A stretch of DNA of 32,000 nucleotides from Bifidobacterium longum subsp. longum JCM 1217 (lineage in GTDB: Bacteria; Actinomycetota; Actinomycetes; Actinomycetales; Bifidobacteriaceae), in the NCBI RefSeq assembly GCF_000196555.1, contig NC_015067.1, positions 1,110,001 to 1,142,000 on the forward strand, in the 5' to 3' direction. Positions 1-32,000 of the stretch are shown in pieces. The position numbers and the translations under genes are program-made. Under the pieces are notes generated by a model that saw only the letters and a list, made by a program, of their open reading frames with translations, was not told where the DNA came from and did no database searches. Position 1 is the first letter of the stretch. The number at the start of each line of letters is the position of its first letter.

Positions 1-372
1 TAGCCGGTCCTTATGGTCCTTGATGGACAGCAGGTATACGAGGCCTGTGTTCTTGCCTTTCATGCCGGGTTTGTACCGGTCGAACAGTTCCTTCGCCTTC
101 CGTTCGATGGGCACACCATCCAAAGTGGAGACGGTGACGACGAGCAGCTGCGGCTTGTCCTCACGTGACTCCCACGACTTATTCAGGTCGTAAACATGTT
201 TTTCAGTTTCAGCGCTGAGTACGTTCGCCTGATCCTGCACGAAGATATTGCCAGCAGAATCGTTCTTCGGAACATACGTATCATCGGTTGCGGCCAATGC
301 CGGCATGGAAATGCCGGCCATGATGAACAGTGTGGCGATGGCCGCGATGATTCCGTTAACCAGTTTGCCCAT
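1..372 (-). CDS. TPM-domain (YgcG-like) secreted/membrane protein, C-terminal part beyond window edge
   Basis: ATG at 372 preceded by GAGGGGAAAC. Translation begins MGKLVNGIIAAIATLFIMAGISMPALAATDD (signal-like). It continues FVQDQANVLSAETEKHVYDLNKSW..PQLLVVTVSTLDGVPIERKAKELFDRYKPG..NTGLVYLLSIKD, a typical TPM/YgcG pattern. Open to position 1. Confidence 0.6.
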   Translation of the reverse strand, partial: MGKLVNGIIAAIATLFIMAGISMPALAATDDTYVPKNDSAGNIFVQDQANVLSAETEKHVYDLNKSWESREDKPQLLVVTVSTLDGVPIERKAKELFDRYKPGMKGKNTGLVYLLSIKDHKDRL

Positions 373-419
373 CAGGTTTCCCCTCGATATGCCTCTTGTT
401 CCAAAACCCGCAGAAAATC

Positions 420-923
420 TCATATAGCCACCACCTGTGGTCTCTCGCGACTCGTGGATTCCCAGATTCCCATCCGAGCCCACGGCATGCCGGTGTATTT
501 GGATGAAAATATGTCCAGTTCTGCCCATGCGGACCATTGCTCCCGGTCTGGAACCAGTTGGACGGACAGGATAATCGGGATACGGGCGTCACTCTCCCTT
601 ACCGTCTCCATCAAAGCTGAATCGTCTTCAAGACCCGGATTCACATGGTCGATAATCAGAAAGGAATCCGGCTCTTCCAAGATGGACGTGGGATCGTTCA
701 CCGGAATCACACCTTGCACGGGCTTGGTATAACCTCGATCCACATACCCGTCAAACATATAGACCCGTTGCCCCATTTCGTTGAGACCAGGTATCAGGGT
801 GTGTGTCAGCCACCAGGTCTTGCCGCATCCCGCGCCACCCGTCACCAGTAGGTTCCCATCGGAAACCGGGTTCCATGTCGCAACGCCATCATCGACCAAT
901 CCGATTGTGAGGCTTTTCACCAT
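420..923 (-). CDS. P-loop NTPase
   Basis: 167-aa ORF with Walker A GGAGCGKT and Walker-B-like FLIIDHV. The ATG overlaps the stop of the upstream ORF (ATGGTGA). Confidence 0.6.
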   Translation of the reverse strand: MVKSLTIGLVDDGVATWNPVSDGNLLVTGGAGCGKTWWLTHTLIPGLNEMGQRVYMFDGYVDRGYTKPVQGVIPVNDPTSILEEPDSFLIIDHVNPGLEDDSALMETVRESDARIPIILSVQLVPDREQWSAWAELDIFSSKYTGMPWARMGIWESTSRERPQVVAI

Positions 924-1159
924 GCGCAGCTCACCTCCATCCAGATAAGCCCGCGCCCGTCCACAATCGATTTGAACTCGTCTATCCGCCAGCGGAGCGC
1001 GGCCGAATCGACCTTGAATGATTCAAGCCCGCCGTCGCGCAACGATTCGAACAACGCGTCGGCCTCGGCCCGGGTTCCGAACGGTTCCGGCCATGCGACC
1101 CATCGGCCGGGATAATCGGCTAGCCGGCGGGCCAGCTCCTCGTATCGCCTATCGTCCAT
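917..1159 (-). CDS. hypothetical protein
   Basis: ORF in track. Start chosen at MDDRRYEEL, overlapping the stop of the upstream gene. The 3' end overlaps the start of the NTPase gene. Confidence 0.45.
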   Translation of the reverse strand: MDDRRYEELARRLADYPGRWVAWPEPFGTRAEADALFESLRDGGLESFKVDSAALRWRIDEFKSIVDGRGLIWMEVSCAW

Positions 1160-1469
1160 CGGTCTTCTTCTTGTCATTTGGCTTGTGGTCGCGGACGATG
1201 AGGATCATCCAGCCGAAGCACGGGAGCATCCGGTATTCGCCGTACCGGGTCAGGGCGGCCGCCAGGCGTTCCGCGCCGGGGCGGGTGGTCCATTCCTTTG
1301 AGTCCTCGTCGTAGTCCTCGGCGATCCAACCCTTCTTCAGCAGCCCGTAATGCGCCTTCTTCCACGCCCAGCTGACGATCGCGCCGAACAGATTGCCCGT
1401 CAGATACAGGAGCAGGATTCCCAGTATGATCGCGAACGGGGTGAGCACGCCCCACCAGTACCCGTCCAT
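1149..1469 (-). CDS. small membrane protein
   Basis: Internal Met of track ORF 1149..1721 (MDGYWWGVLTPFAIILGILLLYLTGNLFGAIVSWAW..). It has two hydrophobic helices and an ATGA overlap with the stop of 1469..1762. The upstream extension is Arg/Gly-rich shadow. Confidence 0.5.
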   Translation of the reverse strand: MDGYWWGVLTPFAIILGILLLYLTGNLFGAIVSWAWKKAHYGLLKKGWIAEDYDEDSKEWTTRPGAERLAAALTRYGEYRMLPCFGWMILIVRDHKPNDKKKTDGR

Positions 1470-1762
1470 CAGAACCGCCCCAACCGGTGCAGGGCTTCGA
1501 CCGAATGGATGCGGGCCTGTTCGCCGCCCGCTCCCCCACTGGCGTTCACGGCCGTCTCGTTTTCGGCCGGCGTGGCGAACGCCGCGGGCTCGTCCCGGCA
1601 TACCAGGCGGGCGAACGCCCTCGCCTCCCCGTCCGACAGCACGACCCGGCCCTCCGACCCCTCGCGCATGCCGGCGACCGTCCACAGGCCGGACTTCGGA
1701 TCGCGCCACGCGCGCCCCCATTCGCCGAGGAAATGATATCCCTCCGGAACATGCAGACCCAT
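1469..1762 (-). CDS. hypothetical protein
   Basis: 97-aa ORF with a strong RBS, AAGGAGGGG, 6 nt upstream of the ATG. Confidence 0.55.
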   Translation of the reverse strand: MGLHVPEGYHFLGEWGRAWRDPKSGLWTVAGMREGSEGRVVLSDGEARAFARLVCRDEPAAFATPAENETAVNASGGAGGEQARIHSVEALHRLGRF

Positions 1763-1874
1763 ACGGACCCCTCCTTATTCGAAACGACGATTCCCGGTCG
1801 GCGAAGGGTATGCGTCACGTCGGATCCGACCGTCTCCGTGGCGCGGCCGTGCGGATCGGGACGATCCCACGCGG

Positions 1875-2061
1875 TCAGCGCGCGAGGCCCCGCATCCGGA
1901 CGGCGGCGATGCGACGGCGCCGCATGTCCCGGCGCGCCAGATCACGCCGTTCCTCCGGGGTCATGCCGCCCCAGATCCCGTACTGTTCGCCCGTCTCCAA
2001 CGCCTGGCGGAGGCATTCGGCCCGCACCGGGCAGGACAGGCACGCCTGTTTCGCGATCTCG
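1875..2061 (-). pseudogene. whiB: WhiB-family regulator, C-terminal half (split gene)
   Basis: Encodes EIAKQACLSCPVRAECLRQALETGEQYGIWGGMTPEERRDL, i.e. the CxxC-x5-C and G(I/V)WGG WhiB motifs. The first Cys and the N-terminus are missing. The fragment abuts the right end of a tnpB-derived element at 2062. Confidence 0.75.
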
Positions 2062-2423
2062 TTGACATCCTCCCCGCGGCTAAAGCCGGGGGATTCCCTT
2101 CGCAGATCGGACTCCAAGGGAACTTCCGGCCTGGGTTGAGGGGTTGACGCTTCATCGGGCCGCCAACGCGGCCCTCCACGTCCTAGGCGGTGCCCCCGCC
2201 CGTTTGAATCAAAGCACGGCCCAATATGTTCTTGGCCGCGTTGACGTCCGCGTTCGCCTCATACCCGCATTCGACGCAATGGAAGACCGCTTGGCTATCA
2301 CGGTTCTCCTTGACGCCATTGATACGAACTTTCTGGCTCATCGTGGACCACCTCCTTCCGTTAAGGCTCTATGCGTCCTGGCCTTGGACCCCAGCGCTGA
2401 AGCGCGGGGCATGAATTTTTTCG
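2062..2423 (-). mobile_element. miniature IS200/IS605-family (tnpB-only type) derivative with both ends
   Basis: The left end 2342..2423 is near-identical to 7972..8053 (hairpin CCCCGCGC-TTCA-GCGCTGGGG plus RBS GGAAGGAGG). The right end finishes GGAATCCCCCGGCTTTAGCCGCGGGGAGGATGTCAA, and a related sequence occurs at 20136..20175. The left end is flanked by ATGAC, as in copy B. Confidence 0.7.
2183..2341 (-). pseudogene. tnpB: internally deleted tnpB remnant (52 codons)
   Basis: Translation is MSQKVRINGVK, identical to the first 11 aa of 6772..7971. It is fused to ENRDSQAVFHCVECGYEANADVNAAKNILG, the TnpB zinc-finger and RuvC-III motif. Confidence 0.7.
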
Positions 2424-2424
2424 G

Positions 2425-2931
2425 TCATGCGTCCCGCCTCACGGCGGCGATGGCGGAGCCCAAGGGGCCATGCCCTTCGGCGGGTCGCCCCGGATACCAG
2501 ACGGCCCAATCGCCCCCGCGCGCCCGCAGTCCGTCCATGAACCGCTCGTACCGTGGCACGCCGGACATGAGCAGGAGCGTGCGGCGCGGAAGCCTAGGGT
2601 TCGCGCCCAGCCATGACGCGATGTCCGAGACGACGTGGACCGCGTTGCCCGCCCGGTAACGCCGGGGCGGTGTGTAGTCGGCTCCCCCGCACAGGTCATA
2701 ACAGTCGACATCCACGTAACGGCCGGCGAACAGCCCCGCTTGCACGCCCACGTAGCCGCCCAGGTCGACGACCGTCCAATCGGCGGGGACGAGCGGCGCG
2801 GCCGCCGCGTACAGGTCGGTGAGGCACAGGAACGTCGGGTCGATCTCGATGTCCTCGAAACGTCCGTACCAGCCGTCGATCTGCGCCATGTCGAGCCGGC
2901 CGCCGAGCGCCGTGTATTCGTCCGCGTCCAC
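2425..2931 (-). CDS. hypothetical protein
   Basis: Track ORF 2425..2961. GTG at 2931 is preferred because GGGGAAGGAA lies 5 nt upstream and it follows the upstream stop. The stop TGA lies inside the ATGAC that flanks the mini-IS left end. Confidence 0.5.
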   Translation of the reverse strand: MDADEYTALGGRLDMAQIDGWYGRFEDIEIDPTFLCLTDLYAAAAPLVPADWTVVDLGGYVGVQAGLFAGRYVDVDCYDLCGGADYTPPRRYRAGNAVHVVSDIASWLGANPRLPRRTLLLMSGVPRYERFMDGLRARGGDWAVWYPGRPAEGHGPLGSAIAAVRRDA

Positions 2932-2933
2932 GG

Positions 2934-3272
2934 CTATTCCTTCCCCGCGCACCAGACGCACCAGCCCGGGACCGCGCTTTCGCAGTCCTCATTGAGCAGG
3001 ACGCCGCATCCCGTACAGTAGTCGTACATGTCGGAGCTCCAGGCCTGCCCGCATATCGCACCCGCAGCCGGGGACGTCAGGGTCCAATCGGTCCTCACCT
3101 CGGCCTGCGGGAGGTCAAAGCCGCCACGGCCGTAGGCGTAGTTTTTCGCCGTCTCGACCAGCAGGTCGAGGTCCGCGCCCGTGCGGGGCGCGCCCAGCAC
3201 GTCCTCCGTCACGTCACTGCCATCCCAGACCGTGACATCCAGCGTCCGGCCTTTGTTGTCCGTGTATATCAT
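2934..3272 (-). CDS. hypothetical Cys-rich protein
   Basis: 112-aa ORF with RBS AAGGA. The C-terminus reads YCTGCG..CESAVPGWCVWC. Confidence 0.55.
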   Translation of the reverse strand: MIYTDNKGRTLDVTVWDGSDVTEDVLGAPRTGADLDLLVETAKNYAYGRGGFDLPQAEVRTDWTLTSPAAGAICGQAWSSDMYDYCTGCGVLLNEDCESAVPGWCVWCAGKE

Positions 3273-3394
3273 GGGCTTATCCTTTTCTCAGTACGTCCAG
3301 CACGTCGTCGGCGCAGGAGGTCATAGTCGCGGGTCAGGTCGGCCACCATGCGCATTGACGCGCAATGCGCGGTCATACGGTCCGCCATGCTCAT
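3269..3394 (-). CDS. small hypothetical ORF (41 aa)
   Basis: ATGA start/stop overlaps at both ends link it to its neighbours. Its 3' part carries a frame-shifted copy of the 3' end of gene 4602..5288. Confidence 0.35.
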   Translation of the reverse strand: MSMADRMTAHCASMRMVADLTRDYDLLRRRRAGRTEKRISP

Positions 3395-3567
3395 TTTCCC
3401 GTCTCCCATCTCACCGTGTACTCCATGCAAGCCGTGACATCGACGACGACCCCGCACTCGTCGCAGTGGAACCTGTGGGTCTCCCCGTCCAGCATCCCCC
3501 AGTCGGCCATGCGCCCATCGATTTCGTTGCCGCATTCCGGGCAAATCAATGCGTCATTCACAATCAT
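3391..3567 (-). CDS. zinc-ribbon protein
   Basis: MIVNDALICPECGNEIDG...HRFHCDECG has two CxxC pairs. The ATGA overlaps the upstream stop. Confidence 0.55.
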   Translation of the reverse strand: MIVNDALICPECGNEIDGRMADWGMLDGETHRFHCDECGVVVDVTACMEYTVRWETGK

Positions 3568-4172
3568 CGTCCGTTCGCCCTCTCGTATCGTTCCATGGCC
3601 TTTTCGCCCAGTCCGGTCAGCCCGTCGCATCGGATGGTGTCGGGGAACCGGTAGCCGCGTATCACCAGTCCCATGCCTTTCAGGCGCTTGTAGTCCCCGT
3701 CGGGCAATGTGACATGCGCCTGCGGGTCGCGTGCGATTCCTTCGAGAAGCCTGTAATCGTTCCCGTTCAATGCGGAAGGCTCGTCCCCGATGGGACCATG
3801 CAGTTTGTCGGCGATGTCGGCCAGCGACTTCCTGCGGGCCTGCAGATTATCGGGCAACGGCGTCTCCTCGCCGCCGCACAGCTCCCTCCACTTGTCCGCG
3901 ATTGCCTTGACCTCGCCCTCGTAGTGGCGGGAGAGCCGTTCGATGACACGCAGACGGTATTCGTTGAACGCGACCTCCTGCCGCGTGAACCCGTCGTAGA
4001 AGCCGCCGTCCGGTAGGATACACCGCTCCTCCACGTATTCAAGGTCGGGGATGGAGATGCACGCCACGGCGTCCTCACCCACTGGGTCGGACAGTGCCAT
4101 GTCCACGCCGATGGCGGCAAGTTCGGCCTGTAGTGTGCGTATGTCCCTCAATGACTGTTCGATTCTCAGCAT
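3564..4172 (-). CDS. hypothetical protein
   Basis: 202-aa ORF in the coupled minus-strand chain. No recognisable motif. Confidence 0.6.
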   Translation of the reverse strand: MLRIEQSLRDIRTLQAELAAIGVDMALSDPVGEDAVACISIPDLEYVEERCILPDGGFYDGFTRQEVAFNEYRLRVIERLSRHYEGEVKAIADKWRELCGGEETPLPDNLQARRKSLADIADKLHGPIGDEPSALNGNDYRLLEGIARDPQAHVTLPDGDYKRLKGMGLVIRGYRFPDTIRCDGLTGLGEKAMERYERANGR

Positions 4173-4177
4173 GGCAT

Positions 4178-4546
4178 TCAGTCCTCGATTCGGTAGTATT
4201 CATCGTCGGGGTCGTAGTCCAACGGGGCGCATTCGCAGTCGCCTGCGTAGTGGAAGACGTGGCGGGGCCTGCCGCACATGACGCAACGGTTCAGCACATC
4301 GTCCACTATGTCCCTCGCGTCCACGTCTGCCATGTAGCGGCGCGTCCAGTTGGGCTTGGGTGGGTTGTCCCCGTAGATGAGTACACACTCGTTCCATACG
4401 CTGATATGGATGATGCCGTCTTCGAGCGTGGCCCTAATCCAGCCGTGATTCGGCATGGAGCCTTCCAGCGAGCTTTTGTCCTCGTTGAATTCGATACCGC
4501 ATTCCGCCCGCGATAGCCCCTGTTCGAGTCGTTCGATTCTCAGCAT
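4178..4546 (-). CDS. hypothetical Cys-containing protein
   Basis: Internal start MLRIERLEQ with RBS AAGGGAAAGGAG. The C-terminal part contains CVMCG...CEC. Confidence 0.55.
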   Translation of the reverse strand: MLRIERLEQGLSRAECGIEFNEDKSSLEGSMPNHGWIRATLEDGIIHISVWNECVLIYGDNPPKPNWTRRYMADVDARDIVDDVLNRCVMCGRPRHVFHYAGDCECAPLDYDPDDEYYRIED

Positions 4547-4601
4547 CGGGGGACTCCTTTCCCTTTCGCCCCGTGCCATGCGTCCCGGAACCGACGGAGC
4601 G

Positions 4602-5288
4602 TCACTCCCCTCTCAGCACGTCCAGTACGTCGTCGGCGCAGGAGGGCCTCACGGCCGGCGGCCGCGGGTCGGTGCAGCGCTCCGCCAGCGCGGGCGGCAA
4701 TACCGTGCGCCCGACCGGCACCGGCCTGCCGTCCCCGTCGTGCAGGACGTGGAGCGGGCAGAAGGCGTGGCATTCGCCGTCGTCGCCCTTGATCATCGCC
4801 CAGCGTCGCGAGTCGTGCACCGCCGTCTCGGCCGCGTCCTCGTCCGGATACCACATGGCGCCGAACGGCTCGTCGGCGAACACGGCGCCGCAATGCGGAT
4901 ACTCGCAGATGGGAAGCAGGAAGGGATGGTCGGCCGTGACGAGCTCCGAATGGAGCAGGGCGTCGAGCGCGCCCCGCTCGCAGTCGGGATCGGGCAACGG
5001 CTCTCCCACATGGCCCTCATAAAACCCCGCCAACGCGGCCGTTTCCGGCACCACACCTTCCGGGTCGTAACGGACAAGCCGGCCGTCACCGTCGTAGAGC
5101 AGATGCTCCGGACAGATGCAGACCGGCTCATCGTGCCGGCCGTCCAGCACCAGCCAATCGTCCTCCCACGCCTGGTCGAGGGCCCAGTACGGGTCCGTCC
5201 ACCACTCGGCCTCGTCCCCGTCGTATTCGTTCCCGCAGCCCGGAAAGGCGCAGACGGGGCGGTGGAAATGCCTGATGTCGTATCGCAT
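4602..5288 (-). CDS. hypothetical protein with internal duplication
   Basis: Start MRYDIRHF with RBS GAGGGGAG. Two similar modules are present: PVCICPEHLLYDGDGRLV and CHAFCPLHVLHDGDGRPV. Confidence 0.55.
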   Translation of the reverse strand: MRYDIRHFHRPVCAFPGCGNEYDGDEAEWWTDPYWALDQAWEDDWLVLDGRHDEPVCICPEHLLYDGDGRLVRYDPEGVVPETAALAGFYEGHVGEPLPDPDCERGALDALLHSELVTADHPFLLPICEYPHCGAVFADEPFGAMWYPDEDAAETAVHDSRRWAMIKGDDGECHAFCPLHVLHDGDGRPVPVGRTVLPPALAERCTDPRPPAVRPSCADDVLDVLRGE

Positions 5289-5307
5289 GATGTTCTCCGG
5301 CTCCCCT

Positions 5308-5745
5308 CTAATGGCAGTTGGGGCAATACCTAAGATCGCCCTCGTATGCATCGTCCAGGAATGCGCCGCACTCACTGCAACGTTCTTCTTCGCACCAACA
5401 CTTGTTCGACGCCTGTCCGCAGAACGGGCACCTGTACCAGATGTCCTCCGCGATGGCCTCCGGGTCGGCCGGATCGTATTCGTGCGTCCAATCCGGCTCG
5501 GGCATGGAAGTATATTCATACGGGTTATCGCTCCACGCCCTGACAGACACCCTGCCGTCCCCAGCCACCGTGATGCGGGCGAGGCCGGTCTGTTCGCCGT
5601 CGAACTGGTCGCGCAGGCCGCATTCCAGCATGCCGTCGTCCAGTCGCGTCCAGTCGCCCTCGTATTCGAGAGCCTTTTCGATTCCGGCCAGCATGTCGAC
5701 CTTGTCGCTCTTGTCTTCGCCGCACGCGATGCACTCGGTCATCAT
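5308..5745 (-). CDS. hypothetical Cys-rich (zinc-ribbon-like) protein
   Basis: Start MMTECIACG with RBS GGAAAGGAG. The C-terminus reads CPFCG..CWC..CSECG..YCPNCH. Confidence 0.55.
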   Translation of the reverse strand: MMTECIACGEDKSDKVDMLAGIEKALEYEGDWTRLDDGMLECGLRDQFDGEQTGLARITVAGDGRVSVRAWSDNPYEYTSMPEPDWTHEYDPADPEAIAEDIWYRCPFCGQASNKCWCEEERCSECGAFLDDAYEGDLRYCPNCH

Positions 5746-5768
5746 CGGCTCCTTTCCGTTCATTCGTT

Positions 5769-5806
5769 CCGGTCGCATGCGTCCCGGCCGCGACGCATGC
5801 GACCGG
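5769..5806. promoter_or_regulatory. 15-bp perfect inverted repeat in a divergent intergenic region (candidate operator)
   Basis: CCGGTCGCATGCGTC - 8 nt - GACGCATGCGACCGG lies between the minus-strand start at 5745 and the plus-strand start at 5809. Confidence 0.4.
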
Positions 5807-5808
5807 AC

Positions 5809-6282
5809 ATGGAATCCCTATCCGACGGCATCGATTGGGCCATGGTCGCCCAAGCCCGCGAACCGCATCCCGAACGCCTGCACCTGGTCGAGGACGAGCG
5901 CCGCGCCAGACGCAAGGCGGCCGACGCGGCCTATTACCAGGCGAACAAGGAGCGCATCGATCGGCGCAACAGGGCCTGGCGCGAGGCGAACGAAGAGGAG
6001 ATGCGCCGGTATGACAAGGCGTACGCGGCCTCGCACCGCGAGGAGCGCCGCGAGGCCGCCCGCCGCTGGCAGGCCAGGTTCAAGGCCGAGCACGGCGTCA
6101 GCTACTCCGCCTGGCGGCGCAGGCGCCTGAGGGAGACGGACCCGCAGACGGCCGCCAGCACGCCGCAGACGGCCGCGCCCGCGAGGAACACGGGCGAGAA
6201 CGGGCAGGCGGCGGCCGATAACAACATCAGGTCGGTCAGCGCCGCGTCGGCGGAACCCCACAGGTCCGGCCGGCGCCTGTGA
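5809..6282 (+). CDS. hypothetical basic protein
   Basis: Internal ATG of track ORF 5116..6282. The sequence MESLSDGIDW...AYYQANKERIDRRNRAWREANEEEMRRYDKAY is a charged helical repeat. The C-terminal third is low complexity and overlaps a minus-strand ORF. Confidence 0.45.
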   Translation: MESLSDGIDWAMVAQAREPHPERLHLVEDERRARRKAADAAYYQANKERIDRRNRAWREANEEEMRRYDKAYAASHREERREAARRWQARFKAEHGVSYSAWRRRRLRETDPQTAASTPQTAAPARNTGENGQAAADNNIRSVSAASAEPHRSGRRL

Positions 6283-6296
6283 CGGGCCCGGCTCAC
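6102..6296 (-). CDS. possible small membrane protein
   Basis: GTGA start/stop overlap with the gene at 6293..6664. Contains a hydrophobic stretch LMLLSAAACPFSPVFLAGAAVCGVLAAVCG. It overlaps the 3' end of the plus-strand ORF, so one of the two may be spurious. Confidence 0.3.
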   Translation of the reverse strand: MSRARHRRRPDLWGSADAALTDLMLLSAAACPFSPVFLAGAAVCGVLAAVCGSVSLRRLRRQAE

Positions 6297-6664
6297 AGCC
6301 AATCGCCCCCGATGACGTTGCCGGACGTGTCAAGCACGCCGTTTTCCACGAGCCAGTCGCGGATGTCCGCGTCGAGGGCGGCCCGCTCCCCTTCGGTCAG
6401 CCGCAGGTCGAAACGCCCATCCTCGTCGCCGAGAAGATAGACGCGCAGCTCCGCATGGACGGGGCCGCCCAACCGGCCGCGCGCCACCCAGCGCCAGTCG
6501 AGACACGCGATGGCCAGTCCGTCGCGGTCCCCCACGCCGTACGCCCCGAGCGCGCCGCACCGACGCATCCATTCGTCCTCCATGCCGCCCTCATCCAGAT
6601 CGGCCTCCCAGCCGTCCGGCGCCGTCAGCTCGTACGTATTCCATCTATTCAGTCCGAAATCCAT
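6293..6664 (-). CDS. hypothetical acidic protein
   Basis: Start MDFGLNRW with RBS GGAAGGAAAGGGG. 123 aa. Confidence 0.55.
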   Translation of the reverse strand: MDFGLNRWNTYELTAPDGWEADLDEGGMEDEWMRRCGALGAYGVGDRDGLAIACLDWRWVARGRLGGPVHAELRVYLLGDEDGRFDLRLTEGERAALDADIRDWLVENGVLDTSGNVIGGDWL

Positions 6665-6702
6665 ATCCGGCCCCTTTCCTTCCGCCGACAGGCATGCGTC
6701 CC

Positions 6703-6757
6703 AGCCGAAAAACGGAAGGCCCCGTCGCATCCGTTGTCGGATGCGACGGGGCCTTCC
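6703..6757 (-). terminator. Rho-independent terminator
   Basis: A 20-bp perfect stem GGAAGGCCCCGTCGCATCCG / CGGATGCGACGGGGCCTTCC with loop TTGT. On the minus strand it is followed by GTTTTTCGG. It lies just after the stop at 6772. Confidence 0.6.
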
Positions 6758-6771
6758 GTGTGGAATGGCGC

Positions 6772-7971
6772 CTACTTGCGCTTGCCGAGGATGGCGAGCG
6801 CGATGGCCCCCGCGGCGAGCACCACCACGGCCACCGCAACGACCGCCACTGCGACGCCGGTGGAGGCGAGCCCGTCTTTCGGGGATTCGGCCTTGGCTTT
6901 GGCTCCGTTATGGAGATATTGCCCCGGCTTAGCCGGATCAGGCTTCGGCTTCGGGCGCCTCGTCATGGCCTTGACGTCCAGGTCCTCCATGGCGATAAGG
7001 ATGTTCTTTTGGGCGAGCCTTGTCGTGGTCTTCTCGATCCAGTCGTTCCGACGTCGGACGATACGGCCTTGCAGAGCGTTGAATCGGCTTAGCGTCTTTC
7101 GCCTGCGCTTGGAAACGAATTTAGCGGTCCTGCCGCTCCGTGCCTCGTTGACATGGTCCTGCCGGGCCATCCGGCGCTGAAGATACTTCAACCGTTTCAA
7201 TTCGGCCTTCGACGGCTTCGGCATGTCTTCGAACGTTCCATCAGACGAAGCGAGCGTATGTACACAGCCGCGGTCGAGGCCGATCGCGCCATCACCGGTC
7301 CTCGGCAACGGCAATGGCATGTTGACGAACACGAGGCTACGATGGGTCCAATCGACATGGACGCTCGTATACGGCCGTATCTCCTGACCGACACGCACAT
7401 GGACGATGATGCGCCAATGCGCCTTTTCGCCGGGTTTGACCCATCGCTTCGGGTTCATGCCTGTGATGACGACCACGTCGCTCTTCCGGCCGGTCTTATG
7501 GAATATGGCGTTGCCTGATCGGGAGGCGTTGCGCCAGCAGACGAAGCCCAGGCCGCGATGGCGCGACTTGAAGCCGGGGATGCGGCCTCCAATGGTCTTC
7601 CTGCGTTTGAGTCCGGCGAACCATTCGGTATTCTCGATCCTGTCCGTGCTGGACAGTATGGGCGCCGGAATGCCCGCCATCCACGAGCATTGAAGACGCG
7701 CCTCCCTGTCCGAGATCAACTCAGGTACGTCAGGGCCGCCCAAAGGCTCCTTGACCCAGTCGACGACTTCACCTGTCGCATCGTCTTTGACGGGCACGTT
7801 GCGCGTGCGTTGCTCGCGCCTTTGGTTGAATCTGGCGCGCCATCCGTCGCACAGCCACACCATGACGCGCTCGGGATTACGCGTCCAGCATGGGTTGCCG
7901 CAGCGGTCCACGCCGAGGAAGACGCTCGCGCCGGTGTGCTTGACGCCATTGATGCGGACCTTCTGGCTCAT
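6772..7971 (-). pseudogene. tnpB: 3'-truncated TnpB fused in frame to a cell-wall sorting signal
   Basis: TnpB hallmarks are present: IPGFKSRH, RuvC-I GLDRG and RuvC-II IAMEDLDVKAM. The zinc finger and RuvC-III are absent. The last 38 codons (about 6772..6888) read ESPKDGLASTG, then a hydrophobic helix, then GKRK. Confidence 0.75.
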
Positions 7972-8053
7972 CGTGGACCACCTCCTTCCGTTAAGGCTTT
8001 ATGCGTCCCGGCCGCGAACCCCAGCGCTGAAGCGCGGGGCATGATTTTTTTCG
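7972..8053 (-). mobile_element. left end of IS200/IS605-family tnpB element (copy B)
   Basis: Near-identical to 2342..2423. Contains hairpin CCCCGCGC-TTCA-GCGCTGGGG. The outer flank is ATGAC at 8054..8058. Confidence 0.65.
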
Positions 8054-8151
8054 GTCATCTCGCACGCGTACGCCCCGTCTCCGACCGGGTAGAAGATGTC
8101 GGGATCCAGCCGCGAGCATGCGGCGCGTCCCCTCCAGTCGGGCCCTTTCAA
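8054..8151 (-). pseudogene. whiB: WhiB-family regulator, N-terminal part (split gene)
   Basis: A TTG start lies 6 nt after GGGAGGGG. It encodes KGPDWRGRAACSRLDPDIFYPVGDGAYACEM, the WhiB N-terminal Cys plus DPxxFFP-type motif. The reading frame then runs into the IS left end. Confidence 0.7.
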
Positions 8152-8152
8152 G

Positions 8153-8350
8153 TCATGCCCCTCCCGGTCGCCGGCGTACGGCCGGTTCGATGAATTCGAG
8201 ACGGGGCACGGGGCCGCGCGTCCTGTCACGGACCATGCGGATCGCCGTGGCGACCGTCCGCCATGGCAGGCCTGTCCTCGCCGCCAGTTCGGTGGCGCTC
8301 ATGCCCGCCCTGTGCGCCTCGGCCAGGCGTTCCGATTGCTCATCGTTCAC
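8153..8350 (-). CDS. small helix-turn-helix protein
   Basis: GTGA overlap with the upstream stop. MSATELAARTGLPWRTVATAIRMV is HTH-like. Confidence 0.5.
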   Translation of the reverse strand: MNDEQSERLAEAHRAGMSATELAARTGLPWRTVATAIRMVRDRTRGPVPRLEFIEPAVRRRPGGA

Positions 8351-8805
8351 GCGATCTCCTCCAACAATGCGGGCGCGGCCTTGGCGCGCGCCGTCCAATC
8401 GTGTATCACCGTGTCCTCGGGCACGCCTTCGACACGCCGGTAGGAGACGGCGAGCCCGCCGTCATGCTCCACGGCGTCCAGGATCACGCCGACGGGAATT
8501 CCGGCCGCAATCAGGATGTCGCATGCGATGCCTTTCAGATCACGGCGCGCGAGATGCCGTACGGCCTGCTCGACCCGCTCCTCGCGGTACAGGCCGAGCA
8601 GGCTCGTGGGATCGGGACCCTCCATCCCGTCGTCACGCTCCCATGAGCCGTCGTTGAGGACGCGCGTGGCGGGCGCGCCCGACACGACGACCACGCAACG
8701 CGACCCGCAGACGAACGCCTCCCTCACGTCCGCCCGGTAGCCGAGACGGTTCAACGCGGGCAGGAGGCTCGCGTAGGAGGCGGACAGTCGTGACGGGCGC
8801 ATCAT
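8347..8805 (-). CDS. hypothetical protein
   Basis: Internal start MMRPSRLS has an ATGA overlap with the upstream stop. The longer track ORF extension is Arg/Gly-rich shadow. Confidence 0.5.
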   Translation of the reverse strand: MMRPSRLSASYASLLPALNRLGYRADVREAFVCGSRCVVVVSGAPATRVLNDGSWERDDGMEGPDPTSLLGLYREERVEQAVRHLARRDLKGIACDILIAAGIPVGVILDAVEHDGGLAVSYRRVEGVPEDTVIHDWTARAKAAPALLEEIA

Positions 8806-9026
8806 CGGCCGTCCTCCCCCATGCGGCGCATGTGGACCGCGCCCCAATGGAAGACCAGCAGCAGGCCGCAGCCGGCGAACAGTACGGACGAGACGGCCAT
8901 GAGCCATCCATGGGTCTGCCACATGAGCATGCCGCCCGCCACGCACAGTATGACGAGCACCAGATTCGCCATGTGTTCGAATTCGCTTTCCAAGGCCGTC
9001 CCCCGTCCCGTATCGCACGTTTCCAT
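8802..9026 (-). CDS. small two-helix membrane protein (start may be 8972)
   Basis: The core sequence is MANLVLVILCVAGGMLMWQTHGWLMAVSSVLFAGCGLLLVF. Confidence 0.45.
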   Translation of the reverse strand: METCDTGRGTALESEFEHMANLVLVILCVAGGMLMWQTHGWLMAVSSVLFAGCGLLLVFHWGAVHMRRMGEDGR

Positions 9027-9047
9027 GCCCCGCGTATGCGTCCCCGG

Positions 9048-9155
9048 TCAGCGCCCGTCCGGCCGTATGCGATCGCCCCGACGGGCGGCCATGCACAGGG
9101 CTGCGGTGAAGAAGCCAAGGATGAAGCCCGCGAACAGGCATATGACGGCGATCAT
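9048..9155 (-). CDS. 35-aa hydrophobic peptide
   Basis: MIAVICLFAGFILGFFTAALCMAARRGDRIRPDGR, with RBS AAAGGA. It is a paralogue of 9624..9734. Confidence 0.4.
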   Translation of the reverse strand: MIAVICLFAGFILGFFTAALCMAARRGDRIRPDGR

Positions 9156-9444
9156 GATGATGTCCTTTCGTTTTCTCCGGATGCGCGTGCCGCTATGCGA
9201 CAAGGCAGGCCCATGCCCTCGGACATGGGAGGGTGTTGTTCCGCTTGATTTTCCTTGCGGAGCCGAGCGACGGCCATGATGCTTCTTGCTTCCGGTGATT
9301 CCGCCGGACAAAAGGAAATCCGTGAACAAGATCGTGGCCTATCGCTGTATCGTTTTTTTGAGGACCGTCGCCCCCTCTTCTGCGACGATCCACCTGTTTC
9401 CGTTGTCTGCTCGGCTGTTTCGGCGGCTTCCGTTCCGCTGAGGT

Positions 9445-9627
9445 TCACTGGTGGAGGAGTTTTTCGAGTTGGATTTCGGCGATGGCGGCGTTCATGTATC
9501 CGCGCGTGTGGAAGTGTTTCGGGTTGAGGCAGCCGATTGTCCATGTGATGCGTCCGGTGGGATTGTCCACGTGGCGTCGTGCCTCCATCGGCCGCCCGCA
9601 GTTGGGGCAGAACCAGTCGTTTTTCAA
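9445..9627 (-). CDS. zinc-ribbon-like protein
   Basis: TTGA start/stop overlap with the upstream peptide gene. Begins MKNDWFCPNCGRPME. Confidence 0.45.
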   Translation of the reverse strand: MKNDWFCPNCGRPMEARRHVDNPTGRITWTIGCLNPKHFHTRGYMNAAIAEIQLEKLLHQ

Positions 9628-9734
9628 TGGTTGTCCTTTCTGTCAGAATCTGAGTGTGATGCCGCCTGGCATAGGGCTGCGGTGAAGAAGCCAAGGATGA
9701 AGCCCGTAAACAGGCAGATGATGGCAATTGGCAT
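9624..9734 (-). CDS. 36-aa hydrophobic peptide
   Basis: MPIAIICLFTGFILGFFTAALCQAASHSDSDRKDNH. The DNA at 9672..9725 repeats 9098..9150. Confidence 0.4.
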   Translation of the reverse strand: MPIAIICLFTGFILGFFTAALCQAASHSDSDRKDNH

Positions 9735-9750
9735 GGTCTTTCCTGTTTCG

Positions 9751-9993
9751 TCAGATGGTTTTTGCGATGAGGCTGATTGAGACGATCAGCACGGCCCAGA
9801 GGATCGCGATGCCGACCGTCCAACGGTTCAGGTTCCTCTCCGCGACCCCGGAGGTGCCCGCGTTGGCGGTCAGGCCGCCGCCGAACATGTCGGACAGACC
9901 CCCGCCCTTGCCCTTGTGCAGGAGGATCAGCAGGGACAGCAGGACGCTCAGGACGGCGACGATGGTTTTCAAGACGATGACGAGAACGGTCAT
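9751..9993 (-). CDS. secG: preprotein translocase subunit SecG homologue
   Basis: MTVLVIVLKTIVAVLSVLLSLLILLHKGKGGGLSDMFGGGLTANAGTSGVAERNLNRWT... carries the diagnostic SecG LLHKGKGGGLSDxFGGG core plus a second TM helix. RBS GAAGGAAC. ATGA overlap with the upstream gene. Confidence 0.8.
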   Translation of the reverse strand: MTVLVIVLKTIVAVLSVLLSLLILLHKGKGGGLSDMFGGGLTANAGTSGVAERNLNRWTVGIAILWAVLIVSISLIAKTI

Positions 9994-10178
9994 GGGGTTC
10001 CTTCGTAATAGAAGACGACGATGATGACGATCAGGGCCGTCAGATACGCGACGGCCCAACGGCGATAGGTGCTGCGATGCTCCGGGTCGTCCGTCCATAC
10101 GCTCATGAGGAGGAACGCGGACGAGGCGATGAGCATCCATAGCAGCATGGCAAGGATCACGGGATGTGTTACCGTCAC
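9990..10178 (-). CDS. small membrane protein
   Basis: GTGA overlap with the upstream stop. Contains MLLWMLIASSAFLLMSVW...YLTALIVIIVVFYY. Confidence 0.45.
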   Translation of the reverse strand: MTVTHPVILAMLLWMLIASSAFLLMSVWTDDPEHRSTYRRWAVAYLTALIVIIVVFYYEGTP

Positions 10179-10387
10179 CCGAACACCATGAGCGTGAGTT
10201 CGCCGAACCCGAGATCCATGCCCGCGGCCAATATCATGGGCAGGATGACGAACACGAATGAGGTGATGCTCCAGGCCGGCCATTCGCGGGCGGCCGGAGT
10301 CGCGGTCTTGCGCAGTTCGTCCACGATCTGCCGGCAATATCGGCCTATCGGCTGAAACGGGTCTGATGCCAACGATTTCCTTTCCAT
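10175..10387 (-). CDS. small membrane protein
   Basis: Start MERKSL has a strong RBS, AGGAGGAAGC. The C-terminal half WSITSFVFVILPMILAAGMDLGF is hydrophobic. Confidence 0.45.
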   Translation of the reverse strand: MERKSLASDPFQPIGRYCRQIVDELRKTATPAAREWPAWSITSFVFVILPMILAAGMDLGFGELTLMVFG

Positions 10388-10405
10388 GCTTCCTCCTATG
10401 CGTCC

Positions 10406-10440
10406 GGAAAACGGAAAAGCCCCTCCCGCGCGGGAGGGGC
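10406..10440 (-). terminator. Rho-independent terminator at the downstream end of the tRNA array
   Basis: GCCCCTCCC-GCGC-GGGAGGGGC is followed on the minus strand by TTTTCCGTTTTCC. Confidence 0.6.
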
Positions 10441-10579
10441 GGAACCGTTCCGGCATGAGGAACGGCGGATGGGCCATGCGAGCAAAGGAATTCTTGTCCC
10501 GCGACCGGCTCATGCCACCGATCGCAGACTATCTCCCGTTCGGGAACCCGGCGTTTCGCATGTGGCCGCCGGGCCCATC

Positions 10580-10649
10580 GTGCTTCGACGGGATTCGAAC
10601 CCGCATCACCCCAAAAACGGGGCATCCTGACCGATTGAACGACGAAGCC
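10580..10649 (-). tRNA. tRNA-like sequence, probable pseudogene (UUU-type loop)
   Basis: Acceptor GGCTTCG/CGAAGCA with a 1-72 G.A mismatch. The T arm GCGGG-TTCGAAT-CCCGT is good. The anticodon arm is CCCC-GTTTTT-GGGG, giving a 6-nt loop (8 nt if opened), and the variable region is only 3 nt. Confidence 0.35.
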
Positions 10650-10910
10650 ATGTTGCGGATACGATGCTGGAGAGGCGGTTCCGTTCAGGCCACTGAGGTG
10701 CAGGCCTGCGCCTTGACCATCGTTCCACTCCGCCCCAATATGGCAGCGGGCGGGTGGCGGCGTTGACATCGTATTCGCAAGTTGGGTGCGGAAGCGGGCG
10801 CTGCAACGGTTACGGGTCCCAGTTATGAAGAGAACCTACCGTGGCATCGTTCCCTTTCCGGCAGACGTTCGAACCGGATCGGGCGGCGTTGACGCCCGTG
10901 TTTCCGCCAG

Positions 10911-10984
10911 TGCTTTCGCCGGGATTCGAACCCGGACCGGACAGTTCCTTGGATTGTCGCCTCTACCGGTTGGGCCACGAAAGC
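10911..10984 (-). tRNA. non-canonical tRNA, anticodon AAG (Leu-type) with C33 and short variable arm
   Basis: Acceptor GCTTTCG/CGAAAGC, discriminator A. T arm CCGGG-TTCGAAT-CCCGG. Anticodon stem ACAAT/ACTGT has one A.C mismatch. Loop is CCAAGGA. The D arm GCCCAACCGGTAGAGGC is shared with 13032..13104. Confidence 0.45.
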
Positions 10985-11402
10985 ATGCGCAGGCAATCCG
11001 CAGGGATATGCCCGCGCAGTCCACTGTGGATCCGGCCACTCGTGCCGAATCCTGCACTCATGCTTGCGGTGGACGCGCATACTGCAACACGAGGCATGAC
11101 AGGGATCACAGGGGCTGAACCCCCATGCTCCACCGAGACCGTTCCCACATCCTGTGGGTCGGCTGACAAGAAACGCGGTCGCCCGCGTTCCAGGAAACCT
11201 TTCCCGCACTGGGCGGATAGGCTTTATCGGATTCGCACCAACCCTTCCGACAGAGAGCTGTTCGCATCATCCACCCATAGGATGATGGGCGCTGACGATA
11301 TTCACGTGTCCGTCGAACAAACGGAGGCGTGAACCATCGGACACGACCCGCATGGTCATGACTGCCCCGCCGGGAACTCCCAACGGGCATGGAATCGTAT
11401 CG

Positions 11403-11474
11403 AGCGGTGTACGGGAATCGAACCCGCATCATCAGTTTGGAAGACTGAAGCACTGACCATTGTGCTAACACCGC
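11403..11474 (-). tRNA. tRNA-Gly (UCC)
   Basis: Acceptor GCGGTGT/ACACCGC, D stem GCAC/GTGC, anticodon stem TCAGT/ACTGA, loop CTTCCAA, T arm GCGGG-TTCGATT-CCCGT. Confidence 0.85.
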
Positions 11475-11513
11475 AAACAGGAATCCGCACACCGTATCAG
11501 AAGCGGATTCCTT

Positions 11514-11588
11514 AGCGGACGCCACGGGATTCGAACCCGGATCTCCACCCACAGGGGGTGGCGTGCTGCCATTACACCAGCGCCCCGC
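11514..11588 (-). tRNA. tRNA-like sequence, probable pseudogene
   Basis: The D and T arms resemble tRNA-Gly at 15227. The acceptor stem pairs over only 5 bp. The anticodon arm is CCACC-CCCTGTG-GGTGG, with C33 and U37. Confidence 0.3.
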
Positions 11589-11859
11589 ACGGGTCATGAA
11601 CTCCGTGCGTTCGCCTAGCCGTGATTCGTCAGGGTTGAGATCGGCTGGAACTCCGTTGCCCGTATCCGTGGAATGCTTTTTCATTCTGCAGATACCCCTT
11701 TCGTCGTGACGGTCAACTGAGACGACGCGCATCGAACGGCAGCACGGTACCGTGCCACCGTGGGTAGGAGCCATTCGCCGGGTCAGCGTCCGGCCCCTCT
11801 TAACCGTCCAATGGTTCTATTTTTTTAGGGTGCCGGAACCATCAAAGATATGGCACTCG

Positions 11860-11933
11860 TGCATTGCGCTGGAATCGAACCAACGACCTTCCCGTTATGA
11901 GCAGGGTGCTCTAACCGACTGAGCTAGCAATGC
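11860..11933 (-). tRNA. tRNA-Met (CAU), elongator-type or Ile2-type
   Basis: Acceptor GCATTGC/GCAATGC, D arm GCTC-AGTCGGTTA-GAGC, loop CTCATAA, T arm GTTGG-TTCGATT-CCAGC. Confidence 0.85.
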
Positions 11934-11937
11934 AAAG

Positions 11938-12010
11938 TGCCCAAGGCCGGAGTCGGACCGGCTGCGCCCGGTTTAGGAAACCGGCGCTCTATCCGTTGAG
12001 CTACAAGGGC
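11938..12010 (-). tRNA. tRNA-Arg (CCU), acceptor stem defective
   Basis: D arm GCTC/GAGC, anticodon stem CCGGT/ACCGG, loop TTCCTAA. The acceptor GCCCTTG/CTTGGGC has two U.U mismatches. The T loop is TCCGACT. Confidence 0.55.
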
Positions 12011-12105
12011 GTTGCCTCGTAATGCACGAACCGTACGAGGCGCGACGGCGTGAGAGAGAAGAGAAGAGAGAATCCGCTCATTATGGTTGACGGAGTTTTC
12101 GTGCG

Positions 12106-12178
12106 TGCCCTCAACGAGAATCGGACTCGTGGCCTTCCGCTCCGGAGGCGGACGCTCTATCCACTGAGCTACAAGGGC
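12106..12178 (-). tRNA. tRNA-Arg (CCG), copy 1
   Basis: Acceptor GCCCTTG/TGAGGGC (two G.U pairs), anticodon stem TCCGC/GCGGA, loop CTCCGGA, T arm ACGAG-TCCGATT-CTCGT. Identical to 13461..13533. Confidence 0.75.
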
Positions 12179-12283
12179 GTGGCGTCGTTTCGCGGCTTGG
12201 GTGACGCCTGACCCTGTATGTCCGGTACAACAAACATCGAATCGAGTGTAGAGGGAAAACCGATTCGACGTGCTGCCGCCAAG

Positions 12284-12354
12284 CTCCTCCTCCTGGATTC
12301 GAACCAGGACCAAAGGTTCCAAAGACCCGTGTGCTGCCGTTACACCAAGGAGGA
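12284..12354 (-). tRNA. tRNA-Gln (UUG)
   Basis: Acceptor TCCTCCT/AGGAGGA, discriminator G, loop CTTTGGA, T arm CCTGG-TTCGAAT-CCAGG. The anticodon stem has one mismatch. Confidence 0.7.
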
Positions 12355-12473
12355 ATGCGCGCGAACGCATCGGACACGTATGCCCGACTGCGTTCCGCCA
12401 TGCCGATCCAACCCGTTTTTTGCCGGCCGGATTCCAGGCCCTATCCCGTGGCCTATCACTGCAGATCGGCTAG

Positions 12474-12559
12474 CGGATGGTGCGAGAGTCGAACTCGCCA
12501 GGGACTTCCGCCCCAACAGTCTTAGCAGGACTGCGCCTTTGCCGCACGGCCCACCATCC
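12474..12559 (-). tRNA. tRNA-Ser (GCU)
   Basis: Acceptor GGATGGT/ACCATCC, anticodon stem CAGTC/GACTG, loop CTGCTAA, long variable arm, T arm GCGAG-TTCGACT-CTCGC. Confidence 0.85.
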
Positions 12560-12640
12560 ATGCCAGTGTTTGCGATTCAGGGGCACACCGGCCAAACCTC
12601 GATAAACCCCTCATGGGAACGATTTTCATGCGGGGGTTCG

Positions 12641-12725
12641 CGGAGTAGGGAGGATTCGAACCTCCGGGGGCTTGCACCCCTGCTGCTTTCGGGACAGTCG
12701 CATTCGACCGCTCTGCCACCACTCC
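12641..12725 (-). tRNA. tRNA-Ser (CGA) with C33
   Basis: Acceptor GGAGTGG/CTACTCC, long variable arm AGGGGTGCAAGCCCCC, T arm GGAGG-TTCGAAT-CCTCC. The anticodon stem ACTGT/GCAGC is weak. Loop is CCCGAAA. Confidence 0.6.
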
Positions 12726-12775
12726 ACCGATCCACACGAAGGAACAAACTGGTCGACGTATTCGTGCGGATCTCG

Positions 12776-12849
12776 TGCTCCCGGTGGGATTCGAACCCAC
12801 GACCATAAGGTTAGAACTCTTCTGCTCTGGTCCGCTGAGCTACGGGAGC
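12776..12849 (-). tRNA. tRNA-Arg (UCU), weak anticodon stem
   Basis: Acceptor GCTCCCG/CGGGAGC, D arm GCTC/GAGC, T arm GTGGG-TTCGAAT-CCCAC, loop GTTCTAA. Only 3 bp form in the anticodon stem. Confidence 0.6.
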
Positions 12850-13031
12850 AAGGTGGATGCCTACTTCGGTTCAGGAAAAGCGACAACCCTTTTCCAAAGG
12901 AGTAATTCGTTTTTTTTGGAATATTGTTGTTACTTAGGCATCCACGTTTTCCGCCTTCTTTTCGCGCGTGGTCTGCGGATACCACCGTATTTGCGATGTT
13001 GCGCTTACGCATGGCCTTGTGCCATGCGTCG

Positions 13032-13104
13032 TGTTCCCGGCAGGCTTCGAACCTGCGCCGAACGCCGTTTAGGGGCGTGCCTCTGCCGGTTGGGCTACGG
13101 GAAC
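13032..13104 (-). tRNA. non-canonical tRNA, anticodon UAA (Leu-type) with C33 and short variable arm
   Basis: Acceptor GTTCCCG/CGGGAAC, discriminator A, anticodon stem ACGCC/GGCGT, loop CCTAAAC, 5-nt variable loop, T arm GCAGG-TTCGAAG-CCTGC. Confidence 0.5.
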
Positions 13105-13334
13105 CTGGCCGACTGTTCCTCACCAAGGTCGACCTTCGTGGCCGATATCAACCTGAGCATCCCGCAAGAGAGAAGGAAATGGGATGCCGGTCATGGGGAA
13201 GAATGCGGGGCGATGGCTCCGGTCGAACAGCCGAAGAGAATAGAACATCCTTCAAACGACGATCGGAACCGGGTGGGACGGTATCATTCGGCTTGACGAA
13301 TCCGTGAGTAGTAAGGAGCCAAACGATACCGTCC

Positions 13335-13409
13335 TGGCGCGTCGGGTGAGTCTCGACCTCACACCCACCGGTTTTGGAGACCGGTACTCTGCCGTTAAGC
13401 TACCGACGC
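13335..13409 (-). tRNA. tRNA-Trp (CCA), CCA end encoded
   Basis: Acceptor GCGTCGG/CCGACGC followed by G-CCA, anticodon stem CCGGT/ACCGG, loop CTCCAAA, T arm GTGAG-GTCGAGA-CTCAC. Confidence 0.8.
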
Positions 13410-13460
13410 ATGTGGAGCAGGAAGCCGAAGATAGGCAGCGGAATAGCTTCCTGCTCCGAG

Positions 13461-13533
13461 TGCCCTCAACGAGAATCGGACTCGTGGCCTTCCGCTCCGG
13501 AGGCGGACGCTCTATCCACTGAGCTACAAGGGC
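13461..13533 (-). tRNA. tRNA-Arg (CCG), copy 2
   Basis: The 73 nt are identical to 12106..12178. Confidence 0.75.
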
Positions 13534-13624
13534 GATGGCACATTTCGTTCCTTTAACGACGTACGCCTGTGCCGGGCCGTGTTCGGCATGGTCCTCATTG
13601 ATGTCGCTCCGGAGACCATCGCTG

Positions 13625-13670
13625 CAAAAAGAGCGTCCTCCCCACCCGTCCTGAATGACGGATGGAGGGA
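13625..13670 (-). terminator. possible internal terminator or processing hairpin in the array
   Basis: An imperfect GC hairpin (CCCTCCATCCGTC...GACGGGTGGGGAGG) is followed on the minus strand by ACGCTCTTTTTGC. Confidence 0.4.
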
Positions 13671-13862
13671 ATCGGGAGACTGGATTGGGTTTTCACCAGC
13701 AACGTCGAGGACAAACGGGAAGGTTCAGATCCCCTCTGGACGTGCCGCATGTTCGGTCGCAAACCACCCTGCCGGGCCATGCTCGCCTTGGGCGTCCCGT
13801 TTTCGATACGCCTGTTCAGCCACTCCCATGAAAACGACTCATTGATCGGATGAACCGTTTCG

Positions 13863-13934
13863 TGCCTCCGTCTGAAATCGAACCAGCATCCACGGTGCTT
13901 CAGACCGTTGCTCTACCGTTTAAGCCACAGAGGC
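13863..13934 (-). tRNA. tRNA-Phe (GAA)
   Basis: Acceptor GCCTCTG/CGGAGGC, anticodon stem ACGGT/ACCGT, loop CTGAAGC, T loop TTCGATT. The T stem has one mismatch. Confidence 0.75.
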
Positions 13935-14098
13935 GCCGTGCGACGGACCGTCATGGGATCTGGGTTACAGGCCCTTCCCCGGTCCGTCGCACCAGTGTGT
14001 TTCCTTCCCCTGTTTCGCGCGCGGCCGGAGGAAGAAGCTGCCGCAGCCTATCTGATAATAGATTGATGCGCTTATGCATGGCGATGTACCAAGCATCG

Positions 14099-14174
14099 TG
14101 CCCCCCGTGGGATTCGAACCCACGACCACAAACGGATTAAAAGTCCGGTATTCTGACCGCTGAACTAGAGGGGC
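14099..14174 (-). tRNA. tRNA-Lys (UUU)
   Basis: Acceptor GCCCCTC/GGGGGGC, D arm GTTC/GAAT, loop CTTTTAA, T arm GTGGG-TTCGAAT-CCCAC. The variable region is unusually long at 8 nt. Confidence 0.75.
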
Positions 14175-14184
14175 TTTTCTGATA

Positions 14185-15075
14185 TCAAGCAACAGGAAGG
14201 AATTTTGAATTGCTTCCAATGCGCTCAGGGAACCTATCGTCGACGTTGAAAATCGAAACCTTGTTTCGAAGATTTCCTGCGGCGATGACCGCATCATTCA
14301 GATCTCGATATTCACCACCGTAGAATGTTTCCCCTTTTCGGGTTACATTGACTTGCCATCTTTTATCTTTGTTGGACCAGCTCACATTGAGATGGCCACT
14401 CCGTGAATTTGTTGTTGTCGAGATATTTTGACGATTTAATTCTTGGGTGCCGAGTCTCAAGTGATTTGGATTCACACATTTACGATTGCGGCAAATGTGA
14501 TCAATGATCAAGTCGTCTGGTATGAAACCATTGGCGATTCGATATGCGAATCGATGAGAACCGTAACGTTGGCCTCCATATCCGAATACTCCGTAGCCGC
14601 ATCTAAGAGAGCCCGTCCATTCCCAACAGCCGTATGTCATCCGCTGGACGTTAGACCAAAATCTGACAGCGTTCTGTCGATCGACTGGCTCATTGATGCT
14701 TTTACGTCCTCCACCTTCTTGAATGGGAAGATGAGGTAATAGATGATCAGGATTGAAACAAAGCGGATTTCCACAGATGTCATCCATCCAGTTGCAATCT
14801 CCCTCATCACCTTTGAATAAACGATAAGCTATCCTTTTCAGAGGAATGGACTCATTGTTTACATAGATGCACAAATCGGCTCGACTGTTGTCTTTCACGA
14901 TTACACACCCGTTATCCAATTGAGTGGTGAGCTCATCGAAGTCCTCCACAGAGAAAGACTTGTGATGTCTGAGTCTATGTATCGGCTTCCCTCGATACCA
15001 CTGCTGATAATGTCCGGTGCAAAATCCTCTTGCGAGAACCTTTTTGGCGCATCCCGGAAAGGTGCATTGTGCCAT
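14185..15075 (-). CDS. HNH homing endonuclease with AP2-type DNA-binding domain
   Basis: Start MAQCTFPGCAKKV with RBS AAGGAGAAAGGA. Two HNH-type motifs are present: CGNPLCFNPDHL and CRNRKCVNPNHL. The C-terminus NVSWSNKDKRWQVNVTRKGETFYGGEYRDLNDAVIAA is AP2-like. The gene is visibly AT-richer than its surroundings. Confidence 0.75.
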   Translation of the reverse strand: MAQCTFPGCAKKVLARGFCTGHYQQWYRGKPIHRLRHHKSFSVEDFDELTTQLDNGCVIVKDNSRADLCIYVNNESIPLKRIAYRLFKGDEGDCNWMDDICGNPLCFNPDHLLPHLPIQEGGGRKSINEPVDRQNAVRFWSNVQRMTYGCWEWTGSLRCGYGVFGYGGQRYGSHRFAYRIANGFIPDDLIIDHICRNRKCVNPNHLRLGTQELNRQNISTTTNSRSGHLNVSWSNKDKRWQVNVTRKGETFYGGEYRDLNDAVIAAGNLRNKVSIFNVDDRFPERIGSNSKFLPVA

Positions 15076-15226
15076 ATATTCCTTTCTCCTTGGGTATAAG
15101 AAAAAGAAAGCATGGAGTGTTTCGTTCCGTTTACGGTGTCCACCCACTTCGAGGTCGTGTTCGTTCATGCGTCTCCGGATTCCTCGGCACGAAAATCAAG
15201 GAATAATAGATATTGCATCCGGATAG

Positions 15227-15298
15227 AGCGGATGACGGGGTTCGAACCCGCGGTCTCCTGCTTGGGAAGCAGGCGTGCTGCCACTGCACCACATCCGC
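15227..15298 (-). tRNA. tRNA-Gly (CCC)
   Basis: Acceptor GCGGATG/CATCCGC, D stem GTGC/GCAC, anticodon stem CCTGC/GCAGG, loop TTCCCAA, T arm GCGGG-TTCGAAC-CCCGT. Confidence 0.85.
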
Positions 15299-15420
15299 GT
15301 CGCGGGGGACGGGCCGGCCGGCCCGCTGTCTCGCGTATTCCATTCCGGGGGCGCGCCGTCTTGACATGACGTCGTCCCTCGGAATGTCCGCGCTTACACG
15401 CGGCGGCATGCCGCGTGTCG

Positions 15421-15492
15421 TGGAGCCGGCGGGGTTCGAACCCGCGACCTTCCCGTTGCGGACGGGACGCCCTGCCACTGGGCGACGGCCCC
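15421..15492 (-). tRNA. tRNA-Ala (CGC) with C33
   Basis: Acceptor GGGGCCG/CGGCTCC includes the G3.U70 Ala identity pair. Anticodon stem TCCCG/CGGGA, loop TCCGCAA, T arm GCGGG-TTCGAAC-CCCGC. Confidence 0.7.
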
Positions 15493-15496
15493 GAAG

Positions 15497-15569
15497 CGCC
15501 CCTGACCCGATTCGAACGGGCGACACCCGGATCCGGAATCCGGTGCTCTGTCCCCTGAGCTACAAGGGC
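15497..15569 (-). tRNA. tRNA-Arg (CCG), divergent third copy
   Basis: Acceptor GCCCTTG/CAGGGGC, D arm GCTC/GAGC, anticodon stem CCGGA/TCCGG, loop TTCCGGA, T arm GCCCG-TTCGAAT-CGGGT. It lies 4 nt from tRNA-Ala. Confidence 0.8.
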
Positions 15570-15762
15570 GTGCATCCGCCATGCGACGGCATGCGTCCCC
15601 GCACTGGGCGGGGGGGATTAGGGCGGGATCATGGCGCTGGCATGGTCGCGGACGGGAGAATAAAAGAAGAAAGAACCCGTCTCGCATGCCATCGTTCCCG
15701 CACGCGCGGAGAGAAGAGTCCGGCGTCGCGTGCGGGCGGCGTTCACGCCATGAGCCGCTTCG

Positions 15763-15835
15763 AGCCCCGGGCCGGACACGATCCGGCGACCTTCCGCTTA
15801 CGAGGCGGACGCTCTACCGGTTGAGCTACCGGGGC
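15763..15835 (-). tRNA. tRNA-Thr (CGU) with unusual T loop
   Basis: Acceptor GCCCCGG/CCGGGGC, D arm GCTC/GAGC, anticodon stem TCCGC/GCGGA, loop CTCGTAA, T arm GCCGG-ATCGTGT-CCGGC. Confidence 0.7.
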
Positions 15836-15964
15836 GGATGCCGGAAACCCCCGGCCGTCCGGCGACGGCCCCCACGCGCCCGTCACGGGCCATGGGGCCG
15901 GACCGGGAGGCGGGCATGCCGTCGTCCGGTCCGAGGGGCGCGCCGTTTCCGCGGCACGGGCCTG

Positions 15965-16010
15965 CGCGCCATGGAGGAGTCGAACCTCCGTCTACGGTTT
16001 TGGAGACCGT
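15965..16010 (-). pseudogene. tRNA-Trp (CCA) 3' portion, disrupted by IS21
   Basis: The minus strand reads ...CAAAACCGT AGAC GGAGG-TTCGACT-CCTCC ATGGCGC G. It joins the fragment at 18600..18632 across the duplicated GAGACCGT. Confidence 0.7.
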
Positions 16011-16121
16011 GTGTTTTAGCAAGTTGGCGTCCGCTTTGTGAGCGGTGTTTTTCCGCAGTGTAGGCAGCGGGTTTTCCGCAGGGTGTGCGGTATCGGCCGC
16101 TGCCTGTCTGCGTTGTGTTGG

Positions 16122-16907
16122 TTATTTGGTCATGAGGGCGTGTTCGCTTCGGTAGGAGCGGCCCTCGAATCTGATGAGCCGTCCGTGGTGGACGGTGCGG
16201 TCGATGAGGGCGGCGGCCATGTTCTTGTCGCCGAGCACGCGTCCCCATCCGCTGAATTCGATGTTGGTGGTGTAGATGATGCTCCTTGTCTCGTAGGAAT
16301 CGGAAATGATCTGGAAGAGGAGCCTGCTGCCCTCCTCGTCTATGGGCAGGTAGCCGAACTCGTCGATGATGAGAAGTCGGGCCTTGCCGATGCTCGCGAG
16401 TTCCCGGTCGAGCCGGTTCTCCTGCTGGGCGCGGCGCAGACGCATGAGCAGTCCGGTCGCGGTGAAGAAGCGCACCGGGACGCCCCGCTCGCAGGCGAGC
16501 CGTCCGATCGCGATGGCCAGGTGGCTCTTGCCGGTGCCGACGGGCCCGTAGAGCACGAGGTCCTCGCATCCGGCGACGAAGTCGAGGTTCTCGAGCTGCG
16601 CGCGCCCCCAGTCGGCGGGCATCTTCAGGTTGGTCCAGTCATAGCCGTCGAGGGTCTTGTCGGCGGGGAAGCCGGCCTGTTTGAGCAGGCGCAGGCGTTT
16701 GGATCGCTCGCGCGAGTCGAGTTCGGCCGTGAACCATCGTTCGATGAAGTCGAGCTGGTTGGGCGTGGCCTCGGCGAGCGTGCCCGCGAGCACGCTGCGT
16801 GTCAGGGTCAGGCTGCGGCTCATCTTCAGGATCCTCTCGCTCTTCTCGGTCGTGGACGCGCGACGGCGGCGGGTCTCCGGGATCACCGGATCGGGTCTGA
16901 CGCTCAC
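16122..16907 (-). CDS. istB: IS21 helper ATPase IstB
   Basis: GTGA overlap with the istA stop. Walker A GPVGTGKSH, Walker B LLIIDEFGY, C-terminal DRTVHHG. Confidence 0.9.
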   Translation of the reverse strand: MSVRPDPVIPETRRRRASTTEKSERILKMSRSLTLTRSVLAGTLAEATPNQLDFIERWFTAELDSRERSKRLRLLKQAGFPADKTLDGYDWTNLKMPADWGRAQLENLDFVAGCEDLVLYGPVGTGKSHLAIAIGRLACERGVPVRFFTATGLLMRLRRAQQENRLDRELASIGKARLLIIDEFGYLPIDEEGSRLLFQIISDSYETRSIIYTTNIEFSGWGRVLGDKNMAAALIDRTVHHGRLIRFEGRSYRSEHALMTK

Positions 16908-18406
16908 CGTTCTTCCCCTCCGTCGTCCGTGCCGGTGATGAACCGGTCGTAGCCGCTCAGGTCGGGCTCCTCGATCCCGCCGGGGTATTCCCACTCGCCG
17001 TCGCGCATGCGCAACGCGATAGGGGTGAGCGAGTCCGCGTGCAGGCCCATGTCCCTGTTCGAGCGCAGGATCTCGCCGCACGCCTGCATCGCGGGATCGA
17101 ACCCGGCCGCCCGGCACGCGTCCCCGATCGCTTTGAGGCTCTCCCTCAACGTCTTTTCGTCCATGGAATCAAGCCACGCGCGTATATCGTCGGGCACGTC
17201 CGGGCGGATCGAGCTTTCCCGCCACGCGCGGGGTTTGACCGCGAGCCGGGGAAGCACGAGCGCGGGATCCTCCACATTGCGCGACCGTCCGTACTGTCTG
17301 GGATACTCCGCGAAGAGCTCGCCGGTGGCGGGCGAGGTGAGCGTGACCGTGTCCCACCGGATCGCGGCCAATACCCTGGAACGCGCCGAATCGGGGCCGG
17401 CGAGGTACCGGTTCGAGTCGATGTCGACCAGCCCGTACTTGTCGGCCGTCCGGCTTTCCCAGCGAACCGGGTCGAACGCCGTGGACGGCAACGGCATCAA
17501 CGCGGCCCTCTCCTCGTCGAACACCTCGGCCACGGGCACGTCCAGCAACCTCGGGCAATACGAGTCCCTGGCGAGCCCGTCGCACCGCTCCAGCAGGAGA
17601 CGGCTCAACTGCCCATACGATTCCGCGCGCATGGGCGGCACCATGAGATTGCGCCGCAAAAACCCGACCGCGTTCTCCACGCTGCCCTTCTCGTTGCCCG
17701 AATACGGGTTGCAGAACCGGACCTCGAGCCGGTAATGCGCCACGAACGCGGAGAACACCCCGGTCAACGCGACCTCGCCCTTCGCGTTGCGCCGGCCGGC
17801 ACCGGTCGCGTTGTCCATCACGATCACGGGAGGAACACCCCCGATATGCTCGAACACGAGCATCAGGCCATGGCACAGACACTCCGCGTTCTCGCCCGGC
17901 AACGCCACGCACAACCGCATGTTCGAATACGGCAACGAGACCACCAGGCAATGCACGTCCGCCATCTCGCCAGCGATCCGGGCCCGGGCCACGCCGAAAT
18001 CGACCTGCATGCTGCCCGCCGCCCACTCGAGCCGCACGTACCCCTCGCGATCCGGCACGCCGCGGTTCGCCTCGCGCCACCGGTGCACGTAACGCATCGT
18101 GGTCGAATACTCGCCGTCGTAATCCGTCTCCGCCAGCAGACGGTCGTGCACGCGCCTGATCGTGTGCCGCTGCTTCCTGGGCAGCAGACGATCGGCCTCC
18201 AGCCACTCGTCCACCAGATGCGCGTACGGGTCGATCTTCGACCCGTACCTGCGATCCGCCTTCGGCTTGGGCGAGCAATCCTCCATATCCGCGTACTTCG
18301 CGACCGTCCCGCGATCCACGTGAAGACGCCGCGCTATCTGCGCGCGCGACATTCCCTGCCGGTCGAGTCTCCTGATATCTTGCACAATGGGCATCGGTAT
18401 CGCCAT
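16904..18406 (-). CDS. istA: IS21 transposase IstA
   Basis: Start MAIPMPIVQDIRRL with RBS GGGAAGGAAAGGAAC. It has an N-terminal HTH (MSRAQIARRLHVDRGTV) and a DDE-type core (VDFG...VMDNATGAG...SGNEKGSVEN). Confidence 0.9.
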   Translation of the reverse strand: MAIPMPIVQDIRRLDRQGMSRAQIARRLHVDRGTVAKYADMEDCSPKPKADRRYGSKIDPYAHLVDEWLEADRLLPRKQRHTIRRVHDRLLAETDYDGEYSTTMRYVHRWREANRGVPDREGYVRLEWAAGSMQVDFGVARARIAGEMADVHCLVVSLPYSNMRLCVALPGENAECLCHGLMLVFEHIGGVPPVIVMDNATGAGRRNAKGEVALTGVFSAFVAHYRLEVRFCNPYSGNEKGSVENAVGFLRRNLMVPPMRAESYGQLSRLLLERCDGLARDSYCPRLLDVPVAEVFDEERAALMPLPSTAFDPVRWESRTADKYGLVDIDSNRYLAGPDSARSRVLAAIRWDTVTLTSPATGELFAEYPRQYGRSRNVEDPALVLPRLAVKPRAWRESSIRPDVPDDIRAWLDSMDEKTLRESLKAIGDACRAAGFDPAMQACGEILRSNRDMGLHADSLTPIALRMRDGEWEYPGGIEEPDLSGYDRFITGTDDGGEER

Positions 18407-18599
18407 GTTCCTTTCCTTCCCGAGCGCCGGCCGGCGGCAACCGGCCGAATCAAAACCGATTGGCAACTCGGGAATATACAGGCGGCGGCACCGATGCCTA
18501 TCACATCACCGGGAAACGATGACGACACCGGGGAAAACCATCAGCCCACACTACGGAAAAACACTGCCGAACCTGTCGAACAAACATTGAAGCAAAACA

Positions 18600-18632
18600 G
18601 AGACCGTCGGGCTGCCGCCGTCCCGATGGCGC
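18600..18632 (-). pseudogene. tRNA-Trp (CCA) 5' portion, disrupted by IS21
   Basis: The minus strand reads GCGCCAT CG GGAC GGCGGCA GCCC G ACGGTCTC. The acceptor complements ATGGCGC at 15966..15972. Confidence 0.65.
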
Positions 18633-18952
18633 GTTCATTGTTTCCGCTCTTCGGTTTTCAACCATGCCATGCCGGCCGTGTCCGCGGCGGCATGGCATGG
18701 TATGCGTCTCCGGACGGCAGGCCGACGGAACGCGTTCCGCCGGCCGAGTGGTTCCGGGCGGCTTCGCTCCGCCGGCCTGTCCGATTGATTCGGGCCGTTC
18801 CGCCGGATCGGGCTACGAAACCGACCGGAATCCCGTCGTCTCATGACCAGGTGTCATCCCGGCTTCCACCGTTCGCCGTCGATCCAATGGGACTGGCCTG
18901 ACAGGCGGATCAAACCGCCTGTCGTCGATCCGCCTGTTTGCGGCCAGGCGGA

Positions 18953-19037
18953 TGGTGGTGGCGGGAGGACTCGAACCTCCGGTGTTTCTCTGTCGCAGAG
19001 TTACAGTCTGCTGCCGTCGCCGCTGGGCCACGCCACC
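18953..19037 (-). tRNA. tRNA-Tyr (GUA), CCA end encoded
   Basis: Acceptor GGTGGCG/CGCCACC followed by A-CCA, anticodon stem GCAGA/TCTGC, loop CTGTAAC, long variable arm, T arm GGAGG-TTCGAGT-CCTCC. Confidence 0.8.
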
Positions 19038-19124
19038 GGTGCATCGCTTTTGCCCGTCACGGTGCGATGCGTACCGTGCCCGGTTCATCTGTGCCCGCAA
19101 GCTCATGGGAGATGGATCGGGTCG

Positions 19125-19497
19125 TGGAGCTGCCGGGAATCGAACCCGGGTCTGGCCTGCCGTCAACCATTGCTTGCCGTCACGTGCGTATCCGACGCTT
19201 GACGCTCATCCGTGGACGGGTGCGTTCGGCGAACCCGCACGGCTTGTAGACGATGTTCGTATGCTGGCCGGGCGAATCCATCGTCCGACTGTCCGACCAG
19301 TCCGATTCGAAGTTCTCCGGCTTTGACCCGTTAATCGGCAATGGGATCAAAGCCGGGTTTCACGCCGCGAGGGTGAAACGGGAAGAAGAAACGGTGTTGG
19401 CGTTCGTTCTTGTGGCAAGGTTGATGACGGTTGTCCCTGCCGGCCTCCGGCACGTAGCGAATGGTCTCCGGCAGGCCATCGAAAGCCTGTCAGCCCC
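19125..19497 (-). ncRNA. ssrA: tmRNA (SsrA)
   Basis: The 5' end is GGGGCTGACAGGCTTTCGATGG. The 3' end is ...CCGGGTTCGATTCCCGGCAGCTCCA. Together they form an Ala-type acceptor GGGGCTG/CAGCTCC with G3.U70. An internal reading frame GCC AAC ACC GTT TCT TCT TCC CGT TTC ACC CTC GCG GCG TGA encodes ANTVSSSRFTLAA. Length is 373 nt. Confidence 0.8.
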
Positions 19498-19736
19498 GTG
19501 ACATGGGTCGGATGGCGTGAACATCAGCCATCCGACCCATGTCTTCAATGCCGCCATCTTGCAGGGGTGGCGTCTGGTCCAAGGTCTTGTCCTCACGCCC
19601 ATGCGGGTATGAGTCGCCTTGGACAGGAATGTTTCTGATGTCGCTCTTCGGTTTTCAAGTCTCGTCGCCGACCGTCCGTGCGGTGGCATGCGACGGTATG
19701 CGTCCCCGGTCGCGGCGATCCCCTATGCGGGGGCGT

Positions 19737-20067
19737 GTATGCATTCCGGCCGGCCTGTATGCATCCGTATGCATCCGGGGATGCATACATCTTCTCTTCC
19801 CGTTTCGGCTTGGTTCCAACGTTCCGGGGATGGTCCGGGGGCGTGTATGCATTGTATGCATCATTCCCTTATAGGGGATTCGGGAAAAAGGAAGGAAACC
19901 CCTTATATTGATGCATACAATGCATACAAGAGAAAGGAATTCTGTTTTTCCCTTTATATATAAGGGTTTTCGGGCTTTTTCCAAGCCTTTTTTGTATGCA
20001 TCCCCGGATGCATACAGATGCATACATGCATACAAGACGGCCGGAAGAACTTCACAATGTTGTAAAG
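19737..20067. repeat. 331-bp iteron-rich direct repeat, copy 1 (candidate replication origin)
   Basis: Over 90 percent identical by eye to 20259..20590. It contains 12 copies of GTATGCAT/ATGCATAC in both orientations and an AT-rich core AGGAATTCTGTTTTTCCCTTTATATATAAGGG. Confidence 0.75.
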
Positions 20068-20135
20068 TCCGCGCATGCGGCTCCACGGCATCGCGAACCC
20101 CCCGGGGAGCCCGGCGAAACGGATCGGAGGATCGC

Positions 20136-20245
20136 TTGACGTCCTCCCCTCGGCTGAAGCCGGGGGATTCCTCCCATCCTGACGATGGGAGGAATCCCTC
20201 CCCACGCCTGAAGGCGGGGGCACCCTCACGGCAAAACGGTCGGGG
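20136..20245 (-). mobile_element. orphan IS200/IS605 right-end / omega-RNA-like module
   Basis: The minus strand ends GGAATCCCCCGGCTTCAGCCGAGGGGAGGACGTCAA, matching the right end at 2062..2100. This is preceded by a 14-bp perfect hairpin GGATTCCTCCCATC-GTCA-GATGGGAGGAATCC and by CCCCGCC-TTCA-GGCGTGGGG. No tnpB is adjacent. Confidence 0.55.
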
Positions 20246-20258
20246 CGGGCATCGGGGC

Positions 20259-20590
20259 TGTATGCATTCCGGTTCGCGTGTATGCATCCGTATGCATCCG
20301 GGGATGCATACGTCTTTTCTTTCCGTTTCGGCTTGTTTCCAACGTTCCGGGGATGGTCCGGGGGCGTGTATGCATTGTATGCATCATTCCCTTATAGGGG
20401 ATTCGGGAAAAAGGAAGGAAACCCCTTATATTGATGCATACAATGCATACAAGATAAAGGAATTCTGTTTTTTCCTTTATTTATAAGGGTTTTCGGGCTT
20501 TTTCCGGGCTTTTTCTGTATGCATCCCCGGATGCATACAGATGCATACACGCATACAAAACGGGCCGGAAAACTTTACAATATTGTAAAG
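20259..20590. repeat. 331-bp iteron-rich direct repeat, copy 2
   Basis: See copy 1. The offset between copies is 522-523 bp. Copy 2 ends 52 bp upstream of the primase-helicase start. Confidence 0.75.
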
Positions 20591-20642
20591 GCCGGGACCA
20601 TGCCCGTCCGGCCCCGCCCCCGCGTGACGCATACATGCGCGC

Positions 20643-23186
20643 ATGATCGAAAACCAGTACGGCCGTCCCGGCATCACGGGCCCGGCCACCCCCGGGCACG
20701 CGGACGGGGCGTTCCTCGCCCGCGTCGCCGACCAGCACGTGCTGCTCAGAAACCCGACGGGCGTGACCGGCGTATGCAACACCATCCACCCCATGGCCGG
20801 CGACCCCGCGACCGACATGCCCGGCATCCCCATGCTGCGGAGCCTCGTGCAGAGGGACGGGGCGAGCACATGGACATGGACCGATCCGAGCGGCCTCATG
20901 CCCATGTGGGCGATCCGCATGATCAGCGAGATCGTGTGCCCCGACCCCGACCTGCGCGTCCTGCCCGACCCGCAGGCGCCCGGCAAGGGCATCCTCTACC
21001 GGCGCGTCCTGCCCGACCACACCGTCGAACGCGCGCCCAGCCGATGGGCGCCCATCGGACCCGTGCGCATCGCCTACGGCGGCTCCAAGGCCAAGGACGA
21101 CCAATTGGACGGGGACGACGGATGGGTCAAGGACTCGCTCCTCCTCGCCGGACAGACCATACGCCGCGGATGCAGCTTCATGTGCACGGACGGGGAGATC
21201 CGCTTCGAACACGACCCCGTGTCCGGCGCGTGGACGCGCACCGAGACCCGATCCGGCGTCACCCGCTCCTGGACCGGCGCGAAAGACCTCGAATGCCGGG
21301 AACCGGATTTCAGGACGGCCACGCTCCGGGAGACGACGCCGAACCGGGTCGACGAGCCCATGACCTACACGGTGGAGACCGGATGCACGTGCGAACAGGC
21401 CGCGACGCTCGCGAACGAGGCCGGATGGATCCTCGACCAGTGGACCGGCCAGGACACGGACAGCACCCTCAACCTGCAACGCTCGCTCGCCGCCCCGTTC
21501 CTCCGCAGCCATCCGGAATGCGCGTACGTGTACCAGGGGCCGGGCGGCACCGGCAAAAGCACGCTCGCCAAGGACCTCATGGAGCATCTCGGCGACCAGG
21601 CCACGACCATGAGCCTCGACCTGCTCGCCCAGCCGACCGCCATGAGCGCCGAAAACAAGATGGGCGACCTGATGAGCCACCTGCTCGCCCTGTCCGACGA
21701 CTACGATCCGACCCACGGACGGTTCGAGAAGAGCCTGCCGAACCTGAAGACCCTCCTGACCGGGCTCCTCCCCTTCTCCGCGCGCCGCCAGGGCGAGAAC
21801 AGCGTGGACGGCATGCCGCAAAGCACGCATCTGATCACCACGAACTACCATCTGCCCGTGTCCAGCTCCGAGGCCGAACAACGCCGCTTCGCGTTCAGCA
21901 CCATCGCCTCGCAGACGACGCGCGCCCGCCACTATCTCCCGTTCCGCCGCAAACACGGTTTCTGGCCGTTCATGCTGGTCGGCGCGATCACATGGCTGAA
22001 GATCGGCGACCGGCAATGCCGGTCCGTCGCGTTCGTCGACCTGGAAAGCCTGTCCGACATGGAGGTCGCCGCCATCCGCAGCGTGCTCGACACGGGCGTC
22101 GTGATCCCCGACCCCGGCATGCGCGTCAACTGGAAGAACATCGGCCTGGTGCGCACCAGCACGCGTATCGGCAGCGAGGACGGGCGTCCGCACACCGCGT
22201 ACCGGCCCGCCCCCGAGGGCGACGGCCTGCACGCCGTATGGAAGGCGTGCGCGGCCGCCGTGTCCGGCATGCCCGCCGACGAGCCCGAGATCCGGCCCGT
22301 CCCCGACCGGGATCTCAAGGTCACGGACCCGGACGGGTGGGCGGACATGATCCGGGAGGCGGATCCGCGGATCTTCCCCTGCCATGCGGACAAGAGCCCG
22401 TCCAGCGACGTGCCCCACCATTCGTGGAAGGACGCGTGCCAGGATCCGCGGGTGGACATGTCGCACCGGATCGACCCGTCGAAGCCGATCTACGGGACGA
22501 CCGTCGCCGACGACTACATGTGGGTGGACCTCGACTGCCACAAGCAGGATCAGACGTCCGGCTGGGAGCAGATCCAGACGGACGTCGGCCCGTACGGGAC
22601 GCCGCTCCTGCCGCGCACGTTCGCGGTGCGCACCCCGTCCGGCGGCGTCCACCTCCTCTACCACATCCCTGACGGGGCGCGCCTGAAATCCAGGACGCAC
22701 AACGGAGGCCAGATCGACTTCAAAATCGGCCGCGACGGCTACGTGGTCATGGGCGGGTCCGTCCTGCCCGACGGGCGGCGCTACACGCCGATAGACCGGC
22801 CCGAGGATCGGATCCCCGACCTGTCCGACGCGTTCCTGCGCTGGGCGGAACGCGTCGACGCGACCGACAAACCCCGTCGCCCCGCCCCCGCGCGGACGGC
22901 GGCCGCGCCGGCGGGCGGCGCGTACGATCCGCTGGCCGCGTTCGACCTGCCCTCCCCCGGCGTGGCCGGGGGCCCGGAGGGGGAGCCGGACATGAGCCCC
23001 ATCCCCGAGGGGCGGCGCAACGACACGCTCTACCGGTGGGGGTACGGGCGTTGGAAGAACCATCCCGAGGACGGGGAGCGGATCGCGCGGGACATCATGG
23101 AACGCGGACGGATCAGCGGGCTGCCCGATCGCGAGACGCTTCAGATCGTGAAAAGCGTGAGAAGTTCGGTGGAAGGAGACCGATGA
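20643..23186 (+). CDS. replicative primase-helicase: SF3/D5-type P-loop domain, then Prim-Pol, then PriCT-1
   Basis: 847 aa. Walker A YVYQGPGGTGKST lies at about nt 21527, with LALSDDYD and LITTNY following. Prim-Pol motifs are FPCHADKSP, VDLDCHK, RTPSGGVHLLYH and IDFKIGRDGYVVMGGSVLPDGRRYT (about nt 22370-22790). The PriCT-1-like sequence is GRRNDTLYRWGYG...LQIVKSV. No clear SD precedes 20643, so the start is uncertain. Confidence 0.8.
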   Translation: MIENQYGRPGITGPATPGHADGAFLARVADQHVLLRNPTGVTGVCNTIHPMAGDPATDMPGIPMLRSLVQRDGASTWTWTDPSGLMPMWAIRMISEIVCPDPDLRVLPDPQAPGKGILYRRVLPDHTVERAPSRWAPIGPVRIAYGGSKAKDDQLDGDDGWVKDSLLLAGQTIRRGCSFMCTDGEIRFEHDPVSGAWTRTETRSGVTRSWTGAKDLECREPDFRTATLRETTPNRVDEPMTYTVETGCTCEQAATLANEAGWILDQWTGQDTDSTLNLQRSLAAPFLRSHPECAYVYQGPGGTGKSTLAKDLMEHLGDQATTMSLDLLAQPTAMSAENKMGDLMSHLLALSDDYDPTHGRFEKSLPNLKTLLTGLLPFSARRQGENSVDGMPQSTHLITTNYHLPVSSSEAEQRRFAFSTIASQTTRARHYLPFRRKHGFWPFMLVGAITWLKIGDRQCRSVAFVDLESLSDMEVAAIRSVLDTGVVIPDPGMRVNWKNIGLVRTSTRIGSEDGRPHTAYRPAPEGDGLHAVWKACAAAVSGMPADEPEIRPVPDRDLKVTDPDGWADMIREADPRIFPCHADKSPSSDVPHHSWKDACQDPRVDMSHRIDPSKPIYGTTVADDYMWVDLDCHKQDQTSGWEQIQTDVGPYGTPLLPRTFAVRTPSGGVHLLYHIPDGARLKSRTHNGGQIDFKIGRDGYVVMGGSVLPDGRRYTPIDRPEDRIPDLSDAFLRWAERVDATDKPRRPAPARTAAAPAGGAYDPLAAFDLPSPGVAGGPEGEPDMSPIPEGRRNDTLYRWGYGRWKNHPEDGERIARDIMERGRISGLPDRETLQIVKSVRSSVEGDR

Positions 23187-23866
23187 CGGGCATGAGCACG
23201 GACGAATGGCGGCTCCTGGTCTCGACGCGCGCCACGGGGCGCGGCGACCGGACGGCAGGCAGGGACGACAACAGCTGCGGGGCGCTCATCGACGGGCGCG
23301 GCGAACGGCACACCGCGTTCATCGACCACATGCCCGAACATCCGAGCGACGAATACAGGCAGTTGCACGAGTGGGCGGACGGATACGGGTGGATGCTCAC
23401 CCCGGCCGCGGACCGGCTGGCCGACCGGATCATCGACGGCATGGGCCCGCATCCCGCGCCCGCCGTCGCGGCCGCGCTCGCCTCCTGCTATCCCGACCGG
23501 CTGATCATGGCGGACACGCGGGCCGTCCGCCGTCCCGCGGAACGATGGTTCCACGAGGCCGGACCCCTGCGTCTCGACCGGTACATGCACGGCGGCATGG
23601 GCGACGTGGCGCGCATGATCGTCCACGACCGGCTGCACCCGGACATGCCCGTCCTGGCGGGACGCCGCCTGGACGAGCTGATCGACGCCCACGCGTACGA
23701 CGCGCTCATCGCGACGGGCATGGGCGACATGCTCACCGTCGCCCAATGGACGAGTATCGCCCGCCACGGCGATCCGGCAGCATGCCGGATCCTCGACGGG
23801 ATGCGACGCGGCATGGACGACGCGTTCGCCTGCGGGCGTCTGCGCGGCATGTGCACGCCCGCATAG
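23183..23866 (+). CDS. hypothetical protein
   Basis: ATGA overlap with the primase stop. RBS GGAAGGAGA. 227 aa with no recognised motif. Confidence 0.55.
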   Translation: MTGMSTDEWRLLVSTRATGRGDRTAGRDDNSCGALIDGRGERHTAFIDHMPEHPSDEYRQLHEWADGYGWMLTPAADRLADRIIDGMGPHPAPAVAAALASCYPDRLIMADTRAVRRPAERWFHEAGPLRLDRYMHGGMGDVARMIVHDRLHPDMPVLAGRRLDELIDAHAYDALIATGMGDMLTVAQWTSIARHGDPAACRILDGMRRGMDDAFACGRLRGMCTPA

Positions 23867-23930
23867 GCCCTCTCCGGCGGATCCCGCGCGCGCGGGACGC
23901 CGGAAAGGGAACCTGAGGAACAACAAGATC

Positions 23931-25640
23931 GTGACGGCAATGGCCTGCGCGACCGCGAGCATGCTGGCCGGCCTGGCACTGGCCCCATCCGCAATGGCAG
24001 CCGACACGACCATCACACTGCAAGGCGCAGACGGAGCAAGCCTGGCCGGACACACGTTCAACGTCTACCAGATAGGCACATACACCGGAGTGGTGCTGAA
24101 AGGCAACCAGATCTCCAGCCTCGGAATCCAAGGCACCACCGAATCCAACGCATGGGCGGATGACGCCATCACCATCGCCAACGGTTACGACAAGGACACG
24201 TCCGACGACATCACCAAGGTCGGCGGATACGATGCCGCAGGCAGCATCGCCGCCATCGACATGGCCAAGCAGGCCAAGCAGCTGAGCAACATCCAAGCCG
24301 CCCTCAACGCCTCCAGCAGGAAGCCGGCCACCGTCACGGGCGGAGCCGACCTGACCACGCAGGATGCCACCCTGAACATCACCGTGCCGGAAGAAGGCCT
24401 CTACTACATCACCGACTCCGCAGGCAGCCCGATCATCATCGGCACCAAATCCGGTGCAGGCACCGCCATGAGCGGCGCCCCCGGCCGAACCCTCGGCGTC
24501 GCGGTCATCAAGTCGAAGAGCGTGACAACCGACAAGAAGGTCGTCGTGGACCGTGACGGCCGACAGGTCTCCAAGCAGGGTGATGCCGCCGACCCGGTGG
24601 CCGTGACCGTGGGCGATACCGTCACCCACACCATCGACGTGACCGTTCCGAACACGGCCGTCAAATTCAAGCTCGCCGATGCCCCTGCCGGACAGGAATA
24701 CGTGAAAGGCAGCCTGAAGGTGGCTTTGAGCGGGACTGCCACTGACGTGACCGCCGATACCGTCATCTACGACGGCGAAACCCAGCACGGCGCGAAAACC
24801 CTGCCAGGTGACGCCACTCTCAAGAAGGAAGACAGAACCCCGGCCGACCCGGATATCACCGTTCCGGCCGGAGGCTGGGCTCTGAACGCCACCAAGCTCA
24901 TCACCACGCAGGGCGGCAAGAAGATCACCATCACCTACCAGAGCGTCGTCACCAAGGCCACGGCCGAGAAACCATCCGAAAACTCGGTTTCCGGCACCGC
25001 CATCTTCAAGGACGGAGCCCACTACACCGTCGTCACCAATGGCGACAAGGTTGACCTGAAATCCTACGATTTCACCCTCAAGAAGGTGAGCGCAGCCGAC
25101 GTGAACACGCTCGTGGATGGAGCTGAATTCCAGATCCAACGCGGAGACAAATACCTGAAGCTGGATACGACGACCGGCGAATGGTCCGAAGCCGCCGACC
25201 AGGCTTCCGCGACCACATTCACCACCGGTGACTCCAACAACGACGGCAAGGTCGACCATAAGGACAATGCCGCGCAAAAGGGTCTTATCGCATTCAAGGG
25301 TCTCGGCTACGGCACCTATACGGTGACCGAAACCAAGGAGCCCGCCGGCTATGCCTCCTATGCGAAGCCGAGCTTCACCGTCACCATCGACGATGCAGGC
25401 ACCGCCATCAGGTTCGCCGGCAAGGATCAGCCGGGCCTGACCACCGGCATCGACAACAACACGGTCCAAGTCAAGAACATCACCAACCTGACCCAATTGC
25501 CGCAGACCGGTGGAGCCTTGGCCTTCGCCTTCTGGCTGGCGGTCTCCTGCCCATTGTGGGGCAGTGGAATCGTCCTCGCCGAACGCAGCCTGAAGAACCG
25601 TCGCAAGGCAGTCAATCTGGCCGGCAACGGTCTCGCCTGA
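23931..25640 (+). CDS. LPXTG-anchored pilin (FimA/SpaA-like backbone subunit)
   Basis: Signal-like N-terminus ..ASMLAGLALAPSAMAAD. E-box YTVTETKEPAGYA. C-terminal LPQTGG plus a hydrophobic helix plus KNRRK. The GTG start lacks a basic n-region, so the true start may differ. Confidence 0.8.
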   Translation: MTAMACATASMLAGLALAPSAMAADTTITLQGADGASLAGHTFNVYQIGTYTGVVLKGNQISSLGIQGTTESNAWADDAITIANGYDKDTSDDITKVGGYDAAGSIAAIDMAKQAKQLSNIQAALNASSRKPATVTGGADLTTQDATLNITVPEEGLYYITDSAGSPIIIGTKSGAGTAMSGAPGRTLGVAVIKSKSVTTDKKVVVDRDGRQVSKQGDAADPVAVTVGDTVTHTIDVTVPNTAVKFKLADAPAGQEYVKGSLKVALSGTATDVTADTVIYDGETQHGAKTLPGDATLKKEDRTPADPDITVPAGGWALNATKLITTQGGKKITITYQSVVTKATAEKPSENSVSGTAIFKDGAHYTVVTNGDKVDLKSYDFTLKKVSAADVNTLVDGAEFQIQRGDKYLKLDTTTGEWSEAADQASATTFTTGDSNNDGKVDHKDNAAQKGLIAFKGLGYGTYTVTETKEPAGYASYAKPSFTVTIDDAGTAIRFAGKDQPGLTTGIDNNTVQVKNITNLTQLPQTGGALAFAFWLAVSCPLWGSGIVLAERSLKNRRKAVNLAGNGLA

Positions 25641-25759
25641 TCCAAGAGAGACCATGACGCGGGACGTGCGTCGGAAAACGAAAACCCGTCGAACGTCCCG
25701 CTCAATACCTTTTTTCCAAAACCATGCCGAACATGAGATTCAGGGGAAGAGAAAACACA

Positions 25760-28700
25760 ATGCACAGCATATTGAAACGTTCCGCCGCACTGATCGCATC
25801 CGCGGCCACGCTTCTCGGCGGAGGCATGCTCATGGCGGGCACCGCGCAGGCGGACGGGATCGGCCTGCCGGTCATGACCATCCATCCGGCCGCGAGCACA
25901 TCGTATCCGAAGGAGCTGGTCAACGGCGATTTCCAGACGTTCGGCAACCGGATCGTCGACAAACGTTCCGGCGGCCGGCAGTACCTCTCGTTCGTCGACG
26001 GCAACGGCATGGCCATGGAAGGCTCGAGCGAGCGACCATGGGCGAAGGTGGACGGCTGGGATGCCGTGAAATTCGGCTGGAAATCCAATGATTCCGTCAG
26101 CGGGCACAGAGGGATCGTGGAAGTCCAACGCTTTAGGACGGCCGTCAAAGGCAGCACGGGCAACGTGTGGGGCGAGATCGCGGCCGCCACGCAGGGCAAA
26201 TACCTCTACCAGGACATCGACACGGCGAACACATCCGACGCCATGTACACGGTCCGTCTGAAGCACGCCAGCCGCAACAAGGACGCCAGGGACAGCATGC
26301 AGGTGCTCGTCGGCGCGCCCGGCCGGGAGAAGCCGGTCACGATGCGCCGCACCATCGCCAATGCGGGCGACAAGGCCGGCGAGGAATCCACCACGATCAC
26401 GTCCACGGGAACCGGCCAGGACGACCAGTGGGACACGTACGAGGGCACGGTCCTCGTCCCCAGGGGACAGGATGTCACACGGTTCACGTTCAAAAGCGTG
26501 GCCGATTCGAACAGTGCCGGCCGTCCCGACAGCGCGGAAGGCAACCTGATCGACGATGTCGTGTTCACCAAGGCCTACCAGCTCACGTACGACGCGAACG
26601 GAGGCGTGAAAACCCGGACCAGCCAGATCGACTACACGACAGGCGGTGAAACCCGGGGCAAGGTGAAGACCGTGCGGGATTCGCCCGCACCGCCCGCAGG
26701 CCAAGAGAAGATCGTCAACGGCGACTTCGAATACTCGGGGACCGGGGCGGGCCTGTCCGACTCCCCGTTTAACTACGTGAGCCTGAGCCGGAAATCCTAC
26801 TATTACAAGGATTCCAGGAACGTCAACCACCGTGTCGCCCTGCCCGCCGGATTCGACGCGAAACGGTTCGCATGGAAAAGCGACCAGACCGGCAAGGATC
26901 TAGGCAACCCGCCCTACGAACAGGCCGGCGACGTGCAGGTGTGGAACAGGTACGACGGCTCCAACCATTACGCCGAACTCACGGCCGCCCAGGCCGGATC
27001 GGCCATCTACCAGGACATCGACACCGAATCCGACAGCGACGTGCAGTACATCGTCAGCCTCAGGCACGCGAGCCTGAACGCCAGCCACCTGGACAGCATG
27101 CAGGTGCTCATCGGCGCTCCCGGCCACGAGACCCCGGTAACCATGACCCGCGTGACCGCCAACGGGTACGGCGACAAGGTTGGCGAATCCTCCGACACGA
27201 TCGCCACCAGGGTGTCCAACCCGAAACCCGCGGACAGGGAGGACTCCGACCATACAGGCCAATGGGAGACGTACACGGGAACCGTGACCGTGCCCGCTGG
27301 GCGGCCGGTCACCCGGTTCACGTTCCGCAACGTGTCGTCGAAGAGCGCATGGAACGGCAACCTCATCGACGACATCGCGTTCACGAAAGCCCGCAGGCTC
27401 GACTATGACGCGAACGGGGGAACCAAAGCGCAGGCCAGCCAGATCGGCTACAGGACCGACGCGACCCAAGGCGCGGTGGAGACCGTCGCATCCAAGACCC
27501 TTCCCACCGAACTGGTGAACGGTTCGTTCGATTATCTGCTGGATGGCGGTTGGGATACTATCAGCCCGGTAGGTCGTGGCGGATACGCTGATGACCGTGG
27601 TTGGGGCAGGTTCACAAGTGTGGACCCCGCTAGCGGCGAATACATCCAGAACGCCGGACAGAATCCGGCAACATTCGATTCCACCGGCAAGTGGGTGAAG
27701 TGGCCCGGTTTCGATGCCGCGAAGTTCGGCTGGGCTTCGGACCAAAAGGGCGGACAGCCGCAAGGCGGAGTCGGGTTGACCGACCGGCCCAATGCGGTCG
27801 AATTGCAGCAGGATTCCGTGACAGGCAACACGTATGCGGAGATCGTCGGCTCGGAGAGGGGCAAGGCGATCCTACAGAAGATCGACACGCAGCATGATTC
27901 GGACACCGTATACACGGTGCGTTTCGACCATGCGAGCCTGTCCAAGGAGCACGCGGACTCGATGCAGGTTTTGGTCAACGGCAAGCCCGTGACCATGACC
28001 CGCGTCACCAGCAACAAGGCGGGTGACGAACAGGGTTGGACCGGTACGAGCATCACCACGCACGCGACCAACACCAACCGTTTCCAGCATGACGGCCAGT
28101 GGGCGACCTACGAGGGCAAGGTCACGATCCCGGCGAACACGCCTGTCAGCACGTTCACTTTCAAAGCCCTGAACGCCGTGGACCCGACCAAGGGCAACCT
28201 GATCGACAATCTGACGTTCAAGATCGCATACAGGCTCAGCTACGACGCGAACGGCGGAACCGGCCAAGTGCCCTCGCGCACCGAGACGGGCAGGACCGAA
28301 ACCGCCGCCTCCAGGATGAACGGCACGGTCAGGCTTGCGGCCGACAGGGACACCGAACCGGAGTCCGGAACCACCACCGACGATCGCAAGGTGCTGACCG
28401 ACACGATCGCCAGACAGGATGATGGGACCAGTCAGCGGACGATCACCCGATCCGACGGCAGCGTGCAGGTGCAGACCATCGCCACGACGGGCGCCGTATC
28501 CGGCTGCCAGGTCTACTATCCGGCCGGCGCCAGGATCACCCTGGCGACCGCGAAAGCCGACTCCGACTGCTGGGATTCCAGCCAGATCGGCAAGACCAAC
28601 CGCACGTTCTACGGGTGGAGCGCGAACACGGACGCCAACGACAGGGACGTGCCCGTCGCCGACACCATGGACCGCGCCACCCTGGATGCGAACGTCAGGA

Positions 28701-30862
28701 CGGAGATCGTCATGCCCGCCAGGGCGAAGACCGTATACGCATTGTGGGCCATCAACCCCACCCTGTCGTACAACGTGAACGCGCCCGCCGGCAGCAACGC
28801 GCCCGGCACGCCCGCATCGCAGACCGTGCCCTACAACACGGCCGCCGCCGACAAATCCGGTTGGGCGGCCGGCGACACGGGCAAGATTCCCGGCTACCGG
28901 TTCGACGGCTGGTACACGGCCCCGAACGGCGGAAACAAATACGATTTCAACACGCCGCTCACCGGCAACGTGACCGTATACGCGAAATGGACGGCCAACG
29001 GCTACACCGTGAAATACGATGCGGGCGGCGGCAACGGCACCATGAGCGACCAGAAGTTCACGTTCGACGTGCCGCAGAACCTGAGCCCGAACACCTTCAC
29101 TCGCGACGGGTACACGTTTACGGATTGGAAGCGTGCCGACACCGGAGACTCCTACACGGATGGGCAGCAGGTCCCCAACCTGACCAGCACGCCCAACGGG
29201 GTCGTCACATTGGTCGCCCAATGGACGCCCAACCAGGCGGCGATCAACTACAACGCGAACCCGCCGACAGGCAGGACGCCGGGTGGTCAGGGCACCGCCA
29301 ACTGGACGGGCCATACGGGTGATACGCCGACCATCAGCCAGAACGGCTGGACGGTGGACGGTTACACGTTCACCGGTTGGAACACGCAGGCTGGCGGCAA
29401 GGGGCAGGCTTACGCGCCCGGCACCAAGTGGGCCGCGAACGGCACGCTCACCCTGTACGCGCAGTGGACTGCAGGCGAGGCCAGCCTCTCCTACGACGGC
29501 AACGGGGCGACCGGCGGCAAGACCGACCCGCAGACTGGCAAGACCGACGAGAAGATCAACGTGCGCGACAACGGATTCACCCGCGACGGCTACACGTTCG
29601 TCACGTGGAACACTCAGGCCGACTGCAAGGGCAATGCAGTGAAACCTAACAGCGAGTGGACGTTGCGTGGTTCCAGCACCCTATATGCCTGCTGGGCCGG
29701 TAACGCACAAACCCTCACCTATCACGGCAACGGCGCAACCGGAGGCAACACGGCGGCACAATCCGGCAAGACCGGTGACGAACTGACCACAAACGCCAAT
29801 GGTTTGACCCGCGACGGATACACGTTCGTTCGTTGGGACACCGCCAAGGACGGTTCCGGCACCGCATACGGCGAAGGCAAGAACGGCGTCAGCCGGTACA
29901 CGATGAAGCCAGCAGGCAACGACCTGTACGCGATCTGGCAGGCCAACCCCGCCAGCATCCAATACAGGGACGACTGGGGGGCCACCGGTTCGACGCCCGA
30001 CACCACGGGCGTCACCGGCCAGAACGTGACCATCGCCCGAAACGGGTTCACCCGCCCCGGCTACACGTTCACCGGCTGGGCCAGGGACAGGCGCACGAAT
30101 CCGAGCCTCCAGTCCGGAGGCCGGTACACGCTCACTCCCGGCACCACGACACTGTGGGCCCAATGGAAGGCCGACCCGGCGCACCTGATCTACAACGCAA
30201 ACACCGGCTCCACCAGCCAGACCCGCAGGACGGACGGCGTGGTCGACCAGACGCTCACCGTCATCGCCAACCCGTTCACCCGCCCCGGCTACACGTTCAC
30301 CGGCTGGAACACGCAGGCCGACGGCAGGGGCAGGGCGTACACGGCGGGCAACGGGTTCAGACTGGTCGCCGATCCGAAGAGCAACCCGGTCAACACGAGC
30401 GTCCTGTACGCGCAGTGGAGGATCAACCGGGTCACCCTGAAGTTCAATCCGAACGGGGGAACCGGCGGATACCCGGACATCACCATCGACGCGTTCACGA
30501 CGGTCACCATCCCGGCCGACGCGAAGGAGCCCAAGGTGCAAAGGCCCGGCTTCCGGTTCACCGGCTGGGCCATGAAACCCACGCCCGGCGCCGGTGACAC
30601 GATCCTCAGCCCCGGCAAGGGCACGGTCAGCATACCCGACCGGGGCAGCATCACCGTGTACGCGCAATGGGCGCCGGCCATGACCACGCTCCCGTTCACC
30701 GGCGGCCACGCCCAGGTGCCGACCATCGGCCTGTACGCGGGCCTCGCGTTCATGATCCTCGCCATGGGCGGGCTCATGCCCGTGATCCGGCTGCGCATGG
30801 CCGCGGCCCGCAGGGGACGCCACGCCGGCGGCACGGGCACGGCCGGAAGGCATGCCAGGTGA
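25760..30862 (+). CDS. 1700-aa LPXTG surface adhesin: three jelly-roll (DUF642/CBM-like) modules plus at least nine Listeria-Bacteroides (Flg_new) repeats
   Basis: Start MHSILKRSAALIASAATLLGGGMLMAGTAQA with RBS GGGGAAGAG. Three modules of about 230 aa run from (E/K)xVNG(D/S)F to GNLIDDxxFTKA. The repeats have the form YDANGG...RDGYTFTGW...LYAQW. The C-terminus is LPFTGG plus a TM helix plus RRGRH. Confidence 0.85.
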   Translation: MHSILKRSAALIASAATLLGGGMLMAGTAQADGIGLPVMTIHPAASTSYPKELVNGDFQTFGNRIVDKRSGGRQYLSFVDGNGMAMEGSSERPWAKVDGWDAVKFGWKSNDSVSGHRGIVEVQRFRTAVKGSTGNVWGEIAAATQGKYLYQDIDTANTSDAMYTVRLKHASRNKDARDSMQVLVGAPGREKPVTMRRTIANAGDKAGEESTTITSTGTGQDDQWDTYEGTVLVPRGQDVTRFTFKSVADSNSAGRPDSAEGNLIDDVVFTKAYQLTYDANGGVKTRTSQIDYTTGGETRGKVKTVRDSPAPPAGQEKIVNGDFEYSGTGAGLSDSPFNYVSLSRKSYYYKDSRNVNHRVALPAGFDAKRFAWKSDQTGKDLGNPPYEQAGDVQVWNRYDGSNHYAELTAAQAGSAIYQDIDTESDSDVQYIVSLRHASLNASHLDSMQVLIGAPGHETPVTMTRVTANGYGDKVGESSDTIATRVSNPKPADREDSDHTGQWETYTGTVTVPAGRPVTRFTFRNVSSKSAWNGNLIDDIAFTKARRLDYDANGGTKAQASQIGYRTDATQGAVETVASKTLPTELVNGSFDYLLDGGWDTISPVGRGGYADDRGWGRFTSVDPASGEYIQNAGQNPATFDSTGKWVKWPGFDAAKFGWASDQKGGQPQGGVGLTDRPNAVELQQDSVTGNTYAEIVGSERGKAILQKIDTQHDSDTVYTVRFDHASLSKEHADSMQVLVNGKPVTMTRVTSNKAGDEQGWTGTSITTHATNTNRFQHDGQWATYEGKVTIPANTPVSTFTFKALNAVDPTKGNLIDNLTFKIAYRLSYDANGGTGQVPSRTETGRTETAASRMNGTVRLAADRDTEPESGTTTDDRKVLTDTIARQDDGTSQRTITRSDGSVQVQTIATTGAVSGCQVYYPAGARITLATAKADSDCWDSSQIGKTNRTFYGWSANTDANDRDVPVADTMDRATLDANVRTEIVMPARAKTVYALWAINPTLSYNVNAPAGSNAPGTPASQTVPYNTAAADKSGWAAGDTGKIPGYRFDGWYTAPNGGNKYDFNTPLTGNVTVYAKWTANGYTVKYDAGGGNGTMSDQKFTFDVPQNLSPNTFTRDGYTFTDWKRADTGDSYTDGQQVPNLTSTPNGVVTLVAQWTPNQAAINYNANPPTGRTPGGQGTANWTGHTGDTPTISQNGWTVDGYTFTGWNTQAGGKGQAYAPGTKWAANGTLTLYAQWTAGEASLSYDGNGATGGKTDPQTGKTDEKINVRDNGFTRDGYTFVTWNTQADCKGNAVKPNSEWTLRGSSTLYACWAGNAQTLTYHGNGATGGNTAAQSGKTGDELTTNANGLTRDGYTFVRWDTAKDGSGTAYGEGKNGVSRYTMKPAGNDLYAIWQANPASIQYRDDWGATGSTPDTTGVTGQNVTIARNGFTRPGYTFTGWARDRRTNPSLQSGGRYTLTPGTTTLWAQWKADPAHLIYNANTGSTSQTRRTDGVVDQTLTVIANPFTRPGYTFTGWNTQADGRGRAYTAGNGFRLVADPKSNPVNTSVLYAQWRINRVTLKFNPNGGTGGYPDITIDAFTTVTIPADAKEPKVQRPGFRFTGWAMKPTPGAGDTILSPGKGTVSIPDRGSITVYAQWAPAMTTLPFTGGHAQVPTIGLYAGLAFMILAMGGLMPVIRLRMAAARRGRHAGGTGTAGRHAR

Positions 30863-30864
30863 GT

Positions 30865-31827
30865 ATGGGCACGGCCGCACCCGACGTGTGGGAGACCATC
30901 GCGGAAGCCGTCCGCGACCGGCGGGACCGTGACAGGCGGGCCCGCCGGCTCCTCGCCCGCAGCCGCATGTACGCGGCCGCGGCCCTCGCCTGCCTGATCG
31001 TCGGCGGCATCCTCATCTGCATGCCGCGGATCCAGCAGCTGATCGGGGACCGGACCGTCGACCGGCAGGCGCGCGGCGTCAGCCAATCCGCGGCCATGTT
31101 CCCCTCATCCAGCCGCCAGGACGCGATCCGCAGCGCCGTCGCATACAACGAACGGCTCTACCGGAGCGGGCAGCCCCAGATCGGCGAACCCGTGTTCGAC
31201 GGCAAGACCAAGGGAAACTTCGAGGGCGACGACGAATACCGGCGCCAACTGTCCGTCAACGGGTTGGACGCGATGGGTGAACTGCTGATTCCGAAAATCA
31301 GCGTGGATCTGCCTATCATGCACGGCGCGAGCCAGGATGTGCTCGAACATGCTGCGGGTCATCTGGCCGGCACGAGTCTGCCTGTCGGAGGCAGGAGCAC
31401 TCGTGCCGTGATTACCGGGCATTCGAACCTGAGGGGGGCGACCCTGTTCACCCGGCTCGGGGAACTCGATGAGGGGGACCCGTTCTATATCAAGGTCATG
31501 GGCAACACGCTCGCCTACCGGGTCAACGACATCCGCATTGTCAGCCCCACGGACACGAAGGCGTTGAAGATCCGGAAAGGACGGGACGAAGTCACGCTGC
31601 TGACCTGCACCGGGCAGGGCAACACGCTCCGTCTCCTCGTCACCGGGGAACGCAACAGCATGCCCGACCAGGCCCCATTGCCCGGCGATGCGCCGAGCGA
31701 CACGAAACAGGCGATCGTCATCTCGCTGATCGTCATGGCCGGCGTGCTGATCAGCGGGTTCGCGGCCTGCCGCAGCCGGGATGTGTTCGGCCGGCATGTT
31801 GGAGGTCATGGGAACGGACGTCGATAG
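30865..31827 (+). CDS. srtC: class C (pilus-assembly) sortase
   Basis: N-terminal TM helix. Catalytic His VITGHSNL, catalytic Cys TLLTCTG, catalytic Arg LLVTGER. C-terminal hydrophobic anchor AIVISLIVMAGVLISGFAAC. An alternative GTG at 30859 overlaps the adhesin stop. Confidence 0.85.
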   Translation: MGTAAPDVWETIAEAVRDRRDRDRRARRLLARSRMYAAAALACLIVGGILICMPRIQQLIGDRTVDRQARGVSQSAAMFPSSSRQDAIRSAVAYNERLYRSGQPQIGEPVFDGKTKGNFEGDDEYRRQLSVNGLDAMGELLIPKISVDLPIMHGASQDVLEHAAGHLAGTSLPVGGRSTRAVITGHSNLRGATLFTRLGELDEGDPFYIKVMGNTLAYRVNDIRIVSPTDTKALKIRKGRDEVTLLTCTGQGNTLRLLVTGERNSMPDQAPLPGDAPSDTKQAIVISLIVMAGVLISGFAACRSRDVFGRHVGGHGNGRR

Positions 31828-31840
31828 CCGTCCCATACGG

Positions 31841-31895
31841 ATCAAGGACCCGTCTCATCCGTGATGTTGCTTCGCGGATGAGACGGGTCCTTGAT
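31841..31895. terminator. strong hairpin between convergent genes
   Basis: A 21-bp perfect stem ATCAAGGACCCGTCTCATCCG / CGGATGAGACGGGTCCTTGAT with a 13-nt loop. No clear U-tract on either side. Confidence 0.5.
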
Positions 31896-31917
31896 GTTCC
31901 CGGCGGATTGGAATCCG

Positions 31918-32000
31918 TCAGTCGTTCACATGCCATCCGTCCGCATGCTTGGCGGCACGCACCCTCACGAGCACGCAGCCGGCGCCCGCGATGGTCATGA
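31918..32000 (-). CDS. 3' end of a convergent ORF (partial)
   Basis: The minus strand reads ..MTIAGAGCVLVRVRAAKHADGWHVND-stop. The frame is open to the window edge. Too short to classify. Confidence 0.25.
   Translation of the reverse strand, partial: MTIAGAGCVLVRVRAAKHADGWHVND

Follow-up and report, generated by a model that had tools for sequence, protein, structure and literature searches.

The window analysed here is a 32,000-nt stretch of the Bifidobacterium longum subsp. longum JCM 1217 genome (NC_015067.1), and the features below lie on its minus strand unless otherwise stated. Two halves of one whiB gene were found at 8151..8054 and 2061..1875, with the same coordinates as first read in a preliminary description of this DNA. 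The 5' part (8054..8151) codes for ...AACSRLDPDIFYPVGDGAYACEM and the two leading bases of a Thr codon, and it ends with ...GCGTGCGAGATGAC at 8054. Its probable start is the TTG at 8151, the counterpart of the ATG in MKGSDW... of the intact alleles. The 3' part (1875..2061) opens with CGAGATCGCGAAACAG at 2061, immediately after the insertion sequence (IS) terminus ...GGATGTCAA, and codes for EIAKQACLSCPVRAEC...GIWGG...and a basic tail. When the two parts were joined, the protein matched Pfam PF02467 (WhiB) with 82.2 bits over profile positions 1-65 of 65, whereas neither half covers the profile on its own. On reading the sequence, the joined protein contains the four conserved Cys (C...CxxCxxxxxC), the G[V/I]WGG turn and the basic tail of WhiB (AAC...QACLSCPVRAEC...GIWGG...RRDMRRRRI), with Cys 1 on the 5' half and the remaining three on the 3' half.

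The predicted whiB junction, GAGATGAC|CGAGATCGCG, is present in the intact gene of related elements with the same neighbours. The whiB of L001 (IMG/VR, 186.7 kb) is uninterrupted and reads ...YAREMTEIAKQAC...; its DNA (GCGCGCGAGATGACCGAGATCGCGAAACAGG) has the same length as the joined whiB of the window and differs from it by one substitution. L001 and the window are collinear on both sides (917-2061 with L001 11325-10178, and 8051-10000 with L001 10180-8230). Further intact alleles with the same gene neighbours were found in P0121-P0125 and L029-L032. The preliminary description had proposed one whiB gene split at ATGAC, and had suggested a search for an uninterrupted copy in relatives and an end-to-end alignment of the joined protein with WhiB; the search returned these alleles as well as L001, the alignment spans the whole of PF02467, and the intact orthologues show the exact junction. 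It is thus confirmed that the whiB of a megaplasmid-like island in B. longum has been cleanly split by a TnpB-type insertion sequence.

The boundaries and the target of the IS were determined from eight copies, and empty-site comparisons were made for both left ends (LE). Complete copies are ~1,560 bp long with tnpB as the sole gene, are inserted after (A)TGAC and terminate in GGATGTCAA. The left ends are preceded by ATGAC in six of the eight copies and by TGAC in seven, and the right end (RE), ...GGGGAGGATGTCAA, is invariant in six other copies, whose flanks differ straight after it. Both empty-site comparisons indicated precise insertion 3' of the target without target-site duplication. The 5,992 bp between the whiB halves are likewise bounded by a genuine LE and a genuine RE with no target duplication, in agreement with the preliminary description. 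The IS family is evidently mobile into many sites.

The ATGAC target of the outer IS (IS-A) is located at 8054..8058, as defined from the flanks of seven copies, and equals the TAM expected for its TnpB. The outer LE (7972..8053) consists of an imperfect hairpin (CCCCGCGC-TTCA-GCGC(T)GGGG at 8039..8019), a promoter-like motif (CCGGGACGCAT) and, after it, an RBS. The RE (2062..2182), the presumed omega-RNA scaffold, contains a CCCCCGGC-TTTA-GCCG(C)GGGG hairpin and finishes with GGATGTCAA. The hairpins of both ends are bulged, 8-9 bp long, alike in form and kept in all copies, and their single-sequence folding z-scores are not significant by themselves. A Y1 (HUH) TnpA is absent from the 1,560-bp copies, and the genes called over the surrounding ±10 kb include none. 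More remote relatives of TnpB (40% identity) do adjoin tnpA. Since TnpA is absent from the element and its surroundings, the element was placed in the non-autonomous tnpB-only subgroup.

Intact TnpB homologues have 450 aa with RuvC-like (PF01385) and C-terminal Zn ribbon (PF07282) domains. The tnpB fragments of the composite align to their codons 1-361 and 410-450. The first fragment (6889..7971), codons 1-361 of IS-A, matches OrfB_IS605, lacks the Zn-ribbon/RuvC-III part and shares no more than 87% identity with its nearest intact homologues. The second lies in a 52-aa ORF (2183..2341), which joins tnpB codons 1-11 to the last 41 codons and retains the latter half of the Zn ribbon along with the ADVNAA motif of RuvC-III. 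Pfam matches were obtained for PF01385 on the 399-aa ORF and for PF07282 on the 52-aa ORF (OrfB_IS605 positions 15-118 and TNB positions 31-60). The preliminary description had placed tnpB elements at both ends of the insertion. This was not supported: the outer piece is the LE with codons 1-361, and the right piece, preceded by a foreign LE and 33 nt, amounts to no more than the 3'-terminal ~247 nt of an IS, with 41 codons and the RE. The two IS fragments are complementary and ~145 nt short of one element, and sequence identity assigns the 3' 247 nt to neither the outer nor the inner IS copy. As judged from its sequence, the IS-A tnpB stump is nuclease-dead.

A block of about 4.58 kb replaces the ~145 nt of tnpB (codons 362 to ~409). 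It opens with the 3'-terminal 38 codons of a surface-protein gene (6772..6887), in frame with tnpB, which encode ESPKDGLASTG, a hydrophobic stretch and GKRK, that is, an LAxTG-type sorting signal. A perfect hairpin of 22 bp and the T run after it (6712..6759) represent the terminator of the surface-protein gene, brought along with the cargo. The cargo proper (2424..6771) consists of nine ORFs (145/123, 161, 145, 228, 122, 202, 59, 112 and 178 aa), of which the 161-aa ORF is on the plus strand at 5797-6282. It is homologous to the IS-free loci L012/L014, L009 and L011/L013 of related elements, and none of the nine ORFs matched any known family. L014 is a native IS-free locus with a complete 663-aa surface-protein gene (5903-7894); it is continuous across the junction at 6888..6896 (J1), and window positions 5718-6896 match it at 94%.

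The cargo ends at a second LE. The ATGAC target of this second IS copy (IS-B; 2424..2428) lies within the motif GGGACGCATGAC, downstream of the 178-aa gene, and the inner LE with the first 33 nt of tnpB occupies 2309..2423 (LE proper, 2342-2423). The matching empty site, ...GGGACGCATGAC|GGCGGGCATGG, is present in three related contigs (loci L009/L010 and L012/L014). The unrelated genes inside the insertion and the second LE with its own ATGAC, both pointed out in the preliminary description, were borne out. The inner LE is 91% identical to the outer LE; the nearest copy of the inner LE is L006 (94.3%), and that of the outer LE is L007 (94.8%). LE and tnpB start form a direct repeat (2294-2428 and 7924-8058) of about 115-135 nt with 88-92% identity, or 91-92% over ~115 nt, and a spacing of 5,630 nt. 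In L033 (a 221-kb contig) the site of the inner LE is taken up by a full-length IS, and therefore a donor-type configuration exists. The L033 IS is a different variant from IS-B (LE 83% identical, flank 98.8%). No donor locus with the same IS-B variant was found.

Three-way alignments revealed microhomologies at both new junctions. Junction J1 (6888..6896) is a 9-nt microhomology, CCAAGGCCG, common to tnpB and the surface-protein gene, and junction J2 (2308..2312) links tnpB codon 11 to codon ~410 through a 4-5-nt microhomology, CAAG(G). The missing IS-A segment is flanked by two GCCAAGG repeats. Such junctions speak for template switching or a microhomology-mediated repair rather than for transposition or cointegration. 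The sequence at each of the four breakpoints is YCAA|G, similar to the RE cleavage site GTCAA, which leaves aberrant transposase cleavage as a conceivable, though less likely, source.

The best explanation, and in our judgement a probable one, is insertion of IS-A into whiB followed by microhomology-mediated replacement inside tnpB. The ~1,560-bp tnpB-only IS200/IS605-family IS-A entered whiB 3' of ATGAC, a step that we regard as demonstrated, inactivating the gene without target duplication; the setting is an island related to pMP7017-like megaplasmids, now within B. longum chromosomes. Subsequently, ~145 nt of the IS-A tnpB would have given way to ~4.58 kb of DNA copied from a different locus within this element family. 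For this second step the structure is established, while we infer the mechanism. The copied block would run from the surface-protein tail (38 codons) through the terminator and the nine small ORFs to the LE and 33 nt of IS-B, which would have inserted earlier at the ATGAC of the promoter-like motif directly downstream of the 178-aa gene. Because both joints show microhomologies and the lost segment lies between GCCAAGG repeats, the most likely route is a pair of template switches while the DNA was being replicated or repaired, or else the attachment of a fragment by microhomology-mediated end joining, and not a transposase reaction. The product is a tnpB stump with a sorting-signal tail, a 52-aa remnant ORF, intact LE and RE and a retained putative omega-RNA region. 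The layout fits secondary illegitimate recombination within one resident IS. A whiB carrying an uninterrupted IS-A, the intermediate, was not found. The missing donor locus for the IS-B variant, the mere 87% identity of the nearest intact TnpB, the ambiguous affiliation of the 3' 247 nt, the shortness of the J2 microhomology and the YCAA|G breakpoints likewise weigh against this explanation.

IS-mediated capture or cointegration of a gene cassette had been suggested in the preliminary description. This was not supported, as there are no two complete IS copies, about 115-135 nt are repeated, the junctions lie in microhomologies, and the cargo matches the native IS-free L014, which runs on across the junction. 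With partial IS copies and ~115 nt repeated, there is no cointegrate-type pair of full copies. A related route starts from a mini IS (LE, 33 nt, last 247 nt and RE) already in whiB and a circular or co-resident molecule with LE, tnpB 1-361, tail and cargo, which would undergo homologous recombination with it within the ~115-nt LE region and so produce two direct LE repeats. The direct repeat of 115-135 nt (2294-2428 / 7924-8058) is in line with it. However, the repeats are just 88-92% identical and each resembles another IS sub-lineage over its full length with no hybrid pattern apparent, the mini element was never seen alone, in whiB or elsewhere, and the near-complementarity of the IS fragments would be a coincidence here too, so we regard this route as very unlikely. 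Transposition of the whole unit is a less remote alternative, although still an unlikely one. The composite would have been built at the native cargo locus, by a deletion fusing one IS to the surface-protein tail and an internal deletion making the downstream copy mini; a TnpA acting in trans would then have carried the entire 5,992 nt, outer LE and RE included, to the ATGAC site in whiB. The intact outer LE and RE exactly at the target site without duplication, the native placement of the inner LE relative to the cargo and the demonstrable mobility of the IS family into many sites are consistent with such a move. On the other hand, two independent deletions with near-complementary IS end-points (codon 361 and codon ~410), both at GCCAAGG, are needed; the chimeric ORF, the mini ORF and the cargo protein occur in the whiB context only (164-375 collection blocks), and no TnpA is seen in the IS or within ±10 kb. 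The length of the unit also argues against it, since the efficiency of single-strand 'peel and paste' excision of IS608 falls strongly as the element lengthens.

The distribution of the composite bears on these alternatives. Window positions 1800-8300 are 100% identical in at least 10 independent assemblies, including the complete genomes CP049767.1 and CP137052.1. Complete B. longum genomes and many metagenome assemblies carry the composite with 100% identity, and whiB is its invariable site. As the layout is the same in closed genomes and independent assemblies, it is no assembly artefact. That the whiB pieces are separate truncated paralogues, or that a chimeric assembly arose over the repeated IS, has a negligible probability; the presence of a repeat, and nothing more, speaks for it, and it is refuted by the exact junction in several intact orthologues in the same synteny and by the identical layout in closed genomes and many independent assemblies. 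Exact look-ups of the chimeric TnpB, the 52-aa ORF, the 80-aa RE::whiB ORF and a cargo protein returned the whiB context only, and exact look-ups of its proteins found no LE-cargo-RE unit in a second genomic context. The 362-bp mini element (2062-2423) was never found on its own, in whiB or elsewhere. Across the sampled genomes, the composite behaves as a fixed insertion allele and is probably immobile.

The first 20 nt of whiB beyond the RE (2042..2061; CGAGATCGCGAAACAGGCGT) are the predicted guide of the omega-RNA and are identical in L001, where the equivalent 20 nt of the intact allele are preceded by ATGAC. This guide role follows the mechanism described for RNA-guided homing by TnpB (Karvelis 2021, PMC8612924; Meers 2023, PMC10055086). 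The Rfam model HgcC matched 2055-2176 below threshold (27.9 bits, E = 1.7e-4; gathering score, 50), and the RE fold is conserved with one covarying pair only among six close copies. We would be surprised if the 6-kb composite were a still-active selfish unit. In that case, the promoter-like motif of the inner LE would drive transcription through the 3' region to yield an omega-RNA with a whiB guide, intact whiB alleles would be cut at ATGAC+CGAGATCGCGAAACAG by a TnpB that a related IS, on a co-resident or incoming megaplasmid, provides in trans, and homologous repair would copy the full composite with its nine cargo genes into a naive element. If true, this would be RNA-guided homing of a gene cassette. 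As in TnpB homing, the LE is flanked by the motif expected as TAM, the RE is followed by the 20 nt expected as guide, and both are in intact whiB; the local TnpB, in contrast, is broken, and the same genomes showed no close intact copy. The IS-A stump lacks RuvC-III like the TldRs, which are nuclease-dead TnpB repressors (PMC10705468). Unlike in TldRs, the guide region is 4.7 kb from the stump and matches whiB coding sequence. Nothing points to selection for such a role, and all copies are identical.

When compared with tnpB-only members of IS200/IS605 (IS1341-like; reference IS608 and ISDra2), the element shares the OrfB_IS605 RuvC-like domain and C-terminal Zn ribbon of TnpB, subterminal imperfect hairpins at both ends without inverted terminal repeats, insertion 3' of a fixed 4-5-nt site (here (A)TGAC) without target duplication and, with IS608, an RE that terminates in TCAA. 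Its structured 3' region may be the counterpart of an omega-RNA. The element differs in that Y1 TnpA is neither in the element nor nearby, that the tnpB of this copy is split by 4.6 kb of foreign DNA and hence nuclease-dead, and that the LE repeats a promoter-like motif which belongs to the host element itself. The 362-bp stretch at 2062-2423 resembles an internally deleted mini element of the PATE/MITE type, but it was never found as an independent unit, and a joint formed by recombination of two IS copies is the preferable reading. As in cargo-carrying ('transporter') IS and composite transposons, functional-looking ends surround nine passenger ORFs; here, however, there is no sign of unit movement, and the cargo came in through microhomology joints in tnpB rather than by capture between two complete IS. 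Parts of the window share ~90% DNA identity, the tRNA array and the SecG, RepA and dcm neighbours with pMP7017 and its relatives (PMC10832533). The version in the window, in contrast, lies within 2.34-Mb chromosome records, the megaplasmid TnpBs are just 56-58% identical to that of this IS, and the 34-bp promoter motif reported for pMP7017 (PMC10832533) differs from the GGGACGCAT motif here.

The structure is real and largely explained, and it is no new kind of system. It provides a base-resolved case in which a tnpB-only IS200/IS605 element acquires kilobases of passenger genes without transposase-driven capture, with its ends and putative guide-RNA region left intact. It also defines an unnamed and very diverse IS lineage in mobile elements of gut Bifidobacterium (at least 584 protein clusters), including its (A)TGAC target/TAM, both ends and a favoured landing site inside a promoter-like motif. 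A mini copy of ~100 nt was observed near window position 20136-20240. In public genomes, the 3' part of whiB is annotated as an 80-aa 'WhiB family transcriptional regulator [Bifidobacterium longum]' with a start within the RE; this 'WhiB family regulator' and the 399-aa 'TnpB' with the sorting-signal tail, annotated in many genomes, are both fragments.

The 5,992 bp at 2062..8053 split a single whiB gene, as the preliminary description had recorded correctly and precisely. The gene reads along the minus strand: its 5' part ends ...GCGTGCGAGATGAC at 8054, and its 3' part opens CGAGATCGCGAAACAG at 2061. Rejoined at the insertion point, the halves would read GAGATGAC|CGAGATCG, and the joined protein matches WhiB from end to end (Pfam WhiB profile positions 1-65 of 65, 82 bits). 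When related sequences were searched, an uninterrupted whiB was found in an IMG/VR contig (L001), flanked by the same two neighbour genes. Its DNA, GAGATGACCGAGATCGCG, is equal in length to the joined window sequence, with one substitution. Among database proteins, further intact WhiB alleles carry the sequence ...EMT(E/G)IAKQAC... and have the same gene order around them. Together, these results exclude two separate whiB paralogues. The whiB gene of the island is presumably inactivated.

The sequences bounding the insert are genuine insertion sequence (IS) ends, as the same ends occur in complete copies with flanks diverging outside. Complete copies were taken from IMG/VR contigs (five, L005-L009) and from a 221-kb metagenome contig (one, L033). 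They are 1,557-1,563 bp long and their sole product is a 450-aa TnpB with OrfB_IS605 and Zn-ribbon domains. The right end (RE) of every copy terminates in ...GGGGAGGATGTCAA, and flanks differ from the next base on. The left end (LE) starts in all copies with CGAAAAA(A/T)TCATG followed by a hairpin, and lies directly 3' of ATGAC in 6/8 copies and of TGAC in 7/8. A similar bulged 8-9-bp hairpin is present at LE and RE. A tnpA gene was absent from the element and from the surrounding 10 kb; distant TnpB relatives on actinobacterial plasmids adjoin IS200/IS605 tnpA genes. Given the tnpB-only copies, the IS605-type ends and the lack of tnpA, the element belongs to the IS200/IS605 family as a non-autonomous, tnpB-only member. 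The region from the tnpB stop to RE has a conserved multi-stem fold, which fits a putative omega-RNA scaffold; it matched Rfam HgcC below threshold (27.9 bits, E = 1.7e-4), and Rfam at gathering threshold returned nothing in the window besides tRNAs and a tmRNA.

This TnpB family is very diverse in gut metagenomes, with at least 584 protein clusters, one of them named from B. adolescentis. Among these clusters, the best intact TnpB was 87% identical to that of the IS inside whiB (IS-A), and no intermediate was found. When the intact TnpB was searched against GTDB species genomes, one distant match alone was returned (48% identity), which told nothing of host or TnpA. Several IS copies are present on each contig behind L005-L009, which makes this variable region a sink for IS elements. 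L008 also has an unrelated second TnpB element (423 aa, 4133-5404), inserted at a position equivalent to window 5844.

Read along the minus strand, the insert begins with the outer LE (8053..7972) and tnpB codons 1-361 (7971..6889). These are followed by 38 codons (6887..6772) encoding ESPKDGLASTG, a hydrophobic stretch and GKRK before a stop, and by a strong terminator hairpin (6759..6712). Nine ORFs without a detectable family occupy 6730..2425; searches of Pfam, PHROGs and NCBIfam assigned a function to none of them. Then come ATGAC (2428..2424), a second LE with the first 33 nt of tnpB (2423..2309), and the last 247 nt of an IS (2308..2062), consisting of 41 codons with the Zn-ribbon end and RuvC-III motif, and RE. 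All that the two tnpB pieces lack between them is a stretch of about 145 nt (codons 362 to ~409). The chimeric ORF at 6772-7971, which joins TnpB codons 1-361 to an LAxTG sorting signal, is publicly annotated as TnpB. Since this 399-aa product is without RuvC-III and half of the Zn ribbon, it should be nuclease-dead. An 80-aa ORF starting inside RE is publicly annotated as 'WhiB family transcriptional regulator', and one source names it a B. longum protein. Both annotations describe gene fragments.

Within the ORF block, a 35-nt direct repeat (3286-3320 and 4611-4645) encodes a common C-terminus, ...SCADDVLDVLR, and brackets a three-gene module (3321-4610) that is missing from L009, L012 and L014. 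This suggests gain or loss of the module by recombination at conserved gene ends. A perfect-looking palindrome with 20-nt arms (TCCGGTCGCATGCGTCCCGG / CCGCGACGCATGCGACCGGA) lies between divergent genes at 5768-5807 and consists of two back-to-back copies of a GGGACGCATG motif.

The cargo genes were found without the IS in IMGVR_UViG_3300029733_000256 (loci L012 and L014), and a full-length IS of another variant was found at the inner-LE site in L033. Window 5718-6896 aligns without break at 94% to the former contig, 9 nt beyond the tnpB junction. The 38-codon tail is the genuine C-terminus of a surface protein of 663 aa that has an LAxTG-type sorting signal. The ATGAC flank previously noted at the second LE has its counterpart in three contigs, where an empty site, ...GGGACGCATGAC|GGCGGGCATGG, lies downstream of the 178-aa cargo gene. 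In L033 the full-length IS occupies exactly this site (RE|GGCGGGCATGG). By these alignments, the inner LE belongs to a second IS copy (IS-B), of which it marks the left border, still at the native site beside the cargo; it did not arise by duplication of the outer LE. Inner and outer LE share 91% identity, and each is similar to a different sub-lineage. By identity, the 3' 247 nt could be assigned to neither lineage (87-91% to all copies). The IS variant of L033 (496-2052; contig ERZ1026874 NODE-4) differs: its LE is only 83% identical but the flanking gene is 98.8% identical, so either the site is a hot spot that IS elements enter repeatedly, or resident copies are exchanged there.

Three-way alignments placed both novel junctions of the composite in microhomology. 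J1 falls within CCAAGGCCG, common to tnpB (...GCCAAAGCCAAGGCCG|GACTC) and the surface-protein gene (...ATGCCCAAGGCCG|AATCC), and the joint reads GCCAAAGCCAAGGCCGAATCCCCGAAAG. J2 falls within CAAG(G), common to tnpB codon 11 (GGCGTCAAG|CAC) and codon ~409 (GTCGCCAAG|GAGAAC). In the intact IS, the segment lost from tnpB lies between two GCCAAGG repeats. Outside whiB the J2 joint had no match in IMG/VR, and the exact 52-aa ORF is confined to the composite. Misassembly is excluded by identical closed genomes.

The composite probably arose by insertion of IS-A into whiB and a later illegitimate replacement inside its tnpB. IS-B would have inserted beside the cargo at the native locus, on the same replicon or a co-resident relative, and one illegitimate event would then have swapped ~145 nt of IS-A tnpB for ~4.58 kb of donor sequence, by two microhomology-primed template switches or by the joining of a fragment, through microhomology, at a break. 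Such a history explains why the IS fragments complement each other, why microhomologies are present, and why the inner LE has its native context on the left. The IS-mediated capture or cointegration proposed earlier was only partly right. Movement of a pre-assembled LE...RE composite into whiB as a unit is unlikely: it would require a pair of independent deletions whose end-points nearly match, a TnpA acting in trans and single-strand excision of 6 kb, and the composite was found only in whiB. Homologous recombination through LE into a mini element (LE, 33 nt and the last 247 nt with RE) already present is highly improbable: such an element was never seen alone, nor does either LE have the pattern of a hybrid. 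As a caveat, GTCAA-like and ATGAC-like strings near the breakpoints might point to aberrant TnpA cleavage; however, no hairpins lie beside them and plain microhomology explains the joints. The class of event under the favoured replacement inside tnpB, IS insertion and then illegitimate recombination within the IS, is ordinary, here in an uncharacterised IS lineage; its outcome is an unusually tidy cargo-bearing IS605-type structure.

With upstream motifs of their own and a terminator retained, the cargo genes could be expressed in the new place. The composite retains LE, RE and a putative omega-RNA with a whiB guide, and intact whiB alleles of relatives still carry ATGAC and then the 20-nt match. 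For these reasons, homing of the composite by TnpB supplied in trans, through the mechanism described for TnpB (PMC8612924, PMC10055086), is conceivable. All sampled composite copies are identical or 99.9% identical, so either the allele arose recently and has spread widely, or it is simply fixed in a lineage that is common.

A (CC)GGGACGCAT(G/A) motif occurs 11 times in the window, always on the gene-sense strand (minus strand, 2378, 2434, 4585, 5784, 6701, 8008, 9043, 9555, 10405, 15598 and 19705). Shuffles gave an expectation of 2.3 on both strands together, and 11 was reached in 0/100. Most copies precede a start codon or tRNA by ~30-37 nt, which suggests an island-specific promoter or operator. 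In each IS left end, one copy is found upstream of tnpB. The pMP7017 promoter motif is a different sequence (PMC10832533). Three independent IS insertions (the window inner LE, L008 and L033) are directly after GGGACGCATGAC; the motif itself therefore supplies the ATGAC target.

The window contains 21 tRNA genes, one tmRNA and SecE/SecG-like genes, and is in parts ~90% identical to pMP7017-family conjugative megaplasmids of Bifidobacterium longum and B. breve. L001 (186.7 kb) is collinear with it at 92-99% identity. The exact window sequence is present near 1.16 Mb in the 2.34-Mb chromosome records CP049767.1 and CP137052.1, and in numerous assemblies from isolates and metagenomes. No GenBank phage matched 25 kb of the window in a megablast search. 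By sequence comparison, the island is megaplasmid-like and not a catalogued phage. It also encodes a sortase, a few kb from the cargo. Literature searches on the accession, TnpB plus Bifidobacterium, and IS605 passenger genes returned no description of the whiB locus.

The tRNA array (21 genes, 10580-19497) includes an amber-suppressor-like tRNA with a CTA anticodon (12775-12849; ARAGORN label Pyl) as well as an odd call whose anticodon has two bases; the tmRNA gene is at 19122-19497. This load resembles the translation-related load of pMP7017-type megaplasmids, yet here it is chromosomal. At ~20136-20240 on the minus strand lies a miniature form of the same IS, ~100 nt long, with an LE-like hairpin and an RE end ...GGAGGACGTCAA. 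On either side of it is a 343-nt region (19730-20071 and 20254-20594) in which TGTATGCAT iteron-like repeats abound; the two copies of the region are 93% identical. In L001 the region is present once, without the miniature IS. The arrangement may reflect another rearrangement linked to an IS, possibly in a region that resembles a replication origin.

Follow-up and report, generated by a model that had tools for sequence, protein, structure and literature searches.

A tRNA gene array of the pMP7017 megaplasmid type in the chromosome of Bifidobacterium longum JCM 1217

Introduction

The 20 tRNA genes of the megaplasmid pMP7017 form three tandem transcription units; 17 of the genes are highly transcribed, as is the tmRNA of the same plasmid (PMC10832533). 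Its authors observed that several of the expressed tRNAs match codons that are rare in host and plasmid alike (PMC10832533). In B. longum, 50–64 chromosomal tRNAs are the norm and megaplasmids bring 14–26 more (PMC5758520); for strain JCM 1217, 76 tRNAs have been reported, whereas most complete B. longum genomes have 55–60 (PMC4537262). Publications of 2015, 2018 and 2024 have already covered the array, how it is transcribed, its tmRNA and the explanation by codon supply; the array analyzed here is real, not new. We describe the copy found in a 32,000-nucleotide stretch of JCM 1217 DNA (the window).

Results

We identified the locus as the tRNA array unit of a mobile element of the Bifidobacterium conjugative megaplasmid type, of the pMP7017 family. 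Gene order was common to the window and six B. longum and B. breve megaplasmids, with 87–91% identity in the aligned parts, and the same tRNA order recurred in five complete megaplasmids that were analyzed closely and in ten IMG/VR contigs. Megablast matches were to B. longum and B. breve megaplasmids, together with short matches in five unrelated plasmids that were the size of a tRNA or an IS21 element and covered no more than 1% of the query. A preliminary description had likened the array to the translation kit of a megaplasmid or a large actinophage. Homology, synteny and the adjoining tmRNA bear out the megaplasmid half of this comparison. The array has no close phage relative: megablast yielded no phage match, and the arrays of large actinophages showed only generic tRNA-level similarity (70–80%).

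This copy of the array lies inside the B. longum chromosome, within an island of megaplasmid-like DNA. The window matched the B. longum contig FNRW01000002.1 (621 kb) at 100% identity, and its proteins were found on records of 2.34–2.40 Mb. Set against the chromosomal norm and the megaplasmid contribution cited above, the array therefore constitutes an accessory second set, of megaplasmid type, in agreement with the initial view that it is not a core chromosomal tRNA operon.

ARAGORN accepted the candidate genes, identifying 21 tRNA genes that all share the minus strand with the other RNA features, the hairpin, the insertion sequence and the endonuclease gene described below. Their first start and last end (10580–19037) were exactly the limits first proposed, and a tRNA-Trp split by an IS21 element, restored on in silico removal of that element, brought the total to the 22 or so genes expected (2.6 per kb over 8,458 bp). 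At the gathering threshold, Rfam RF00005 supported 19 of the 21 (32–72 bits); at an E-value threshold the Leu-UAA gene was gained, and tRNA-Ser(GCU) matched the related tRNA-Sec model. The very short spacers noted earlier (about 4 nt) were seen at two sites, with 3–4 nt between Arg-CCU and Met (11934–11936) and between Arg-CCG and Ala (15493–15495). Two spacer segments taken in the preliminary description for tRNA-like debris (10660–10745 and 10840–10905) did not bear that reading out: the isolated spacer gave zero tRNA matches even at E ≤ 10, and comparison with the array tRNAs gave nothing significant (best E = 0.4).

The anticodons originally assigned to the canonical genes were all reproduced by ARAGORN (Rfam scores in parentheses). 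Among array tRNAs, CCA is encoded only in tRNA-Tyr(GUA) (18953–19037; 54.7 bits) and the intact copy of tRNA-Trp(CCA) (13335–13409; 59.3 bits), the other Trp copy being the split one. The Tyr gene is kept in the five complete megaplasmids L001–L005 and in the IMG/VR contigs L012, L018, L019 and L021. The tRNA-Thr(CGU) gene (15762–15835; 66 bits) is a window-type allele, unlike the Thr-CGU of the plasmid family. Three genes encode tRNA-Arg(CCG): one at 12105–12178 (63.1 bits), its exact duplicate at 13460–13533, already recognized as identical, and a distinct third copy at 15496–15569 (58.8 bits). tRNA-Arg(CCU) (11937–12010; 53.3 bits) has two U·U mismatches in its acceptor stem. The remaining members are tRNA-Ala(CGC) (15420–15492; 60.5 bits), with G3:U70 and C33 in the anticodon loop; tRNA-Gly(CCC) (15226–15298; 70 bits) and tRNA-Gly(UCC) (11402–11474; 71.7 bits); tRNA-Lys(UUU) (14098–14174; 62.3 bits); tRNA-Phe(GAA) (13862–13934; 52.9 bits); tRNA-Gln(UUG) (12283–12354; 56.1 bits), with U1-A72 and G73; and two serine tRNAs with long variable arms, Ser(CGA) (12640–12725; 45.7 bits), which has C33, and Ser(GCU) (12473–12559; tRNA-Sec clan member, 43.8 bits), which is almost invariant throughout the megaplasmid family. 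The tRNA with anticodon CAU (11859–11933; 61.3 bits), first read as Met, is not initiator-like and represents either elongator Met or a precursor of Ile2. The canonical members have intact identity elements: G3:U70 for Ala, U1-A72 and G73 for Gln, G73 for Trp, U73 for Gly and the long arms for Ser.

Four or five members of the array are non-canonical and probably not ordinary decoders. The two oddities with Leu anticodons were recovered, both with a short variable arm in place of a long one. The UAA gene (13031–13104; ARAGORN; Rfam 42 bits) combines C33 with a Leu-like D stem of 3 bp; its AAG paralogue (10910–10984; ARAGORN) has C33 and an A·C mismatch in a stem, and scores 43.9 bits in Rfam compared with 55–56 bits for the plasmid copies. 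Taken together, the two genes showed covariation at 9 of 21 pairs. The gene at 12775–12849 (Rfam 58.8 bits) was called “Pyl-CUA” by ARAGORN, which reflects a one-base register shift; homology sides with the original reading as Arg-UCU, here with a collapsed, thermodynamically unstable anticodon stem. Both members earlier judged degenerate were likewise found. One (11515–11585; ARAGORN; Rfam 32 bits) is Gln(CUG)-like, with C33, U37 and a T stem of 4 bp, and is kept across the family. The other (10580–10649; ARAGORN “???”; Rfam 37.5 bits) has a 6-nt U-run as its anticodon loop, is the homologue of the pMP7017 “tRNA-OTHER” (tRNA18; PMC10832533 Table S5), and is probably not a decoder. C33 occurred in 5 of the 21 genes. 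We found no mention of its frequency in the array, or of the focusing of variation on anticodon stems, in the cited accounts of the megaplasmid array.

This copy is in flux and has partly decayed, with its non-canonical members, a split gene and two replacements. The interrupted Trp gene of the preliminary description was confirmed: an IS21-family insertion sequence (16011–18599; Pfam rve/Mu-transpos_C_2 and IstB_IS21; gene calls), with istA at 16904–18406, istB at 16122–16907 and imperfect terminal inverted repeats, is flanked by an 8-bp target duplication, ACGGTCTC, at 16003–16010 and 18600–18607. The 5′ part of tRNA-Trp(CCA) (18600–18632), delimited by in silico excision, holds the acceptor 5′ strand, the D arm and the 5′ side of the anticodon arm, its final 8 nt being the target-site duplication; the 3′ part (15965–16010; partial Rfam tRNA match at 15967–16028, 24.7 bits) holds the anticodon loop, T arm, acceptor 3′ strand and G73. 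Joining 18632–18600 to 16002–15965 gave a 72-nt tRNA-Trp that ARAGORN accepted, and L007 carries an uninterrupted copy.

Alignment with L001 and pMP7017 showed that a free-standing HNH endonuclease gene of 327 aa (14185–15168; Pfam HNH_3, 5e-15; PHROG 3593, 4e-50) and the adjoining, linked window-type Lys-UUU allele stand where the family has a spacer and its own Lys-UUU allele. GC content is locally low around the HNH gene, at 46.5% over 14001–15000. By family comparison, the Arg-CCG duplicate at 13460–13533 occupies the slot of a plasmid Arg-ACG gene, and the flanks are homologous; this arrangement indicates gene conversion. The cited accounts of the megaplasmid array were found to mention neither the HNH cassette nor gene conversion between Arg genes.

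The neighboring tmRNA that had been pointed out was identified by Rfam at 19122–19497 (RF00023, 93.9 bits), adjoining the array as in pMP7017-family plasmids. Its tag reading frame, ANTVSSSRFTLAA followed by a stop, is the same as the published pMP7017 tag (PMC10832533). The G3:U70 pair is retained and CCA is not encoded; aligned with L001 and pMP7017, the window copy has a deletion of ∼21 nt. A manA-like RNA motif (13669–13841; RF01745, E = 1.7e-6) scored 36.2 bits, short of the gathering score of 55.2, as the motif also does in pMP7017 and L001; it occupies the same Phe-Arg slot as the pMP7017 manA motif (PMC10832533 Table S5). Directly past the last tRNA-like gene, a pattern scan located a terminator-like GC-rich hairpin (10419–10440) of 9 pairs, 8 of them G-C, with the T-rich tail TTTTCCGTTT; judged from its sequence, it is likely the end of the array transcript.

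The 6,086 codons of 23 genes in the window were counted and set against the reference values in Table S6 of PMC10832533. Usage in the window exceeded that in the B. breve chromosome for CGG (.26 versus.10), AGG (.16 versus.04), GGG (.19 versus.07), AGC (.41 versus.20), ACG (.41 versus.24) and GCG (.38 versus.23), and array-cognate codons were enriched overall (p = 1.6e-4, within-family permutation test). The triplicated Arg-CCG matches CGG, which is one of the two codons with the strongest enrichment. These data support codon supply for the six codons. TCG and CAA showed no enrichment in the 23 genes. The early suggestion that the set favors rare-codon decoders held for AGA, AGG, GGG, GGA, CGG, UUA and CUU, which are rare in the host, but not for TTC, TAC and CAG, which are major codons.

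Several observations count against codon supply, among them the remark of the pMP7017 authors on doubly rare codons cited above. When the B. longum values of Table S6 served as the reference, enrichment was weak (p = 0.12), and B. longum is the presumed natural host. The two short-arm “Leu” tRNAs, for which codon supply is not supported, read the barely used TTA and CTT (0.00 and 0.05 of Leu codons in the element). Finally, the Arg-UCU allele, the gene at 10580–10649, the Gln-CUG-like gene and the C33 genes look, from their sequences, unfit for decoding.

Discussion

The transcription evidence comes only from RNA-seq of the pMP7017 homologue, from which we infer a mechanism for the chromosomal copy; expression, processing and charging of its tRNAs are putative. 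A few polycistronic units would be transcribed from the tmRNA/Tyr end toward the hairpin (10440–10419), and host enzymes, RNase P and those of 3′ processing, would release the tRNAs. Because only two genes encode CCA, the host CCA-adding enzyme would supply it to the others, and canonical members, with their intact identity elements, would be charged by host synthetases.

Taken as a whole, the explanation by a megaplasmid-type array that resides in the chromosome as a partly decayed copy and serves codon supply appears to us moderately probable. The added tRNAs would provide more decoders for codons used more by the element than by the host chromosome (CGG, AGG, GGG, GGA, AGC, ACG, GCG and AAA), and the tmRNA would provide extra ribosome-rescue capacity.

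Gene Content of the Array

Twenty-one tRNA genes were predicted by ARAGORN within 10580-19037, all on the minus strand, and the extent given in the preliminary description, which had recognized an array of about 22 tRNA or tRNA-like genes from the sequence alone, proved accurate to the base. The Rfam tRNA model recovered 19 of the 21 genes at its curated threshold, with scores of 32-72 bits; the Leu-UAA gene (42 bits) was added at the E-value threshold, at which Ser-GCU matched the related tRNA-Sec model. Together with a tRNA-Trp gene split by an insertion sequence (IS), the array amounts to 22 genes, four or five of which are non-canonical. These 22 genes in 8,458 bp correspond to a density of 2.6 per kb, or ~3.7 per kb without the 2.6-kb IS21 element, and both values exceed those that define a tRNA array unit (at least 20 genes and at least 2 per kb; PMC4758250). 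Only 12 amino acids are covered. A full-length tmRNA gene lies on the strand of the tRNAs at 19122-19497; it was detected by Rfam (93.9 bits) and missed by ARAGORN, also at a relaxed threshold.

All anticodons that had been read by eye were reproduced, among them Arg-CCU and the three Arg-CCG genes, of which two are identical; ARAGORN alone differed at one gene, 12775-12849. The very short spacers noted at the same time were seen as well, at 3-4 nt. The claim of further tRNA-like debris at about 10660-10745 and 10840-10905 gained no support, as neither stretch gave a covariance-model match at E<=10. Similarity of these stretches to any of the array tRNAs was not found, and the spacer is simply conserved among relatives (93-95%).

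Homology to the pMP7017 Family of Megaplasmids

Megablast of window positions 10000-20000 returned extended plasmid matches to six Bifidobacterium longum and Bifidobacterium breve megaplasmids of 169-198 kb, among them pMP7017 of B. breve JCM 7017. These matches covered 27-44% of the 10-kb query and were 87-91% identical to it, and five other plasmid matches each covered at most 1% of the query. According to ARAGORN, array order is common to five complete megaplasmids and ten IMG/VR contigs, with indels and replacements, and the megaplasmid arrays consist of co-oriented genes with Tyr and tmRNA at the array end. The window shares with this family the confinement to a single strand and the order Tyr ... 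Gly-CCC, Lys, Phe, Arg, Trp, Leu-UAA, Arg-UCU, Ser, Ser, Gln, Arg, Arg, Met, Gln-like, Gly-UCC, Leu-AAG and tRNA-like, as well as the same odd members annotated as "tRNA-OTHER" in pMP7017. The tmRNA tag read from the alignment, ANTVSSSRFTLAA, is the tag published for pMP7017 (PMC10832533). An RNA at 13669-13841, in the interval between Phe and the next Arg as in pMP7017, scored 36.2 bits with the Rfam manA model, against a gathering threshold of 55.2. The motif also scored under gathering in pMP7017 and in L001, one of the complete megaplasmids, and it is therefore named manA-like here. These homologous megaplasmid arrays bear out the preliminary interpretation in kind, namely that of a translation kit of a mobile element, and place it in the megaplasmid type.

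In 2015, Bottacini reportedly gave 14 tRNA genes for pMP7017. This plasmid is a conjugative megaplasmid (PMC10832533, PMC8313286), and Dineen 2024 (PMC10832533) re-annotated it with 20 tRNA genes in three tandem transcription units, found 17 of the 20 and the tmRNA to be highly transcribed, described the manA motif, and argued that the tRNA pool is adapted to plasmid codon usage. Its array tRNAs are 74-90% identical to host chromosomal tRNAs or have no counterpart among them (PMC10832533 Table S5). Megaplasmids of 15 B. longum strains carry 14-26 tRNA genes, and the chromosomes 50-64 (Odamaki 2018, PMC5758520). The array with its tmRNA, its transcriptome and the codon-supply reading are thus already known for this homologous locus.

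Chromosomal Location and Neighborhood

The family locus is on a plasmid, whereas the window locus is chromosomal. NCBI contig FNRW01000002.1 (621 kb) matches the window at 100% identity. The HNH protein and another protein of the window were found on contigs of 2,385,658 and 2,403,825 bp, and two more window proteins lie at ~1.13-1.18 Mb of CP139157.1, CP137052.1 and CP049767.1, which are of complete size (2.34-2.39 Mb). By Pfam, the neighbor of the array is a gene for a DUF5906/Prim-Pol protein and not RepA/RepB. The Prim-Pol neighbor and the chromosome-size records therefore identify the locus as a relative that is integrated, rather than as a copy on a plasmid. The megaplasmid-type island lies in the chromosome of the B. 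longum type-strain lineage, at ~1.11-1.18 Mb. Past both window ends, as far as 10 kb from the window genes, the flanks still look like mobile-element DNA, with an FtsK/SpoIIIE-type gene (~4 kb past the right end) and a PD-(D/E)XK gene on one side and WhiB, LemA/TPM and sortase genes on the other. With regard to a plasmid backbone (type IV secretion, partitioning, RepB), the FtsK/SpoIIIE-type gene was the sole candidate in these flanks.

Strain JCM 1217 has 76 tRNA genes, and most complete B. longum genomes have 55-60 (PMC4537262); the count of 76 is explained by the chromosomally integrated megaplasmid array. Dineen 2024 allowed for "a megaplasmid or integrated element" in 43 of 375 B. longum strains (PMC10832533). 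Exact patterns for Ser-GCU and for the tmRNA tag gave 0 matches each among the GTDB representatives, with one genome per species. The array is therefore not a chromosomal feature conserved across the genus.

In the megaplasmids the array adjoins RepA; the Prim-Pol gene and 300-nt TGTATGCAT modules stand in that place in the window. The two modules, at 19731-20030 and 20254-20553 between the primase-polymerase gene and the tmRNA, are direct repeats of each other with 94% identity, and both are packed with direct and inverted TGTATGCAT copies. This repeat region, across which a 210-aa open reading frame is called (19655-20287), may be an iteron- or origin-like region or one that binds a regulator. 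On the other side of the array, small paralogues of secE (10175-10387) and secG (9751-9993) follow directly after its terminator-like hairpin; in the plasmids they are located on the other side of RepA, beside DivIVA-like genes. Several genes of housekeeping type are thus present on the mobile element as duplicates. At 6772-7971, 2.6 kb past the array, there is a gene for a TnpB protein (OrfB_IS605) of 399 aa, and the arrays of the plasmid relatives are flanked or interrupted by TnpB, IS30, IS110 and ISL3 elements. In a promoter scan, sites were no commoner than in shuffled sequence, and no promoter is claimed.

Canonical Members and Proposed Codon Supply

About 15 of the 21 unbroken genes are canonical, with a 7-nt anticodon loop, U33 and a purine at position 37. 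Identity elements could be read in the sequence, namely G3:U70 in Ala, U1-A72 and G73 in Gln, G73 in Trp, U73 in Gly and long variable arms in both Ser tRNAs; CCA is encoded only by Tyr and the intact Trp. In the Thr(CGU) gene at 15762-15835, the window type has the T loop ATCGTGT in place of TTCGAAT. Its T54/A58 appear swapped to A54/U58, which could keep the reverse-Hoogsteen pair.

Codon usage of 23 window genes (6,086 codons) was compared with published fractions (PMC10832533 Table S6). The fractions in the window and in the B. breve chromosome, respectively, were.26 and.10 for CGG,.16 and.04 for AGG,.19 and.07 for GGG,.15 and.11 for GGA,.41 and.20 for AGC,.41 and.24 for ACG,.38 and.23 for GCG, and.30 and.22 for AAA. 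Codons cognate to the array were enriched relative to the B. breve chromosome (p=1.6e-4, permutation within codon families), and the same enrichment was weak relative to the B. longum column (p=0.12). The three Arg-CCG genes fit CGG; this codon and AGG are the two that show the greatest enrichment. The codons of two Leu-like tRNAs, Leu-UAA and Leu-AAG, are hardly used by the element (TTA.00, CTT.05). For the canonical members, codon supply is therefore the function with the best support, but the whole set is not explained by it.

Non-canonical Members and a Possible Role in Protection of Translation

The two Leu-like genes, Leu-AAG at 10910-10984 and Leu-UAA at 13031-13104, are paralogues that are conserved throughout the family and have a variable loop of 4-5 nt and no long arm. 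Their 3-bp D stem and D loop are those of a type II tRNA-Leu, for which the bona fide Leu-CAA of the plasmids serves as comparison. The cloverleaf is kept in nine distinct alleles, and changes on both sides of a pair occur in 9 of 21 pairs. Structural selection acts on the Leu-like tRNAs, or did so until recently. In the Leu-UAA homologue at ~7,700 of L018, one of the IMG/VR contigs, an extra C creates an 8-nt anticodon loop, CCCTAAAC, and ARAGORN calls a 4-base anticodon.

Two further genes correspond to the "tRNA-OTHER" entries of pMP7017: the Gln-CUG-like gene at 11515-11585 (C33, U37, 32 bits) and the gene at 10580-10649, which has a 6-nt U-run loop of variable length among relatives. C33 replaces the near-universal U33 in 5 of the 21 window genes (Ala-CGC, Ser-CGA, Leu-UAA, Leu-AAG and the Gln-like gene) and in 20 of 122 distinct sequences of the family. 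The two bases are polymorphic in Leu-AAG (on two stem backgrounds), Met#2 and Arg-ACG.

Among the alleles of the window, the five complete megaplasmids (L001-L005), L007 (contig QSBG01000007.1) and the ten IMG/VR contigs (L012-L021), the anticodon stem was the most variable part of the tRNA, with changes at 25% of sites compared with 11% in the other stems. This excess (Fisher p=2e-6; Wilcoxon per tRNA p=0.03) is driven mostly by four tRNAs, with counts that ignore phylogeny and one Arg group that mixes paralogues. The changes are mostly compensatory, and whole stems are replaced in Leu-AAG, Leu-UAA, Arg-UCU and Leu-CAA.

The main rival to codon supply holds that the array and its tmRNA sustain translation when host tRNAs are cleaved or inactivated by anticodon nucleases, defense systems or the toxins of toxin-antitoxin systems. 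The element would then provide substitutes for host tRNAs, or tRNAs insensitive to nucleases, and additional capacity for ribosome rescue, as has been proposed for phage tRNAs (PMC10264068, PMC11555353, PMC11464382). The variable anticodon stems and C33 are in keeping with this idea, as are the location of the tmRNA with the array and the presence of classic nuclease targets (Lys-UUU, five Arg genes and Tyr). A gene for an "RNA ligase family protein" just upstream of the plasmid arrays recalls tRNA repair in T4, and pMP7017 expresses the translation-targeting toxins RelE, TacT and HipA (PMC10832533 Table S3). However, the window has no RNA ligase gene, and an anticodon nuclease for Bifidobacterium is neither known nor identified. 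Relaxed selection would equally yield C33 and weak stems, and it is an equally simple reading of the variability of the anticodon stem. The codon match of the canonical members, moreover, is not predicted by a role in protection. The support is circumstantial, and we regard protection of translation as possible but rather unlikely.

A narrower form of this idea concerns the Leu-like tRNAs, the C33 members, the Arg-UCU allele and the U-run gene, which would be selected as nuclease- or toxin-resistant tRNAs or as decoys and would not be decaying decoders. The excess of anticodon-stem substitutions would in that case reflect diversifying selection. We consider this very unlikely.

Remodeling of the Array

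An IS21-family element with istA and istB (Pfam) and imperfect terminal inverted repeats occupies 16011-18599 and is flanked by an 8-bp direct duplication, ACGGTCTC. When the element and one duplication were removed in silico, joining 18632-18600 to 16002-15965, a 72-nt tRNA-Trp(CCA) accepted by ARAGORN was restored. The 22nd gene, which had been described as an IS-disrupted Trp, is therefore real. The Trp of the plasmid family is not split in this way, and an intact Trp lies at the same place in the IS-free L007, a 163.7-kb contig from a close relative. L007 lacks tRNA-Tyr and tmRNA; the stretch between the end of its Trp gene and the repeats that lie upstream of the primase-polymerase gene is deleted. 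Because L007 is without it, the tmRNA is dispensable for the element.

A second change involves an HNH endonuclease gene at 14185-15168 (327 aa; Pfam HNH_3; PHROG 3593, E=4e-50), which lies in a patch of 46.5% GC. The best relatives of its product are in actinophages (~37% identity), and the exact protein sequence occurs in 158 blocks of a public contig collection. The HNH gene and a different Lys-UUU allele (14098-14174) replace the family spacer and Lys gene of L001 and pMP7017. Across 13935-15230, plasmid homology breaks off right past Gly-CCC and is found again from within the 3' acceptor strand of Lys. The pattern resembles that expected of endonuclease-driven homing with co-conversion of a tRNA gene. 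The window Lys allele was seen once without the endonuclease, in L017, an IMG/VR contig.

Third, the slot of the Arg-ACG gene of the plasmids (13400-13640, compared with 10985-11225 of L001) holds an exact copy of the Arg-CCG gene at 12105-12178, so that the window has a second Arg-CCG in place of Arg-ACG. Both flanks are homologous to the plasmids, and the switch points are within the shared acceptor stem. The arrangement indicates gene conversion within the array, between paralogues with an acceptor stem in common. The window further differs from the family in a Trp-Thr-Arg-Ala block that replaces Pro-UGG, in the absence of Cys, Pro, Leu-CAA and distal Thr and Ala genes, and in a tmRNA deletion of ~21 nt. 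A metagenomic contig, L010 (ENA NODE_106, 10,358 bp), is a perfect palindrome with two inverted copies of the array, which is most likely an assembly artifact.

These events bear on another explanation, in which tRNA genes are selfish or neutral cargo: being cheap, easily recombining and hot spots for IS and homing endonucleases, they would hitch-hike on a successful mobile element, and the chromosomal copy would be decaying. The Trp split by IS21, the array segment replaced by the HNH cassette and the gene conversion all agree with it. So do the stem mismatches in the Leu-AAG and Met of the window, the lower score of Leu-AAG relative to its plasmid counterparts, the collapsed Arg-UCU stem, and a gene content that varies in nearly all relatives, including the loss of Tyr and tmRNA in L007. 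Most members nevertheless keep perfect cloverleaves and identity elements, although spacers are ~10% divergent, and compensatory changes hold the stems together even in the Leu-like tRNAs. The codon match is significant against B. breve, and 17 of the 20 homologues in pMP7017 are highly transcribed (PMC10832533). Neutral cargo fits the visible decay of the chromosomal copy, but it is at odds with cloverleaves that are conserved and with a plasmid homologue that is highly transcribed, and we judge it quite unlikely as an account of the array.

The Gene at 12775-12849

At 12775-12849 ARAGORN reports "Pyl-CUA", and the preliminary description had read Arg-UCU. Taken at face value, the ARAGORN call would make the gene a natural amber suppressor in an element that uses UAG read-through or recoding. 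ARAGORN calls the anticodon CTA not only in the window but also in 10 of 16 related arrays, the loop UUCUAAC gives U33 and A37 in the CUA register, and the gene scores 58.8 bits as a tRNA in Rfam. However, the slot holds a clean tRNA-Arg(UCU) in six relatives, namely pMP7017, the complete megaplasmids L004 and L005 and the IMG/VR contigs L015, L020 and L021, which sides with the earlier assignment. The remainder of the molecule is nearly identical and TTCTA is invariant; there are four alleles of the anticodon arm, and two stem pairs have changed compensatorily in the UCU register. The CUA register needs a one-base shift and two nucleotides between the D and anticodon stems, and its first pair is broken in the megaplasmid L003. 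For the window allele, the stemless form is more stable (-25.1 kcal/mol) than either register (-24.7 and -23.2 kcal/mol), and the isolated anticodon arm does not fold, as compared with -8.8 for the arm of pMP7017. TAG is the stop codon of 5 of the 23 window genes, and an in-frame TAG interrupts none of the 23. With no stable stem and no internal TAG, an amber suppressor or pyrrolysine tRNA was rejected as a register artifact, and suppression of UAG by this gene is hardly credible. The gene is read as a derivative of Arg-UCU, probably one of doubtful function.

Phage Records

The possibility that the array came from a prophage or phage-plasmid and not from the conjugative-plasmid lineage draws on the filing of ten array-bearing contigs as viral in IMG/VR, on the match of the HNH endonuclease and the primase-polymerase to phage families, and on the arrays of similar size in large actinophages, with 70-80% similarity at the tRNA level. 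It is extremely improbable, given that positions 10000-20000 had no megablast match in 50,697 phage records, that a distant search yielded only tRNA-sized matches of 70-80% identity, that virion, terminase and tail genes were not found among the window proteins scanned, that the extended nucleotide matches are all plasmids, and that the flanks carry FtsK/SpoIIIE, sortase and pilin-type genes. The ten IMG/VR contigs (L012-L021, 17-187 kb) are listed as viral, yet the family to which they belong is that of a conjugative megaplasmid. The listing is likely to be an error of classification, unless it points to phage-like modules on other parts of the element.

DISCUSSION

Because the pMP7017-type array with its tmRNA, its transcriptome and its interpretation as codon supply are already documented, the main finding adds little to them. 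What the window contributes is an integrated and remodeled allele in the B. longum type-strain lineage, together with several small unreported details. IS insertion, gene conversion and a cassette with a homing-type endonuclease are actively remodeling the array. A sizeable minority of the members depart from the canonical structure and are conserved nonetheless.

Clusters of tRNA genes in large phages include ones with homing endonucleases, such as the segB region of T4. The Bifidobacterium array resembles such clusters in its dense tRNAs, spacers of a few nucleotides and non-canonical anticodon loops, in a free-standing HNH endonuclease that lies inside the array beside a substituted tRNA allele and, in the plasmid relatives, in an RNA ligase nearby. 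Unlike these clusters, it is not a phage array, and its host has no known defense nuclease. It is also comparable to the tRNA array units of prokaryotes (Tran 2016, PMC4758250) and of Mycobacterium, where they are found on plasmids, phages and chromosomes (Morgado & Vicente 2018, PMC5966550). The operational definition, the association with mobile elements, the variable content and an actinobacterial host are shared. The likeness drawn here is one of organization, and the Bifidobacterium array differs in having a tmRNA and only 12 amino acids. An accessory tRNA operon of another phylum is likewise reported to be horizontally spread, to duplicate the chromosomal set and to include non-canonical members.

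Codon supply accounts best for the canonical members, and the sole route to a surprise is through the non-canonical tRNAs. As a species, B. longum is of major importance both in the infant gut and as a probiotic. Should the non-canonical members prove to be nuclease-resistant or decoy tRNAs, they would be of real interest for plasmid-host conflict in B. longum, and the idea of tRNAs as counter-defense, developed for phages, would extend to an element, conjugative or integrated, from a commensal of the human gut.

Follow-up and report, generated by a model that had tools for sequence, protein, structure and literature searches.

Dispersed quasi-palindromic site cassettes at and beyond a D5-like primase-helicase gene in a lineage of Bifidobacterium megaplasmids

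Upstream of a large primase-helicase gene of Bifidobacterium longum subsp. longum JCM 1217, short sites of the form GTATGCAT are crowded into two long repeats. An inspection of the DNA alone (hereafter the original prediction) had taken them for a duplicated replication origin of the iteron type, and the question is whether this locus is such an origin or a control element of another kind. We analysed the 32,000-nucleotide stretch that contains it (the window; NC_015067.1, positions 1,110,001 to 1,142,000), together with related loci from metagenome assemblies and the B. breve megaplasmid pMP7017.

Architecture of the duplicated site field

The window contains 24 copies of GTATGCAT against 0.38 expected by chance, a count that none of 100 shuffles reached. 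The dense field is real, yet it does not hold the 24 copies ascribed to it; it consists of 23 exact sites within 19737-20548 and one degenerate site, and the 24th exact site lies apart at 5344. Two units of 331 bp each were confirmed at 19737-20067 and 20260-20590; they start 523 bp apart and agree in 311 of 332 aligned columns (93.7% identity). Twelve sites per repeat had been counted, which is correct for copy 1 (12 exact sites), while copy 2 has 11 exact sites and one with a single mismatch (ACGCATAC at 20549-20556).

The sites are 8-10 bp long and occur in both orientations at spacings of 9, 10 and 14-15 bp with some longer gaps, and the inverted pairs quoted in the original prediction are present in the copies. 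In each cassette the outer inverted arms measure 36-37 nt (95-97% complementary) and the inner arms 20 nt (100% complementary, 45 nt between them); each copy is therefore a quasi-palindrome, with centres near 19888 and 20411. The first cassette, M1 (19697-20068), has its 12 exact sites between 19737 and 20033, preceded by a degenerate site GTATGCGT (19697-19704) and followed by a degenerate palindrome CTTCACAATGTTGTAAAGT (20050-20068). Its conserved core (19844-19928) is composed of TGTATGCATTGTATGCATCA, 45 nt at 42% GC and then TGATGCATACAATGCATACA. The sites do flank AT-rich stretches, as had been claimed, since the 65-bp tract of M1 at 19929-19993 has 34% GC and the inner spacer 42%, against 63% for the whole window. 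The right flank of M1 (20069-20138) matches that of a dispersed copy (L021) in a 186.7-kb relative. The second cassette, M2 (20260-20590, core 20367-20451), is the counterpart of the single cassette upstream of the primase gene in close relatives, with 99% identity to locus L022 from 20260 on, and it ends exactly where it was said to, 52 nt before the open reading frame that starts at 20643.

A second kind of site marks the right edge of the cassette, namely an 18-bp palindrome CTTTACAATATTGTAAAG (20573-20590) which carries TACAAT on both strands, is doubled in the dispersed copies L019, L020, L025 and L118, and is absent from pMP7017. The same hexamer, which resembles a -10 promoter element, is found at the junction of each double site, pointing outward on each strand. 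A search of Rfam returned no RNA family inside the site field. Terminator-like hairpins in the cassette were rejected as terminators because M1 and M2 differ there, and a single-stranded-DNA promoter (Frpo-like) was set aside since the segments between the arms lack complementarity.

The spacer between the copies (20069-20253) contains an inverted pair of segments resembling the right end of TnpB elements (about 20130-20240) and a hairpin with 15-nt arms at 20164-20198. One segment is 94% identical over 49 nt to the DNA directly 3' of a TnpB gene on a B. longum plasmid, which supports the predicted IS-end remnant. The 866-bp double unit, that is both cassettes and the identical spacer, was also found at 96.9% identity in L118, another locus of a different plasmid on an independent metagenome contig. 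Together with the copy divergence of about 6% and the different flanks, this independent occurrence rules out an assembly artefact. Five close relatives have a single cassette at the primase gene (at -383 to -102), and the second copy in the window would thus be a recent, lineage-specific gain, most likely by gene conversion from another cassette locus with the same double unit and TnpB-end spacer. Several cassettes side by side are not unusual, contrary to what was first supposed, as more distant relatives carry 2-5 of them at the primase gene and groups of 2-4 are found at other places too. A link between the motif and the IS21 nearby was rejected, there being no GTATGCAT in 15969-19641. The cassettes also break short-read assemblies; four Logan contigs all stop 147 bp upstream of the primase gene.

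The gene that follows (20643-23186, plus strand) encodes an 847-aa protein with an N-terminal domain (residues 1-235), a D5-like SF3 helicase (about 240-545), a Prim-Pol domain (about 560-740) and a C-terminal helical bundle (792-845). Its description as a replication gene is supported by Pfam (DUF5906 D5-like SF3 helicase and C-terminal Prim-Pol) and by Foldseek matches to poxvirus D5/E5 and ASFV PrimPol at an E-value of 1e-7, and its Walker A motif GPGGTGKS is invariant. The N-terminal domain has a confidently predicted fold (pLDDT 89); a Foldseek search of PDB and BFVD returned for it no significant match and no recognisable DNA-binding fold, the best hit being a tandem AP2 domain at an E-value of 0.3. 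Searches of PDB sequences with the protein and with the family profile gave nothing useful. On the other side of the field, the tmRNA gene (19122-19497, minus strand) is transcribed leftward, away from M1, and its leader (19500-19659) is conserved with pMP7017-type plasmids, the homology ending near 19665. A 909-aa protein of pMP7017, which lies beside the pilin genes in the position of the window's primase, was rejected as a homologue (hhalign probability 0.1%).

Dispersal and conservation of the cassettes

A single duplicated origin locus, as originally proposed, does not agree with the distribution of the cassettes, because identical ones are spread over the whole plasmid, mostly between divergent operons. 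A 186,745-bp contig encoding the same primase has six cassettes, 91-97% identical and with the same site spacing; a 104,906-bp contig with a primase of 36% identity has at least six (two at the gene and four elsewhere), and one 191-kb metagenome contig has at least 11 cores. Scanning with the core pattern yielded 79 metagenome loci, 12 with a primase gene and 67 without one within the sequence available per locus. Among 30 scorable cassette sites, 20 lie between divergent (-,+) genes against roughly 25% expected, a comparison based on crude gene calls (GC3 filter) in metagenome loci that are not mutually independent. The neighbouring genes are diverse and encode N6 and C5 methylases, an RNase T-like exonuclease, an RNA ligase, a nucleotidyltransferase and an SNF2 helicase. 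In L006, L007, L010 and L064, 3-5 whole cassettes follow one another in tandem without an intervening gene.

At the primase gene itself, cassettes are found directly upstream in every relative examined (nine lineages), in 1-5 copies and at protein identities down to 33%, and the primase-helicase is the only protein common to all lineages within 10 kb of the arrays. The core geometry of two sites, about 45 nt and two inverted sites is kept everywhere, with a spacing of 55-65 bp from start to start in L006, L007, L010, L012 and L027. In lineages whose primase is 33-64% identical, the core arrangement and the site core are retained while the rest of the cassette diverges past alignment. Judged from these sequences, the core geometry and the site core are under real constraint across lineages.

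Dispersal of this kind could also be the work of a selfish repeat, a non-autonomous MITE-like unit without host function whose terminal inverted repeats are bound by a transposase. The 36-37-nt terminal arms with their 95-97% complementarity, the dispersed copies of 91-97% identity inside one element, the varying copy number at a given locus and the adjacency of some copies to IS607 and TnpB elements would suit such a unit. We consider it very unlikely, nevertheless, as eight distinct aligned flanks have no visible target-site duplication, no matching transposase was found, and the placement is strongly non-random (between divergent genes, and at the primase gene in every case). The persistence of the internal core across unalignable lineages is indicative of selection on more than the ends, and the movement seen is that of a whole double unit between existing cassette loci, which resembles gene conversion and not transposition.

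BLAST against PLSDB and phages identified homologues neither of the field nor of the protein, the sole matches being to the tmRNA leader and the spacer, and the GTDB genome collection had no match to the protein pattern or to the core DNA pattern. Our literature searches on the motif, on Bifidobacterium megaplasmid primases and on DUF5906 plasmids found no description. The group of gut Bifidobacterium megaplasmids with these cassettes is undescribed in the literature searched.

Control element or replication origin

The sister plasmid pMP7017 offers a direct comparison. It carries a dispersed 34-bp promoter/transcription-factor motif in 19 copies, associated with 56 genes (Dineen et al., 2024, PMC10832533). 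In our count there are 22 copies of this motif (GTCCACATAA), which is absent from window-type loci, and pMP7017 in turn has no cassette and only 3 scattered GTATGCAT. M1 stands in place of the pMP7017 motif upstream of tmRNA. An RNA-ligase operon (93% nucleotide identity to pMP7017) and a nucleotidyltransferase orthologue (51% amino-acid identity, E-value 5e-64) each adjoin a cassette, and the pMP7017 versions of both have the 34-bp motif. Three cassette copies thus hold the positions of the pMP7017 motif. The exonuclease adjacent to L021 is not clearly an orthologue of the pMP7017 exonuclease, having only a short DnaQ-like motif in common with it.

The cassette may be, as we tentatively prefer, a bidirectional promoter-operator bound by a plasmid protein, and the field in the window more likely represents two copies of a control element found plasmid-wide, which may also act as an origin, than one origin that was duplicated. 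Each 331-bp unit would be one copy of a dispersed cis-acting cassette, hosted by Bifidobacterium megaplasmids that probably replicate by a D5-like helicase/Prim-Pol protein and not by RepB. About 12 short sites (core GTAT[G/T]CA) make up each quasi-palindromic array, in direct and inverted pairs round a low-GC centre, and a plasmid-encoded sequence-specific protein would, we infer, bind them cooperatively. A search of the proteins near the arrays across lineages found no regulator gene and left the primase-helicase itself as the only candidate; its N-terminal domain, the only candidate conserved along with the arrays, may be the binder. The TACAAT hexamers inside the double sites could provide back-to-back promoters, and occupancy of the sites would set the expression of both flanking operons. 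In the window these would be the operon of the primase-helicase to the right and the tmRNA/tRNA array to the left, and copies elsewhere would control methylase, RNA-repair and nuclease operons, such that the cassette set would be the counterpart of the pMP7017 34-bp promoter motif regulon.

The promoter-operator is favoured by the dispersal, by the many intergenic copies that head operons (the 20 of 30 between divergent genes) and by the positions shared with the pMP7017 motif; the TACAAT formed, outward, at each double-site junction is a hint in the same direction. Counting against promoters, a standard consensus promoter scan passed none, and the hexamers have only weak -35 partners. The hint is weakened further since the site sequence itself produces TAnnnT at a 9-bp pitch. 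The distribution counts against this reading as well. The presence of a cassette upstream of every primase-helicase gene examined is fitted by initiator binding as well as by regulation, and the gene-less tandem runs of 3-5 cassettes are not needed by a simple promoter; titration, an origin or a centromere would suit them better.

As centromeres, the cassettes would be partition sites for a protein of the ParR/omega/KorB type that ensures segregation of the low-copy megaplasmid and also represses promoters close by. Similar systems are known from pSM19035 with its omega sites, RK2 with its KorB operators and N15 with its dispersed centromeres. Arrays of short direct and inverted repeats in several dispersed promoter regions, with tandem expansion apparently tolerated, have this appearance. 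Yet no ParA- or ParB-type gene lies beside any cassette examined or among the scanned ORFs of the window, one weak ParA-like (CbiA) gene in L010 is about 6 kb from the array, and partition would not explain why the primase-helicase gene is always accompanied by cassettes, so that it is an unlikely function. Highly improbable is a transfer locus (clt) whose 8-bp repeats are recognised by an FtsK/SpoIIIE-type DNA translocase of the element, in the manner of the TraB recognition sequences of Streptomyces plasmids. The length of the repeated motif (8 bp) agrees with it, and relatives have FtsK/SpoIIIE-domain proteins of about 1100 aa; however, pMP7017-type plasmids also have such proteins without having cassettes, the arrays do not adjoin translocase genes, and the sites are symmetric and not polar.

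The main rival to the promoter-operator, or a hypothesis overlapping with it, is an origin role of the primase-proximal copies. The iteron-type architecture of the original prediction stands in part, as the AT-rich region, the replication gene and the array-gene link in every relative examined are all present. A classical iteron origin has unidirectional tandem repeats of about 17-22 bp, an adjacent winged-helix Rep of the RepA/pi/TrfA/RepB type and a single locus. Here the sites are 8-10 bp and run both ways, the neighbour is, instead of a winged-helix Rep, a Prim-Pol and DUF5906 protein of D5-like fold, there are 6 to 11 or more cassettes per plasmid, and the DnaA boxes TTATCCACA and TTTTACACC are absent from 19600-20650 with up to 1 mismatch allowed. 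By its sequence features, the locus is not a classical iteron origin.

An origin of another type is a possible explanation, though a less probable one. The D5-like helicase/Prim-Pol would bind GTATGCAT, perhaps via its N-terminal domain, assemble head to head on the inverted double sites, melt the low-GC centre and prime DNA synthesis, with the dispersed copies serving as auxiliary origins or as sinks for copy control. This is consistent with cassettes immediately ahead of the primase gene in each of the nine lineages examined (1-5 copies, identity down to 33%), the primase-helicase being the sole protein common to the array surroundings while the site flanks differ from lineage to lineage. 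The SF3 helicase fold of the protein, and the inverted short-site pairs around tracts of 34-42% GC beside the putative initiator gene, an arrangement conserved in L006, L007, L010, L012 and L027, point in the same direction. Beside the tmRNA/tRNA array, the locus takes the position that RepB and its iterons have in pMP7017-type plasmids, a scan for RepB relatives gave no locus on the 186.7-kb contig, and the tandem multiplicity would suit titration or handcuffing. GC skew, proposed earlier as a check, argues the other way, as it does not switch at the cassettes of the window or at any of the six on the 186.7-kb contig; the cumulative skew of pMP7017, our control, has its global minimum at the known RepB origin (kb 119), and the skew is weak in window-type pieces, which makes this mild evidence only. 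The N-terminal domain without a recognisable DNA-binding fold (best Foldseek E-value 0.3) and the missing DnaA box also count against an origin, and we know of no bacterial precedent for 6-11 full origin copies per plasmid, mostly at divergent promoters. In addition, pRN1, whose prim-pol/helicase replicon has been characterised, needs non-promoter DNA that is located downstream of its gene (PMC4234260).

Conceivably, both functions may be combined in multi-copy origins that double as bidirectional promoters, several of which the D5-like helicase-primase would fire on a megaplasmid of roughly 190 kb, recognising GTATGCAT via a DNA-binding domain of new fold. This combination, drawn by analogy with baculovirus hrs and herpesvirus oriS/oriL, appears doubtful to us, and we retain the bidirectional promoter-operator as the preferred reading.

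Significance and relation to known systems

Among large conjugative plasmids of Bifidobacterium, only those of the pMP7017 type have been characterised, and they serve as a source of cloning vectors. The window represents a second megaplasmid lineage, encountered repeatedly in metagenome assemblies of the human gut (79 loci from a single scan); in this lineage the protein for replication and the motif for plasmid-wide control have been exchanged together. The cassette binder would be either the master regulator of a regulon that combines genes for replication, anti-restriction and RNA repair, or the system by which a virus-like helicase-primase recognises its origin in a bacterial plasmid, and Bifidobacterium genetics may gain from it a compact portable control element or a minimal replicon.

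Baculovirus hrs and the oriS/oriL of herpes simplex virus are dispersed imperfect palindromes with repeated protein sites that serve as enhancer or promoter and as origin. Like them, the cassettes are multiple dispersed imperfect palindromes between divergent genes of a large DNA element; hrs and oriS/oriL, however, belong to eukaryotic viruses with different proteins, and the likeness is by analogy only. In phage P4, the alpha primase-helicase binds ori and crr, the latter composed of two direct 120-bp repeats, with sites near the initiator gene. The cassettes resemble P4 ori and crr and the SaPI origins in that a helicase-primase of a mobile element is combined with short direct and inverted sites at more than one place, although P4 has two loci against 6-11 cassettes here. 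P4 alpha and SaPI Rep have their binding domains at the C-terminus; in the 847-aa protein the searches recognised no DNA-binding fold, and its domain order is reversed, with the helicase before the Prim-Pol.

ORF904 of pRN1 is likewise one large plasmid replication protein that joins Prim-Pol and SF3 helicase, in a domain order opposite to that of the 847-aa protein. In cis, pRN1 requires a promoter region of 64 bp ahead of the gene and a further 166 bp on its downstream side, and the abstract on this replicon describes no dispersed cassettes (PMC4234260).

The closest parallels are on pMP7017 itself, a sister plasmid lineage whose tRNA and tmRNA region is about 90% identical at the nucleotide level. 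Its RepB iteron origin shares with the window locus the repeats, the AT-rich region, the adjacent replication gene and the same map place beside the tmRNA and tRNA array (Dineen et al., 2021, PMC8313286). RepB is a dimeric iteron-binding protein of roughly 330 aa with seventeen 20-mer repeats downstream of its gene (PMC8313286), whereas the window locus has an SF3 helicase/Prim-Pol and sites of 8-10 bp that face both ways, lie upstream and are dispersed; a GC-skew signal is present at the RepB origin and absent at the cassettes. In pMP7017, the motif consists of one oriented element of 34 bp, located some 30-40 nt ahead of the start codon, and it has no sequence similarity to the cassette, which is a 330-bp quasi-palindrome of about 12 sites with a low-GC centre and an extra 18-bp palindrome, faces both directions and is often tandem. 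In essence, the cassettes and the pMP7017 motif regulon are alike in being plasmid-specific, dispersed upstream of many operons and placed at equivalent positions, namely the tmRNA, RNA-ligase and nucleotidyltransferase operons.

Architecture and duplication of the array

The field at 19737-20590 comprises two 331-bp units, unit 1 (19737-20067) with 12 exact GTATGCAT sites and unit 2 (20260-20590) with 11 exact sites and one single-mismatch site, which match each other at 93.7% (311/332 aligned columns). The 32-kb window has 24 copies of GTATGCAT, where 0.38 would be expected; 23 of them fall inside the field. Both units are quasi-palindromic, having outer arms of 36-37 nt (95-97% complementarity) and inner arms, TGTATGCATTGTATGCATCA and TGATGCATACAATGCATACA, that are perfect 20-nt complements separated by 45 nt. 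The inner spacer has a GC content of 42% and the 65-bp tract to its right 34%, compared with 63% for the entire window. The right edge of unit 2 is an 18-bp palindrome, CTTTACAATATTGTAAAG, with a degenerate counterpart in unit 1. The hexamer TACAAT stands at the junction of every double site, directed outward on either side of the 45-nt centre, and also within the palindrome; its -35 partners are weak, and a standard promoter scan came back empty. No DnaA box was found in the field region. The measured copies, site counts and arm complementarity thus confirm the two 331-bp repeats with paired inverted sites described in the original prediction, with the small correction that its 24 sites in the field are 23 exact and one degenerate.

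The spacer between the units carries an inverted pair of ~45-nt segments, one of which shows 94% identity over 49 nt to the DNA that directly follows the 3' end of a TnpB gene in a B. longum plasmid, so the term "IS-end remnant" suits it. The word CTCGGCTGAAGCCGGGGGATTCCTCC with its surroundings (window 20130-20240; 3001-3049 in the retrieved locus L016), just 3' of the TnpB gene in the B. longum plasmid, also matches Natronorubrum (haloarchaeon) and Mycobacterium avium plasmids (91-97% over about 40 nt); it could represent a conserved guide-RNA scaffold of TnpB or an end of the element.

In five close relatives whose upstream sequence reaches far enough, there is one cassette, located at -383 to -102 relative to the start codon; compared with them, the second cassette (-906 to -617) is found only in the window. 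The 866-bp double unit including the spacer recurs at 96.9% identity in another plasmid, at the nucleotidyltransferase locus instead of the primase gene, which rules out an assembly artefact. Since the double unit occurs at this other locus, and the right flank and diagnostic variants of cassette 1 are common to a copy at 118 kb of a related 186,745-bp IMG/VR contig, gene conversion or recombination between dispersed cassettes is the best explanation of the duplication.

The primase-helicase gene and its upstream arrays in relatives

The gene downstream of the field (20643-23186) encodes an 847-aa protein with a D5-like SF3 helicase (DUF5906), in which GPGGTGKS is invariant, followed by Prim-Pol, a domain order reversed with respect to poxvirus D5 and pRN1 ORF904. 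Its AlphaFold model (confident, pLDDT 85) matches poxvirus D5/E5 and ASFV PrimPol, while the confidently modelled fold of residues 1-235 (pLDDT 89) found no match in PDB or BFVD. The family has few members, chiefly bifidobacterial, and no homologue was found among the Bifidobacterium plasmids of PLSDB.

To the right of this gene lie genes for pilin, InlB-repeat and sortase proteins, and to the left of the field a tmRNA gene, 21 tRNA genes, an HNH endonuclease gene and an IS21 element. The plasmid-borne tmRNA gene (19122-19497, minus strand; Rfam 93.9 bits, E 1e-35) is unreported by ARAGORN, and a tmRNA has been published at the equivalent place in pMP7017. The 21 tRNA genes (10580-15835 and 18953-19037, minus strand) form an array on an apparent megaplasmid; among them are a tRNA with anticodon CTA (12775-12849, labelled "Pyl" by ARAGORN), which would read the amber stop codon, and an odd tRNA-like gene (10580-10649) with an anticodon call of 2 bases. 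The HNH homing-endonuclease-like gene (14185-15168, minus, 327 aa) sits within the array, at a point where GC drops to 46-47%. The IS21-family element (16122-18466, minus), encoding an IstA-like transposase of 520 aa (rve and Mu-transposase C-terminal domains) and then an IstB-like ATPase of 331 aa, is inserted between the array and tRNA-Tyr; it is missing in the 186.7-kb relative, as is the entire 15969-19641 segment (IS21, tRNA-Tyr, tmRNA).

Every relative with retrievable upstream DNA has one or more comparable modules preceding the primase-helicase gene: two in B. felsineum (L005; protein identity 64%), five in B. myosotis (L006; about 57%), four, two inverted, three and two in the metagenomic loci L007 (47%), L014 (40%), L010/L011 (35%) and L012 (33%), respectively, and two in the IMG/VR locus L027 (36%). 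The commonest site word of each lineage has zero copies elsewhere in the ~20 kb fetched. The site core GTAT[G/T]CA is constant and its flanking bases vary by lineage (TGTATGCATcc in the window, ttGTATTCAg in L007, tTGTATGCAgT in L010, CCGTATGCAc in L027); two sites at a 9-bp pitch opposite two inverted sites 55-65 bp off persist even in unalignable modules. The sole protein common to all lineages within 10 kb is the primase-helicase. This linkage of array and gene is the strongest support for the origin idea of the original prediction.

Ahead of its primase gene, the B. myosotis locus (315-kb contig) has 5.4 kb in which no genes were called (4589-10001). The five cassettes take up ~3.2 kb of this, two of them inverted relative to the other three; interspersed with the GTATGCATC sites is another repeated word, AATCGTTG, contained in GGAATCGTTGG-type repeats. 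A type I-E Cascade set (Cse1, Cse2, Cas7, Cas5, Cas6e) lies directly 3' of the primase-helicase in one relative (L007, 13177-17152; L008, 4570-8545), with no Cas3 visible in the fetched DNA. Four independent short-read Logan contigs (L001-L004; primase 97% identical) share a start point within the cassette, exactly 147 bp ahead of the gene, which fits repeat-induced assembly breaks.

Dispersal of the cassettes and comparison with pMP7017

A core-pattern search of the 186,745-bp contig, which encodes an identical protein, found six cassettes, one at the primase gene and five at about 53, 114, 118, 142 and 175 kb, with 91-97% identity and no difference at all in site spacing. On a 104,906-bp contig that encodes a primase of only 36% identity, two cassettes of that contig's own type stand at the gene and a further four lie elsewhere. 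The core-pattern scan of metagenomes returned 79 loci, of which only 12 show a primase gene within the available sequence; one 191-kb contig holds at least 11 cores, and clusters of 2-4 cassettes occur away from the primase gene too. When genes were called by a crude GC3-based method, 20 of the 30 cassette sites that could be scored fell between divergent genes, and the neighbours are varied (N6 and C5 methylases, RNase T-like exonuclease, RNA ligase, nucleotidyltransferase, SNF2 helicase). One dispersed cassette has, ~190 bp to its right, an IS607-type element (L020, 829-2627) comprising TnpB and a serine-recombinase TnpA that carries a MerR-type HTH; this element and the TnpB-end remnant in the spacer of the window suggest a tendency of IS607/TnpB-type elements to insert next to cassettes.

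Parts of the window between ~9.2 and 19.66 kb have ~90% identity to stretches of the pMP7017-family megaplasmids of B. longum. This homology ends near 19665, beyond which pMP7017 has a promoter motif and then repB; RepB with its 20-mer iterons is the experimentally defined replicon of pMP7017 (PMC8313286). On the 186.7-kb relative, no locus came up in a scan of IMG/VR for relatives of RepB. From these comparisons, the window belongs to a sister lineage with its replication module exchanged.

In the complete pMP7017 sequence, GTATGCAT occurs at three scattered positions and cassettes are absent. A dispersed word, GTCCACATAA, occurs there in 22 copies (L142-L145), most of them 30-40 nt ahead of a start codon and oriented like the gene. 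It belongs to a published 34-bp motif, regarded as a probable transcription-factor site, which overlaps the -10 element at 19 promoters that between them drive 56 genes (PMC10832533); the 22 copies extend the 19 published ones. A copy that lies 15 nt from where repB is annotated to start is directed toward the tmRNA. The 34-bp motif is absent from window-type DNA, and in window-type plasmids three cassettes take its positions: cassette 1 of the window, upstream of the tmRNA; the cassette at 53 kb of the 186.7-kb contig, adjoining an RNA-ligase operon 93% identical in nucleotide sequence to that of pMP7017; and the cassette at 175 kb, adjoining a nucleotidyltransferase orthologue (51% identity, E 5e-64).

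Possible roles of the cassette

Because the core geometry and the site core are kept in otherwise diverged modules and the placement is strongly non-random, the cassette is well supported as a selected array for predicted protein binding. That it acts as a plasmid-wide bidirectional promoter-operator element is our leading reading, held at somewhat short of even chances; it accounts best for the dispersed copies, the divergent flanks, the correspondence with the pMP7017 motif and the skew result. Cumulative GC skew in pMP7017 reaches its global minimum (kb 119) exactly at the RepB origin, so the method is informative in this plasmid family. The GC-skew check proposed in the original prediction gave no sign of an origin: cumulative skew in the window declines steadily through the field with no switch at the cassettes, and no negative-to-positive change is seen at any of the six on the 186.7-kb contig. 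As skew is weak in the sampled 82 kb, this weighs mildly against origin activity and falls short of proof.

That the helicase-primase serves an origin here, or several, is a doubtful yet appreciable possibility, which best explains the invariable, often multiplied cassettes at the primase gene as well as the low-GC centre and the replicon swap; it is compatible with the promoter-operator reading, the two not being mutually exclusive. Weaker than both are the proposals that the cassette is a centromere, which is improbable, a selfish MITE-like repeat, marginally more so, or a transfer locus, which is very improbable. Of the predicted duplicated iteron origin, the tie between array and primase-helicase is borne out in relatives, but the label overstates the sequence evidence, the cassettes being dispersed plasmid-wide. 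The finding is real and of more interest than a one-off duplication. Our literature search found no description of the cassette or of the replicon type in Bifidobacterium. Multiple virus-like origins on one plasmid, a minority chance, would if true be new for bacteria; as a dispersed cis-control element of large plasmids, the cassette belongs to an already known class.
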